DNA of 32,000 nucleotides, from the NCBI GenBank assembly GCA_048886185.1, contig JBHLKY010000019.1, positions 60,001 through 92,000 on the forward strand, in the 5' to 3' direction. Under the pieces are notes generated by a model. That model ran no database searches, was not told the origin of the DNA, and worked only from the letters and a program-made list of their open reading frames with translations. The stretch is from Candidatus Hermodarchaeota archaeon (GTDB taxonomy: Archaea; Asgardarchaeota; Heimdallarchaeia; Hodarchaeales; Hodarchaeaceae). How positions within the stretch are numbered: the stretch's first letter is position 1; every line of letters starts with the position of its first letter. A program made the position numbers and the translations under genes. This document shows, one piece after another, positions 1 to 32,000 of this stretch.

Positions 1-81
1 TAGTAAAAATTTTTCCAAATGCTTCCGTTTTCATTCAGGAAATCGAAGAGGTAGATAAAATCCCTTAAATATTTGATATAT

Positions 82-473
82 TCATGCAAGATTCTTTGAT
101 TTCTTAAGATGAGTTTTTATTAGATTGAGTAAGTCATCAGCGCTAAAAAGTTTGTTGATATAAGCATCTACACCCGCTTCCTCACCAGTGATCCTATTCT
201 TCTTTCCCACTTTCACAGTAAAGAGTAAAACAGGGATTCTTTCAACTTTGGATCATCTTTAATCCATTTACATACTTCTAAGCCATTGACTTTAAGCAGA
301 AGAACATCCAAAAGAATAATATCTGGTTTCTCGGAGTTTGATTCAAGAAATTGTATTCCTTCTTCTCCATTATTAGCTGAAAAAACGCGATATGCTTCAT
401 ATTCCAAGACCATTCAGGCAAGTTCCACAGTATCTTCTTCATCGTCAACAACTAGAATTGAAACCTCTTCCAT
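82..473 (-). pseudogene. Degraded CheY-like response regulator receiver domain (in-frame stop plus -1 frameshift)
   Basis: ATG at 473 gives MEEVSILVVDDEEDTVELA, then TGA (414-416), in frame with the track ORF MVLEYEAYRVFSANNGEEG...KPDIILLDV. After KLK (about 240) a 1-nt shift restores IPVLLFTVKVGKKNRITGEEAGVDAYINKLFSADDLLNLIKTHLKKSKNLA, with a stop at 82-84. The DD pair, phospho-Asp, Thr and Lys positions are all recognisable. Confidence 0.8.
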
Positions 474-649
474 TATTTGAACATCGGGAGTAATCAAAAT
501 ATTTCATTTAGTATCTTAATTTTAAAGAAATATTGGGATGTATTTTTTACAAATATTATCTTTGAACGATTATAGACTCTAATAAATTATTTTATTTGAT
601 AATAAATAATTACGTTCTTAAACTGAAAGAATATAACTAAAAATCTGTT

Positions 650-1528
650 TCAAAATATGTTTAAAATACCTTGAATCAAAGATACGATTTGATCGCGTCC
701 TATTGCAATTGAAAATAAGGCTAAAATCATCACAAATCCAAAGGTTTGTTGAAGTCGTTTAGTATTGATCTTCTTGATTAATCTAGGCCCAATCTGGGCT
801 CCTAGTATAATCCCTAATATCAAGAAAAATGCTAAATCAGGAAAGATTTGGCCCATTGAAATTTTAACTGCAGCACCTGCAATACTTGTAGCTATCATGA
901 TAAACATTGAGGTGGCCACTGCTTTATGCATACTCATTTTACCGACATGTACCAAGATTGGAACCATTATAACTCCACCACCTACCCCTAACAGACCAGA
1001 AGCAAACCCTGCAATTAGTCCTAGTAATGTACTCAACAATTCTCGCTGTTCAATGTTAAACAAAACAACTTTGTCATGTTCAATCTCTTCATTTACATCG
1101 ATTGATGTTTTCTTCTGTTTAGGAAAAAAAATCATTTTTATTGCAATTGGAAATAAACATATCGCGAAAACAAGCCGGAAAACCTGAGGTGCTTCAGTTG
1201 CTAGATACGAACTTGTAAAACTGCCTAGTAATGCTCCTATAACTGTTGTGATGGCAACTAAAAGACCAGTATGATATTCTATTCTCCTTGGTTGCTGTGC
1301 ATAGGCAATTGTTGAAGATAATGCCGTAAAGATGATCATAAAAAGGACTGTTCCAATAGCATAACTTTCCTCAATTCCGAGTAAAATTAATGCTGGGGTC
1401 GTAATAAAACCTCCTCCAACACCCAGTGAGGATGAAATAATTCCAATAAAAAAAGCAAAGATGGAGAAGAAAATTCCATCGAGAATACTTGAAAGGTACT
1501 GGTCACCAATTATCTGAAGGAATGACAT
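650..1528 (-). CDS. Sulfite exporter TauE/SafE family membrane protein
   Basis: Two internally repeated hydrophobic halves, each with the family motif (SSSLGVGGGFITTPAL; SGLLGVGGGVIMVPIL), plus 'KAVATSMF' and 'GAQIGPRL'. Confidence 0.9.
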   Translation of the reverse strand: MSFLQIIGDQYLSSILDGIFFSIFAFFIGIISSSLGVGGGFITTPALILLGIEESYAIGTVLFMIIFTALSSTIAYAQQPRRIEYHTGLLVAITTVIGALLGSFTSSYLATEAPQVFRLVFAICLFPIAIKMIFFPKQKKTSIDVNEEIEHDKVVLFNIEQRELLSTLLGLIAGFASGLLGVGGGVIMVPILVHVGKMSMHKAVATSMFIMIATSIAGAAVKISMGQIFPDLAFFLILGIILGAQIGPRLIKKINTKRLQQTFGFVMILALFSIAIGRDQIVSLIQGILNIF

Positions 1529-1791
1529 TTTTCAAATCTCTATCTTTAATTGATGGAAGTACAATCTGATATTTATCATAAATCTTGCTATTTTTCTATT
1601 AAATCGCATTCTTATCTTACTTCACGCGTTTAACGACTTTTTTTGATGTAGTATTTTTACACCTATACTGTATATACTCCTACCACATTATAATACAAAA
1701 AGAATCGGTATAACCCTGATTCTTAAAAGTAAATAATTAAGTAATAAATCAAACAAAACAGAATTTGAGCTGTAATTAGGATACTGATATC

Positions 1792-3045
1792 ATGGGTGTA
1801 ACTGAAATATTTGGTACCAAAGGAACTCAATTAAAACATAAACGAATTTTAATTGGTGTTACAGGATCAATTGCGGCCATTGAAGTTCCCCATCTTATTA
1901 GAGAGATTTTACGTTATGAAGGTGATCCTGTTGTTGTTCTTTCAGAAGAAGCATCCCGTTTAGTAGCAACAGATGCATTAACATGGTGTATGGATAAACA
2001 ACCTATTACTCAAATTTCTGGAATTTCTGAACATGTAAAATGGGTCTCACACCCTGATTATAAAATTGATCTATTAATGATTTGTCCTGCAACTGCAAAT
2101 ACGATTTCCAAACTCGCTAATGGGGTTGCAGACACTCCAGTTACTTTAGCTGCATTAGCAGCCTTTGGAGCCAAGATTCCAATATTAATAGTTCCTGCTG
2201 CTCATACTGTTTTATTAGATAATCCTATTCTTGAGAAAAACATTGATTATTTGAGAAAACAAGGTATTCACTTTTTATTTTCAAAGGAAATTGAAAATAA
2301 ACACAAATTTCCTTCTTTAAGCGATCTAATGCAATCCATTTTTGAATTACTTGATCCATCTCACCTCTTAAAAGGGAAGAGATTCTTATTAACAGGAGGT
2401 GCGACACGCGAATATCTTGATGACGTACGTTTTCTCTCCAATCCATCAACTGGATTATCTGCTGTTGAAGTTGCACAAGCTTTGAAAAATCATGGAGCTG
2501 AAATTTTACTCATCCTGGGTGAAGGGCATAACTTAGATTTAGAAAGATTAACAGTCCCAATAAAATCTGTAAGGTCAACTCAAGATATGTATGAAACAGT
2601 ACATTCTGAGCTCTCTTCTTCAGAGTATTATGGATTCATATCTGTAGCTGCAGTAGTAGATTATCGGCCAGAGTATCAACCTGGTAAAATACCTTCAAAA
2701 CAATCCGGTTTAGAGATCAAACTAATACCTACAATAAAGATAATTGAAAATATTAGACAAAATTTCTCTAAATTACATATTATTGCATACAAGGCTGAAG
2801 TCGGTGTTTCAGAAGAAGAGCTATTAAAAAGAGGGAGAGATTTTTTGGAGAAATTCAATCTGGATATGGTTTGTGCTAATTGGGTAGGTGAGCCAGAAAA
2901 AGGATTTATTTCAAAAACCAATGATATCTTCGTTATTCGGCCTAATAACCCTCCTATTCATCTTAAAGGTTCAAAAATGATGATTGGAGAACGAATTGCA
3001 GACATAATAGCTAATGATTGTAAAGATCGGAGTGATAAAAAATGA
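1792..3045 (+). CDS. coaBC: Bifunctional phosphopantothenoylcysteine decarboxylase / phosphopantothenate-cysteine ligase (archaeal Dfp)
   Basis: N-terminal flavoprotein motifs GVTGSIAA and PATANTISKLANGVAD. C-terminal CoaB motifs TGGATREYLDDVRFLSNPSTG, AAVVDY and AYKAE. The PAAH motif and the absence of a clamp Cys match the archaeal type. Confidence 0.97.
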   Translation: MGVTEIFGTKGTQLKHKRILIGVTGSIAAIEVPHLIREILRYEGDPVVVLSEEASRLVATDALTWCMDKQPITQISGISEHVKWVSHPDYKIDLLMICPATANTISKLANGVADTPVTLAALAAFGAKIPILIVPAAHTVLLDNPILEKNIDYLRKQGIHFLFSKEIENKHKFPSLSDLMQSIFELLDPSHLLKGKRFLLTGGATREYLDDVRFLSNPSTGLSAVEVAQALKNHGAEILLILGEGHNLDLERLTVPIKSVRSTQDMYETVHSELSSSEYYGFISVAAVVDYRPEYQPGKIPSKQSGLEIKLIPTIKIIENIRQNFSKLHIIAYKAEVGVSEEELLKRGRDFLEKFNLDMVCANWVGEPEKGFISKTNDIFVIRPNNPPIHLKGSKMMIGERIADIIANDCKDRSDKK

Positions 3046-3959
3046 ATATCACAGTATTTGGTGCGGGTAGCATTGGATCTTTATTTGCAGGCAGAATGGC
3101 TTATACTGGATTTGATGTTGCTGTTGTTGGACGTAATCCTCATGTAACTGAGATTAATAAAAGAGGATTACGAATAATAGAAACGGAACAGGAGATAATC
3201 TCTCGTTTCCCTGCTGCAACAAATTTTCAACCAGAGGTCGTGACTCCTGATGCAGTATTTATTTCAACTAAAGCTTACGACAATGAGGTTGTAGCAAATT
3301 GTATGTTAGGAAAACTTTCTCAAATGACTCCCATCTTCATTATACAGAATGGAATGGGTAATGAGCTAGTATTTCAGCAGAAATTTCCTCTGAATCCAGT
3401 TTTTCGTGCAGTAACAACCGAGGCAGCTGAGTTAATTTATCCTGGTATTGTAAAACATGTAGCATTTGGAAAAACCTCCTTTGGCATAATCTCTGGAGAC
3501 GAAAATGGTTTTGGGCCTAGAATACAGAAAATAATGAACAAATCAGGATTCAAATCCAACAGGACAGCTAAAATTCAACTGAAAATGTGGCAAAAAGTTT
3601 TGACAAATGCTACAATATGTCCATTGGGTGCTCTTTTACATGTACCTAATGGTCAAATCCTGCAAAAGCGGTCAATTACTCATATTTTTGATGCAATCTT
3701 GGAAGAGGGATTAGCGGTAGCTTCTCATAATCTACCTGATGAAGACTTTTCGGAAACTCGTGACTTCATTCTTCATGTTATAGAAAAAACAAATGATAAT
3801 AAATGTAGTATGCTTCAGGATATCGAACGAGGTCGTAGAACAGAGATAGATTATATGAATGGATTTATTGTTCAAGAAAGTAGACGATTGGGTTTGAAAG
3901 CTCCAGTCAACGCGGCGATTGCTGATTTGATTCGGCATTTAGAAAGATATCCGCAATAG
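3042..3959 (+). CDS. panE: 2-dehydropantoate 2-reductase (ketopantoate reductase)
   Basis: Rossmann motif GAGSIG, IQNGMG, catalytic-Lys region WQKVLTN, and SMLQDIERGRRTEIDYMNG. ATGA overlap with coaBC. Confidence 0.95.
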   Translation: MNITVFGAGSIGSLFAGRMAYTGFDVAVVGRNPHVTEINKRGLRIIETEQEIISRFPAATNFQPEVVTPDAVFISTKAYDNEVVANCMLGKLSQMTPIFIIQNGMGNELVFQQKFPLNPVFRAVTTEAAELIYPGIVKHVAFGKTSFGIISGDENGFGPRIQKIMNKSGFKSNRTAKIQLKMWQKVLTNATICPLGALLHVPNGQILQKRSITHIFDAILEEGLAVASHNLPDEDFSETRDFILHVIEKTNDNKCSMLQDIERGRRTEIDYMNGFIVQESRRLGLKAPVNAAIADLIRHLERYPQ

Positions 3960-3972
3960 TGAAGGAATTTTT

Positions 3973-4863
3973 GTGATAAATGACGCTTCTTATTGGGTTG
4001 CATCACATTTAACTGGGATTTTTGAGATCAAAGATAGTTCAAAGAATCTTCTCCAACAGGGATCAAGGGGAGCAGGATTATCAATCAATAGGGGAGTTAT
4101 TACTACAGTACGTAAATCTGACTATCCTAATGTTGAGATTTTATACGATGGAGTAAGAAAAACTGCACCAGAGGCAGCTGTTACCAAAAGAGTGATTGAT
4201 ATTTTACTTTCTAAAAAAAGTCAAAAAAATCTTTCAATTAGTCATAACTTCGAGGTTCCACTTTCTTCTGGCTTTGGCGCTTCTGCTGCAGGAGCAATCG
4301 GAACAGCTTTTGCTCTAAACGAATTTCTTGATTTAGGGATGTCAAGATTAGAATTATTTCAAGTCGCCCATAAAGCTGAGGTTCTGACAAAATCAGGACT
4401 CGGAGATGTCATAGGAATTTACCAAGGGGGATTAGAGATTCGTTTGAAAGAGGGAGCCCCTGGAATAGGAAAAACAATGTCATTCACAAATTCTAATAAA
4501 TGGAAAATAGCTACCATCCATTTAGGTACTCTTTCAACATCTGAGGTTTTGTCAGATCCTCATAAAAGAAAAGCAATAAATGAAGCAGGAAATGAACTCA
4601 TTTCGGAGTTAATTCTTCAGCCGACCTTCTCAAATTTCGCAAGATTATCTGCCATTTTTTCAAATCGTGTGAGTCTTTGGTCCCCTCAACTAGAGAAATA
4701 TGTTAAGGATTTGCCTAATACTGTTCTAGGAGCCCAAATCATGCTTGGTGAAGCTTTTTTCATATTCTATAAAAGCAACAGTGACTTGAAATATATCAAG
4801 ATCCCGGTTACCCAAATATGCGAAGAGGCAATTTGCCAAAAAACCATAGTAAGATGTAGATAA
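3973..4863 (+). CDS. pok: Pantoate kinase (GHMP family, archaeal PoK)
   Basis: HLTGIF, GSRGAG, GHMP ATP loop VPLSSGFGASAAG and AHKAEV...SGLGDV. GTG start, in CoA operon context. Confidence 0.93.
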   Translation: MINDASYWVASHLTGIFEIKDSSKNLLQQGSRGAGLSINRGVITTVRKSDYPNVEILYDGVRKTAPEAAVTKRVIDILLSKKSQKNLSISHNFEVPLSSGFGASAAGAIGTAFALNEFLDLGMSRLELFQVAHKAEVLTKSGLGDVIGIYQGGLEIRLKEGAPGIGKTMSFTNSNKWKIATIHLGTLSTSEVLSDPHKRKAINEAGNELISELILQPTFSNFARLSAIFSNRVSLWSPQLEKYVKDLPNTVLGAQIMLGEAFFIFYKSNSDLKYIKIPVTQICEEAICQKTIVRCR

Positions 4864-4865
4864 CA

Positions 4866-5654
4866 ATGATCCATGAAGTACCAAAATCTCATCCACGTTA
4901 TGAATCTTTGATCATACGTGAGAGATTAATTGAGGGAATGCATCAAAAAATAGTTGCAGAAGCTGGATTAATTGCAGCTGGCCGTGGGGAGGCTTATGAT
5001 TATATATTGGGGGAATCTACTCCTCCCTTTGCTTTACTTCAAGAAAGATTAGCTGTAATCACTTTATTACTGGCTAATTATCCTATAATTTCCGTAAATG
5101 GTAATGTTGCTGTATTATGTCCTGAAGAAATGGTACAGCTCAGTCAGATCCTAAATGCTCCTTTAGAAATAAATCTTTTTTATCGGACACCTGAACGTGA
5201 GGTTGCTATCAAAAAAGTTCTGATGAAAGCTGGTGCTCAAAATGTATATGGGACTGATCCAAAGAAACAGGAGACGATACCTGAAATATCACATAAACGT
5301 AGATTTGTAGATTCCCGTGGAATCGCGCGTTCAGATTGTGTGTTTGTACCATTGGAGGATGGTGACCGTACAATAGCACTTAGGAAGTTGGGAAAAGATG
5401 TGGTTACAGTTGATTTAAATCCTCTTTCACGGACATCTTTAACTGCATCAGTATCCATTACCAATAATATTGTAAGAGCTGCAACTGAAATGATTCAGCT
5501 TTCCAAGGAACTCACAAAATTAACTATCAAAGAATTGGAAAAAGAGAAAAAACAGTTGAATAATGAAACCTTATTACAAGAAGCCCTAAAATTCATGTCA
5601 AATAGGCTCATGGAGCTAGCTAATAACAAAAGAATATTCGAGGTGAAATTATGA
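4866..5654 (+). CDS. pps: 4-phosphopantoate--beta-alanine ligase (phosphopantothenate synthetase, archaeal PPS)
   Basis: VPKSHPRYESL, GRGEAYDYILGE, ISVNGN, EINLFYRT, PLEDGDR and DLNPLSRT. Confidence 0.95.
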   Translation: MIHEVPKSHPRYESLIIRERLIEGMHQKIVAEAGLIAAGRGEAYDYILGESTPPFALLQERLAVITLLLANYPIISVNGNVAVLCPEEMVQLSQILNAPLEINLFYRTPEREVAIKKVLMKAGAQNVYGTDPKKQETIPEISHKRRFVDSRGIARSDCVFVPLEDGDRTIALRKLGKDVVTVDLNPLSRTSLTASVSITNNIVRAATEMIQLSKELTKLTIKELEKEKKQLNNETLLQEALKFMSNRLMELANNKRIFEVKL

Positions 5655-6448
5655 GAAAAAAAACAGTTCTAGATGTTATAGAAATGATGAATAAGGGGGA
5701 AAAAATAACCATGCTGACTGCTTACGATTTTGTGATGGCATCTATCTTAGATGAAGCAGGAACGGATTTATTGCTTGTCGGGGATACAATGGGTATGGTA
5801 GTCCATGGAAATCCTACAACATTGACTGTGACTTTAGATGATTCGATTCGCCATACTCAAGCAGTCGCACGAGGGGCGAAACAAGCAATGGTAATTGGAG
5901 ATTTGCCCTTCGGAACATTCCAAGTTTCTGCAGAGGAAGCAATTCGTAATGCAATCAAACTAGTTAAAGTAGGTCATGCTGAGGCAATAAAGCTTGAAGG
6001 AGGAAGTGAGAGGAATGATTCTGTTAGAGGAATCCTTGATGCAGGTATCCCTGTCATGGGTCACCTAGGCCTGACTCCTCAATCAATTCATCGTTTTGGA
6101 GGTTTTAAAGTTCAAGGTAGGACTGAAGAGACAGCAAATTATCTTATTGAAGAATCAAAGAAGCTAGAAGAGGCTGGTATTTTTTCTCTTGTATTAGAAG
6201 CCATACCATGGAAAGTAGCTAAAAAAATTACTGAGTCGATTTCTATCCCAACGATTGGAATCGGAGCTGGGCCTTATTGTGATGGTCAAGTCTTGGTAAC
6301 TTATGATCTCTTGGGTTACTTTGATTTCGGAGCAAAATTCGTTAAAAGATATTTAAACCTTAAGGAACAGATCTTAGAAGCTATACGAGAATATAATAAA
6401 GAAGTTAGAGATGGTACGTTTCCAGATCTTAGCTATAGTTATGAATAA
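5651..6448 (+). CDS. panB: 3-methyl-2-oxobutanoate hydroxymethyltransferase
   Basis: LTAYD, LLVGDTMG, GDLPF, KLEGG, GHLGLTPQ and TIGIGAG..CDGQVLV..DLLG. ATGA overlap with pps. Confidence 0.97.
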   Translation: MRKKTVLDVIEMMNKGEKITMLTAYDFVMASILDEAGTDLLLVGDTMGMVVHGNPTTLTVTLDDSIRHTQAVARGAKQAMVIGDLPFGTFQVSAEEAIRNAIKLVKVGHAEAIKLEGGSERNDSVRGILDAGIPVMGHLGLTPQSIHRFGGFKVQGRTEETANYLIEESKKLEEAGIFSLVLEAIPWKVAKKITESISIPTIGIGAGPYCDGQVLVTYDLLGYFDFGAKFVKRYLNLKEQILEAIREYNKEVRDGTFPDLSYSYE

Positions 6449-6500
6449 TTATTTTCCTCATTTTCGTCATTTTCACTTATCTCCCTCTCCTATTTTCTAT
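6449..6500 (+). terminator. Pyrimidine/T-rich tract after panB, possible archaeal-type terminator
   Basis: ttattttcctcattttcgtcattttcacttatctccctctcctattttc immediately follows the panB stop. Confidence 0.3.
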
Positions 6501-6510
6501 ATAAAGTCTA

Positions 6511-6526
6511 GAGAAGCTTTTATAAA
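6511..6526 (+). promoter_or_regulatory. Candidate BRE/TATA promoter for the small ORF at 6559
   Basis: gagaagc-tttataaa (purine-rich block followed by a TATA-like octamer) ends about 33 nt before the ATG at 6559. Confidence 0.3.
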
Positions 6527-6558
6527 GTGTTCATGACAGGTACACGAAATGAATGTGA

Positions 6559-6777
6559 ATGGGTTCCGACTCTTTTTCCACTCACTACAGAACTATATCT
6601 AGTAGAGTTTCTACTAAAAATTTACTTCTAATGGAACTTAAAAAAGCCAAAGAAAAGTTAAGTACTTCTCCTCACCCCTATTGCGAATCCAATTGTCCTT
6701 GGATATTGCTTTGCAGAAATATAAATCCTTCTGGATGTATATTAAGCTATTTAATTGACCCAAGCTTATGGCATTAA
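6559..6777 (+). CDS. Small hypothetical protein with a four-Cys C-terminal cluster
   Basis: 72 aa, sits alone in the gap between convergent panB and xpf. Helical LLMELKKAKEKL followed by HPYCESNCPWILLCRNINPSGC. Upstream TATA-like element. Confidence 0.4.
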   Translation: MGSDSFSTHYRTISSRVSTKNLLLMELKKAKEKLSTSPHPYCESNCPWILLCRNINPSGCILSYLIDPSLWH

Positions 6778-6857
6778 TACTAACTCTCTTTTTTAGAGTA
6801 GAGAATATTAAATTTTGCATAAAATGTGATTGAAAATGAAAAAATTTAGTAGTTTTC

Positions 6858-7556
6858 TCAGGAAGATTTTAACAGTTTTTGGTTTTCTATTAAATATTTT
6901 GGTCCAAATCCTTCTACTTGAGATAATGGACCTTCAATTCCCTTTGGGTTTCCTGTTCTTGTGTATATTACCTTAGATTCAATAATTGCGTTTAGAATGT
7001 CAATTGGTTTCTCATTAAACGAATCAAGTAAAATTTCGGCCTTCTTTTGGCCCGTCTTATGAAGACCCTGTAAAAAATACAGCTGGTTATCCCTTAGCGA
7101 TCGCTTTTTAGGTGATTTTCGCGCAATAATAGGATCAGCGTGTTCTTCTTGAACCCATGAGGCGATACGATTTAATGCGATAGCTGTCTCGCTCATTCGA
7201 GAAGTTGGGACAACTGGTACTTGGCGACGTAAAAAAATATAAGTCAAAGCACCATAAACATGCTTTTTTCTCTTCTTCCATTCAGTTCTTTCGAATGCTG
7301 AGGGCAAATTTTCTAATAATAAGATTGGTTGGTCATAGGTTTCAATTAATCGATCAATTTGTTCAAAAAGTCGATTATCCATTATAGACGTAATTAAGTC
7401 CAAACCTGTTTTTCTTTCACAAGCTACCTGATCAGATAAGATATAGTCAGCGACATCTAATTGTTGTTCTTCAACCTCCATACCAAATGTCACCAGTCTT
7501 TTCTTGAGTTTTTCAGGTTCCCGTTGATCAACTATGATTTGTAAAGGCTGAGTCAT
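6858..7556 (-). CDS. xpf: Short XPF/Mus81-family ERCC4 nuclease with C-terminal HhH motifs (no helicase domain)
   Basis: IIVDQRE, ADY...ERKTGLD (GDxnERKx3D motif), RLFEQ, and HhH-like GLHKTGQKKAEILL and QVEGFGPK. Confidence 0.92.
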   Translation of the reverse strand: MTQPLQIIVDQREPEKLKKRLVTFGMEVEEQQLDVADYILSDQVACERKTGLDLITSIMDNRLFEQIDRLIETYDQPILLLENLPSAFERTEWKKRKKHVYGALTYIFLRRQVPVVPTSRMSETAIALNRIASWVQEEHADPIIARKSPKKRSLRDNQLYFLQGLHKTGQKKAEILLDSFNEKPIDILNAIIESKVIYTRTGNPKGIEGPLSQVEGFGPKYLIENQKLLKSS

Positions 7557-7589
7557 CTTTATCGTAACCTGTTGGTTATAATATGAAAT

Positions 7590-9974
7590 TTATAAGAGAT
7601 AGCCCTTTTCTGACAGAGTTCTAGGTAACAAATTATTCTGAATCAAGGACTCAAAAATAATTCTGATGTCATTCCTAGAAATGTTTGTTTCACGACTGAT
7701 TTCTTCCCAAGGGATTAACTTTCTTATTTGCATTTCAGGTTGCTTTACATAATCAATAACTTTACTAAGAGCCTTTTTTTGGGTCATTACTTTGTTTTTA
7801 TCCAAAGAGATTATTAAATTGCTATCCTCTGAAATTATTTCTCTAACTATCGTTTCATTTTTCTTATCTTTAATAATTTCAAGGATTTCTAAAAGCTCTT
7901 GGAGAGAAAATTCTTCCCTATATTCTATGATTCCTTGAATTTCCTGATTAATGCCTTTTGAGGTTACAAACTCTCCCACTGCATTAGTAAATCCTCTGAT
8001 AAAAAGGATATTTTCAACTATTTTATAAAGGATTTTTGGATTCAAATCTAATTTGAATCCTAGAACATTAAAATTGATTCTTCCTTGAGTTTGAATTTCT
8101 TTTTCAACTTTAGCTATCAAATCTTCAGTGAAGAAATAATCAGTGTCAGGAGTAGTTCTACCGCTAAATTCTTGTGTGATAAAATCGAGAATAACTGGTT
8201 TTGTTGTGCTAGCTATTTTTCCAAATTTTACTTTTTGTAAGAATTCAGAGATAGAAAGATAGCCTTTACCAATGATATGTTGTTGAAGCTGTGGATGAAG
8301 ATTCTCTAGAGTGATTAATTGTCCATCACTTGCTTGATAGGTTTTTATATCCATTAATTTCTGTAGGCTTTGTAAGAATCTAGGAAATTCGATATTAATA
8401 TGTTTTAAAAGATGAATTACTCTTGATTCATCAATTCCTGAGGAATTCTGTTCTAGTTTCTGAAATTCTGTTATTTCTAGAAAAACATTGATTTCTTCAA
8501 GCCATACCCCTTTAAACTTGTCTTCAACAATCTCTTTTAACGTGGAAATTTCGATTTTAGGATTTCCGATTTGAGTTATAAATTTCTTAAGCGAGACAAT
8601 CTTATTACTTTCTATCTGATGTTTTAACTGAGTCTGTAGATATTCTTTTGTAAGGTATTCATTTTGAGAATTATACCATCCATCTTTTGATGGATTTAAA
8701 ATTGGAATTAATTCTTTTTTAACTACATCATTAGATTTATTGATCTCTGTTGCAATACTTGGAATTTGAAGAATTCCTGAGCTTTTAAATTCAGTAGAGA
8801 TATTGTTAAAGCACTCTACTGTTAAATAAAGGTCTTGATTAACTTGATGACTTTGTGGAATAGTGGAGATTAATTGCTTTAATATCTCTAGTGAAACCTG
8901 TCTGAAAGGATCTTTTTGTTTTATAGTTGGAATGTGAATGGAGTTATTCTCTTCTAACTCTGTTATCAATAATCTCTTTAGACCTGTTTCTGTTAAATAA
9001 GTGTCATCAAAAAGAGGAATCAGCTTTAAGTTTAATATTTTTGTAACTAATACCTTTATAGCAACTACATTGGACTGTAATTCCGCAGCAAGTTCTGATA
9101 AGACCAACCTGTCTTTTGCTATTAACCGTGTTTGGAGATCTTTTATCGCAAAAGCCATTTGAGAAGTAAGGGAGGAGACTGATGAATCAAAGTTTTGTTT
9201 TGTTGTGTCGGTTCCATGTTGGAGTGAAGCGATTAAATCAATTCTCCCTTTTGATATGACTTCAGACGTGATTTCCTGTTCATTTTTTTTAAGAAAAGCC
9301 GCTGCTGTTTCTCTAACATAGTCATTTGGGTCTACAAGGTTTTCTATAAATGGTAATATAAGTTCCCGTCCTCCCATATGTTCCAAGGCTGACCCTGCTT
9401 GATTACGTGTCCAATCATCATACCCAGGATTTCGCATGATTTCAACAAGGGTGCCAATTGCTTTTGGTGTCTTTAACTTTCCAAGGGCATATATTATTGA
9501 TCTGCGAAGACCACCAGTTTCTGATTTTAATAATTGCAACAATTTTACTTCTACTCCCTCAATTTGGTGTGCAACAACAAGTTCCATTGCAGTCTTTCGA
9601 ACCACCTCTGCCTGATCATTAAGACTTCTCATTACTTGTGGTTTAAGCTGGGGATGATTCTGTTTAGCAAGCCATTCAAGAGCTAATGACCGAATCCCTG
9701 GACTTGGATCTGAAAGTGCTGAAGAGACTAAAGATTCAACTGTTTTTACGTCTGGAAGAGCTTCTATTAATGTTATTAGTGCTTTTTCTCTAATATTCTT
9801 CTCTGGAGCTTTAGTAAAAGGTAATAACGATTTGACGATCATACGGAAGCGAAAATCCGCGGAATTTGGGTTTGCTTGTAAATATTTTTGCAGATTGTTT
9901 ATTGAAGTCCATTTGAGATCGATATCCTTTGATTTAAGGCCTTTAAGATCATTCAATACGGATTCTTCGGACAT
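7590..9974 (-). CDS. HEAT-repeat protein with C-terminal tandem winged-helix (PCI/UFL1-like) repeats
   Basis: Start reassigned to ATG 9974 (MSEESVL; residue 40 of the track ORF). HEAT repeats: LSDPSPGIRSLALEWL, LNDQAEVVRKTAMEL, LVDPNDYVRETAAAFL. C-terminal units recur as YLT...[L/I]..E...[GRI/RLV].L.EL (e.g. FFTEDLIAKVEKEIQTQGRINF, YLTKEYLQTQLKHQIESNKIVSL). Confidence 0.75.
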   Translation of the reverse strand: MSEESVLNDLKGLKSKDIDLKWTSINNLQKYLQANPNSADFRFRMIVKSLLPFTKAPEKNIREKALITLIEALPDVKTVESLVSSALSDPSPGIRSLALEWLAKQNHPQLKPQVMRSLNDQAEVVRKTAMELVVAHQIEGVEVKLLQLLKSETGGLRRSIIYALGKLKTPKAIGTLVEIMRNPGYDDWTRNQAGSALEHMGGRELILPFIENLVDPNDYVRETAAAFLKKNEQEITSEVISKGRIDLIASLQHGTDTTKQNFDSSVSSLTSQMAFAIKDLQTRLIAKDRLVLSELAAELQSNVVAIKVLVTKILNLKLIPLFDDTYLTETGLKRLLITELEENNSIHIPTIKQKDPFRQVSLEILKQLISTIPQSHQVNQDLYLTVECFNNISTEFKSSGILQIPSIATEINKSNDVVKKELIPILNPSKDGWYNSQNEYLTKEYLQTQLKHQIESNKIVSLKKFITQIGNPKIEISTLKEIVEDKFKGVWLEEINVFLEITEFQKLEQNSSGIDESRVIHLLKHINIEFPRFLQSLQKLMDIKTYQASDGQLITLENLHPQLQQHIIGKGYLSISEFLQKVKFGKIASTTKPVILDFITQEFSGRTTPDTDYFFTEDLIAKVEKEIQTQGRINFNVLGFKLDLNPKILYKIVENILFIRGFTNAVGEFVTSKGINQEIQGIIEYREEFSLQELLEILEIIKDKKNETIVREIISEDSNLIISLDKNKVMTQKKALSKVIDYVKQPEMQIRKLIPWEEISRETNISRNDIRIIFESLIQNNLLPRTLSEKGYLL

Positions 9975-10121
9975 ACCACTCACTAAAGCATAAGTATGTG
10001 ATTCTAGTCTCTTTACTCCAAAACAACATATAAGGATATTTATTCTTAGATATATATTTCCTCCAAGAAGGATTCTTCTATATCTCGACATAATTTATTA
10101 GAGTGCTGTTTATAGGCTGCT

Positions 10122-11192
10122 TCATATTTTTGCTGGATTACGAATGAAAGCTGATACAAGCTGAATTGTGTGATGAATGTCCTCTAGGGACAGTAAAGAT
10201 GTTGGAGAGTGAATATATCGGCAGGGAACTGAGACAACTGAAGAGGGTATTCCACCTCGTGTTTGGTGGATCCTTCCAGCATTAGTCCCACCAAAGATTG
10301 GCTTTTTAATGTGAAATGGAATATTCTCATGTTTAGCATTTTCTATTAAACGCTTATTTACAAAGGGGTGAGCAATCATACTATTATCCGCTACTGAAAT
10401 AGTAGGCCCTTTACCAATGTATGCTGGGCACTCTGAGTCTTTAATTCCTGGAACATCCCCAGCTGTGGTGTTTTCAATAGCTAAAGCGATTGTAGGTTCC
10501 AACGTGAAAGCTGCTGGTCCAGCGCCACGCCCCCCAATTTCTTCCTGGGTAGAGAAACTGAAAAGAAGAGTATCAGATGGAAAATTTATAGCAAATTCCT
10601 TTATCAGATGAATAAGAACATTAACTGCTGTCCTGTCATCGAAGGCTTTACCTCTAACCATATTGTTTGGAAATTCAACAAAAGGATCATATAGAGTACC
10701 CACAGATCCTATTTGAATACCACAGGATTCCACCTCATCCCTAGTTGTCAAACCTATATCAATATACATATCGCTGACTTTCACAAGGTTTTTCCTCTCA
10801 CTTTCTGTAGTTAAGTGTGGGGGCTTTGACCCAATTATACCATGATATTCTTTTCCATCATTTGCAAGAATCTTGACAGCTTGTCCTAAGAGAGTCCTAG
10901 AATCCCATCCACCAATGGGTACAAAACGAAGAAAACCTCCTCTAGATTCAATATAACTTATCATAAATCCTATCTCATCAACATGACCATCAACCATGAT
11001 TCTATCCTTGGGATTCTCTCCTTCCTTGACAGCTAATAAAGATCCAAGGGGATCAACCCACATCTTGTCAACCGCTCCTTCAATTTGGCTTTGAATAAAG
11101 TCAACAACTGGTCTTTCGTGGCCAGAAACTCCTATAATTTCTGATAATTGCTTTTGTAGGGATTTAATTCCTTCAAGATCTATTTTTTTCAT
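10122..11192 (-). CDS. M42 family metallo-aminopeptidase (TET/FrvX-like)
   Basis: GVSGHE, GHVDEIG, PIGGWD, KAFDDR, QEEIGGRG, ENTTAGD and RYIHSP provide the full two-metal ligand set. Confidence 0.95.
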   Translation of the reverse strand: MKKIDLEGIKSLQKQLSEIIGVSGHERPVVDFIQSQIEGAVDKMWVDPLGSLLAVKEGENPKDRIMVDGHVDEIGFMISYIESRGGFLRFVPIGGWDSRTLLGQAVKILANDGKEYHGIIGSKPPHLTTESERKNLVKVSDMYIDIGLTTRDEVESCGIQIGSVGTLYDPFVEFPNNMVRGKAFDDRTAVNVLIHLIKEFAINFPSDTLLFSFSTQEEIGGRGAGPAAFTLEPTIALAIENTTAGDVPGIKDSECPAYIGKGPTISVADNSMIAHPFVNKRLIENAKHENIPFHIKKPIFGGTNAGRIHQTRGGIPSSVVSVPCRYIHSPTSLLSLEDIHHTIQLVSAFIRNPAKI

Positions 11193-11322
11193 TTATTTTC
11201 GACCTAAATCATTTTTATAGACTTTGGATGACTTTTATTTTCTAAGTTTAATAGAGTTGATCTAATCAAAGATTTTCTCTAAATAGGTTCTCCTCTCTTA
11301 TCTGAAAGAAAGTGTATATTTT

Positions 11323-11802
11323 TTAGAGTTTTTTAGTTAGAATTAGAATATTTTCATCTCGGATCCGCTTTTCTCCCGTTACTGTAAACCCAAATCTCTC
11401 ATAAAATCTGAGGAGACTCGGAATTTTAAAATATATCTCTAATTCAATTCCAGTTATTCTCGGCATATTTTTTTGGATCATCTTGATGACCTCCCTAATA
11501 GTCCAGAAACCTATTCCCTGTTTTTGATATTGTGGTTTAATCGCCAAATGAAATAGTTTTATAGTGTCCTCTTTTAGAGGAGCTAAAGAAAAAGTTCCAA
11601 TTAACTCTTTATTTTCTGAATAAACTCCATATAATTGATCCTTTCGGAAAGCATTATTGATTTTTTCAGCGGTATCGTTCAGTGCTCCAGGGGGTCGAGA
11701 TAACACATTTGATATTGATTGGTAAGCATCCTTTATGATTGATTCAATTTGCAATAGTTCTCTTTCATGAGCCAAATGGAAATAAATCATGGTTTCTCTC
11801 AC
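11323..11802 (-). CDS. GNAT family N-acetyltransferase
   Basis: Motif A LAIKPQYQKQGIG and FYERFGF. GTG start 1 nt after the upstream gene's stop. Confidence 0.9.
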   Translation of the reverse strand: MRETMIYFHLAHERELLQIESIIKDAYQSISNVLSRPPGALNDTAEKINNAFRKDQLYGVYSENKELIGTFSLAPLKEDTIKLFHLAIKPQYQKQGIGFWTIREVIKMIQKNMPRITGIELEIYFKIPSLLRFYERFGFTVTGEKRIRDENILILTKKL

Positions 11803-11803
11803 T

Positions 11804-12520
11804 CTATCCTGGAAAATTTTTGCTTTCTCGAATAAAACGAGCTGGGGTTCCAGCGTAAATTGTATTTGGAGGGATTTTTTGTCCTTTTGTTACAAGAGAA
11901 TTCACCCCAATCACACTGTTGTCTCCGATCTCTGCACCTGGAGCAATAATTGTATTTCCTCCTATTGTAACATTTCTCCCAATTTTAACTGCTGCAATTG
12001 TCAGATATTGATTTTCTGTAACATGAGCAGCAATGATTGCACGCAATCCAATGAAACAGTTATCACCAATTGTAACTAGATGCGAATCAATCATTGTACC
12101 TGATGAAAGATATACATTCTTTCCAACATTCAAACCATATAATCTAAGGAATTTTGCCAAAAACATGGAATATAGATGAGGAATAAAACTAAAAGCTTTC
12201 AACATTGATTTAAAAATCCCTGGAGAGACAATAGTGACACCATATAATTGAGCTAAATCAGAACCATGATAGTATCTTCCTGGTTGTATTTTTGGTAAAA
12301 ATAAACGACAAATTATCTGGGAATGAATGATTCCAAAAGCGATTGAGGAAATGAAGTAAAGAATGGGTAAAAACATTGCTATAATAAGCCAGAGAAGAAA
12401 ATCATTCACTGAAATCATCAATAAATATACAGATATGAACTCTGGTAGAAAAACTGCCATAAAAGTTATGGCTGTGAAGAAAAAATATCCAAATAATCGA
12501 AATTTTGTTATAAATTTCAA
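11804..12520 (-). CDS. Membrane-anchored left-handed beta-helix (hexapeptide repeat) acyltransferase, paralog 1
   Basis: Two N-terminal hydrophobic helices, then LRLYGLNVGKNV, VTIGDNCFIG, AAH (putative catalytic His), VKIGRNVTIG, EIGDNSVIG and YAGTPA. Confidence 0.88.
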   Translation of the reverse strand: MKFITKFRLFGYFFFTAITFMAVFLPEFISVYLLMISVNDFLLWLIIAMFLPILYFISSIAFGIIHSQIICRLFLPKIQPGRYYHGSDLAQLYGVTIVSPGIFKSMLKAFSFIPHLYSMFLAKFLRLYGLNVGKNVYLSSGTMIDSHLVTIGDNCFIGLRAIIAAHVTENQYLTIAAVKIGRNVTIGGNTIIAPGAEIGDNSVIGVNSLVTKGQKIPPNTIYAGTPARFIRESKNFPG

Positions 12521-12551
12521 AAGTAATCCCTATTTCCTATATTATTGTAGA

Positions 12552-13322
12552 TTAGTGAGGGATGATTTCTTTTACCTGTTTAACCGTTTCAGACGCTTTA
12601 ATAACAAGTTTCTCCAGTCCAGATGCGGGGTCTCCGTCAACATAAAGTAATAATCCCTCGCTAATTTTATAGGCAACTAAATTAGTCGCCTCTGAAGATA
12701 CAACTAGATATCGTAAATTCCTCATATATGTTGAAACATTTAAGAGACGAATAGCTCCCTCCATTCGTGTTTGATCCATTTTATATTCGAGTAGAATATC
12801 CCCAGTGAATGAAACAATCATGGCACCCCTTACTCCTATGTTTTTTTGTTGGACTAATTTTTTCAGATAAAAGAGAGCAGCATTTTTTGAGCTAGTTAAC
12901 ATCTCACGAGTTTCACCCAAAAAGACTTCGTCAACATGATTTTTGAATGGTTCAAATATATCTGTTTCAATAATTTGCATTTCTTCCGCCCGTGTTCCAT
13001 ATTCTGCTAAAAAAAGACTCGAAATAGTAGTTAATTTAAATTGTAAGTCTAATGGACTTACAAGAGGAGAAGCTAATATAGCGAACACTAATCCACCTCT
13101 TTCAATGAAGGAGAATCGGAGATCTGTCATATCAACAACTTTCAAATCGCTCAATGATGTTGATTTAGCGAAAGTGAACATAGCTGTCAAAAAAGCTACT
13201 ACTAGATGGGCATCTGGTGTTTTAGTATCATGAGTTTCGTAAGATCGCGTAAATAGTGTGTTTCCTGTTTCTTTTTCAAAAATGAAAAAAGCTTTTATTG
13301 TCTTGAATTTCTCTAAAGCCAT
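12552..13322 (-). CDS. Longin-domain plus roadblock-like-domain protein
   Basis: N-terminal longin pattern FFIFEKETGNTLFTRSY...LVVAFLTAMFTFAK...VVDMTDLRFSF...VFAILAS...FLAEY...FEPFKNHVDEVF. C-terminal roadblock-like GVRGAMIVSFTGDILL...LVAYKISEGLLLYV. Confidence 0.75.
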   Translation of the reverse strand: MALEKFKTIKAFFIFEKETGNTLFTRSYETHDTKTPDAHLVVAFLTAMFTFAKSTSLSDLKVVDMTDLRFSFIERGGLVFAILASPLVSPLDLQFKLTTISSLFLAEYGTRAEEMQIIETDIFEPFKNHVDEVFLGETREMLTSSKNAALFYLKKLVQQKNIGVRGAMIVSFTGDILLEYKMDQTRMEGAIRLLNVSTYMRNLRYLVVSSEATNLVAYKISEGLLLYVDGDPASGLEKLVIKASETVKQVKEIIPH

Positions 13323-13337
13323 GTTGAACTGAACTCC

Positions 13338-13907
13338 TCATTCATCTAAGATATATTTCTTAGCTGTAAGATTTAAGATTCTGGTTGTCATAGTTTGAAA
13401 AGCCTCATTTACATTTTGTCCAGTTTTAGCAGAAGTTTCAACATAATCAATGACATGCATTGCTTTTTGGATTCTTTTTGTTTGAGAACTCGTAAATGCT
13501 CGTTCTTGCTTCAAATCCGCCTTATTTCCAATAAGGATCGATAAACATTTTGGAGAAACTTTTAGAACTTGTGATTGCCACCTTTCTTGCATATTGAGAA
13601 GTGTTTCCCTACGGGTCAAGTCAAAAACATAAAACGCTCCAAGAGCTCCTTTTAAATAGAGATGTGAGTATGAAACATGCCTAGCCTGGCCAGCAATGTC
13701 CCATACTTGTAATGATACAGTCCGTTGTACATCTTTTGTATCAATAAACTTTACTGTTTTAGTAAGAAAATCAACTCCTAAACTCATGCTATATTCTTCT
13801 CGGAACTTATTCTCAATAAAGCGTAATATTAATGATGTTTTACCTACTGCCCCATCACCTAATAGTAATACCTTCAAAATATGTTTAATTTCTTTACCTT
13901 TAGCCAA
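13338..13907 (-). CDS. Rab-like small GTPase (Ras superfamily)
   Basis: G1 GDGAVGKT, switch I YSMSLGVDF, G3 WDIAGQ, G4 NKAD, G5 ETSAK. Start reassigned to TTG at 13907 (MAKGKE), preceded by SD-like GGAGATGGT; about 189 aa. Confidence 0.93.
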   Translation of the reverse strand: MAKGKEIKHILKVLLLGDGAVGKTSLILRFIENKFREEYSMSLGVDFLTKTVKFIDTKDVQRTVSLQVWDIAGQARHVSYSHLYLKGALGAFYVFDLTRRETLLNMQERWQSQVLKVSPKCLSILIGNKADLKQERAFTSSQTKRIQKAMHVIDYVETSAKTGQNVNEAFQTMTTRILNLTAKKYILDE

Positions 13908-14197
13908 ACTACCATCTCCAGCTTTAATGAGTGTCCCGAGACGATTAATGGAATTATAATAATAAAAGGAATATAGTGTGCACCATTTCAAAAGCTTTTC
14001 TTCGAATATTAAAAAGATAGTAACAGTAATAAAAAGGAATGTTCGAATGTGAATAGGAAATATGGTATTTGCTTTATTGTGAAAAGCCAAAAAAAGAATC
14101 TCTGATCCTTCTCGATATTTCAAGGAAAAAATTTGATGAGTAGTCATGCAAATTCTCATAAAGCCTCTTATCTTAGTGCATAGAAGAATTTTTTAGG

Positions 14198-14482
14198 ATG
14201 AAACCTCGGGTGAATCGAGGGTTGGATTCAGAAACAGACCTATCTGGGACAGAAAAGTGGATAGAACTTGTACTAAAGGAGTTAGTAGAGGCTACTACAG
14301 TTGAGATTATTGATCGTGTGAGCATGTTCAATCAGGACTGTGCTGATCGTATACCCATGGTTTTGACTCAAATGCGAATAGATGGGAAGGTCACCTATGA
14401 AGTTGTATCATCTCCTGATGGAAAAAGACAAAATATTGTCTGGAGATTAATTGAATCCAAAAAAACTGTTGAAAATAGATGA
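14198..14482 (+). CDS. Small hypothetical protein, possibly winged helix-turn-helix
   Basis: 94 aa, not overlapping any long gene. Three-helix-then-beta-hairpin pattern (IELVLKELVEATTVEIIDRV...IPMVLTQMRIDGKVTYEV...IVWRL). Confidence 0.55.
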   Translation: MKPRVNRGLDSETDLSGTEKWIELVLKELVEATTVEIIDRVSMFNQDCADRIPMVLTQMRIDGKVTYEVVSSPDGKRQNIVWRLIESKKTVENR

Positions 14483-14498
14483 AACTTTCTTGATTACC

Positions 14499-16196
14499 TT
14501 ATAATAAAAATTCCTGCCCTTCTAAGGGGAAAAATATTTTCGAATAAGTATTAAGGATTGGAATTTTATTTATTACTTCCGATCCTAAATGAATAAGGGC
14601 CATCCTATCAGTTAATGATGCAAGTTTGGTTATCTGGTGATAATTTAAGTGCATTTCATGTGTTGTGTTTAAAAAATTACATTCAGAAATTGTCAATTGA
14701 GTTTTTTTAACAAGATGGTGTAATTCATCTGTCCACCCAGTATCACCTGAATAAGCAATAGAAAGATCTTTCATTTCTAATCTATATCCTTGAGCTTCAG
14801 GAGTATGAAGCATTTTAAAAGCTCTGATGATTAATCCATCCATCTTCAATGGAGAATTAGATGGTGTAAGAACTGAGAATTCACAATAAAAAGGGAGCTT
14901 TTCTTCTGCGATGTTTCCATATAATGCTGAGTAAAGATCATTTGTCTTTCTGTCAATCTCTGGAGGGCCAATGATCATCAGTGGCTTTTTCCTTCGTTGA
15001 AAAATGCCAGCTTCTAGTAGAAAGAACGGAATCCCACCAAAATGATCCCCATGAAAATGGGAGATAAGGATTATATCAACATTATTGGTTTCTCTGCGTG
15101 ATTTCTTTAATGCCTGTATTGTGTGGGGGCCACAATCCAATAGAATTCCTTTATCACCAATTTCTACAAAAACAGAGGCACTTTTCCCTCCCCCTGATCC
15201 AAAAGCGTCTCCAGTTCCTAAAAACACAATATTCATCTTATGAGTTCTCTTTGGTTTGATTATTGTTCCAACAGCTTCTCCATTCAAAGCAGTGCTGAAC
15301 TCTTTGAGTCCTACGACCCAACATTTGGTGTGAGATTTTGCTAATTCAATGATATTCTTCAATTTACCGGTCATTTCATTTGTAACATCAAAGTTTCCTT
15401 TAGTTTTAACATTCTGAAAGGAAAGGATTTCATCATTAATACCAAAATATGATATTTCGTCCGCGTCAACTTCAATTCGAGAAATAAATTTAGCATCAGA
15501 GAAACTTGGATCCTTCGTATATATTCCAGTCCGTTTTCCCTCCACATTAGTAAGAAATATGACTGAATCTAAACGAGTAATGTTAAGACGTCTTGTCAAA
15601 GCTGCAGGATAGATATCACCAGAGAATACTTTCCAACCGCTTGATGTAGAACCAACATCTCCATAAAAAACTGGTACTGCTGTAGTTTCAGTAATTATTT
15701 GTTCAAAAATTGTTAGATCAAAAGCATCAGCTTTTTTTGATGAAGTATTTTCTGTTGGAACACCTCTTAAAATGGGATGGGAAGGGAAAGAGATAGCATT
15801 TATACCATTTTTTATGGCTTCAGATACAATTATTTGATTCTGAATGGCAACTGCAAGTTTGATGAAAGGGTATTGAATATCGAGATCTGAATGGTTCTTT
15901 AATAAATGAATAACCAAGGAATGTCCTATTGAACCAGCCCCATGAATTAATGCTAATTTCCTTTTGGGATTTTCAGCTAAAAACGACGATAAAATCTTAA
16001 GGATTTCATTAAGATAATCAAAGTTAACTAAATCAATAATTTTCTCAGTTAATGTTCCTAATGAACCTGTACCTGATTTAAAGAAGTCTATTTGATCTAA
16101 ATATTGTTTAATGCGATAAGAATCTTTTTTATAAGTTATTAAGCTTCCACCCATTTTAACTAACGTGATTGGCGTTTTCTTCATTCTTTTCACCAA
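14499..16196 (-). CDS. Isopentenyl phosphate kinase (amino acid kinase family) fused to an MBL-fold metallo-hydrolase (RNase Z/phosphodiesterase-like)
   Basis: N-terminal part: LVKMGGSLITYK, LIHGAGSIGH (IPK His), PVFYGDV, FSGD, IYTKDP, DVTNEMTGK, GTII. C-terminal part from 15236: FLGTGDAFGSGG, LLDCG, SHFHGDH, HTPEA, YSGDT, ECN. The reading frame is continuous across the junction. Confidence 0.85.
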   Translation of the reverse strand: MVKRMKKTPITLVKMGGSLITYKKDSYRIKQYLDQIDFFKSGTGSLGTLTEKIIDLVNFDYLNEILKILSSFLAENPKRKLALIHGAGSIGHSLVIHLLKNHSDLDIQYPFIKLAVAIQNQIIVSEAIKNGINAISFPSHPILRGVPTENTSSKKADAFDLTIFEQIITETTAVPVFYGDVGSTSSGWKVFSGDIYPAALTRRLNITRLDSVIFLTNVEGKRTGIYTKDPSFSDAKFISRIEVDADEISYFGINDEILSFQNVKTKGNFDVTNEMTGKLKNIIELAKSHTKCWVVGLKEFSTALNGEAVGTIIKPKRTHKMNIVFLGTGDAFGSGGGKSASVFVEIGDKGILLDCGPHTIQALKKSRRETNNVDIILISHFHGDHFGGIPFFLLEAGIFQRRKKPLMIIGPPEIDRKTNDLYSALYGNIAEEKLPFYCEFSVLTPSNSPLKMDGLIIRAFKMLHTPEAQGYRLEMKDLSIAYSGDTGWTDELHHLVKKTQLTISECNFLNTTHEMHLNYHQITKLASLTDRMALIHLGSEVINKIPILNTYSKIFFPLEGQEFLL

Positions 16197-16466
16197 ATCT
16201 GTTTTTGATGTTGCCTAAACAGACACAAAATGGGACTCTCGATGATCATCATCTTCATTATTTCGTTTTTTTCTATTCCAACAACGAATGAAAGTCTAAT
16301 TTTTTCCAAATGACTCAACTATGTCACTTTATTGTATTATCAATTATTAAATTTTAAATTCCTGTAAATAAAGGAATACCCAAGGAATCTCTTTAGTTAT
16401 TTTATGAGAAGCATTTTTTAATTAGAGTTTTGTTGCTCTTTAAAAACTTAGTAAGGTAGAGTATTC

Positions 16467-18113
16467 ATGAAAATTACTAAGATTATCTTTATCATACTTC
16501 CTACAAGCATCGTGTGGTTAGTTACAGCTCCTTTTCTCCTAGTTTATGCTTTTGATTTGCTTGAAATAGACATAAATCAGAGTTTATCCAGTTCTGGTGT
16601 GATTCTTCTATTTTTTACTGCAATTTTCGCCACTTTTTCCTTGTATTTATCTGGATACATCATTGATAAGAATCCACAGGTAATCAACACATTAATCACA
16701 GGATCTTTGATAATGAGTGGGATTAGTCTCTTCATCACAGTTCTAGGTGTTGATTTTTTTATTTTTCTTATATTAGGATTGATAAGTCTTGGTTTTTTCT
16801 TGGGAATATTAGCATCAGGAGCTAGTGCACTATATACAGCACATTCAGAGGTCCACCACCGAGGACGTATTTATGCCAGTGCCCTATTCATCAGTGCAAT
16901 TATATCACTAATCATTATCCTATATGTTGAACTCTTTAAGCTAGATATTCGAATTCCTCTCCTTATTATTAGCAATTTGGCGATTCTTGCTGCAATCCTT
17001 TTCTATTATGTTTCTCGCTCATCATCTCCTTGGGTGAATGATAAATTCCCTACTCCAATCAAACATATTATTAATCGGAGATCAGTTAAAGCTTATTTGG
17101 TCGCTCATTTCTTCTTTTATTTTATGCTTGGAATAGCTTTTGCTACTCTATCCCAGATCGGTCATTCACGGTATCCCGATCTACTAGTTACTCTGCCATT
17201 CCTTGGAAAGCTGGCATTAGATCAGACAAAATTATTTTGGATCATTGTTTTCTTTGGTGATTTACTTTGTGTATTACCAATGGGGTGGTTTTCTGATCAT
17301 TTTGGAAGAAAGAACCTTGTTGTAATGGGTTTTTATGGAGTCGTAGTTGCAGCATTAATTGTAGGCTTAAGTGAAAATCCAATAATGTTCTACTTCTCTG
17401 CGTATCTATTAGGGGTCAGCTTTTCAGCGATCCATCCCTCTCTTGATAGTGCTGTATGGTGTGACTTAAGCCCTCTTGACTCTGTAGGACGATATAATGC
17501 CTTAGGTTTCGTTTTTTTACTACAAGGAGTCGGATGTGGTTTAGCGATGGGCATATTTATACTTCCCTTAAGTCCTAGTACTATTAGTTATGTCCTTTTT
17601 GGTTCAGCTGTTTTTGGATTATTTCCCCTCTTTTTTGTAGCAGACTCTTTTGAACCTCTTGATATCTACCTTCTCTTAATTGCTACAAGCGGAATATGCA
17701 TGTTTAATTACGATTTTGAAAGACCAGATCAAAGTAAGATTACTGAAAAAGATCTAGCTCTTGTGGCCGGCGCCTTATCAGCTATTAGTACATTTTTCGA
17801 GGGGATAAGCCAACAACCTGCTGTTTTAGATCTTGTTCGTCATGGTAAAGTGGTGACTTTCCAAACAAAAGGAGGAACAGAGAGAAAGGAGCTCATCGCC
17901 ACAATTTTTACCAACAAGATGGATCCTGAGCTACAACAAAGCCTAGATAGTTTCTTAGCAAGATTTTGTTTATCTTATCATAACGAGATAAATGAGTGGA
18001 TTGGTCAAACTAGTGTTTTTGATCCTGCAATCAGTATCGCTGAAGATGTTTTTGGTCCTCTTATTCCATCTAAAACAGTATTAAGAAGTTTAAAAGAGTC
18101 AGAGATTAACTGA
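16467..18113 (+). CDS. 12-TM MFS transporter fused to a C-terminal longin domain (copy 1)
   Basis: About 12 hydrophobic segments, MFS motif A GWFSDHFGRK and loop HHRGR. From about 17655 a soluble longin pattern: LLLIATSGICMFNYDF...LVAGALSAISTFF...LDLVRHG...IATIFTN...FLARFCLSY...W.G...F. Confidence 0.85.
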   Translation: MKITKIIFIILPTSIVWLVTAPFLLVYAFDLLEIDINQSLSSSGVILLFFTAIFATFSLYLSGYIIDKNPQVINTLITGSLIMSGISLFITVLGVDFFIFLILGLISLGFFLGILASGASALYTAHSEVHHRGRIYASALFISAIISLIIILYVELFKLDIRIPLLIISNLAILAAILFYYVSRSSSPWVNDKFPTPIKHIINRRSVKAYLVAHFFFYFMLGIAFATLSQIGHSRYPDLLVTLPFLGKLALDQTKLFWIIVFFGDLLCVLPMGWFSDHFGRKNLVVMGFYGVVVAALIVGLSENPIMFYFSAYLLGVSFSAIHPSLDSAVWCDLSPLDSVGRYNALGFVFLLQGVGCGLAMGIFILPLSPSTISYVLFGSAVFGLFPLFFVADSFEPLDIYLLLIATSGICMFNYDFERPDQSKITEKDLALVAGALSAISTFFEGISQQPAVLDLVRHGKVVTFQTKGGTERKELIATIFTNKMDPELQQSLDSFLARFCLSYHNEINEWIGQTSVFDPAISIAEDVFGPLIPSKTVLRSLKESEIN

Positions 18114-18295
18114 TTACCAATATTATTACTATGATGACTGTTACTTCAAAATAAAAAGGATGGGTAAGTAAGTTAATAAAGTTCCCCAGATCAATAAAAT
18201 ATTAACATTTTTCTACGAGAATATCAAGAAAGGAAGAAAATTACTAAATAAATATTATGATATACGTTGTAAAATAGATAACAGAATCCTATATA

Positions 18296-19972
18296 ATGTC
18301 CAATGTGATAAAAGTGAAAATCAAAATAATTTTGACCGTAATTATCCCAAGTATATTCTCTTGGTTGTTAGCTTCCCTATTACTCTTGGTTTATTCTTTT
18401 GATATTTTAGATAAAGTAGAATCGTCAAAAAACAATCCTTTTCTCGGATTTGGAATGTTGATATTGGGTTTTGTATTGTGTTTGGTTATCTTCATGCTTT
18501 ACTATACTGGCTCTGTACTCGATAGCCATCCAGAATATTTATGGCTTTCTGTGATAATAGGGATGGTGGGGAGCTCTATTTCAGTTATTATTTCAATTAT
18601 ATTTTTTGAGGAATATATAATATTGATGATTGGATTGATATGCCTTGCTTTCTTTTTCGGAATATTGTTAACAAGTAATGGAACACTGTTTGCTGGGTTA
18701 ACAGATATGTGGCACCGAGGAAGAGTATATTCATATTGTATCTTCATCTTTATTGCTATTGCCTTACTTAGTATCCTCTTTGGGGGAGTATTTTCGCATG
18801 AATATGAGAGGATTTACCAAAGTGGGATTTGGACTTATAGCTTCACAAGTGTGTTAGTTGTTGTTGGTATTCTTGGACTTATATTTGCTTTAATTTTTTT
18901 CCTTTTAACCCGTAATCTAGGTATCCCTTGGCAAAATGATAAATGGCCAACAAAATTTTCCAAAATCATTGGACGAAGGTCAGTTCGAGCTTATATACTC
19001 TCACACATTTTATTATATACGATGCTTGGTATTTCTTTAGCTAGTTTTTCTCGAATTGGAGAGTTATTGGAAATTTCTTGGGCAATAGGGGAGTATGATC
19101 TCCCTGTTGATAAAACGTTTTGGTTTTTCGTCCTACTTGGAGATCTCCTAGTGATTTTACCTGCTGGGTACCTTGCGGATCGTTTCGGACGAAAAAATTT
19201 TATTGTTGCTGCAATTTATGGATTAGTATTTGCATCATTGATTTTTGGGCTAGAAAAGTCTCCCAATAGCTTCCTCATTGCTGCTTTTGGTATAGGTTTT
19301 TCTTTTGCAATGCTCCATACAACACTAGACTCCTCTTTATGGGCTGATTTATCTCCTCGGGATGGTCTTGGCCGTTATTACTCGATTGGGTTTATTTCAC
19401 TTGCACTTGGTCTTGGAATTGGCTCTGGATTTGGTCATTGGGTTTTAACACCTATGGTTACTGATCTTTCGGGATTAGAATTCATTACATACCTTATAAC
19501 TATTTTAGCAGTTCTATCGGCTTTACCTTTGTTCTGGGTATCAGATAGTTTCAAACCACTTGATTTTACGCTCCTTCTTGTTATTGAGGAAGGAGGACTA
19601 CCAATCTTCGATTACACATTTACAAAAGATATAGATACCAGTATTGAATTAACATTACTTTCAGGAGCTCTCAAAGCCGTATCCTCTTTTATGTCCGAAA
19701 CCATGAAAGACAAAGGCGATTTGAATCTAGTAAGACATGGTAACCACTTTATATTGACTGAAAAAAAGAATGGAACATCTGCTGCTATTTTTAGTAATAA
19801 ACAGGATCCAGAATTACATAAAGCTCTTCGAGAATTTCTTGAAAAGTTCTGTATTAAGTATAATGAAACGCTTAAAACATGGCGTGGAGTTCGGTCTCTA
19901 TTTGATGGTGCTGTTGATATTGCAGAGGAAGTTTTTGGATATCTATCACCTTCAACGAACCTTGAAGAATAA
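18296..19972 (+). CDS. 12-TM MFS transporter fused to a C-terminal longin domain (copy 2, paralog)
   Basis: GYLADRFGRK and WHRGR. From about 19556: LLVIEEGGLPIFDYTF...LLSGALKAVSSFMSETM...LNLVRHGNHFIL...AAIFSNKQDPEL...FLEKFCIKY. Alternative GTG start at 18314 (VKIK aligns with MKIT of copy 1). Confidence 0.85.
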   Translation: MSNVIKVKIKIILTVIIPSIFSWLLASLLLLVYSFDILDKVESSKNNPFLGFGMLILGFVLCLVIFMLYYTGSVLDSHPEYLWLSVIIGMVGSSISVIISIIFFEEYIILMIGLICLAFFFGILLTSNGTLFAGLTDMWHRGRVYSYCIFIFIAIALLSILFGGVFSHEYERIYQSGIWTYSFTSVLVVVGILGLIFALIFFLLTRNLGIPWQNDKWPTKFSKIIGRRSVRAYILSHILLYTMLGISLASFSRIGELLEISWAIGEYDLPVDKTFWFFVLLGDLLVILPAGYLADRFGRKNFIVAAIYGLVFASLIFGLEKSPNSFLIAAFGIGFSFAMLHTTLDSSLWADLSPRDGLGRYYSIGFISLALGLGIGSGFGHWVLTPMVTDLSGLEFITYLITILAVLSALPLFWVSDSFKPLDFTLLLVIEEGGLPIFDYTFTKDIDTSIELTLLSGALKAVSSFMSETMKDKGDLNLVRHGNHFILTEKKNGTSAAIFSNKQDPELHKALREFLEKFCIKYNETLKTWRGVRSLFDGAVDIAEEVFGYLSPSTNLEE

Positions 19973-19974
19973 TA

Positions 19975-20871
19975 ATGAGTGATAACATGCTAAGTAATCT
20001 GCTTTATCGTTTGAGAGTACCGAACATTGTTGGTTCATCACTTTTTGCTTTTACTGGATTAATACTGAATCTACGTCAGCCTCACACGTTTGAAATGTAC
20101 AGAGCTCTTCTAATTGTACTTTCTATGATATTCTTCAATATCTTCATCTGGATTTCAAATGACTATTATGATGCTCCATATGATGCTGCTGATGCTTATA
20201 AGAGGGCAAGAAACGTATTTTGCGGGAAATCAGAAAGTCGAGATTATAAGATTGGAATGACTTTAATGGTTTTTTCAATACTATCGGGATTAATTAGTGG
20301 ATGGTTTGCTGGTCTTATCTATTTTTTATTTGCTGTCGCAGGAATGCTTCTTGCATATTTTTATAACAGTCCAATTTTTCGTGCAAAGAGTCGGATTGGT
20401 TTTGATTGGATTTTTCATGTAATCTGGTTTCAAATCACATTTCTTCCCCTATATTTGTATATTTTTGGTTTTGATGTAATTTGGGGTCTTGAGACAAAAC
20501 ATATTCAATTTTATTGTGTTTTTCTTTCAATTTCTTTACTGTCATTGTTAGCGCAAATAAATCATCAGATTCCCGACTATTCTCTAGATCTTCATACAGA
20601 ACAAAGAACAACCGTTGTTGCTTTAGGGATAGAAATTACGTTAAAGCTTAGATACATATTTTATTTTTCTATCTCTATTGCTGTTTTTATTCTTTGTATA
20701 CTAAACAATACATTCATTGCTTTGTTAATGATGATTATCTATACTCTATACATGTTAAAGACTGATAAAACGAAAGCAGCAGATGCTCCTTTACCATGGT
20801 TGTACTTTTTTGTACTAGATTACCTAATTCTCTCTCCAATATTATCCAATATTTTTTCAATATTATTATAA
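19975..20871 (+). CDS. UbiA-superfamily intramembrane prenyltransferase
   Basis: First Asp-rich motif NDYYDAPYD, then YNSPIFRAK, and second motif NHQIPDYSLD...RTTVVALG. Multiple TM helices. Starts 2 nt after MFS-longin copy 2. Confidence 0.88.
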   Translation: MSDNMLSNLLYRLRVPNIVGSSLFAFTGLILNLRQPHTFEMYRALLIVLSMIFFNIFIWISNDYYDAPYDAADAYKRARNVFCGKSESRDYKIGMTLMVFSILSGLISGWFAGLIYFLFAVAGMLLAYFYNSPIFRAKSRIGFDWIFHVIWFQITFLPLYLYIFGFDVIWGLETKHIQFYCVFLSISLLSLLAQINHQIPDYSLDLHTEQRTTVVALGIEITLKLRYIFYFSISIAVFILCILNNTFIALLMMIIYTLYMLKTDKTKAADAPLPWLYFFVLDYLILSPILSNIFSILL

Positions 20872-20893
20872 ATCTATTATAGGTGTTTGACAA

Positions 20894-21559
20894 GTGGTCC
20901 TGTTCCTTATTATTCAGCTTTTGTTAACATTAAGCCTTATTATCCTTTTTCTACTTGTTTTTACTGGAGTTACTTCATTTGAGGTTGATTTAATCCCTTC
21001 ATTGGTTATATCCCTCTTTCTAACCTATTTTTTGACGCTTTTTCTTCTAGCTAGTATGCACAAGATTTCAAGAGTTTTAATGAAAAATAAGGAAGGTGAG
21101 ATAGATGGTACGGATTTAATCTTATGGACAATTCAAGCCACAAGCTTGGACATTGCTATAACATTAACTCGAAAGTTAATTATTCATTCTCCTTTTCCAG
21201 ATGTCCTTTTTAGATTATTTGGTCTAAAAATTAAGAAGGGGGTTTCAATATTAACTCCTCGTATCTGGGATCCCGATCTTATTGAAATCGGGGAGAACAC
21301 TTTAGTGGGTACAAACACCCTAATATCAGGACATCATATAAGGAGGGGTAAAATGTTCCGAAGACGAATTATTATTGGGAAAAATGTCACAATCGGAGCT
21401 GATTGTGTCATTTTACCAGGTGTAGTAATTGGAGACAATACTATAGTTGGTCTTGGCTCTAGTATTCCACCTAACCAAATACTGGATGCCAACAGTCTAT
21501 ATAGTGGTGTTCCAGTGAAAAAGCTGAAATCTTTGACCATTAAAGATTCAGAGAATTGA
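20894..21559 (+). CDS. Membrane-anchored LbH acyltransferase, paralog 2
   Basis: Two TM helices, FRLFGLKIKKGV, IEIGENTLVG, SGHH, IIIGKNVTIG, VIGDNTIVG and YSGVPV. Confidence 0.88.
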   Translation: MVLFLIIQLLLTLSLIILFLLVFTGVTSFEVDLIPSLVISLFLTYFLTLFLLASMHKISRVLMKNKEGEIDGTDLILWTIQATSLDIAITLTRKLIIHSPFPDVLFRLFGLKIKKGVSILTPRIWDPDLIEIGENTLVGTNTLISGHHIRRGKMFRRRIIIGKNVTIGADCVILPGVVIGDNTIVGLGSSIPPNQILDANSLYSGVPVKKLKSLTIKDSEN

Positions 21560-21617
21560 TTCCATTATTTATTATAATTATAGATTTTTGACACAATGAA
21601 ATTTCCGTTTCTGATTT

Positions 21618-22292
21618 TTAAAGTTCTTTGGGATCAATTTCTTTAACTTTTTTAACTGGCACACCAGAATAAATGCAATTTGAATCAAGCTTCCAATTTG
21701 CAGGTACAAGAGATCCTGCACTTACCATTACATTATCTCCAATTTCTGCTCCTGGTAAAACAGTGGAGAGAATGCCGAGGGTGCAATTTTTTCCAATTTT
21801 AATACGCTTTCGATAGAGTCTTCCCCTCCGTATATGATGAGCAGTTATCATCGCATTTGTTCCTATTAATGTCCCCTCTCCCACATCAATAAGCTCTAAG
21901 TCCCATAAATCTGCCATAATACTCACCCCTTTTCTTTTCTTAAAACCAAATAATCTCATGAGTATATCTGGAAATAGTGGTAATAAGATTATTTTCTTTG
22001 TAATTATCCGGGCTAAATCCCAGGTAGTTTCCTTGATTGTCCATAAAATTTTCTCTAATCCAGCCAATTCTCCCTCTTTATCGCGAAGTAATACCCTAGA
22101 AGTTTTGTTAATTGAAGCTAAGCCAAACAATATTGTGAAATATGATATTAGGAATGTTAGTATAATCACTATGAGAATTTCTATAATGGAAGGGAAAAAA
22201 AATAAATCTTGAGAGAGAACTCCAAGAAATACAAAATAAACAATCGTGATACAGAGACATATTAGGATTAATTGAATAATTAGATAAATCAT
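21618..22292 (-). CDS. Membrane-anchored LbH acyltransferase, paralog 3
   Basis: Colinear with paralog 2 (KEGE, ILWTI, RLFG, HHIRRG, IGKN, YSGVPVKK). ATG at 22292, with an alternative GTG at 22295. Confidence 0.88.
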   Translation of the reverse strand: MIYLIIQLILICLCITIVYFVFLGVLSQDLFFFPSIIEILIVIILTFLISYFTILFGLASINKTSRVLLRDKEGELAGLEKILWTIKETTWDLARIITKKIILLPLFPDILMRLFGFKKRKGVSIMADLWDLELIDVGEGTLIGTNAMITAHHIRRGRLYRKRIKIGKNCTLGILSTVLPGAEIGDNVMVSAGSLVPANWKLDSNCIYSGVPVKKVKEIDPKEL

Positions 22293-22317
22293 CACATTAA
22301 CACTTTGTTTGAATCCT

Positions 22318-23472
22318 TTATTTCGAGCTTAATGCTTTTATTGTCTCTAGACATAACTGAATTTCTTCTATCGTATTATAACAGTGAGGAGAGAGGCGTA
22401 TTCCTCCCTCACGATAAGAAACAGCAATGGGAAAAGATAATTTTCGGAGTTGGGATACAATTTTCTCACCATTAGGACAGGAAAAGCTAACTATTCCACT
22501 TCTTTGTTCTTTAGTCTCTATTGGAGTGTTTAACTGAAAAATCTTCTCGTTTCTAACAATTTCAATAATTAAATCGGTTAGCTTCATGATTTGCTGATAT
22601 ATTTTGTCAATACCTAGATCATTCAGATATTTTACAGCTCTTGCTATTAAATGGGTATGTGGGCCTAGTGAAGCCTGAAATCTTTTGGCTCCACGGCCAG
22701 GTATATAAACATGATGGGATAGATCAAGTGGATTTGCATCTGACATTGACCCAACAAAACTAGGATAAAGTAATTCAGCTAATTCCCGCTTGATATAAAT
22801 AAAACCAGTCCCAAGAGGTCCCAATAGCCATTTATAACCTCCAGAAGCCAGATAATCAATATCTTGCTTTTGAACATCTACTGGTACTGCTCCAAGAGAT
22901 TGAATTGCATCTACAATGAATCTTACTTCTTTCTCATGACAAATTTTAGCTAGCTCGTTAATGTTAGCACGAAATCCATTACTAAATTGAACATGTGAAA
23001 TTGCGACTAATCGTGTTGATTCATCAATAGCTTGGTTGAATGATTCTAGAGGAATAACCCCGTCAATATTTGAGAGAACTTCTAATTGCAAGTCGAATTT
23101 ATTTGCTAGAGCTTGATATGTGTAGGAATTTGATGTGTATTCCGCATTATTAATAATGATTTTATCATCTTTCTCCCATTTAATGCTTTCAGCAATCGCA
23201 GCCAGTCCATAACTCGTGTTATAGGTAAAAGCGATCTCTTCCTCAGGAAATTTAGCATTTATAAACTTACCAACAATTCGACGATCCTCATTTATACTCT
23301 CGAGTATCTTTTCGAGATTTGGAAAAAATAAATCGCCATAAGATTTATGATGAATCAACCATTTTTGACATTCTTCAATTACTGGTGTAGGACTCGGTGA
23401 GATGGCAGCATGATTTAGAAAGATGGCTTTTTCAGTAACTGGGAACTCTTTCCTGAGCTTTTCAAAATCCAT
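22318..23472 (-). CDS. Aminotransferase class V / C-S lyase-like PLP-dependent enzyme
   Basis: IFLNHAAISP, NTSYG, SHVQFSNG, VDAIQSLG, PLP lysine in SGGYKWLLGP, and IRLSPHCYN. Confidence 0.9.
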   Translation of the reverse strand: MDFEKLRKEFPVTEKAIFLNHAAISPSPTPVIEECQKWLIHHKSYGDLFFPNLEKILESINEDRRIVGKFINAKFPEEEIAFTYNTSYGLAAIAESIKWEKDDKIIINNAEYTSNSYTYQALANKFDLQLEVLSNIDGVIPLESFNQAIDESTRLVAISHVQFSNGFRANINELAKICHEKEVRFIVDAIQSLGAVPVDVQKQDIDYLASGGYKWLLGPLGTGFIYIKRELAELLYPSFVGSMSDANPLDLSHHVYIPGRGAKRFQASLGPHTHLIARAVKYLNDLGIDKIYQQIMKLTDLIIEIVRNEKIFQLNTPIETKEQRSGIVSFSCPNGEKIVSQLRKLSFPIAVSYREGGIRLSPHCYNTIEEIQLCLETIKALSSK

Positions 23473-23651
23473 CAACTTTTATCATCCTTAATTACTATTT
23501 TATAATGCTTTCATATTTTCTAGTAAAAATACATATTTATTACATAGGATGACTTGTTTTCCAGGAAACCATCCTGAAATAGTTTATCACAGATTTAATA
23601 ATCTCAAATAAACACTACAATACTCTTGTTTTGCAGCTATTCTTTGTTAAA

Positions 23652-25538
23652 TTACGTTTTATTTTCTTTATCCATGTTAATCATAATTAGTTTTGTCAGT
23701 TCAGAAAGGTAGTCAATAGCCTCTCGGATGGAGTTCCTTTTAAGCTCGTAATCAGTTGTTTTAGAGGTAAATTTTTGGAGTTGATTATGCGTTTGTAATA
23801 TTTGAAGGATTTCTCTCTGTTTCTGCACTTTTCCTTCAAGTAGAATAAATTGATGGTCTTTTGCATGTTTCATGACTTGATCGAATATTTTTGCTGCCTT
23901 CGAATATTGACGTGTATGCATTTCAATTATAGCAAAAATTAATTCCACTTCACACCTAATAAGGGCCGAAGATTCGGCAGCAGCTTTAAGATCCTTCAAA
24001 AAAAGTTTTGCTTTCTCCAGATATTCATAATTATCAGCTGAAATCATGAAAAGTTCCAAATTTGTTTTAGTTATTCCTAAAAGGGTTTGTGCTTCTACTT
24101 CAAAGGATTCACAGTATTCAAGTGCTAAAGAAAACTCCTTTGAAGCTTTTTGCAAATGTTTCTGATTTAATTCTTTTTGATTAAGTGCGATATTTCCTAA
24201 TGTATTGTAATATCTACCAAAATCAAGGCGCCTTTGTTGAGTCCAGATTTGAGTTTTAGCTTTCGATAAAAGGTTCTCAATTTCATACGAAAAGTTATCA
24301 CCCATCTTTGATAATAATTCTGCTAGCGCTAGCAAAATAATCGGTGGTACGGTTTTCAAATTCTCTTCAAATATCGTGATACTTGACTCATAGCATTTTT
24401 TTGCTTGGATTAAGTTTCCTTGATTGGATTCAAGCCAACCAAGGGCCCCATATGTGAATCCCAACCCATAATAGTCCCCCTCCTCCTCACTTAGTAACAT
24501 ACTAGATTTATAACAGTTTGTTGCTTTTTTATTGTCACCAATGAGAGTGTAAATCATACCCAATGTATTTTGAGTGTATGCTTCTTGCCATCTGTCGTGA
24601 ATTTCTTTTTGATTTATTCTCAGAGATTCCATTAAATAATGAATAGCGAGATTATACTCCCCAGTGAAACGTAAATTTGATCCTAATGAATTTAAAATAT
24701 GAATTCTTCTCCCTGATGGTATTGGGACTTCTTCTAGACATTGCAACAATATATCTTTGGCTCTTTGGTACTCACCAAGCAATTGAAGCATCCAAACGAA
24801 GTTCAATTTTAAAGAAACAACGTTTTTAGAATCTATTTTATTACCTTTGGTACAAAACCGTAAACTCTTTTGCATATGATTCAGAAATCTTTCAGTATCT
24901 AATTGCTGTCTCGCTAATCTTGCGTGGGCATACTCTAATACACATTGAGTTACATCATTAGATGGATGACGGTCAAAATCAAGTGCTTTTGTGACTAGTA
25001 CAAACCAAGGACTTAGTTTAGCGTACCCTGTAATATCCCATAAGAAGTCTAAATTAGTGTTCCAGTTCTCTTGAAGCTTATTACTTTTAAATATATCATC
25101 CAATCCTTCTATCAAAGTTTTAAAAAAGTTTTCCTCGTCTTCTAATCTGAAATAGCAATTAAGTAACATTTTACGATAATAATTTTGACGGCCTAAATCA
25201 TTTGAAAGAAAAGAAAGTGTATTCTGAAAGAATTGAACTGCTCTGGAATAATTTCCCATTCTATAATGAATTGTAGCCATCCTTCCATTAAGACTACTTT
25301 TCTGACCAGAGGTTAGTTCTATTTCTTTAGATAGTAGAAGAGATTCTTCGATATTCTCTTTTGCTGAATTATAATCTTTTCTATATCGCTTAATTTCACT
25401 TGAAAGTAGATTAAACCAATATCTTTCTTCGCTAGTAAACTCTGGTGCTATCTTCATTAGTTTTATATAAATCCTTTCAGCTTCTTGGATTTTATTTTCT
25501 CTAATTAGCCGTCGAACTTCAGTATAGTGAGTCTCCAT
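23652..25538 (-). CDS. Tetratricopeptide repeat (TPR) protein
   Basis: Recurring TPR consensus, e.g. ILNSLGSNLRFTGEYNLAIHYL, TQNTLGMIYTLIGDNKKATNCY, TYGALGWLESNQGNLIQAKKCY and YYNTLGNIAL. Confidence 0.88.
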   Translation of the reverse strand: METHYTEVRRLIRENKIQEAERIYIKLMKIAPEFTSEERYWFNLLSSEIKRYRKDYNSAKENIEESLLLSKEIELTSGQKSSLNGRMATIHYRMGNYSRAVQFFQNTLSFLSNDLGRQNYYRKMLLNCYFRLEDEENFFKTLIEGLDDIFKSNKLQENWNTNLDFLWDITGYAKLSPWFVLVTKALDFDRHPSNDVTQCVLEYAHARLARQQLDTERFLNHMQKSLRFCTKGNKIDSKNVVSLKLNFVWMLQLLGEYQRAKDILLQCLEEVPIPSGRRIHILNSLGSNLRFTGEYNLAIHYLMESLRINQKEIHDRWQEAYTQNTLGMIYTLIGDNKKATNCYKSSMLLSEEEGDYYGLGFTYGALGWLESNQGNLIQAKKCYESSITIFEENLKTVPPIILLALAELLSKMGDNFSYEIENLLSKAKTQIWTQQRRLDFGRYYNTLGNIALNQKELNQKHLQKASKEFSLALEYCESFEVEAQTLLGITKTNLELFMISADNYEYLEKAKLFLKDLKAAAESSALIRCEVELIFAIIEMHTRQYSKAAKIFDQVMKHAKDHQFILLEGKVQKQREILQILQTHNQLQKFTSKTTDYELKRNSIREAIDYLSELTKLIMINMDKENKT

Positions 25539-25981
25539 CACTTATCCCGCTACTCCATGCGAAATGAGAAATTTGTTTTTCATATTACATTTTCATTGAA
25601 AACACTAGCGACTTAAATACTCTATTCTGGGATGTCAAAGAAAATTCTCTCTTTTTTATCTAATACTGATTTTTAAAAAATAATCTTATCGGATTGTTGG
25701 CACACAGTTTGTGAGATTAGCTTTTGGGACCGATAAATTCATTATTTTTTCTACCATCGGAGAAGATGAGCACTCAAGTTTGTATGAATAGAGGTTCTAC
25801 TATTACTTCTTATATTAAATATTCTTCAATTTGTCTCTGCTTTGGTAAAATAGAACTTGAAAATTATTCCTAAAAATAGCTATGACCAGAACTCTGCAAA
25901 AATGAAAATAGTCTAAAATACTAAATGAGTTTCAAGGAAATTGCTCTTAAAGTTATAAATTTGGCGTATGAATGTCAAAAT

Positions 25982-26770
25982 CTATTTTAGAATCATCGGA
26001 GCTCCAATTAAAGCAAAATCTTCAGCGATTTTTGATACTTCAAGACGTAAGCCTTCAATATAGGTTTCATTACTCCATTGTTTAGGGAAAATCTCAAGAA
26101 GATTAGGTCTGATTCTCCGAATGCCTGGAATATTCTCCTCATATATATTATTTGGAGTTTCTATTGCGATTTCATTCACAAATATCTCATTAAAGAATTC
26201 TGAAATGAGAATTCTCATCTGAGTAGGAGAATAGTAAAATTCGCCATATTTTTCCGTCGCTTCCTTTAACATAACCAATGGTTCCTTGAGTGGTAAAATG
26301 AGTTGAGTTAATATTCTACCCCGTCCAAAAGCTCGGCTACTTTGTCCTTTATAATTTTCTTGAGCTTCTAGTGTATTGAAGGAAAATTCTAGAAGATTTT
26401 CACCAACAATCATAAAATCATAGGGAGGAGGAAATATGAATGGTTCTGTACTGAAGTGATTATTAAGCCATTTTTCCTCAGGAATAACAAGGCCAGTTAA
26501 AAACCTAGTATCTGTTGTTGTTGTTTTCTTCCGTACAGAAAATTTAGTCCAATATACCCCTACTCCATAAAGCAAGATATATGAAAGATTAAAAAGAATC
26601 AAACGTGAAAAATCTATAGGAACAAAAATTACACTGCTCTGCGAAATTGATTCAACTTCTTGATTTTTATAGAACCATCTCAAATCTCTTGGCTTCGTAG
26701 CCTCAGTAAAGGAAAGCCAATCTGTTATTACAATTAATGATCTTAAATTGCCGAAAGGTTGTTTTCGCAT
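25982..26770 (-). CDS. Hypothetical protein (262 aa)
   Basis: Long ORF with no competing overlap and protein-like composition. No recognisable family. Confidence 0.75.
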   Translation of the reverse strand: MRKQPFGNLRSLIVITDWLSFTEATKPRDLRWFYKNQEVESISQSSVIFVPIDFSRLILFNLSYILLYGVGVYWTKFSVRKKTTTTDTRFLTGLVIPEEKWLNNHFSTEPFIFPPPYDFMIVGENLLEFSFNTLEAQENYKGQSSRAFGRGRILTQLILPLKEPLVMLKEATEKYGEFYYSPTQMRILISEFFNEIFVNEIAIETPNNIYEENIPGIRRIRPNLLEIFPKQWSNETYIEGLRLEVSKIAEDFALIGAPMILK

Positions 26771-27108
26771 TATTATCCATCCTTATTGACATCTAGATCC
26801 AAATAATTATTAAATATTATATAAATTAGCCTTCTCGATTTAGAACTTTTTTTTTTCAAACAACAAGTTCATTCACATTATAGTTTTTGTGATAGCATTC
26901 TTGAATGTTGAGTTAAAAAGAGATCATGTCATAATCAAAATTAAACAACATAAATTTGAAACAACTGTTTCCAAGACAACCAACTTCTGAAATCATATTA
27001 ATTTTCATACCGTCCCCTCTTTATCCTTCCTATTAGCTTATTATGAGTTTAACTTGGTGAAAATTTGATCTCAACAATCAGAGAGAAGTTATCTGTCTTC
27101 AGGAATAC

Positions 27109-28026
27109 TCAAGTCATTATTTTTTGAATTATTCGACATGCTGAGCATTTAATTTCTGGGGAATAAGATGAACATAAACTACATCTGTGTACTAGCTCAA
27201 CTTGAGCTTTTCTTTTGGTTTCGTTTTTTATAGATGAAATAATGTTATAAAGAATACGTGGATCTTTTTCCCCAATTATAGATAGGAATGAGGTAATTTC
27301 CGATCGGAATGATCTTTCTGCAAAAATACATCGGACATTCAAAAATTGTAAATGGTTAATTTTTGAATATTTACTAATTGTGTTTTCAGAAACTTTTGAT
27401 AAGGGTTTAATTCTCAATGGTAATGATTTTCCATCAGCTGAAGTGTACTTAATTTTGTCACGATAAATTTTCCATGGATTGCCTCGAAGTATATTAAGGA
27501 GTATTGTTTCAGCCTCATCTTCGAGAGTATTTCCCAGTGCAATATAATCAGCTTTATTATCTAAAGCTAATCTCATAATACCATGACGACGTAATACGCC
27601 ACAAATAGTACATGGAGTATATCTTAATCCTTGTTTATCTGATTGATGAATCAAAGAAGGGAGAGAGTAATCAAATAATTCAGAATAAGATTTCTGAATA
27701 AAAGATACAGTAGAGTAACTCGATTTAAGCTGGTTTATGACCCTTTTCCGAGGCTGTTGAATTTCTGGGGTCTCTTCTTCGAGGATGATGGCAATTAACT
27801 TAGTAATTCGGAGCTTTCGCTTATATTTATGGAGAATATGAAGCATTGTAGTACTGTCTTTGCCCCCCGATAATGCAACACTAATAGAATGTCCTCGGAT
27901 ATATCTTGGAATATTATTTAGAATCCTTTTTTCAAACTTCCGAGAGTAACAATTAGGACAGAAGTATTGTGTGGAGGGAGGGAATTTTAATTGACCAAAT
28001 AAACCACAATCACACCAAGGACTCAT
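27109..28026 (-). CDS. PP-loop tRNA thiolase of the TtuA/Ncs6(CTU1)/TtcA family
   Basis: PP-loop VALSGGKDS, central PCTICGVLRR, RIKPL and a downstream Cys (VRCIFA). Terminal Zn-finger-like Cys sets (CDC...CPNC; CSLC...CSAC) favour TtuA/Ncs6 over TtcA. Confidence 0.88.
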   Translation of the reverse strand: MSPWCDCGLFGQLKFPPSTQYFCPNCYSRKFEKRILNNIPRYIRGHSISVALSGGKDSTTMLHILHKYKRKLRITKLIAIILEEETPEIQQPRKRVINQLKSSYSTVSFIQKSYSELFDYSLPSLIHQSDKQGLRYTPCTICGVLRRHGIMRLALDNKADYIALGNTLEDEAETILLNILRGNPWKIYRDKIKYTSADGKSLPLRIKPLSKVSENTISKYSKINHLQFLNVRCIFAERSFRSEITSFLSIIGEKDPRILYNIISSIKNETKRKAQVELVHRCSLCSSYSPEIKCSACRIIQKIMT

Positions 28027-28275
28027 GCAGTCTCATCTAAAAAAGTAGGTCAGTTGCCAGTTCTCATCATTTCCTTATTAATCATAATAAGGATCGGTCG
28101 GTAAAACCTTCGTCACACCACTAACTCAATAGATTTTTAACTATTTAATAATTGTCTTTTTAATTTCTGGAATGCTATTTAATTGATTTATTGTATTCCA
28201 AAACATACAAAATCCAATATGTTATTCTTAGGGATTTCAGTTTTTATTAGAAAGATAATCCCTACTCCTGCATTT

Positions 28276-31200
28276 CTAAATAATTTGTTGATTTAATTTT
28301 AAGAATTTGGCTTTCTCCTCTAATTTTTTAGCTTCATCATCATTACCCAAACCACTCAAACATTCTGACCAGATCTGATAGATCCTGAAATCTAATGGGT
28401 TGACTTGTTGAGCTTCTTTTAGTATTTGAACGGTTTTTTCAGGTTCTCTTTTATCTAAGTGAATTAATGCAGTTGCTAGCATACTATTTAATTCTGAAGG
28501 ATTAATGGAAATTGCTTTCTCAAACATTTCCTCTGCTTTAATATTATTCCCCTTTTGATTGTAAATAAATCCCAAAGCATGATAAACCTCTGGAGGTTGA
28601 GGATAATTTTCAATAATAGAGATAAACATCTCTAAATTACGTTCTAGAAAAAAATATGCCTCTTTTCTTATATTTACATTTGGGTTAGACAGTAAATCGA
28701 GTATCTTCATTGTAATTGGGGAATATCGTGAGAATGATAGGTTTATCTTTGTATCTAATAGTTGCCAAACTTGATCACGTACAAGTGGATTCTGATCTTC
28801 CAATTTGTTTATAATTTGATTGAAAATAGTTTCATGCTCCAAATCCTTGATGTTAATGCAAGATAATAAGAGAGAAACCGCTTTAGCCCTAGTATCATCA
28901 TATATGCTATTGAGGGAGGTTGTAATTACTGATAATATCTTTGAATCCAATTCTTTGATTTTAAATAAGTTATATTGAATGATGTTCCAAGAAATGGTTC
29001 GTATTTTAAAGGAATTATCGTTAACAGAAGTTAATATAGCTTCTTTAAGCTTGTTAAATTGTAATACTGAAAGATCAACGCGTTTATCAATTTCTATTAA
29101 TAATTTAATTCGAATTGATTCCTGTTGACGACGCATGAGGTTAACAATTCGTAGGGGTGTGCTTAATCCGATGTCACTTCTGAAAATTTCCATGAATCCA
29201 AATCTATCAATACCCTGCTTGATTTGATTTAATATTCTTTCTTTAAATTTAATTTCTATCTCATCTAATTGCGGATGATTGATCTTTTGAATAAAATCAA
29301 ATTTCCTTTCTAAATTTAACCACTTTTCTAGTCTTTTATCGTCATTAATACTATTAAAGAGAAACTCCTCTACATTAAACTCAAGAAGGTCTTTCTCTAG
29401 GCTTTCAAACAGAACATGAATCGGTTGAGATGAAGTATGAAAAGTTTGTGCGTTTTTACTAGTAGGTTCTCTTAATAGACCAATTATCATATTTTGGAAA
29501 TCTATTTCTTTTAATTCATTTCTACTATCTTCAATGAGAAAATGTATAAGAAATGGAATGAGCATTTCTTGCACATCCCATTGTCCTTCTTCAATTAATT
29601 GGGATATTAATTGTGGCTGAAGAAAATTCAGCAATCCTTGAGTTGTAAGAATGATTAATATTTTCTTTTTTAATTCCCTTGGGATATTCTTTTTGGAAAG
29701 GATTCGAATAAATTGGTCTAGAATAATTTCATTACCATTAATTAAATTATATTTATGATAAGTTTCACAAACAAAGATCGCAACTCTGGAATCGATGTCC
29801 TCAAGATTCTCTGAAAGTTGAAAGATAAATTCTGAAATATAAGAAAAAACTTCTTTGTTTCTTGTTACCAAATTCCAAGCCTTAGAAAGCACCTTGGAGT
29901 TTTCATCCTCCAAAAGGGTTGTGAAACTTAGAAGAATGATGTTCTGATTAGTTCTCCAAAATTCTATGTCCTCATGTAAAAATTCACAAGCTTTTAAACG
30001 TACATCTGGATTAGGATGATTGAATAATGTTATTAATTCAGAAATAAAAATCTGATACTGTTTATCTGATAGTTCTGTTTTCTTCAACAACAACCAAGCT
30101 TTTTCCCTTACATTATTATCGCTTTCACTGAGTAATTTTAAAATAGAACTAAATGTCGTTGGGAAATATTTATCATAATTAGGAACATTTAATAAACTTA
30201 GTAGGTTATTCAAGGCCTCATTACTGACCAATTTTTTCGGATCTTCTAATAACCAAATAATTTTTCTAAAAATGTCTTCTTTCCTCTCCTTAAATGCATC
30301 ATATCGTTTAGATATAATATTACAGGCAGTTCTCCTGACCTGTTCATGCATATCAGTAGTTTTTTCACTTATTTTTATCAATACATCTTTGAATTCGTCT
30401 TTATCTAAATCTAAATGATGGTTAAGTGATATAGCAGCGCTTTCTCTCACTTCCCAATTAGGGTCATCAAGGGCGGCCAATAAAGCTTCCACAGTAATTT
30501 TATTTTTTTGTTCCTTTAAGGATTGTAGAATTGGTAGTGTTTCGCAGATATTCTTTCTCACACGCCATTCTGGATGCCAAAATAATCCAATAACTTTATC
30601 CCAAGTTTCTTGATTATCTAGAAAGCCATATGTTACCATACTCTTTAGAGCGATTTTCTGGACACGCCATGATGGGTCCAATAACCTACATTCTAAGATC
30701 TTCCCAATATCATGTCTATATTGGTCAAAATTCAACATTTGATTCAATATTTCGCATGCTAATCGTCGAACCTCACGATTTTCATCCTTAGACAATATTG
30801 AAAAAACATCAATGGCTTGTGAAGAAAGAAAATGAGGTTTTTTCCAGAAAATCATACAAATTCCTTTTTTCACATCACTGTCCTGATTGACTAAGATCTC
30901 TAGAATCCCAGATAGAAGTTCGGGATATTTCTCACAAAGGTTCTTTAAAAGAAAGATAAGAACTCCTTGAGCAAAAATTGCATTACTAGTTAAAATTCCA
31001 TTTAAAATACTCTTCATGGATTCAGTTAACGGTAGTAAAAATAAAATCTTTGTGCATCGAAACCATAAATCTTGTTTTATTTCCTTATTATCAAATACTT
31101 TAACTAATAATTTCATAAGATGCTCTTTAGACTCTGAAGAATATTCAATATAAAAGCTCAGAACTTTTTCAGCCTGATTTCGAACATAATAATTTTCATG

Positions 31201-31344
31201 ATTTAATAAATTGAAAATTTTGTTAATAACTTCTTTATTAACTAATAGAGACTCATCGACAATACAGAAATCAAGCGCTTTCAATATCTGGTCAGAGGAT
31301 TCACTTGTTAGGTTTGTTAAAATTGTCTCTAGTAGCAAGATCAT
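28276..31344 (-). CDS. Large HEAT-repeat protein with C-terminal TPR motifs
   Basis: Many HEAT units (LLDPSWRVQKIAL, FWHPEWRVRKNIC, LDDPNWEVRESAA, HPNPDVRLKAC, EDQNPLVRDQVW). TPR tail (VYHALGFIYNQKGNNIKAEEMFEKAI). SD-like AAAGGA before the ATG. Confidence 0.88.
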   Translation of the reverse strand: MILLLETILTNLTSESSDQILKALDFCIVDESLLVNKEVINKIFNLLNHENYYVRNQAEKVLSFYIEYSSESKEHLMKLLVKVFDNKEIKQDLWFRCTKILFLLPLTESMKSILNGILTSNAIFAQGVLIFLLKNLCEKYPELLSGILEILVNQDSDVKKGICMIFWKKPHFLSSQAIDVFSILSKDENREVRRLACEILNQMLNFDQYRHDIGKILECRLLDPSWRVQKIALKSMVTYGFLDNQETWDKVIGLFWHPEWRVRKNICETLPILQSLKEQKNKITVEALLAALDDPNWEVRESAAISLNHHLDLDKDEFKDVLIKISEKTTDMHEQVRRTACNIISKRYDAFKERKEDIFRKIIWLLEDPKKLVSNEALNNLLSLLNVPNYDKYFPTTFSSILKLLSESDNNVREKAWLLLKKTELSDKQYQIFISELITLFNHPNPDVRLKACEFLHEDIEFWRTNQNIILLSFTTLLEDENSKVLSKAWNLVTRNKEVFSYISEFIFQLSENLEDIDSRVAIFVCETYHKYNLINGNEIILDQFIRILSKKNIPRELKKKILIILTTQGLLNFLQPQLISQLIEEGQWDVQEMLIPFLIHFLIEDSRNELKEIDFQNMIIGLLREPTSKNAQTFHTSSQPIHVLFESLEKDLLEFNVEEFLFNSINDDKRLEKWLNLERKFDFIQKINHPQLDEIEIKFKERILNQIKQGIDRFGFMEIFRSDIGLSTPLRIVNLMRRQQESIRIKLLIEIDKRVDLSVLQFNKLKEAILTSVNDNSFKIRTISWNIIQYNLFKIKELDSKILSVITTSLNSIYDDTRAKAVSLLLSCINIKDLEHETIFNQIINKLEDQNPLVRDQVWQLLDTKINLSFSRYSPITMKILDLLSNPNVNIRKEAYFFLERNLEMFISIIENYPQPPEVYHALGFIYNQKGNNIKAEEMFEKAISINPSELNSMLATALIHLDKREPEKTVQILKEAQQVNPLDFRIYQIWSECLSGLGNDDEAKKLEEKAKFLKLNQQII

Positions 31345-31391
31345 TAATTCCTTTACTCTTGTCGAATCATGGATGAAAAGATTGTTTCTTC

Positions 31392-31928
31392 TTAAAATAA
31401 ACTAACTTGATTTGATATAGAAATTATTTGATCAAAAATGGTTGATGTTTCTTCTTGGAGTATTTTTTCTATCTCATTTGAAATTAGGATAAGTAAGGCT
31501 AATCCATTATCTAAAAAATCGATAAAACATATTTGATCCGTAACCTCAGTTGAAAAGAACCTTTTATCGTTACCTCCATCACTAAATACATGTTGGACAG
31601 ATGACTCAAATAATTTCCTTATTTGGATTGCAGACAATTTGCTTTTACTGTCTTTATTTTCATTTAGATGTAGTATTATACCCTCTTTTGTCATAATCTG
31701 AACTTGGGCGGATATGTTCGGGAGACTTTGAATAAACTCCTCTGATATTGAGTGTAACTCTGCATCAATACCTAAGATTTCAGCAAGGATTTTCCCTGTT
31801 ACTAAATATATCGATTCAGAAAATACTGTTGTTTTGTGAAAGCGTAAATTTTTAGAAATTTCAGTACAAAGATAACTCGAAATATCGTCAAAAATATTAT
31901 CAGCTAATCGTTCAGGAAGAAGATCCAT
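31392..31928 (-). CDS. Hypothetical protein, C-terminal half possibly roadblock/profilin-like
   Basis: Pattern ISAQVQIMTKEGIILH, helix, then ICFIDFLDNGLALLILIS and a terminal helix resembles the roadblock/LAMTOR fold topology. Judged by eye only. Confidence 0.5.
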   Translation of the reverse strand: MDLLPERLADNIFDDISSYLCTEISKNLRFHKTTVFSESIYLVTGKILAEILGIDAELHSISEEFIQSLPNISAQVQIMTKEGIILHLNENKDSKSKLSAIQIRKLFESSVQHVFSDGGNDKRFFSTEVTDQICFIDFLDNGLALLILISNEIEKILQEETSTIFDQIISISNQVSLF

Positions 31929-32000
31929 TTTATGTAGAAGAATGTGAATTTTTGCGTTCGGGCTAAAATGAGTGAGTTTTTCTAATGAAAGTTCAAAATA

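Follow-up and report, generated by a model that had tools for sequence, protein, structure and literature searches.

Small GTPases are encoded by the dozen in Asgard genomes, alongside numerous longin and roadblock proteins, and which regulator serves which GTPase is, to our knowledge, largely unassigned. The locus described here raises the question of whether a Rab-like GTPase gene and the longin-roadblock gene that directly follows it encode a switch together with its own regulator. Genome layout is seldom informative in this respect, most Asgard GTPases being encoded outside longin/roadblock operons (Tran et al. 2024, PMC10933270). The gene pair, located in a 32,000-nt stretch of DNA from a Candidatus Hermodarchaeota archaeon of the order Hodarchaeales (hereafter the window), is an exception to this rule. 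Because the two genes remain adjacent in several genomic contexts that are unrelated to each other, we consider the pair a testable candidate GTPase-regulator pair. We estimate a probability of about 0.6 that the two genes constitute a co-expressed, cognate module, in which the longin-roadblock protein (the partner) binds the GTPase and controls its nucleotide state or localisation.

Organization of the locus

Both genes are located on the minus strand (Table 1), and the partner gene starts exactly 15 nt after the GTPase stop codon, as stated in the initial annotation. Since the spacer is just 15 nt, there is no room in it for a separate promoter, and the two genes are probably co-transcribed and expressed as a single unit. 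An open reading frame of 273 aa that begins at position 14159 offers an alternative, longer GTPase, but the TTG is the preferred start since the orthologues have an ATG at the same aligned position. An AT-rich, TATA-like stretch is located ~44-59 nt upstream of this TTG, and a GGAG is present at 13916-13919. The region ahead of the GTPase gene may thus contain the promoter of the module.

Table 1. Coordinates of the GTPase-partner locus in the window.
Feature	Position	Strand	Remarks
Rab-like small GTPase, 189 aa	13338..13907	minus	TTG start at 13907, TGA at 13340-13338; Pfam Ras E 1.1e-43
Intergenic spacer, 15 nt	13323..13337	minus	GGAG at its beginning, Shine-Dalgarno-like
Longin-roadblock two-domain protein, 256 aa, candidate GTPase regulator	12552..13322	minus	ATG start at 13322
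Predicted N-terminal longin domain, residues ~6-138, bb-a-bbb-aa	12909..13307	minus	VIA-align, family profile against PDB
Predicted C-terminal roadblock domain, residues ~142-256, a-bb-a-bbb-a	12555..12899	minus	VIA-align, family profile against PDB
5' region of the module, putative promoter	13908..14197	minus	Shared with a divergent small gene; sequence only

The GTPase is Rab-like

The product of the upstream gene had been described as a Rab-like GTPase, and this was confirmed by a match to Pfam Ras above the cutoff (149 bits, cutoff 21.6) and by its nearest solved relatives, which are Rabs. The closest sequence matches in PDB are a Thorarchaeota Rab (7ezb, 1e-31), Rab1, Rab11, Sec4 and Rab5, and the best 60 of 682 matches (E <= 1e-10) are to Rab, Sec4 or Thorarchaeota Rab throughout, with no MglA among these 60. 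The protein contains the motifs GDGAVGKT (G1), DIAGQ, which includes the catalytic glutamine, NKAD and SAK. Switch I reads SLGVDF, with a serine at the position of the G2 threonine, the LGVDF and WDIAGQ segments are similar to RabF1 and RabF2, and switch II (ARHVSYSHLYLKGA) is divergent. The tail, which ends in KKYILDE, contains no cysteine and does not correspond to the C-terminal prenylation motif of eukaryotic Rabs, for which reason we refer to the protein as Rab-like rather than as a bona fide Rab.

The partner is predicted to combine a longin and a roadblock domain

The initial annotation placed a longin domain followed by a roadblock domain in the downstream protein, an arrangement that is borne out by structure prediction and profile searches. 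The AlphaFold2 models (pLDDT 72 and 83) consist of bb-a-bbb-aa followed by a-bb-a-bbb-a, so that the first predicted domain has the five-stranded sheet and topology of a longin (bb-a-bbb-aa) and the second the a-bb-a-bbb(-a) topology of a roadblock. When the predicted domains were compared to solved structures with VIA-align, the N-domain (residues 6-138) aligned to the longin of Sec22b over 127/128 residues (Z 15.5, rmsd 2.9), to VAMP7 (Z 14.9) and to synbindin (Z 13.9). The C-domain (residues 142-256) aligned to MglB over 112 residues (Z 14.4, rmsd 2.4), as well as to Roadblock3 of MK-D1 (Z 14.2), the C-terminal domain of RagA (Z 14.1) and LAMTOR2 (Z 13.8), and it ends in a C-terminal helix, as do MglB and LAMTOR2. 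Members of the family that are linked to a GTPase share six invariant residues in the longin domain (Asp64, Arg69, Phe80, Phe95, Lys96 and Thr99) and the motif Ser171-Phe172-x-Gly174 in the roadblock domain. The loop between b1 and b2 retains Gly20 but has GNT in place of the GP motif (PMC12290439).

The sequence matches of the partner to Pfam and PDB are all below curated thresholds or marginal. The only Pfam family that recurs is Fuz_longin_1, which matched 19/30 family members, all below threshold; the partner itself scored 15.7 bits (E 0.018) and the highest-scoring member 25.2 bits, with the cutoff at 26.1. Neither the partner nor its family members matched Robl_LC7 at E <= 0.1, and some members are labelled as Roadblock/LC7/MglB family by JGI. 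In a search of PDB with the family profile, the first longin domain (LD1) of Mon1 topped the list with a marginal E of 9e-4, the SRX domain ranked third (E 0.0013), and roadblock proteins followed, namely Roadblock3 (E 0.0026), a Thor roadblock (E 0.0093) and MglB (E 0.035-0.07).

With the whole chain as query, the 11 best Foldseek matches in PDB were all subunits of tri-longin guanine nucleotide exchange factors (GEFs), with E from 1.3e-9 to 3e-7, and a shape search of the ESM Atlas aligned a Fuzzy cluster over 230 residues (TM 0.61, rmsd 4.9). However, rigid-body superposition on solved tri-longin subunits was poor, with rmsd 12-16 A across both domains, so a shared inter-domain arrangement does not follow from these matches. 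Matches to tri-longin subunits are expected anyway, since any longin-roadblock fusion would produce them, and the resemblance may stem from an independent fusion of the two domains. A single-sequence search of 1.8 billion representatives identified 34 relatives, none of which was a eukaryotic tri-longin protein, and when the family alignment was run against proteins of 514-2000 aa, which is weak evidence, neither longer forms of the partner nor a fusion with a GTPase came up at E <= 1e-5.

The gene pair recurs in different genomic contexts

In 33 modules the GTPase gene is followed by the partner gene at a distance of -14 to +20 nt. The orthologous locus is present in every genome of the genus that was checked, where the whole neighbourhood is syntenic. 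A second, paralogous pair is located elsewhere in the same genome (C4:93482-94796), and the GTPase in the window has its closest paralogue in this pair (43.5% identity). A locus from a sister family (L044) contains one GTPase followed by two tandem partner genes, and six loci from three other families (f15-17) contain the pair, including a tandem array of the form GTPase-partner-GTPase-partner; NCBI labels one of the partner proteins from these loci as Helarchaeota. The flanks of the orthologous locus (IPK-MBL, the small divergent ORF and GNAT) are missing from the other contexts, and the order and tight spacing of the pair are thus found in at least four contexts without other genes in common. 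Three open reading frames of 445-448 aa that resembled fusions of the two genes (L027, L029 and L030) contain an in-frame TGA between the genes and are not fusions.

More distant relatives are organized differently. Full-length homologs of the partner with ~20% identity are found in another family (f20), which covers 135 genomes and is the largest of the distant groups, and in the 18 loci examined no GTPase was identified next to the partner homolog, also when a hidden GTPase was sought. Their neighbours are instead an FAD-dependent oxidoreductase, thioredoxin, a TrmB-type regulator and GNAT. The partner family can therefore exist unlinked, and the linkage is limited to certain lineages. The conserved adjacency required by the initial annotation thus holds for the four or more contexts above but does not extend to these 18 loci.

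Besides ~39 Ras-like loci in 4.8 Mb, the genome contains just two full-length members of the partner family, and since both are directly downstream of a Ras-like gene, the pairing exceeds chance. In the phylogeny, the 17/17 sampled paired GTPases and one orphan are placed on one side of a branch with the 30 other GTPases of this genome on the other (UFBoot 94, SH-aLRT 90.6), and the paired GTPases thus form one clade with moderate support. For one GTPase of this clade in the same genome (C9:34371-34940), no partner gene is present in the vicinity. We also calculated a mirror-tree-style correlation between the identities of GTPases and partners (r 0.97 overall and 0.84 between groups), which was discounted as evidence because shared phylogeny alone yields it.

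These patterns bear on the explanation that the two proteins are neighbours that do not interact, with the adjacency due to inherited synteny and to the sheer number of GTPase and longin/roadblock genes that Asgard archaea carry. It would agree with the synteny of the whole neighbourhood within the genus, the dozens of such genes per Asgard genome, including the ~39 Ras-like loci here, the unlinked distant homologs, and the location of MK-D1 GTPases, which are generally outside roadblock/longin operons (Tran et al. 2024, PMC10933270). However, inherited synteny fits poorly with an order and spacing that are repeated in four contexts without other common genes, with the pairing of both full-length copies in this genome and the clustering of the paired GTPases in the tree, and with a predicted complex that scored well above its controls (see below). 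We consider it very unlikely that the two proteins are mere neighbours.

Predicted complex and possible activities of the partner

Prediction of the complex, which the initial annotation had proposed as a check, was run with two partner chains and one GTPase and yielded a score of 0.50 (0.54, 0.50 and 0.50 in the individual runs), as compared to 0.01 for the best control. The runs shared >= 86% of contacts, and the pLDDT of the partner was >= 76. The score mark that was applied is attained by 58/80 solved complexes and 2/110 mismatched pairs, but 0.50 belongs to a weak range, in that scores <= 0.60 include only 7/80 solved complexes along with both mismatches that passed, and the prediction returned no interface. 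The pass may also partly mirror likeness to known complexes, since solved complexes of longin/roadblock proteins with GTPases exist. The prediction thus weakly suggests that the partner binds the adjacent GTPase. Of the cognate module put forward in the initial annotation, the predicted folds, the Rab-like class of the GTPase and the conserved adjacency were upheld, while the linkage turned out to be lineage-limited and the support for binding weak.

In the module that we favour, the longin-roadblock protein, probably in the form of a dimeric platform, would bind the Rab-like GTPase, and the bound partner would control the nucleotide state or localisation of the GTPase. The most likely activity would be nucleotide exchange, as LD1 of Mon1, Fuzzy and HPS1 is the nearest counterpart of the N-terminal longin, and as the domain order equals that of LD1-LD2 in the subunits of tri-longin Rab GEFs. 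If the proteins do bind, we would give a GEF-like activity a little under one chance in two, an effector or scaffold role about three chances in ten, and a GAP-like activity about one in four. A more specific proposal is that the partner is a surviving two-domain relative of the ancestor of the tri-longin Rab GEFs and, as a dimer, promotes nucleotide exchange on the upstream GTPase, which we regard as conceivable but doubtful. If so, the activation of Rabs by longin platforms, each GTPase paralogue having a GEF of its own, would be older than the eukaryotes, and the occurrence of duplicated modules in one genome would parallel the expansion of paralogous Rab-GEF pairs in eukaryotes.

The predicted roadblock domain would also suit another activity. 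MglB stimulates GTP hydrolysis by bacterial MglA, and the longin GAPs FLCN, NPRL2 and SMCR8 act on Rag and Arf. By analogy, the partner could dimerise via its roadblocks and stimulate GTP hydrolysis, without promoting exchange. The alignment of the C-domain to MglB, which includes the C-terminal helix, the profile match to MglB and the organization of mglA-mglB as a two-gene GTPase-roadblock operon are all consistent with such a GAP, as is the catalytic glutamine retained in the DxxGQ motif of the GTPase, through which hydrolysis could be stimulated; Asgard longins with GAP-type motifs have also been proposed (PMC12290439). However, the GTPase is Rab-like and not MglA-like, and the recurrent match of the N-domain is to the GEF-type Fuz_longin_1. 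Furthermore, no Pfam match to folliculin, SMCR8, NPRL2 or DENN was obtained at E <= 0.1 for the partner or its family members, and the partner and the scanned neighbours contain no DENN, uDENN or folliculin family, leaving readings of the partner as a GAP-longin (folliculin/NPRL2/SMCR8) or DENN protein without Pfam support. Overall, an MglB-like GAP appears unlikely.

Longin and roadblock domains also bind GTPases in other roles: the SRX longin binds SR-beta, and Ragulator binds the C-terminal domains of Rag GTPases. The partner might accordingly be an effector or adaptor that binds one nucleotide state, leaves it unchanged and links the switch to other components, which could include membrane proteins with longin domains. 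Two MFS transporters with longin-like C-termini are indeed located 3-6.5 kb from the pair, and SRX ranks third among the profile matches. Neither the GTPase nor the partner has a membrane anchor in its sequence, and roadblock and longin domains are general platforms for GTPases (PMC6864590). The initial annotation had also counted two further longins on these transporters and hence a cluster of three longins in 7.5 kb. Comparison of the transporter domains with the N-domain profile of the partner (hhalign) gave matches with E 1.4e-4 and E 3.5e-4, but with probabilities of only 53% and 37%, and the cluster rests on these modest matches. The transporter genes are missing from the other conserved contexts of the pair, nothing points to any downstream target, and where a GTPase and a longin or roadblock protein are tightly paired in one operon, the characterised cases involve a regulator (MglA-MglB). 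We therefore find a pure effector or adaptor role rather unlikely.

The candidate module is compact, soluble and made up of only two proteins, which makes it directly expressible and assayable, and the paralogous pairs in the same genome could serve as built-in specificity controls. If the partner is an exchange factor related to Mon1 or Fuzzy, the roots of a major class of eukaryotic Rab activators would lie in the archaea. Even as a GAP or a scaffold, the partner would be the first regulator to be assigned to a Rab-like GTPase from Asgard archaea.

Comparison with known systems

The closest known counterparts are the tri-longin Rab GEFs, of which Mon1-Ccz1 acts on Rab7/Ypt7, Fuzzy-Inturned on Rab23 and HPS1-HPS4 (BLOC-3) on Rab32/38. 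Their clients are Rab-type GTPases, and the putative client of the partner is the adjacent Rab-like GTPase. In Mon1-Ccz1 and Fuzzy-Inturned, a longin forms LD1 and a roadblock forms LD2 (PMC8833172, PMC6864590). The partner is predicted to have the LD1-LD2 order of Mon1, Ccz1, Fuzzy and HPS1, and tri-longin GEFs provide both its top whole-chain structural matches and its best, sub-threshold, sequence matches. However, the tri-longin subunits are 400-550 aa and have three domains (longin, roadblock and lamtor-type), while the 256 aa of the partner hold two domains, so that LD3 is absent, as is the alpha-X helix. The tri-longin GEFs are also heterodimers of two paralogous subunits, joined LD1-LD1 and LD3-LD3, whereas each module here has one partner gene, except for the locus with two tandem copies. 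Unlike the genes for tri-longin Rab GEFs, the partner gene is physically linked to its GTPase gene.

This linkage is similar to that of the MglA-MglB polarity switch in Myxococcus and Thermus, where a small Ras-like GTPase and a regulator with a roadblock fold are likewise encoded in a two-gene operon. MglB, however, is a single roadblock domain, to which the partner adds an N-terminal longin, and MglA, which has an intrinsic arginine, belongs to a different GTPase family, while the GTPase here is Rab-like. Within the Asgard archaea, a conserved operon that encodes a LAMTOR1-like roadblock protein together with a Rab-like GTPase and a DENN protein has been proposed to be a GEF module (Liu et al. 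2021; preprint 10.1101/2020.10.19.343400). It resembles the module in that a Rab-like GTPase is found in a conserved neighbourhood with a member of the roadblock superfamily, but the module consists of two genes without DENN, one of which encodes a predicted longin and roadblock in a single chain. Finally, Rag/Arf-like GTPases of Asgard archaea have been found fused in one chain to longin/roadblock domains (Tran et al. 2024, PMC10933270). In these fusions, as in the Rag GTPase-Ragulator system, the same building blocks, a small GTPase, a longin and a roadblock, are functionally linked, whereas in the module described here the Rab-like GTPase and the longin-roadblock protein are separate chains.

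The GTPase and its partner

The two genes are encoded on the minus strand of the AT-rich window (G+C ~33%), and their coordinates and 15-nt spacing are exactly as given in the initial annotation. An alternative open reading frame for the GTPase starts with ATG at 14159 and encodes 273 aa, but the 189-aa reading is preferred because the ATG start in several orthologues aligns with the TTG at 13907 and the 84 added residues have no counterpart in the orthologues. The stop codon of the GTPase gene is followed by a spacer that opens with GGAG and leads directly to the partner ATG. Since this spacer has no room for a promoter and GGAG is located upstream of the start in both genes, we infer that they are carried on one transcript.

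Genes of the locus and its surroundings (window coordinates)
Feature	Position	Strand	Product	Remarks
TM-anchored hexapeptide-repeat (LbH) acyltransferase gene	11804-12520	minus		starts 31 nt past partner stop
Partner gene	13322 (ATG)-12552	minus	256 aa	predicted longin and roadblock domains
GTPase gene	13907 (TTG)-13338, stop 13340-13338	minus	189 aa	Rab-like
94-aa ORF	14198-14482	+	94 aa	divergent from GTPase
Kinase-metallo-beta-lactamase fusion	14499-16196	minus	565 aa	amino-acid/isopentenyl-phosphate-type kinase domain (Pfam AA_kinase)
MFS protein	16467-18113	+		tandem with next
MFS protein	18296-19972	+		tandem with preceding

The GTPase matches the Pfam family Ras (E = 1.1e-43), and its best 60 solved relatives are all of the Rab type, headed by a Thorarchaeota Rab (7ezb, E = 1e-31) and followed by Rab1, Rab11, Sec4 and Rab5. 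It retains the G1 motif GDGAVGKT, DIAGQ with the catalytic Gln, NKAD and SAK, while switch I contains a Ser in place of Thr, switch II is divergent and the C-terminus lacks a cysteine. Judged by these features, the protein is Rab-like and not a eukaryotic-type prenylated Rab.

Predicted folds of the partner

The partner belongs to a real two-domain family. A word-index homologue search identified 40 close relatives at 63-100% identity, among which sequences 80-88% identical to the partner carry the source labels Hodarchaeales or Heimdallarchaeota, and an exhaustive phmmer search identified 34 representatives with identities down to ~20%, nearly all of them 250-270 aa long. The sole Pfam match of the partner is a sub-threshold hit (E = 0.018) to Fuz_longin_1, the first longin domain of Fuzzy, Mon1 and HPS1. 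This is also the only Pfam family that recurs across the partner family (19 of 30 members, best E = 3.3e-5), and its score reaches 25.2 bits in the Helarchaeota-type partners, against a cutoff of 26.1.

The AlphaFold2 models of the partner, inferred with 30 orthologues (pLDDT 72) and with 61 diverse members (pLDDT 83, pTM 0.64), have the same topology, bb-a-bbb-aa at residues 9-135 followed by a-bb-a-bbb-a at residues 143-251. In the VIA-align comparisons, the N-domain aligned with the Sec22b longin (Z 15.5, rmsd 2.9 over 127 residues), VAMP7 (Z 14.9) and synbindin (Z 13.9), and the C-domain with MglB (Z 14.4, rmsd 2.4 over 112 residues), MK-D1 Roadblock3 (Z 14.2), the C-terminal domain of RagA (Z 14.1) and LAMTOR2 (Z 13.8). 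A profile of the family searched against PDB sequences placed LD1, the first domain of tri-longin subunits, of Mon1 at the top (E = 9e-4), followed by SRX (E = 0.0013), the solved Asgard roadblocks (E = 0.0026 and 0.0093) and, more weakly, MglB (E = 0.035). Taken together, the models, domain alignments and profile matches uphold, at the level of prediction, the assignment of a longin domain followed by a roadblock domain in the initial annotation. Residues invariant in all GTPase-linked partners include Asp64, Arg69, Lys96 and Thr99 (longin domain) and Ser171, Phe172 and Gly174 (roadblock domain). An MglB-like GAP that would work via the roadblock domain is plausible, as is an SRX-type or Ragulator-type effector or scaffold.

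Recurrence of the pair

Throughout the genus, the pair is located in a syntenic neighbourhood that consists of the kinase-metallo-beta-lactamase fusion, the small divergent ORF, the GTPase, the partner, optionally the TM-LbH gene, and a GNAT gene. Taken alone, the conservation of the pair inside this neighbourhood says little; more weight attaches to a second pair in the same genome, its retention elsewhere in the genus, the other genomic contexts and the grouping of the paired GTPases. The genome of the window contains exactly two full-length members of the partner family, and the second (C4:94002-94796) lies 4 nt downstream of a GTPase gene (C4:93482-93991). Of the ~39 Ras-like loci, this gene encodes the paralogue most similar to the window GTPase (43.5% identity). 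From these counts, the probability of finding a Ras-like gene immediately upstream of any one gene is roughly estimated at <1%, and of finding one upstream of both partners at <1e-4. A further four genomes of the genus also retain the paralogous pair.

In a genome of the sister family (G078:C134:1-3710), two tandem partner paralogues come after a single GTPase and by analogy could form a heterodimer like Mon1-Ccz1. The pair is also present at six loci in families f15-17, one of which (G127:C11:382712-386452) contains GTPase-partner-GTPase-partner in tandem with a third, divergent GTPase alongside, and the partner at locus L038 exactly matches a protein with the NCBI label Candidatus Helarchaeota. 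The paralogous, sister-family and f15-17 contexts have none of the genes that flank the pair in the window. In total, 33 GTPase-partner modules were identified, in which the two genes are spaced by -14 to +20 nt. A careful maximum-likelihood tree, run in addition to a quick tree, separated the 17 sampled paired GTPases and one orphan (C9:34371-34940) from 30 other GTPases of the window's genome by a branch with moderate support (UFBoot 94, SH-aLRT 90.6).

In three genomes of the genus (loci L027, L029 and L030), the GTPase and the partner are in the same frame, but a single TGA separates the two genes (junction at ~1480-1500, and at 1150-1170 in L030), which rules out a fusion.

Elsewhere in the window's genome, a Ras-like gene is directly preceded by a gene for a 567-aa protein that contains an internal longin-like domain (C6:106155-108696, minus strand), and a 227-aa longin-like protein is encoded ~1.1 kb from another Ras-like gene (C18:62647-64953, minus strand).

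Limits of the linkage

A search across the phylum, covering 400 genomes, identified full-length partner homologues in another family, f20 (135 genomes). At the 18 f20 loci examined, no GTPase was found within ~2.5 kb of the partner homologue, except for one locus with a Ras-like match ~1.6 kb downstream. The next gene on the same strand encodes a ~420-aa FAD-dependent oxidoreductase in 10 of the 18 loci, and thioredoxin and TrmB-type genes in divergent orientation are often located upstream of the homologues. Other families of the window's class only showed matches of single-domain strength. The adjacency highlighted in the initial annotation is thus conserved in the genus, the paralogous pair, the sister family and f15-17, but not in f20, and the GTPase linkage is a trait of the Hodarchaeales and the Helarchaeota-labelled group rather than of the whole partner family.

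Neighbouring genes

Both MFS proteins end in ~150 residues that align to the profile of the partner N-domain (hhalign E = 1.4e-4 over 109 columns, probability 53%, and E = 3.5e-4 over 71 columns, probability 37%), and for one of the two there is also a weak match to Sybindin (E = 0.038). These C-terminal domains are probably longin-like and are candidates for membrane-tethered longin domains. The suggestion of three longins and one Rab-like GTPase within ~7.5 kb is therefore partly borne out, but the proximity of the MFS genes to the module is not shared by the other conserved contexts.

The 94-aa ORF had no Pfam match at E <= 0.1. It is kept in position in 21 of 21 orthologous loci of the genus, at 57-78% identity, whereas neither the paralogous modules nor those of the Helarchaeota type contain it; it may encode a small regulator of the locus. 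All through the genus, the AA_kinase-metallo-beta-lactamase fusion is conserved on the upstream side of the module. The LbH acyltransferase gene occupies its position after the partner in just some of the genus's genomes (7 loci with matches, including the window's own), and is hence an occasional neighbour, not a component of the module.

Predicted complex

The complex was predicted from two partner chains and the GTPase, each with its own alignment. The score was 0.50 (0.54, 0.50 and 0.50 in the individual runs) compared to 0.01 for the best control, with at least 86% contact agreement among the runs and a partner pLDDT of at least 76. The score mark is passed by 58 of 80 solved complexes and 2 of 110 mismatched pairs, but scores of 0.60 or below include only 7 of those 80 complexes along with both passing mismatches, and the result was graded as weak support. 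As longin-GTPase and roadblock-GTPase complexes have already been solved, likeness to these may partly explain the passing score. The prediction lends modest support to binding between partner and GTPase, added to a prior already raised by the gene order.

The best-supported reading is that the two proteins would constitute a cognate GTPase-regulator pair made from one transcript. This interpretation, proposed in the initial annotation, is partly supported: the predicted folds and the recurrent pairing favour it, the complex score adds modestly to it, and the unlinked f20 homologues limit it.

Comparison with known systems

Structures of Asgard Rab and roadblock proteins have been solved, and fusions of GTPases with longin and roadblock domains have been described; the GTPases of MK-D1 are noted to be generally located outside operons with such genes, which makes it difficult to match GTPases to regulators (Tran et al. 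2024, PMC10933270). In a different conserved operon, a Rab-like GTPase is encoded together with a DENN protein and a LAMTOR1-like roadblock protein (Liu et al., preprint 10.1101/2020.10.19.343400). Archaeal tri-longin relatives are not reported in a study on how the BLOC and Mon1-Ccz1 complexes evolved (PMC11513930), and no description of the partner family was found in the full-text literature on tri-longin proteins and archaea or on Asgard and Mon1/Ccz1. The general theme is well known, but the module is, on these grounds, undescribed within the searchable published material.

The subunits of the tri-longin Rab GEFs consist of a canonical longin domain (LD1), a roadblock-type domain (LD2) and a lamtor-type domain (LD3) (PMC8833172, PMC6864590). 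In a Foldseek search of the whole partner chain against the PDB, the best 11 matches were subunits of BLOC-3, Mon1-Ccz1 and CPLANE (E = 1.3e-9 to 3e-7, ~280 columns), although any protein in which a longin and a roadblock domain are joined would retrieve these entries. In the ESM Atlas, an arthropod Fuzzy cluster aligned with the partner over 230 residues (TM 0.61, rmsd 4.9), and an Asgard cluster of 136-aa Fuz_longin_1 proteins fits its N-domain (rmsd 2.0). The sequence matches to tri-longin proteins are all marginal, and with rigid-body rmsd values of 12-16 A to the solved subunits, the inter-domain geometry may not agree. The partner matches the order LD1-LD2 of the tri-longin GEF subunits without their LD3. 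Among the three candidate activities, a GEF-like one is favoured on account of this architecture and of the N-domain, whose closest counterpart is the Rab-contacting LD1 of Mon1 and Fuzzy.

Follow-up and report, generated by a model that had tools for sequence, protein, structure and literature searches.

The conserved residues of isopentenyl phosphate kinase (IPK) have been listed for the M. jannaschii enzyme as K6, G8, G9, K15, G54, P140, G144, D213, T215, G216, K221, G253 and T254 (PMC3857490, Table 2), and H60 of the same enzyme is specific to IPK, other amino-acid kinases being without this His (PMC3857490). Characterised IPKs have an alkyl pocket whose positions R1-R4 follow the pattern Y/F/A, I/V/T, I/V/T, I/V (PMC8500459). 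Among metallo-beta-lactamase (MBL) fold hydrolases, the signature [T/S]HxHxDH defines the atypical class II phosphodiesterases (PMC9293780). In Haloferax volcanii the NZ protein HVO_2763 (arCOG00500) is an armless RNase Z-like MBL of unknown function that is inactive on RNA; its gene adjoins the IPK gene HVO_2762, in a neighbourhood that according to the authors is not conserved in relatives (PMC3296008). IPK is also joined to a second enzyme, IDI2, in other Asgard families (seen in this analysis: L034, L050, L053, L061, L063), and these IPK-IDI2 fusions are a precedent for pathway fusions. In the C-P lyase pathway of E. coli, the MBL diesterase PhnP makes a phosphomonoester and the kinase PhnN then makes the diphosphate. 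No paper describing an IPK-MBL fusion turned up in our literature search, which yielded nothing beyond general reviews and the Haloferax NZ paper.

We analysed such a fusion in a 32,000-nucleotide stretch of a Candidatus Hermodarchaeota archaeon genome (Hodarchaeales, Asgard; hereafter the window; contig JBHLKY010000019.1, positions 60,001 to 92,000). The fusion is a new domain architecture assembled from known families. It is encoded by a single minus-strand open reading frame at window 14499..16196, which has 565 codons when counted from a TTG at 16196, the numbering used here. In a family alignment of 40 fusion proteins (alignment A1) the homologues start at the position aligned with residue 5, whose codon is an ATG at window 16184, and the ESM Atlas record likewise begins at residue 5. 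We prefer this start because of these relatives and the Atlas record, and the true gene is probably 14499..16184 on the minus strand, encoding 561 aa. The features are as follows.

14499..16184, minus strand: entire fusion gene, with a product of 561 aa if translation begins at the ATG at 16184 and of 565 aa if at the TTG at 16196; stop codon at 14499-14501.
15255..16184, minus strand: IPK-type amino-acid-kinase-fold domain, residues 5-314, from Pfam AA_kinase, NCBIfam IPPK_Arch, Foldseek and the IPK tree.
16155..16157, minus strand: codon of K14, the predicted catalytic Lys of the K-x-G-G-S loop (M. jannaschii K6), from alignment to 3k4o and 8u0k; invariant in alignment A2.
15921..15941, minus strand: G86-A-G-S-I-G-H92; alignment pairs G86 with M. 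jannaschii G54 and H92 with H60, the catalytic His specific to IPK.
15237..15254, minus strand: short linker P-K-R-T-H-K, residues 315-320, of near-constant length across the family in alignment A1.
14502..15236, minus strand: putative armless MBL-fold phosphodiesterase domain, residues 321-565, from Pfam Lactamase_B / Lactamase_B_2, fold matches and deletion of the RNase Z arm.
15042..15062, minus strand: S379-H-F-H-G-D-H385, metal-binding motif II with the [T/S]HxHxDH signature; H380, H382, D384 and H385 are invariant.

Pfam places AA_kinase (PF00696) at residues 10-295 (69 bits) and Lactamase_B / Lactamase_B_2 at residues 335-530 (57-58 bits). The motifs picked out in the first-pass annotation were all located: K14 lies in VKMGGS and H92 ends HGAGSIGH (H85-H92), the in-frame linker KPKRTHK occupies residues 314-320, with 6-7 residues between kinase and MBL, and HFHGDH lies at residues 380-385. 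Just one single-residue indel occurs in the linker stretch among the 40 sequences of alignment A1. The MBL domain had also been credited with a Met of its own. This residue is present (M321, window 15234-15236), but relatives have T, I, A, K, S, N or others at the position, and because it is not conserved Met321 is no evidence of an internal start; a separate start there was rejected (alignment A1).

The gene fusion is genuine and clade-wide, and its product is predicted to be a bifunctional enzyme. It was found in 20 of the 22 genomes of the window's GTDB family, in every genome (7/7) of a smaller set from that family and in none (0/144) of the other Asgard genomes searched outside it. About 60 fusion sequence clusters with 46-70% identity are all 554-577 aa long, and the single frame recurs in independent assemblies from many studies, two of them chromosome-level. 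The first-pass annotation had proposed looking for the fusion in independent Asgard assemblies and at the sequence across the junction. The fusion is retained in the family genomes counted above and intact at 18 of 18 assessable public loci. The junction is covered without differences by contigs from three runs of one study (possibly the source sample), and a contig from another study, from a strain approximately 94% identical, spans 15076-15478 with substitutions only and no indel. The one short match, in CP070665.1, looked truncated; it abuts a run of N and was set aside as a scaffold gap.

Two MFS-longin transporter genes, divergent from the fusion, adjoin it in 4/4 Hodarchaeales loci inspected, and only two of these loci have a UbiA prenyltransferase further out. 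We rejected this neighbourhood as a functional operon and read it as order-level synteny. No MBL gene neighbours the stand-alone kinase relative P0236, other Asgards have MBL and IPK 40-80 kb apart or on separate contigs, and no amino-acid-kinase gene was found near the MBL relative at 61 bacterial loci. Recurrent neighbours at these bacterial loci were FabI-like and GloB-like genes, as judged by eye from N-terminal sequences.

The kinase half resembles archaeal IPK (EC 2.7.4.26; NF040647; structures 8u0k, 3k4o and 3ll9) in fold, IPK His, 13 of 14 signature residues, pocket and tree position, whereas the fused form adds the MBL domain, two insertions, an altered D-V-T-G-G loop, a long branch and a score below the family cut-off. 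Thirteen of the 14 conserved IPK residues are kept (K14, G16, G17, K23, G86, H92, P175, G179, D270, T272, K278, G310 and T311), and among 40 homologues these vary little or not at all (alignments A1 and A2). An IPK-like N-terminal half carrying the IPK-specific His, as first proposed, is borne out by H92, which aligns as expected and is invariant, with G86, A87, G88 and G91, in the 40 fusion proteins. The sole missing signature residue is the equivalent of M. jannaschii G216, where the window protein has N273 and the family has D, N, E or G; the D-V-T-G-G loop accordingly reads D-V-T-N-E in the window protein and, in most family members, D-V-T-(D/N/E/G)-A. The alkyl-pocket positions R1-R4 are A115, I118, V181 and V190, aligned to M. 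jannaschii F83, I86, I146 and I156, and this hydrophobic pocket fits the pattern of characterised IPKs. Foldseek matches the kinase half to 8u0k, the DMAP- and ADP-bound structure of T. paralvinellae IPK, with a TM score of 0.83 by target. NCBIfam IPPK_Arch (NF040647) scores 84.3 bits for the protein and 81.2 bits in a genome search, below its 120-bit cut-off.

In the kinase tree the fusion kinases form one clade (support 100) nested within Asgard IPKs, with the sole IPK of another family (f17) and same-class IPKs as neighbours (support 99 and 82). Their stem is long, 1.52 changes per column. On this placement the fused kinase is, by descent, the vertically inherited IPK of the lineage. An insertion of approximately 28 aa, helical, follows the first strand, and one of 4 aa lies in the T-D-V-D-G motif; because both are also present in stand-alone P0236, they probably predate the fusion, unless P0236 arose by a later split.

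The window genome encodes an archaeal-type mevalonate operon with MVK, a UbiD-type decarboxylase, the large and small subunits of AcnX, UbiX and IDI2. There is no IPK inside that operon, and a search of the genome for MVD-family genes found none. In a closed 4.94-Mb relative (CP070695.1, G158), AcnX is present, there is no MVD-family match, and the fusion is the only IPK homologue. In at least one closed genome from this clade, the last step to IPP appears to depend on the fusion alone. The window genome also encodes a second, unfused IPK paralogue, and a second IPK scoring above the 120-bit cut-off is found in 17 of the 22 clade genomes, the window genome among them. Since those 17 genomes keep a second such IPK, the fused kinase could have drifted to another substrate in them. 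Given the 13 signature residues, the pocket, the nesting in the tree and its position as the only homologue in a closed relative with the mevalonate pathway, the kinase half is most likely a working IPK.

The MBL half had been described as a complete, armless hydrolase, and both parts of that description hold: the metal ligands are invariant, and the flexible arm (exosite) of B. subtilis RNase Z, residues approximately 159-201, has no counterpart. D354, H380, H382, D384, H385, H464, D485, H516 and H536 are invariant in 40 homologues, and S379-H-F-H-G-D-H385 fits the [T/S]HxHxDH signature, with small or hydrophobic residues at x and a full set of metal ligands. As sequence, fold and comparison of genomes show, both active sites of the fusion are complete and conserved. 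PF12706 scores 57.1 bits against a gathering score of 27, over an armless fold of approximately 245 aa. The best Foldseek matches of the MBL half are 1zkp, YhfI 6kns and Apyc1 7u2r (TM 0.79-0.83 by target), PhnP (3g1p) is also a fold match, and in the Atlas it matches Apyc1/MBL clusters. The nearest characterised relatives are cyclic-nucleotide (cNMP) phosphodiesterases (PMC9117128, PMC9293780). YhfI (6kns), B. anthracis BA1088 (1zkp), M. tuberculosis Rv1339, C. glutamicum CpdA and phage Apyc1 (7u2r, 7t28) share with the fusion MBL the armless fold of approximately 245 aa, the [T/S]HxHxDH motif and the two-metal site, and its start G-T-G-D-A-F resembles G-T-G-G-A-F of Apyc1. It differs from the solved atypical class II phosphodiesterases in that it is just 18-21% identical to them, is fused to a kinase and occurs in a host with no detected cyclase or cNMP-binding domain. 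Family cut-offs were missed for Apyc1 (PF23023, 24.4 vs 50 bits), for cNMP phosphodiesterases (NF041851, 60.5 vs 400 bits) and for PhnP (TIGR03307, 32 vs 272 bits).

The best explanation overall, to which we give a probability of roughly 55%, is a clade-wide fusion that joins a functional IPK to an armless phosphodiesterase for small diesters in one bifunctional enzyme. That figure covers jointly the assignment of the MBL half to the armless YhfI/Rv1339/Apyc1 group ("atypical class II PDE", short ElaC-like), as a phosphodiesterase whose two-metal site is intact. We infer both catalytic activities, and the link between the halves, as follows. The kinase half would use its Lys/His/Asp machinery to convert IP and ATP to IPP and ADP, the last step of the archaeal mevalonate pathway, and the hydrolase half would cleave a small soluble phosphate diester, not pre-tRNA. 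In a two-step route the diesterase would release a phosphomonoester, for example an isoprenyl or alkyl phosphate, from which the kinase would then make the diphosphate. This route is our preferred link between the halves, a tentative one of low probability by itself, proposed by analogy with PhnP and PhnN. The likeness is one of analogy only: PhnN is not of the amino-acid-kinase fold, and no phn genes lie near the fusion locus. Prediction of a complex between the kinase (A2) and MBL (A3) domains gave ipSAE values of 0.01-0.03, which speak neither for nor against packing.

An unlikely alternative, although the one that survives best, is that the two activities are unrelated, a housekeeping IPK being merely co-expressed with a phosphodiesterase acting on 3',5'- or 2',3'-cNMPs in signalling, defence or nucleotide clean-up. 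The closest characterised relatives of the MBL half (YhfI, Rv1339, C. glutamicum CpdA and Apyc1) do hydrolyse cNMPs, and stand-alone MBL orthologues, common in both Asgards and bacteria, lack an isoprenoid context. Against this, neither a class III nucleotide cyclase (PF00211) nor a cNMP-binding domain (PF00027) was detected in the 96%-complete window genome, the MBL half falls far short of the Apyc1 and cNMP-phosphodiesterase cut-offs, and the linker length is fixed in a fusion kept across lineages down to 46% identity.

It is doubtful that the substrate of the fused kinase has changed to some other monophosphate (alkyl, prenyl or phosphonate) that the MBL half makes or uses, with the unfused paralogue serving as the IPK. 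The long stem, the sub-cut-off score, the altered D-V-T-G-G loop, the insertions and the second IPK of most clade genomes would all suit such a shift, and IPKs are known to be promiscuous (PMC8500459). However, the closed genome CP070695.1 has the fused form only, though its pathway yields IP, the pocket residues are typical of IPK, and the insertions, common to stand-alone P0236, are probably older than the fusion with the proviso given above.

The first-pass annotation had itself proposed that the kinase and hydrolase might tune the IP/IPP or DMAP/DMAPP pools, or else salvage prenyl phosphates from lipids. As an opposing pair on one phosphoanhydride, the kinase would make IPP or DMAPP and the MBL half would strip the terminal phosphate, and the two would thereby fix how much IP stands against IPP, or DMAP against DMAPP; one use would be to provide DMAP for UbiX. 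UbiX, which makes prenyl-FMN for the UbiD-type archaeal mevalonate decarboxylase, needs a supply of DMAP, and both proteins are encoded in the mevalonate operon of this genome; the PhnP-family MBL structure 6b9v is titled a diphosphatase, and IPK 8u0k binds DMAP. MBL enzymes of the YhfI/Apyc1-type group, however, are known to act on diesters and are not known to hydrolyse anhydrides. Their family is also common in bacteria and Asgards with no IPK association, and an unregulated pair would run a futile cycle. We regard the opposing pair as improbable. We would also give little credence to the claim that the MBL half acts at the isoprenoid node itself, whether by yielding DMAP or IP from DMAPP or IPP or by freeing a prenyl phosphate from a phosphodiester conjugate for the kinase.

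A reading of the MBL half as the normal tRNase Z of the cell, joined to IPK, is very improbable. RNase Z is among its top sequence matches, its N-terminal 150 residues of MBL core and its His motifs align well with the short form of tRNase Z/ElaC (TIGR02651; 1y44, 2cbn, 3zwf), and no protein in the window genome attains an RNase Z family cut-off. Yet the arm is deleted, the PxKxRN motif is absent (the position reads G-S-G-G-G-K-S-A-S), and RNase Z profiles including TIGR02651 give the MBL half 104-107 bits against cut-offs of 252-293, about one third of what is needed. A separate 364-aa protein encoded on contig C8 aligns through the RNase Z arm and is, by sequence, the better RNase Z candidate. 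The armless archaeal HVO_2763 left tRNA and 5S rRNA precursors uncut (PMC3296008); we liken it to the fusion MBL by its literature description only. That the fusion stems from faulty assembly or sequencing, or that two genes were recently joined by read-through, has next to no probability and is already refuted by conservation in independent assemblies and the indel-free junction. Two outcomes had been named at the outset as contrary to the fusion reading, separate genes in relatives and an MBL half that is ordinary tRNase Z; because the fusion is retained as one frame in independent Asgard assemblies and the MBL half lacks the arm and PxKxRN, neither is what we found.

If the halves of the bifunctional enzyme are functionally unrelated, the fusion is a mere curiosity of domain architecture. 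Few computational clues point to a partnership between proteins, and a stable fusion is among them. In the IPK-IDI2 fusions the partner is the next pathway enzyme, a type 2 IPP isomerase, whereas the MBL partner is without a known place in the pathway. This fusion connects the IP/IPP node with a widespread family of armless MBL hydrolases, of which little beyond a few cNMP phosphodiesterases has been characterised. Hodarchaeales are currently seen as the closest archaeal relatives of eukaryotes, as stated in PMC11052028, citing Eme et al. 2023, and because of this closeness their synthesis of isoprenoid lipids bears on the "lipid divide". Should the MBL half make DMAP or IP from DMAPP or IPP, it would supply the so-far missing hydrolase that provides DMAP for UbiX, and if it acts at the isoprenoid node, this would be the first physiological role for a very widespread, uncharacterised family of armless MBL proteins.

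The fusion gene carries both domains in a single frame; residues are numbered from the upstream TTG.

14499..16196, minus strand: fusion, a single open frame of 565 codons from TTG.
Residues 10-295, minus strand: amino-acid-kinase domain (Pfam).
Residues 335-530, minus strand: Lactamase_B / Lactamase_B_2 domain (Pfam).

Translation probably begins at the ATG at window position 16184 (residue 5), which gives 561 aa, because homologues and the ESM Atlas record start at that residue. The protein's AlphaFold model is confident (pLDDT 89.7, pTM 0.87). All motifs quoted in the first-pass annotation were found: K14 in the K-x-G-G-S loop, HGAGSIGH at 85-92, the linker at 314-320, M321 and HFHGDH at 380-385. 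M321, described there as the metallo-beta-lactamase (MBL) half's own opening Met, is present but not conserved in relatives, and therefore gives no sign of a separate gene.

We predict, with a probability of roughly 0.55, that the protein joins a working isopentenyl phosphate kinase (IPK) to a working small-molecule diesterase. The likeliest single link between the halves, which we put forward tentatively, would lead from diester to monoester to diphosphate. That the halves have unrelated activities is somewhat less probable. Other Asgards (families f13 and f24; L034:1459-3393, L050:1468-3387, L053, L061, L063) fuse a canonical IPK to the next enzyme, type 2 IPP isomerase (IDI2), in ORFs of 632-645 aa, two of which were scanned with Pfam and gave IPK + FMN_dh; these join two successive mevalonate-pathway steps, and IPK fusions can therefore follow pathway order. 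A possible parallel is HVO_2763 of Haloferax, an RNase Z-like MBL that lacks the arm, does not cleave RNA and is encoded beside an IPK (PMC3296008). Stand-alone relatives of the two halves were not adjacent to each other in the other loci inspected. Separately, the IPK of Asgard family f16 (L062:931-2295 and five other genomes; ORFs of 446-459 aa) bears a ~190-aa N-terminal extension with no Pfam match.

Two groups of genes lie next to the fusion in the window.

16467-19972, divergent from the fusion: two tandem MFS transporters of ~550 aa each, with a C-terminal soluble domain.
19975-22295: UbiA-family prenyltransferase, then two paralogous membrane-anchored hexapeptide-repeat acetyltransferases.

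The divergent MFS pair is found beside the fusion in all four Hodarchaeales loci inspected, and UbiA past it in just two of them; gene context does not settle how the halves cooperate. The acetyltransferase at 20894-21559 has weak matches, including one to a heptaprenylglyceryl phosphate O-acetyltransferase model (55.7 bits, cut-off 300).

A new substrate for the fused kinase is an unlikely reading. Against the NCBIfam model IPPK_Arch, whose cut-off is 120 bits, the kinase half reaches 84. Alignments to solved IPKs and among 40 fusion proteins show that it retains 13 of the 14 positions that Table 2 of PMC3857490 gives as conserved in IPKs, among them H92 (the IPK-specific His), the two Lys residues, the P-x-x-x-G-D strand, D-V-T, K278 and G-T; the one substitution affects the initial Gly of the D-V-T-G-G loop. 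Its alkyl-pocket positions (A115, I118, V181, V190) conform to what is seen in characterised IPKs (PMC8500459), and the N-terminal half of the model resembles IPK structures such as 8u0k, with DMAP and ADP bound.

The genome carrying the window (G000) also has an unfused IPK.

Contig C9:143646-144446 (L001:1486-2325): unfused IPK, 279 aa, 160-163 bits.

The relationships of 64 Asgard IPK-type sequences were estimated by maximum likelihood (quick search, branch support by SH-aLRT). The fusion kinases fall together in a single clade (support 100), whose stem is long at 1.52. Its nearest neighbours are P0236, a stand-alone kinase of 339 aa, and the only IPK that family f17 has (support 99); the next group outward holds the IPKs from a family in the same class (support 82). 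The unfused IPK joins the "second paralogue" that families f10 and f13 also carry (support 92), away from IPKs of its own class. By these placements the fused kinase is the vertically inherited IPK of the lineage, and the unfused one represents another paralogue line. Two insertions, of ~28 aa after the first strand and of 4 aa in T-D-V-D-G, are shared by the fused kinase and P0236, and because a stand-alone protein has them too they are probably older than the fusion, unless P0236 itself arose by a later split.

In the hydrolase half the metal ligands and accessory His are invariant (D354, H380, H382, D384, H385, H464, D485, H516, H536). Its S-H-F-H-G-D-H matches [T/S]HxHxDH, the signature of the "atypical class II" phosphodiesterases Rv1339, YhfI and CpdA (PMC9293780), and its top fold matches are BA1088 (1zkp), YhfI (6kns) and Apyc1 (7u2r), then RNase Z cores and PhnP; its Atlas neighbours are Apyc1/MBL clusters. 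The kinase/diphosphatase toggle proposed in the first-pass annotation is less probable still than a new kinase substrate. Characterised atypical class II members cleave cyclic mononucleotides (PMC9117128); the MBL half is far under the Apyc1 and cNMP-PDE family cut-offs, and neither PF00211 (class III nucleotide cyclase) nor PF00027 (cNMP-binding domain) was found in the 96% complete genome.

A tRNase Z is very improbable: the flexible arm is absent, as had been noted (the alignment to B. subtilis RNase Z skips from residue 158 to 202), PxKxRN is replaced, RNase Z family scores are about one third of cut-off, and a better candidate is encoded elsewhere in the genome.

Contig C8 (L004:1306-2400): divergent tRNase Z candidate, a 364-aa MBL protein that aligns through the flexible arm.

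This protein scores 95 bits against an RNase Z cut-off of 293, which no protein of the genome reaches; the tRNase Z of the clade seems unusually divergent.

Among 68 MBL sequences placed in a tree, those from the fusion make up a single clade (support 96), nested in a larger group of stand-alone MBLs from neighbouring Heimdall families and ~245-aa bacterial proteins. When the stand-alone Asgard MBLs were searched against the genome, the best match was the fusion; a separate 234-aa MBL paralogue lies on contig C16. Near the bacterial relatives (L129-L189), within ~6 kb, a FabI-like ORF occurs in 29 of 61 loci and a GloB-like second MBL in 22 of 61, both labelled from N-terminal sequence alone; this may be synteny only, many of the genomes being related (Binatia, Deltaproteobacteria).

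A word-indexed search returned ~60 clusters at 46-70% identity, every one 554-577 aa with both domains; the sources are without exception metagenome-assembled genomes, of Hodarchaeales or Heimdall type, with many studies represented. Whole-genome searches found the fusion in 7/7 and then 20/22 genomes from the GTDB family to which the window belongs (a single genus) and in 0/144 other Asgard genomes sampled; the two family genomes lacking it are 71% and 74% complete. The architecture is restricted to this one Hodarchaeales family. Contigs of three runs, possibly of the source sample, are identical across the junction; a strain at ~94% identity, from a separate study, spans it and differs by substitutions alone. 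Linker length is nearly constant in the family alignment. An assembly artefact or recent read-through is for practical purposes excluded by the clade-wide conservation, by these clean junction contigs and by the public loci fetched, 18 of 19 of which have the whole frame intact, the single short match bordering a run of N. Some members are auto-annotated "ribonuclease BN / isopentenyl phosphate kinase", and our literature search found no paper describing an IPK-MBL fusion; the architecture is a new one, built from two known families.

The preferred reading, a working IPK joined to a diesterase, bears on the mevalonate pathway of these archaea.

Contig C3:17900-24500 (L109:1948-8506): compact, complete archaeal-type mevalonate operon.

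The operon encodes mevalonate kinase (MVK), a UbiD-type decarboxylase, AcnX large and small subunits, UbiX, a 141-aa unknown protein and IDI2, with no IPK among them. Since it is of archaeal type and the genome yielded no MVD-family gene, isopentenyl phosphate (IP) is a pathway intermediate; a published survey, in contrast, reported PMK and DMD in Hodarchaeales (PMC11052028). An unfused IPK is present in 17 of the 22 genomes of the clade. Neither the family model nor the C9 protein, used as queries, found an unfused IPK in the closed relative CP070695.1 (4.94-Mb chromosome); AcnX is present there, with no MVD-family match. This chromosome, having no other IPK homologue, provides the strongest argument for the kinase half as a predicted working IPK, and the fusion is its only candidate for the conversion of IP to IPP.

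Follow-up and report, generated by a model that had tools for sequence, protein, structure and literature searches.

A major-facilitator (MFS) transporter gene, followed on the same strand by genes for two putative membrane transferases, forms the core of the locus described here, which lies in a window (the whole stretch of DNA that was analysed) of 32,000 nucleotides from a Candidatus Hermodarchaeota archaeon. The transporter, MFS2-longin, carries a eukaryote-like C-terminal longin domain, and the genes behind it encode a UbiA-superfamily prenyltransferase and a hairpin-anchored left-handed β-helix (LbH) protein, TM-LbH2. From the association of the transporter with UbiA, TM-LbH or both in one genus of Hodarchaeales (Asgard archaea), it would seem that some small molecule undergoes modification at the membrane while being transported, and the explanation we tentatively prefer is a unit like lacY–lacA, which couples transport to modification, with an IPK-like/MBL fusion and a desulfurase-like enzyme encoded as separate neighbours (Table 1). 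The data give no support to a dedicated ether-lipid pathway.

Table 1. Genes and domains of the locus, with positions counted from the first nucleotide of the window
Feature	Position	Strand	Basis and remarks
TM-LbH1	11804..12520	-	Hexapep 46 bits; outside the range covered by the first-pass annotation
IPK-like/MBL fusion	14499..16196	-	ORF; Pfam AA_kinase 69 bits, Lactamase_B 58 bits
MFS1-longin	16467..18113	+	MFS_1 50 bits; major-facilitator transporter, C-terminal longin
MFS1 longin domain	aa ~409-548; nt ~17649-18074		C-terminal, predicted cytoplasmic
MFS2-longin	18296..19972	+	MFS_1 60 bits; MFS1 paralogue
MFS2 longin domain	aa 419-558; nt 19550-19969		C-terminal
UbiA-superfamily prenyltransferase	19975..20871	+	PF01040 50.2 bits (cut-off 34.2)
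TM-LbH2	20894..21559	+	Hexapep 39 bits; two-helix hairpin + LbH
TM-LbH3	21618..22295	-	Hexapep 41 bits; two-helix hairpin + LbH
Class-V PLP enzyme, cysteine-desulfurase-like	22318..23475	-	Aminotran_5 167 bits; PDB 5b7s cysteine desulfurase, 136 bits
PP-loop ATPase	27109-28026		PP-loop family match

All the gene positions given in the first-pass annotation were borne out, including the exact intervals of 2 nt between the MFS2 and UbiA open reading frames and 22 nt between those of UbiA and TM-LbH2, and the tight plus-strand unit that it described is real. These 2–22 nt gaps suggest that the three genes are co-transcribed. MFS1 is divergent from the IPK-MBL gene across a 270-nt spacer, and a Ras-family GTPase gene with a partner gene of 256 aa is found 340 nt past the fusion. 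On the other side of the unit TM-LbH3 converges tail to tail on TM-LbH2, 22 nt downstream of the class-V gene and on the same strand as it.

The gene arrangement was also found in related genomes, all from one GTDB genus, and a survey of 22 genomes of this genus identified MFS2-longin as the constant gene. A UbiA orthologue lies directly downstream of it in eight (G000, G001, G010, G012, G014, G015, G016, G017), of which G001 and G016 have UbiA alone, and both enzymes follow MFS2 in the window clade. In nine genomes a TM-LbH follows without UbiA, starting about 20–90 nt past the end of the MFS2 longin domain (G002, G004, G005, G006, G011, G018, G019, G020, G021); G003 and G008 have the order MFS2–LbH–UbiA, with UbiA one gene further on, and in G009 the contig ends at the UbiA position. 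Because UbiA alone, TM-LbH alone or both can follow MFS2, neither enzyme needs the other, and the obligate sequential pair implied by the earlier reading does not hold. In a paralogue-rooted tree of MFS1 and MFS2, the two genomes with UbiA only branch first, then the LbH-only genomes and then the window clade, and the inter-clade identity of UbiA (54–56%) parallels that of MFS2 (57%). This pattern points to vertical descent with losses, and the link between MFS2 and UbiA would therefore be old within the genus.

For the soluble domain of the MFS proteins, the earlier longin call was confirmed by structure modelling, while its placement at the N-terminus was not, the domain being C-terminal in both. 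An AF2 model of the MFS2 tail (pLDDT 84.4, pTM 0.81) matched the VAMP7 longin 4afi_B with Z 13.5 and Bet5 (3cue_C), Sec22 and CPLANE with Z 13.2 in a VIA structure comparison, with roadblock folds reaching only about Z 9, and its best Foldseek matches were to TRAPP, AP sigma, Ykt6 and Mon1–Ccz1. The MFS1 tail aligns with that of MFS2, and, on the strength of the model, both are genuine longin folds. MFS1 displays eleven hydrophobic peaks with a K/R-rich central loop, and the tail is likewise K/R-rich. Related longin tails occur elsewhere in the class on proteins with 6–7 and 12 TM segments, and a third MFS-longin paralogue in this genome (C7) has no transferase neighbour.

Assignment of the prenyltransferase to the UbiA superfamily is upheld by a Pfam match above the cut-off and by both Asp-rich catalytic motifs, N62-D63-xx-D66-xxx-D70 and N196-xxxx-D201-xxx-D205, which are invariant in 15 orthologues and from which the enzyme looks active. 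None of the NCBIfam subfamilies came near its cut-off (the best was MenA, 29 bits), no solved UbiA structure was matched by sequence or profile at E ≤ 10, and close homologues number only 26 among 5.8 billion clusters, with only 362 profile matches at E ≤ 1e-3 among 1.84 billion. An Atlas model superposes on UbiA clusters with TM 0.75–0.78. The family is separated in the tree, at 99/95, from the genome's own superfamily paralogues (heme O synthase, MenA, DGGGPS-like and DPPR-like), and by sequence it is a divergent, orphan clade together with uncharacterised archaeal and metagenomic proteins. The phylogeny that had been suggested as a check thus places it outside the DGGGPS-like, MenA and heme O synthase groups, and identification as any of these three was rejected, their genes being encoded elsewhere and across the same split.

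Two TM peaks are present in TM-LbH1 and in TM-LbH2. In TM-LbH2 it is on the K/R-rich side of the hairpin that the LbH domain lies, and the protein is predicted to be a hairpin-anchored, cytoplasmic left-handed β-helix acyl- or acetyltransferase. TM-LbH2 and TM-LbH3 each match one TIGR02353 module (Pls/PosA terminal domain) over their full length (E 1.3e-16 and 9e-14), and the closest solved structure to TM-LbH2 is LacA (1kqa, E 1.5e-11), whose catalytic His115 aligns with His147; the LbH proteins keep this His of LacA-type O-acetyltransferases and look active. The analogy with YvoF that had been drawn for them proved generic: the match to the YvoF model NF058585 is partial (56 and 54 bits against a cut-off of 300; E 4e-15) and spans only the C-terminal, generic LbH repeats, and LacA and the Pls/PosA TM-LbH module score equally well or better. 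TM-LbH3 is ~50% identical to TM-LbH2, its orthologues adjoin the class-V gene in G010, G015 and G017, and it may share a transcript with that desulfurase-like gene rather than with the MFS2 unit. TM-LbH1, ~31% identical to TM-LbH2, adjoins a GNAT gene and has orthologues in G012 and in family f2 genomes.

The fusion protein joins an IPK-like amino-acid-kinase fold (aa ~1–315) to an RNase Z/PhnP/Apyc1-like MBL phosphodiesterase (aa ~320–565), with PDB matches to IPK (8u0k, E 2.6e-9) and RNase Z (1y44, E 1.9e-11), a score of 84 bits against NF040647 (IPPK_Arch), under the cut-off of 120, and an HxHxDH motif read from the sequence of its C-terminal half. Its kinase domain has the K-x-GGS, HGAGSIGH, SGD and C-terminal GK motifs in common with the genome's canonical IPK (160 bits), which is encoded elsewhere, as are GGGPS and DGGGPS-like genes; identity between the two is 24% overall, with two insertions in the fusion. 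Of the 21 other genomes of the genus, 20 have the fusion, with or without UbiA, and outside the genus the search found stand-alone MBL proteins only. In most cases the gene ahead of it encodes an M42 or M28 aminopeptidase, and in G015 the fusion is 686 kb away from the cluster. These observations speak against the membership in a UbiA pathway first proposed for it, and the fusion is probably a neighbour and a separate functional unit. The class-V gene is probably tied to the PP-loop ATPase, not to the transferases.

Under our preferred explanation, MFS2-longin would be a secondary carrier of the 12-TM type with a cytoplasmic longin tail serving as a docking or regulatory module, and MFS1 its tandem paralogue. 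MFS2 would share a transcript with one or two transferases, embedded in the membrane with the active site towards the cytoplasm, viz. UbiA, prenylating a small polar or aromatic acceptor with a prenyl diphosphate as donor, and the LacA-like LbH enzymes, presumably trimers as other LbH enzymes are, carrying out acetyl- or acyl-CoA-dependent O- or N-acylation of a small molecule. The transporter would supply the acceptor, or remove or flip the modified product, as in lacY–lacA, and UbiA and LbH would be alternative or additive accessories rather than successive steps of an obligatory pathway. The IPK-MBL, desulfurase, TPR and PP-loop genes would be separate units held nearby by genus-wide collinearity, with IPK-MBL cleaving a phosphodiester and then phosphorylating the resulting phosphomonoester, usually in partnership with an M42 or M28 aminopeptidase.

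An unlikely but substantial alternative is that there is no functional unit, and that mutually independent proteins, some membrane-bound and some soluble, have kept their order through close kinship and collinearity, the short gaps reflecting compact archaeal packing. The genomes behind all the close comparisons belong to a single GTDB genus, where neighbouring genes could stay together by inheritance with no selection for it, and a 30-kb region is collinear genus-wide, from a CoA operon to the PP-loop gene, across clearly unrelated genes (the CoA operon, ERCC4, a HEAT protein and an M42 peptidase). Shared ancestry therefore accounts for most of the recurrence, which says little for selection on the arrangement. 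The independent coming and going of UbiA and LbH also fits this alternative, as does the third MFS-longin paralogue, which counts against a transport–modification unit. Yet despite the gains, the losses and the one swap of order (G003, G008), the transferases stay directly downstream of MFS2 and on its strand, and other lineages of the phylum have analogous transporter/UbiA/acetyltransferase neighbourhoods whose components are not homologous to these. TM-LbH homologues of other Asgard families are transporter-adjacent in 4 of 13 loci, beside an MFS (L097) or EamA/DMT carriers (L099, L101, L102), although three of the four come from one family and may represent one event. Among distant UbiA relatives, three of seven have an acetyltransferase within 3 kb, one of the three with a transporter too, namely a Promethearchaeota relative flanked by an EamA/NIPA-like carrier and a GNAT; near the two others, GNAT or Hexapep genes lie inside that distance. 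These parallels are few and non-orthologous, and TM-LbH lies beside a MenA-type UbiA at only 1 of 30 loci, which again favours independence.

Two other readings assign the neighbouring genes a role. The locus might, rather improbably, be an island for nutrient uptake, processing and sensing, in which MFS-longin imports an organic substrate, the M42/M28 aminopeptidase and the MBL phosphodiesterase/IPK-like kinase process it, the LbH enzymes act as LacA on non-metabolisable analogues, and the longin tails putatively report transporter state to neighbouring Ras-/Rag-like GTPases. The IPK-MBL gene is divergent from MFS1 in most genomes of the genus and co-directional with the MH-clan peptidase, and the modelled longin fold, the nearby Ras-family GTPase and partner genes and the LacA structural match are all consistent with such an island; the window genome, however, has no peptidase gene at that site, IPK-MBL is remote in G015, and a prenyltransferase has no obvious role in a catabolic route. 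More doubtful still is the integrated pathway of the first-pass annotation, with the IPK-like kinase supplying prenyl diphosphate, UbiA making a prenyl ether lipid, LbH O-acetylating it as YvoF does, and MFS-longin exporting or sensing the product. The signature His and Lys of IPK are retained in the fusion, the UbiA motifs are intact, the YvoF model is partly matched, acetyltransferases lie near three of the seven UbiA relatives, and genes for a HAD phosphatase, a TM-LbH protein and a MenA-type UbiA stand side by side on one family-f2 contig. Against this, IPK-MBL, UbiA and LbH vary independently, canonical IPK, GGGPS and DGGGPS-like genes are found elsewhere, UbiA falls outside the DGGGPS-like clade, the YvoF match is confined to generic repeats, and IPK-MBL is associated with peptidase genes. 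What survives of that single pathway is the tight MFS2–UbiA–LbH2 unit, without the ether-lipid route, the obligate pair or the fusion, together with its weaker option, another prenylated small molecule exported or sensed by MFS, which fits the acetyltransferases near distant UbiA relatives.

Several known systems resemble parts of this locus. The two halves of the fusion keep the Lys, Gly-rich and His motifs of archaeal isopentenyl phosphate kinase and the HxHxDH motif of the RNase Z/PhnP/Apyc1-type MBL phosphodiesterases, matching RNase Z, Apyc1 and PhnP models, but here both are fused in one genus-restricted polypeptide paired with M42/M28 peptidase genes. The MFS tails have the same β-β-α-β-β-β-α fold as longin platforms (VAMP7/Sec22/Ykt6, TRAPP Bet5/Trs23, Mon1–Ccz1, CPLANE) and Asgard Roadblock-Longin proteins, with Z 13.5 to 11 against longin structures, including Lokiarchaeota longin 8yqg, at a sequence identity to solved longins of only 9–14%; unlike in those platforms, the domain is a C-terminal extension of an MFS carrier. 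The prenyltransferase shares its Pfam family and invariant Asp-rich motifs with MenA, UbiA/COQ2, DGGGPS, heme O synthase, chlorophyll synthase and lycopene elongase, but its clade stands apart from the paralogues in its own genome.

In the PcrB/YvoF route of Bacillus subtilis, heptaprenylglyceryl phosphate is made, dephosphorylated and O-acetylated. The likeness here is an LbH acetyltransferase with a partial NF058585 match near a prenyl-transfer enzyme, but that enzyme has a UbiA rather than a PcrB/GGGPS fold, the genome has its PcrB-family gene at another site, and either of UbiA and LbH can be present where the other is missing. The C-terminal domain of Pls/PosA-type homopoly(amino acid) synthetases contains tandem TM-hairpin and LbH-like modules, which in Pls act as condensation catalysts; the window encodes three LbH paralogues, but they are stand-alone proteins of 220–240 aa and have neither an adenylation nor a thiolation domain in their vicinity, and TM-LbH2 and TM-LbH3 score 51–60 bits against TIGR02353, far under its cut-off of 423. 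In the E. coli lac operon, as here, the gene for an LbH acetyltransferase (lacA, encoding galactoside O-acetyltransferase) comes directly after that of an MFS carrier (lacY), whereas the LbH protein of this locus is anchored in the membrane by two N-terminal helices and scores 47 bits against NCBIfam LacA (cut-off 347), the carrier has a longin tail, and a UbiA gene can sit between MFS and LbH, or replace LbH.

The open reading frames and gaps of the first-pass annotation were borne out, and Pfam and NCBIfam upheld all of its domain calls; the soluble domain of the two tandem transporters, MFS1 and MFS2, had been misplaced, and is in fact C-terminal. The window genome (4.8 Mb, 96% complete) encodes proteins at this locus whose public homologues carry the labels Hodarchaeales or Heimdallarchaeota. 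All sequencing runs listed for this stretch were of DNA, from sediment and estuary. The class-V PLP enzyme is similar to cysteine desulfurases of archaea (5b7s, 136 bits) and has a PP-loop ATPase in its vicinity. The CoA precursor operon is collinear with the remainder of the window throughout the genus. The 256-aa protein encoded beside the Ras-family GTPase has no Pfam match and, at 71–89% identity across the genus, is the product of the region's most conserved gene; this gene pair lies 340 nt from that of the IPK–MBL fusion.

Coordinates of the features discussed (G, genomes, with G000 the window genome; C, contigs; L, individual loci pulled from genomes)
Feature	Location	Coordinates	Strand	Remarks
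CoA precursor operon (CoaBC, ketopantoate reductase, pantoate-kinase-like GHMP kinase, phosphopantothenate synthetase, PanB)	window	1792-6448	+	archaeal-type, complete
TM-LbH1, then GNAT acetyltransferase	window	11323-12520	-	1-nt gap
TM-LbH1, third paralogue	window	11804-12520	-	
Ras-family GTPase with N-terminal extension, then 256-aa protein	window	12552-14159	-	GTPase 13338-14159, 256-aa protein 12552-13322; 15 nt between them
IPK-like/MBL fusion	window	14499-16196	-	
MFS1	window	16467-18113	+	divergent from fusion
MFS2	window	18296-19972	+	
UbiA	window	19975-20871	+	2-nt gap
TM-LbH2	window	20894-21559	+	22-nt gap
TM-LbH3	window	21618-22295	-	convergent with LbH2
Class-V PLP enzyme	window	22318-23475	-	same strand as LbH3, which is 22 nt downstream
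Rag-like GTPase	window	near 31.4 kb		
MenA-type gene	G000:C1	114405-115301		
12-TM, 873-aa protein ending in longin tail	L143 (G000:C8)	1256-3874	-	
MsrB, class-I SAM methyltransferase, zinc-ribbon protein	L042 (G016)	1990-4617		between MFS1 and MFS2
MsrB, class-I SAM methyltransferase, zinc-ribbon protein	L043 (G001)	4861-7484		between MFS1 and MFS2
Dinuclear-zinc aminopeptidase	L039	3746-4963		beside fusion
Dinuclear-zinc aminopeptidase	L040	14907-16124		beside fusion
Dinuclear-zinc aminopeptidase	L041	6125-7327		beside fusion
Dinuclear-zinc aminopeptidase	L044 (G011, by coordinates)	8908-9957		beside fusion
Dinuclear-zinc aminopeptidase	L045 (G004, by coordinates)	8908-10008		beside fusion
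Dinuclear-zinc aminopeptidase	L046 (G018, by coordinates)	8937-9971		beside fusion
TldD/PmbA protease pair	L049	2950-5712		immediately upstream of distant UbiA relative
TldD/PmbA protease pair	L147	511-3342		immediately upstream of distant UbiA relative
HAD phosphatase, TM-LbH, PNPOx-like + MenA-type UbiA fusion (554 aa)	L075 (G023:C486)	1-3174	+	gaps 55-70 nt

Both MFS proteins belong to the major facilitator superfamily by the MFS_1 profile (50.4 and 59.8 bits for MFS1 and MFS2, against a cut-off of 33.4), and a crude hydropathy scan gives 10–11 peaks and, in the middle, a long loop rich in K/R. With 20 orthologues as input, a first AlphaFold (AF2) model of the MFS2 tail reached a pLDDT of 54.6 and a maximum Z of 3.8 in the fold search; it was replaced by a model from 33 sequences, made after 20 distant copies of the domain had been brought in from further Heimdallarchaeia genomes. 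This model (pLDDT 84.4, pTM 0.81) has the order beta-beta-alpha-beta-beta-beta-alpha, and VIA-align matched it to the VAMP7 longin domain (4afi_B) with Z 13.5 and an rmsd of 2.7 over 120 residues, to Bet5, Sec22 and CPLANE with Z 13.2, and to a Lokiarchaeota longin domain with Z 11.2. The first 30 rows were all longin-type proteins, roadblock folds reaching a Z of only about 9, and Foldseek agreed with the longin fold. By its modelled fold, the tail is thus a longin domain, of which Pfam gave only weak hints (Sybindin in 6/20 members, best E 0.009). The domain family is found in 82/83 genomes of the class. The longin tail ends a 12-TM protein elsewhere in the window genome, and 6–7-TM proteins of 376–496 aa in other Heimdallarchaeia families (L140, L141, L144, L145); membrane-attached longin tails are therefore a class-wide architecture. 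A third MFS–longin paralogue (C7) had nothing related in its neighbourhood, and the literature searched held no account of such a fusion. The locus is made up of lineage-specific versions of familiar protein families, the MFS–longin architecture being the most notable.

The UbiA protein is a member of its superfamily (PF01040, 50.2 bits against 34.2, residues 24–260), ranking twelfth of the genome's 16 UbiA matches, and is the most divergent paralogue above the Pfam cut-off. Both Asp-rich motifs, NDxxDxxxD and DxxxD, are invariant in 15 orthologues (N62, D63, D66, D70 and N196, D201, D205), with D66, D70, D201 and D205 invariant over 40 distant relatives as well, and for this reason the enzyme is probably active. 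The protein is isolated: only 26 homologues at 54% identity or above were found among 5.8 billion clusters, and a profile run against 1.84 billion representatives returned one family representative, followed by a steep fall in score to 150 bits, and 362 hits in total at E<=1e-3. No UbiA structure in the PDB was matched at E<=10, whether by the sequence alone or by the profile, and no NCBIfam subfamily came close to its cut-off. The first-pass annotation had suggested setting the protein against the DGGGPS, MenA, CyoE and Lye/CrtEb clades, and it fits none of the first three. It scores 20.8 bits against 269 for DGGGP synthase (NF009521, NF009522, NF009523) and at best 29.3 against 289 for MenA, and does not match the heme O synthase (CyoE/CtaB) model TIGR01473 at E<=0.01. 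In a maximum-likelihood tree, its family joins uncharacterised archaeal and metagenomic relatives, and a 99/95 split sets it apart from the paralogues encoded in the same genome, whether heme O synthase, MenA, DGGGPS-like or DPPR-like. The DGGGPS-like paralogues (L003–L008) make up a 99/95 clade by themselves on the opposite side of the tree; the MenA-type gene, which passes TIGR00751 (104 vs 102), does not branch as sister to the UbiA of the window; and C1 carries two heme O synthase genes.

The commonest matches of UbiA relatives are weak ones, far below cut-offs, to the generic 'prenyltransferase' models PRK12875, PRK13595 and PRK13105, for which the literature searched gave no account. The only control genomes to match all three are those of D. 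radiodurans, C. glutamicum and H. volcanii, organisms that make unusual carotenoids; a lycopene-elongase-like (Lye/CrtEb) affinity is therefore a lead only. An SQS/PSY-family and a PcrB/GGGPS-family enzyme are both encoded elsewhere in the genome. The neighbourhood of a PRK12875-like UbiA paralogue (C15) contained nothing related.

Each TM-LbH protein consists of a two-helix hairpin followed by a left-handed beta-helix domain on the K/R-rich, presumably cytoplasmic, side. The soluble LbH domain spans residues ~60–221. Hexapep scores are 39–46 bits, and His147 of LbH2, which has an equivalent in LbH1 and LbH3, aligns with the catalytic His115 of LacA, the closest solved structure. The proteins therefore share with the LacA/Maa/WcaF type both the hexapeptide repeats and the catalytic histidine in the loop preceding the last coils, while missing the equivalog cut-offs. 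A link to YvoF, which acetylates an ether lipid in the first-pass annotation, did not survive: NF058585 gives 55.7 and 54.1 bits against 300 and covers only model positions 59–159, the YvoF, WcaF and LacA models all being matched in the repeats alone. One module of the Pls/PosA terminal domain is the only model matched over the full length (E 1e-16). The NRPS terminal domain itself (TIGR02353) comprises three tandem TM-LbH modules after A and T domains; the window proteins have a single module (60 and 51 bits against 423), and NRPS domains are absent from the window. The family occurs in 23/23 genomes searched of the order, in G001, G007 and G016 weakly and through the LbH repeats only. None turned up in the other Heimdall families that were searched; other Asgard families commonly have weaker homologues that align over the full length. 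The pairing of LbH1 with a GNAT gene recurs in G012 and on G023:C780, of family f2, another family of the same order.

The fusion transcribed divergently from MFS1 was also drawn into the ether-lipid locus proposed by the first-pass annotation. Its N-terminal half retains the catalytic Lys, the Gly-rich loop and the phosphate-binding His of IPK, with K14, G16, G17, G86, G88, G91, H92, S192-G193-D194 and G277-K278 invariant in its orthologues and in canonical IPK. This half has two insertions and only 24% identity to the genome's canonical IPK on C9, which scores 159.9 bits with the isopentenyl phosphate kinase equivalog NF040647; the fusion scores 84.3 as a protein and 81.2 in the genome scan, below the cut-off of 120. 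The C-terminal half has a metallo-beta-lactamase fold (Lactamase_B 58 bits, Lactamase_B_2 57 bits, HxHxDH read in translation) of the RNase Z/PhnP/Apyc1-like kind, all scores for the RNase Z, PhnP and Apyc1 equivalogs being far under their cut-offs. The fusion is present in 20/21 other genomes of the genus, beyond which only the stand-alone MBL was found, and no account of it appeared in the literature searched. Its presence is independent of that of UbiA, and in G015 it lies 686 kb from MFS2–UbiA. A dinuclear-zinc aminopeptidase gene lies beside the fusion in most genomes of the genus, the window genome lacking it: an M42 paralogue is directly upstream and co-directional in G001, G004, G011 and G018 (overlapping by 8 nt in G004), and an M28 gene adjoins the fusion in G003 and G008, upstream and co-directional, and in G012, where it is divergent. 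The displacement of M42 by M28 suggests that peptidase and fusion are a functional pair. Annotating such an 'IPK' fusion as part of isoprenoid synthesis is unwarranted without assays.

Downstream of MFS2, three states exist in the genus. Two genomes (G001, G016) have UbiA only, with no full-length TM-LbH found by this query; nine (G002, G004, G005, G006, G011, G018, G019, G020, G021) have only TM-LbH, in one or two copies starting about 20–90 nt past the longin end; and the window clade has both, as MFS2–UbiA–LbH or MFS2–LbH–UbiA. In a paralogue-rooted MFS1/MFS2 tree the UbiA-only genomes branch first, then the LbH-only genomes and last the window clade, and between clades the divergence of UbiA (54–56%) equals that of MFS2 (57%). 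For these two reasons an old MFS2–UbiA pairing with later losses is tentatively favoured over repeated insertion. The methyltransferase in the three-gene insertion of G016 and G001 is a weak UbiE/COQ5 match.

Parallels outside the genus are few and no more than suggestive. A secondary carrier lies within 1.5 kb of 4/13 TM-LbH loci in other Asgard families, namely an MFS carrier on the same strand at L097 (G173) and EamA/DMT carriers at L099, L101 and L102 (three genomes of one family), and UbiA lies within 1.5 kb of none of the 13 loci beyond Hodarchaeales. Seven UbiA proteins distantly related to that of the window were examined: the first is flanked by an EamA/NIPA-like carrier and a GNAT, another has a pair of GNATs no more than 2.7 kb away, a third has a Hexapep gene at a distance of 2.6 kb, a fourth is divergent from a polyprenyl synthase, and two, from Theionarchaea and Promethearchaeota, follow a TldD/PmbA pair. 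A TM-LbH with 35% identity to LbH2 stands beside a MenA-type UbiA on the f2 contig, at 1/30 loci and absent at the 29 others; the PNPOx–MenA fusion is widespread in Heimdallarchaeia.

The best-supported reading, which we hold tentatively, is of a unit centred on MFS2–longin that couples transport to modification. UbiA and the LacA-like TM-LbH would be alternative or additive partners of the carrier, either or both acting on the cytoplasmic side of the membrane to modify a small molecule; the substrates, direction of transport and longin partners are what we infer. On the same reading, separate neighbours of the unit would be the fusion together with its partner peptidase, and the genes for the desulfurase, TPR and PP-loop proteins. 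The entire 30-kb region is collinear across the genus, and adjacency by itself is therefore weak evidence; a gene order that is inherited, with no functional coupling, is rather unlikely. An island for nutrient uptake, processing and sensing, into which transporters and neighbouring peptidases might be drawn, is less probable again. The integrated isoprenoid pathway of the first-pass annotation is very unlikely: its ether-lipid, YvoF and IPK links are lost, and what stands is its alternative of a prenylated small molecule plus a transporter. For lipid biology the main outcome is negative: no modified pathway of ether lipids is indicated.

Of the archaea known, Hodarchaeales count among those most closely related to eukaryotes, and this locus unites a eukaryote-type regulatory fold with an ordinary prokaryotic transporter, which shares a tight unit with two membrane transferases specific to the lineage. 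Should transporter and enzymes cooperate, modification would here be coupled to transport in a new way, which would also offer a route to the function of a very large Asgard family of membrane-attached longin tails. It is a long shot that the carriers are transceptors for a prenylated or acetylated metabolite, the state of the carrier being read through its longin tail by surrounding Ras-/Rag-like GTPases and longin/roadblock proteins; if so, they would be an archaeal counterpart of SLC38A9–Ragulator–Rag, and the chemistry of small molecules at the membrane would have been tied to GTPase signalling before eukaryotes arose. The coupled unit itself would stand closer to lacY–lacA than to the PcrB/YvoF ether-lipid route.

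Follow-up and report, generated by a model that had tools for sequence, protein, structure and literature searches.

Neighboring MFS transporter genes of a Hodarchaeales archaeon encode cytoplasmic longin tails that may pair beneath the membrane

What does a longin domain do at the cytoplasmic end of a transporter, and what does it mean that two neighboring genes each encode one? This question was raised by a 32,000-nucleotide stretch of DNA (the window) from an Asgard archaeon of the order Hodarchaeales, an order that has been proposed as closest to the eukaryotes. Gene A (16467..18113, plus strand, 548 amino acids, P0001) and gene B (18296..19972, plus strand, 558 amino acids, P0002) are neighbors in the window, and each open reading frame (ORF) encodes a 12-helix MFS transporter with a longin tail. 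The two proteins align end to end with 38% identity (E value of 4e-114), in agreement with the sequence-only reading of this DNA, which had described two adjacent paralogous genes. The ATG at 16467 is supported as the start of gene A because P12 and W17 near the N terminus are invariant in an alignment of 28 homologs. Orthologs of gene A were found at 45 to 79% identity in Hodarchaeales and Heimdall MAGs, and gene B forms a separate clade in the tree with a support of 100/100. The MFS-longin architecture was present in all 20 genomes sampled from this genus and in both genomes (2/2) of a second family in the order. An assembly, frameshift, or gene fusion artifact was ruled out, since one open frame is kept in more than 20 genomes. 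The 182-bp spacer between the two genes contains an AT-rich stretch, a T5 run, and TATA-like words. Public records label proteins of this type only as "MFS transporter," and the published literature that we searched gave no description of the MFS-longin architecture, consistent with the earlier statement that it was not known as a characterized system.

Both proteins belong to the Pfam MFS_1 family (PF07690), with 50.4 bits for gene A and 59.8 bits for gene B against a gathering cutoff of 33.4, and by sequence the permeases are divergent but complete 12-TM MFS proteins. The permease domain of gene A occupies residues 1 to 394 (16467..17648, plus strand), where hydropathy, the only measure used here, placed 12 hydrophobic segments in two six-helix halves joined by a 25-residue basic central loop. 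Lys and Arg residues number 11 in the predicted cytoplasmic loops versus 3 outside, a distribution that fits an N-in/C-in topology. Motif A (GxxxDrxGRK) reads GWFSDHFGRKN in cytoplasmic loop 8-9 of gene A (17280..17321, plus strand; residues 272 to 285, GWFSDHFGRKNLVV, from the translation), with D277, R281, and K282 invariant among the 28 homologs, and loop 2-3 (GYIIDKNPQ) holds a degenerate copy that keeps G63 and D67 alone. The topology prediction supports the sequence-only reading of a full 12-TM carrier with a cytoplasmic C-terminal tail, and the translation and the homologs show that the uneven pair of A motifs had been read correctly. Other invariant residues in the homolog alignment are the intramembrane D265 and H323, W189, N191, D192, P195, and T196 of loop 6-7, and D333, S335, P336, D338, G341, R342, and Y343 of loop 10-11. 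No substrate is assignable to the MFS half because it had no match among PDB sequences and none above the cutoff in NCBIfam, where all matches fell far below it.

The tail is a domain of 140 to 150 amino acids that begins about 6 residues past TM12 in both gene A (residues 395 to 548; 17649..18110, plus strand) and gene B (residues 419 to 558; 19550..19969, plus strand). The gene B tail matches the profile of the gene A tail with an E value of 1.7e-52. Mean column identity was 67% in the tail alignment versus 62% in the permease alignment; these values suggest that the tail is under selection, conserved at least as strongly as the permease. The first AF2 model of the gene A tail, built on a 28-sequence alignment, had a pLDDT of 56.8 and gave no Foldseek match with an E value of ≤1e-3, and the list was nonetheless mostly longin and roadblock proteins. 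This model was superseded by one from a 149-sequence alignment, with a pLDDT of 89.9 and a pTM of 0.83. The new model has the longin topology, beta-beta-alpha-beta-beta-beta-alpha-alpha (bbabbbaa) without an N-terminal helix; DSSP assigned strands at residues 6 to 13, 16 to 22, 63 to 65, 68 to 76, and 81 to 88 and helices at 33 to 53, 93 to 109, and 111 to 115, with two more helices.

Eight Foldseek matches to this model had an E value of ≤1e-3, and every one was a longin protein. The top matches were Bet5, TRAPPC1, Trs23, and Mon1/Ccz1 (E values of 8e-5 to 4e-4 and TM scores up to 0.68), with Bet5 (3cue_C) at an E value of 8.4e-5 and TM scores of 0.61/0.65. VIA gave Z scores of 11 to 13 over 119 to 138 residues for VAMP7, MON1A, Sec22, TRAPPC1, synbindin, and the Lokiarchaeota longin dimer 8yqg; the VAMP7 longin domain ranked highest (Z 13.1, 119 residues, 2.7 Å), followed by MON1A (12.6), Sec22 (12.4), and TRAPPC1 (12.4). 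Against PDB sequences, the tail profile matched Bet5 with an E value of 0.003. Designed helical proteins and Nup192, which appeared among single-sequence or shallow-profile PDB sequence matches, were treated as noise. A Roadblock/LC7 domain of the MglB type (a-b-b-a-b-b[-a]) was ruled out, as the tail opens with two strands where that fold has an N-terminal helix and the roadblock matches were shorter and weaker (VIA Z scores of only 8 to 10 over 85 to 108 residues). Neither the Pfam Sybindin (PF04099) nor the Longin (PF13774) family scored above its gathering cutoff, with Sybindin reaching 14.5 bits versus a cutoff of 25 over 48 residues of gene A only and nothing for gene B; we therefore class the tail by its longin fold and not with these Pfam families. 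The longin-like domain that had been proposed to follow directly after TM12 is thus present in both position and modeled fold, and the tails are best explained as cytoplasmic longin domains that resemble those of TRAPP Bet5/TRAPPC1.

The tail belongs to a family with 829 cluster representatives at an E value of ≤1e-3. By sequence, this family is large, unnamed, and mostly Asgard. The domain was C-terminal in 129 of 142 aligned matches and had TM segments upstream in 108 of 148, figures which indicate that it usually sits at the C terminus of polytopic membrane proteins; HerA-like ATPase and TPR proteins carry it as well. Two membrane-longin classes, of 370 and 750 amino acids, matched only Asgard entries named "hypothetical protein" in the cluster atlas. 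Throughout the whole 149-sequence family, G41 in the "GALSA" motif of alpha1 is at least 90% conserved.

Complex prediction with the gene A and gene B tails gave an ipSAE of 0.76 (0.76 to 0.79 in three runs) versus 0.01 for the best control. Among solved complexes, 58 of 80 reach the mark that was applied, as do 2 of 110 mismatched pairs. At least 93% of contacts agreed between runs, and the partner pLDDT was at least 83. The predicted interface consists of alpha1 (residues 31 to 54) and beta3 (residues 58 to 68) of each chain, which is the canonical longin mode. The score may reflect solved longin dimers that the model had memorized, and this prediction does not distinguish homodimers from heterodimers. 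Residues invariant between A and B made up 11 of 28 positions at the predicted interface versus 19 of 126 elsewhere (Fisher P = 0.007), a difference that does not count as independent support because alpha1 and beta3 also hold core residues. Five fixed differences between the clades fall at the interface (V39L, I46V, F50M, D61N, and V68H) and are compatible with homo- or heteropairing. Copy A is absent from three sister species (G119, G181, and G190) that carry B and paralog C, so an obligate A-B heterodimer was ruled out. The earlier suggestion that the two copies form a heterodimeric platform stands insofar as the tails are predicted to pair in the longin mode, but an obligate A-B platform is unlikely given these three species.

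We propose that paired longin tails under two permeases form a dimerizing and docking or regulatory module, an explanation to which we give a little better than an even chance. The architecture and topology on which it builds come from the sequences, and the fold comes from the model. TM12 of each permease would run through the linker of about 6 residues into the longin domain, and the tails are predicted to pair by the canonical longin/roadblock interface, with alpha1 on alpha1 and beta3 beside beta3 in one continuous sheet. A would pair with B where both exist, and B with B or C where A is absent. Because the pairing interface is two-fold symmetric, both TM12 connections would lie at equal height, and from this we infer that the two permeases stand side by side with a flat longin platform below the membrane. 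MFS transporters usually work as monomers, which counts against this explanation. The platform would most likely dimerize and dock or regulate, coupling the state of the transporter to a partner in the cytosol, for which analogy points first to a nonlipidated small GTPase or another longin/roadblock protein.

The tail could also work without a GTPase, which we consider rather unlikely. It would then dimerize, gate, or stabilize the permease, have a small ligand or a protein other than a GTPase as its binding partner, or serve in sorting or assembly; the analogy is either with the STAS domain at the C terminus of SLC26/SulP transporters or with the longin domain that SNAREs carry. The short linker to TM12 suits direct mechanical coupling, the invariant cytoplasmic loops 6-7 and 10-11 could offer the tail a surface to dock on, and the top VIA match, the VAMP7 longin domain, is an autoinhibitory, non-GTPase module. 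Most membrane-fused members of the family have no GTPase neighbor, and the occurrence of the same domain on HerA-like ATPase and TPR proteins points in the same direction. However, the alpha1/beta3 dimer interface is predicted to be exposed, which favors intermolecular pairing over a plug. The surrounding genes suggest a further role, compatible with the paired platform, in which the substrate that A and B export or flip would be an envelope or lipid compound, isoprenoid-linked or acylated, from the neighboring enzymes, and the tail would do no more than assemble this membrane machinery; we find this quite improbable. A UbiA-family prenyltransferase gene (19975..20871, plus strand, Pfam UbiA E value of 2.7e-13) begins 2 nucleotides past the gene B stop codon and is thus probably cotranscribed, and it is followed by the gene for a membrane-anchored hexapeptide (LbH) acyltransferase (20894..21559, plus strand, Pfam Hexapep). 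LbH is a conserved gene downstream of B, within about 20 bp in RDOB01000003.1 and JBQSBN010000014.1, and the IPK-MBL gene is a conserved divergent neighbor of the MFS-longin locus in relatives. A paralogous LbH gene, 32% identical, likewise ends the GTPase unit described below. These enzymes and their positions speak for export, but UbiA, which occupies the same place in CP070695.1, is absent from two of the three relatives examined, paralogs C and D lie in unrelated gene contexts, and the MFS sequence gives no inferable substrate.

A more specific alternative to the general dimerizing and docking module is the one put forward in the sequence-only reading, that A and B are transceptors, in which solute binding would act through TM12 on a longin dimer and the dimer would in turn serve a small GTPase as GEF, GAP, or membrane receptor. 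This reading is unlikely in our estimate and takes SLC38A9 with Ragulator and the Rag GTPases as its analogy. The candidate partner is a Rab/Ras-like small GTPase (13338..13907, minus strand, Pfam Ras E value of 3e-43) of about 190 amino acids (184 to 192 in orthologs), encoded 2.3 kb from the MFS pair. Inspection of its C terminus found no Cys, hence no CaaX lipid anchor, and its recruitment to a membrane would then depend on a protein receptor; this favors the transceptor, as do the approximately 58 to 62 Ras-family GTPases of the genome. The top structural matches of the tail also favor it, being longin dimers that act as GTPase platforms, such as TRAPP Bet5-Trs23, Mon1-Ccz1, Fuzzy-Inturned, FLCN-FNIP, and Nprl2-Nprl3 (PMC10933270). 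However, the GTPase gene lies on the opposite strand, beyond the IPK-MBL gene, and its own operon already supplies a partner, whose gene begins 15 nucleotides past the GTPase stop codon. This partner (12552..13322, minus strand, 256 amino acids) has an N-terminal longin domain (residues 2 to 138, profile E value of 1.2e-9), and the protein has a weak Pfam match to Fuz_longin_1; the homology of its longin domain to the MFS tails (23% pairwise identity to the gene A tail) is a point for the transceptor.

The GTPase/longin unit stays close to the MFS genes at identities as low as 45%, B-only species included, but the entire 20-kb block is collinear among relatives. The proximity of the GTPase thus carries little weight, is not specific to the GTPase-MFS pair, and was dropped as functional evidence. 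Genome wide, 4 of 29 longin-family ORFs lie within 500 bp of a GTPase gene versus a background of 2.7%, and in the distant lineage of P0187 an MFS-longin gene is found 82 bp from a Ras/Arf GTPase gene and a TIR-Roadblock gene; both observations support a link to GTPases. Against it, a GTPase gene occurs within 3.5 kb in only 3 of about 10 MFS-longin lineages (background of about 9%, borderline at a binomial P of about 0.05), and none of these three has it as a same-strand operon partner. For paralog C the closest GTPase gene is 70 kb away, and other membrane-fused longin genes of this genome (encoding 871, 391, and 369 amino acids) are 22 to 105 kb from any. We regard the GTPase reading, which is drawn by analogy, as weakly supported, and none of the present evidence supports its central step, the relay of solute binding to a small GTPase. 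Its general form, that the built-in longin dimers of Asgard polytopic proteins are membrane receptors and regulators of the many nonlipidated GTPases and so a covalent prokaryotic counterpart of SLC38A9-Ragulator-Rag, seems quite unlikely to us.

Asgard archaea have dozens of Ras-superfamily GTPases and many longin/roadblock domains. The GTPases are without lipid anchors, and the question is whether, and by what means, they work at membranes (PMC4917890, PMC10933270). Longin domains welded to membrane proteins are concrete candidates for membrane-side GTPase partners, here on a conserved Hodarchaeales transporter pair. If the general GTPase reading were true, built-in longin dimers would account for membrane targeting of Asgard GTPases in the absence of prenylation, and the conformational state of the transporter would pass via TM12 to the GTPase switch. 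If the tails merely dimerize or regulate, they would be an undescribed type of C-terminal regulatory domain for the MFS superfamily, and the bare "MFS transporter" annotation would still be corrected.

Among known systems, the yeast glucose sensors Snf3 and Rgt2 are MFS proteins whose C terminus extends into the cytoplasm and serves signaling, not transport. These long tails have no fixed structure and bind Mth1/Std1 through short motifs, whereas those of A and B are modeled as folded longin domains predicted to dimerize. SLC38A9 is a eukaryotic lysosomal amino acid transceptor that couples a transporter to a roadblock/longin platform and nonlipidated GTPases. Unlike A and B, which are MFS proteins without homology to it, SLC38A9 has the APC fold and signals through a disordered N-terminal tail that binds in trans. 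The longin SNAREs VAMP7, Sec22b, and Ykt6 likewise have a membrane-anchored longin domain, and VAMP7 was the top VIA match, but in SNAREs the domain is N-terminal, monomeric, and autoinhibitory and is followed by a SNARE motif, absent from A and B, and a single C-terminal TM helix. Asgard longin/roadblock proteins (PMC10933270; the Lokiarchaeota Roadblock-Longin, PDB 8YQG; 10.1101/2020.10.19.343400) have the same fold (8yqg_B, Z 11.6) and show the same phylum-wide expansion and domain shuffling as the tail family. Those described either stand alone or are joined to a GTPase, to TRAPPC3, or to two-component domains (Tran et al. 2024, PMC10933270; Liu et al. 2020 preprint, 10.1101/2020.10.19.343400), and the Asgard texts searched do not mention longin fusions to MFS or other polytopic membrane proteins. 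Mon1-Ccz1 and Fuzzy-Inturned (5LDD, 9LOL, and 7Q3D; VIA Z scores of 11.4 to 12.6 over 125 to 142 residues) are paralogous longin pairs that form one platform; they are soluble tri-longin Rab GEFs that lipids or other proteins recruit to membranes, with demonstrated GEF activity, whereas A and B are known from sequence and models. The TRAPP subunits Bet5/TRAPPC1 and Trs23/TRAPPC4 (3CUE, 2J3T, and 7B6D) gave the best Foldseek (E values of 8e-5 to 4e-4, TM scores of 0.54 to 0.68) and profile matches. These soluble proteins sit beside Bet3-family subunits in a GEF for Rab1, whereas the domain of A and B is fused to a 12-TM permease, is only 12 to 19% identical to them, and scores below the Sybindin cutoff. 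What the tails share with these subunits is the bbabbbaa topology and, by prediction, an alpha1/beta3 pairing like that of the Bet5-Trs23 heterodimer.

The window has a GC content of 34% and contains two adjacent plus-strand open reading frames, gene A (P0001; 16467-18113; 548 aa) and gene B (P0002; 18296-19972; 558 aa). Their products aligned end to end with 38% identity (E value of 4e-114), and both exceeded the Pfam MFS_1 gathering cutoff of 33.4 bits (50.4 bits for A and 59.8 bits for B). The sequence-only reading of these genes as two adjacent paralogues joining an MFS permease to a longin-like tail is confirmed. Twelve hydrophobic segments and a basic central loop of 25 residues are evident in P0001, and its predicted cytoplasmic loops carry 11 lysines and arginines versus 3 on the outside. 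The segment number and the charge distribution fit the standard MFS topology, which would place both termini of P0001 in the cytoplasm. In an alignment of 28 homologues, motif A was intact in loop 8-9 of A (GWFSDHFGRKN, with D277, R281, and K282 invariant) and degenerate in loop 2-3, where G63 and D67 were the sole residues kept, exactly as that reading had described. The MFS body is very divergent. Because a PDB sequence search with it returned zero matches and an NCBIfam search returned only subthreshold matches, a substrate was not assignable.

In gene A, TM12 extends to about residue 393, with the tail's first strand beginning at about residue 400; the cytoplasmic placement of the longin tails is well supported. 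AlphaFold2 (AF2) with 28 close homologues modeled the tail poorly (pLDDT of 56.8). A tail profile search of 1.84 billion representatives found 829 proteins at the threshold of an E value of ≤1e-3, and AF2 with a deep 149-sequence tail alignment (A3) gave a tail pLDDT of 89.9 and a pTM of 0.83, with the topology b-b-a-b-b-b-a-a followed by two short helices. When the A-tail model was compared with the PDB by Foldseek, all eight matches at an E value of ≤1e-3 were longin proteins. Bet5 (3cue_C; E value of 8.4e-5; TM scores of 0.61/0.65) and TRAPPC1 (2j3t_C; TM scores of 0.64/0.68) were matched, as were Trs23, Mon1/Ccz1, and VAMP7. VIA, a structure search independent of Foldseek, aligned the tail with the VAMP7 longin domain at a Z score of 13.1 over 119 residues (2.7 Å), with MON1A at 12.6, with Sec22 and TRAPPC1 at 12.4 each, and with a Lokiarchaeota longin dimer (8yqg_B) at 11.6; roadblock domains scored lower (Z of 8 to 10) over shorter spans. 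The best matches of the A3 profile among PDB sequences were Bet5 (E value of 0.003), Trs23, and TRAPPC1. The earlier prediction of a longin-like C-terminal domain, for which comparison of a model with longin structures had been the proposed check, thus held up, and a longin-fold domain nearest to the TRAPP Bet5/TRAPPC1 type is a well-supported assignment for the modeled tail. Since the Sybindin score of 14.5 bits is under the Pfam cutoff of 25 and the name rests on the structure matches, we speak of a longin fold and set aside membership in the Pfam Sybindin or Longin family.

All 20 genomes sampled from this genus, and both genomes from a second family of the order, contained MFS-longin frames of ∼550 to 570 aa; at the stringency used, none was found in the other searched families of the class. 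Named records came from Hodarchaeales, Hodarchaeota, Heimdallarchaeota, or Promethearchaeota MAGs, with one exception labeled Thorarchaeota, and carried no public annotation beyond "MFS transporter" or "hypothetical protein." In a maximum-likelihood tree, clades A, B, and C were each supported at 100/100 and grouped together at 96/89. Clade D fell outside this group, as did a set of more distant fusions, one of which is labeled Lokiarchaeota; these distant proteins also matched Pfam MFS_1, most of them over the cutoff.

The longin tail is not peculiar to A and B. Among the top matches, the domain was C-terminal in 129 of 142 proteins, and hydrophobic segments lay upstream of it in 108 of 148 (at least 10 segments in 32 and 4 to 9 in 50). 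Recurrent size classes were ∼370 aa with 6 to 8 TM segments, ∼720 to 750 aa with 12 to 15, and ∼1,000 aa, all with zero Pfam domains; for two of them, the atlas clusters were named "hypothetical protein" and were 93 to 100% archaeal, mostly Promethearchaeota (Asgard). In the genome from which the window comes (4.84 Mb, 96% complete), a narrow tail profile (A2) matched three MFS fusions, namely, A, B, and C (C7:63660-65312), a 14-TM protein of 871 aa, an 8-TM protein of 391 aa, a HerA/DUF87 ATPase, TPR proteins, and stand-alone copies, one of which matched Pfam Longin (E value of 5e-4). The HerA/DUF87-type ATPase (C8:117330-119981, plus strand; 883 aa) has an internal longin domain, and its gene lies tail to tail with that of the 871-aa membrane protein (C8:120052-122667, minus strand), which carries the domain at its C-terminal end, with 71 bp between them; the two could possibly be longin-longin partners. 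Tandem TPR proteins of ∼745 aa each (C34:1418-3652 and 3796-6036) also have the domain C-terminally.

We predicted the complex of the A and B tails, each entered as a 149-row alignment. The ipSAE was 0.76 (runs of 0.79, 0.76, and 0.76) and that of the best control was 0.01; among solved complexes, 58 of 80 attain the ipSAE mark, as do 2 of 110 mismatched pairs, although a pass may come from model memory because like complexes have already been solved, and close cousins also pass, so that A-B is not told apart from A-A or B-B. The runs agreed in at least 93% of contacts with a partner pLDDT of at least 83, and the predicted interface, alpha1 (residues 31 to 54) and beta3 (residues 58 to 68) of both chains, is that of the canonical longin/roadblock dimer. 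Of the 28 interface positions, 11 were invariant in A and B alike, versus 19 of the 126 others (P = 0.007), an enrichment that is not independent support since alpha1 and beta3 also carry core residues; G41 in alpha1 was at least 90% conserved across the 149 sequences. The two-fold symmetry of this interface puts both TM12 attachment points at equal height along the axis, which would suit a pair of neighboring permeases; we infer a geometry in which they would sit side by side in one membrane with the longin sheet parallel to it. A adjoins B in nearly all genomes where both are present (they are ∼4.8 kb apart in G102 and G280), but three species (G119, G181, and G190; 84 to 93% complete) lack an A-type gene and have a single B-type gene at the syntenic place and a C-type gene. 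Of the heterodimer proposed earlier, pairing of the tails stands as a prediction, and A-B pairing is unlikely to be obligate.

A Rab/Ras-like GTPase is encoded nearby on the minus strand (13338-13907; Pfam Ras E value of 3e-43). Its longest ORF (13338-14159) encodes 273 aa, but orthologues measure 184 to 192 aa, which makes the TTG at 13907 the probable start codon; the C terminus (…AKKYILDE) has no cysteine and hence no CaaX lipid anchor. Loki GTPases without CAAX motifs and prenyltransferases were described by Dey et al. (PMC4917890). Fifteen nucleotides after the GTPase gene lies that of a 256-aa protein (12552-13322). A longin domain homologous to those of the MFS pair (A3 profile E value of 1.2e-9; 23% pairwise identity) makes up its N-terminal half. 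The distance from this unit to gene A, which is on the opposite strand, is 2.3 kb. CP070695.1, RDOB01000003.1, and JBQSBN010000014.1, whose A-type identity falls to as little as 45%, share this layout, and so do the B-only species. However, the whole ∼20-kb block is collinear in these relatives, from ERCC4, HEAT, and M42 through aminotransferase, TPR, and PP-loop genes, so the proximity is not specific to the MFS pair.

The genome has 62 GTPase ORFs by count and 58 by Pfam search, and for 8% of background ORFs a GTPase is found within 3 kb. Within 500 bp of a GTPase were 4 of 29 longin-family ORFs versus 2.7% of the background: two are GTPase fusions, and the others encode the 256-aa protein and a protein of 567 aa. 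Membrane-fused members were 22 to 105 kb from the nearest GTPase, and paralogue C was 70 kb away. Across ∼10 MFS-longin lineages, three had a GTPase within 3.5 kb against a background of 9% (binomial P of ∼0.05): the A/B locus, P0187 (82 bp, convergent, with a TIR-Roadblock gene), and P0121 (3.3 kb). The lineages of C, D (P0057 locus), P0081, P0190, P0065, P0051, and P0055 had none in that range, and in none of the three positive cases was the GTPase a same-strand operon partner. The association is suggestive at best. At the P0187 locus (SMTZ1_10000363, 1880-4943), the convergent gene encodes a Ras/Arf GTPase of 178 aa, beside a 273-aa TIR_2 plus Roadblock/LC7 gene. A transceptor relaying a solute signal from the MFS body through the longin tails to a small GTPase is an attractive, unsupported hypothesis that we consider improbable.

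Between the GTPase unit and gene A, a fusion of an amino-acid-kinase-family (isopentenyl phosphate kinase-like) domain to a metallo-beta-lactamase (14499-16196, minus strand) is the divergent neighbor of the MFS pair in every relative examined. A UbiA-family gene begins 2 nt past gene B, followed by a gene for a membrane hexapeptide (LbH) acyltransferase with a hydrophobic N terminus (20894-21559, plus strand) that closes the MFS unit; in two relatives the LbH gene directly follows B. Similar acyltransferases with hydrophobic N termini close the GTPase unit (11804-12520, minus strand; 32% identical to the MFS-unit copy) and form a third paralogue (21618-22295, minus strand; 50% identical to it). 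An envelope or lipid-related MFS substrate is possible, and the MFS sequence gives this idea no support. HEAT-repeat proteins flank the MFS region, one of 833 aa (7590-10091, minus strand) in the conserved syntenic block and one of 1,022 aa with C-terminal TPRs (28276-31344, minus strand). At another locus (DRR620298_46, 8001-11098), the MFS-longin gene P0055 and an actin-family gene, on opposite strands, are separated by ∼370 bp.

No account of a longin domain fused to an MFS or other membrane protein turned up in full-text literature searches. Asgard roadblock, longin, and GTPase architectures have been cataloged without membrane fusions, and operons joining GTPase genes with such partners are seldom seen (Tran et al. 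2024, PMC10933270). Liu et al. (10.1101/2020.10.19.343400) reported 130 Roadblock/longin asCOGs with extensive domain shuffling. Asgard longin-domain proteins and MFS permeases were each known already; the part that appears to be new in genes A and B is their joined architecture.
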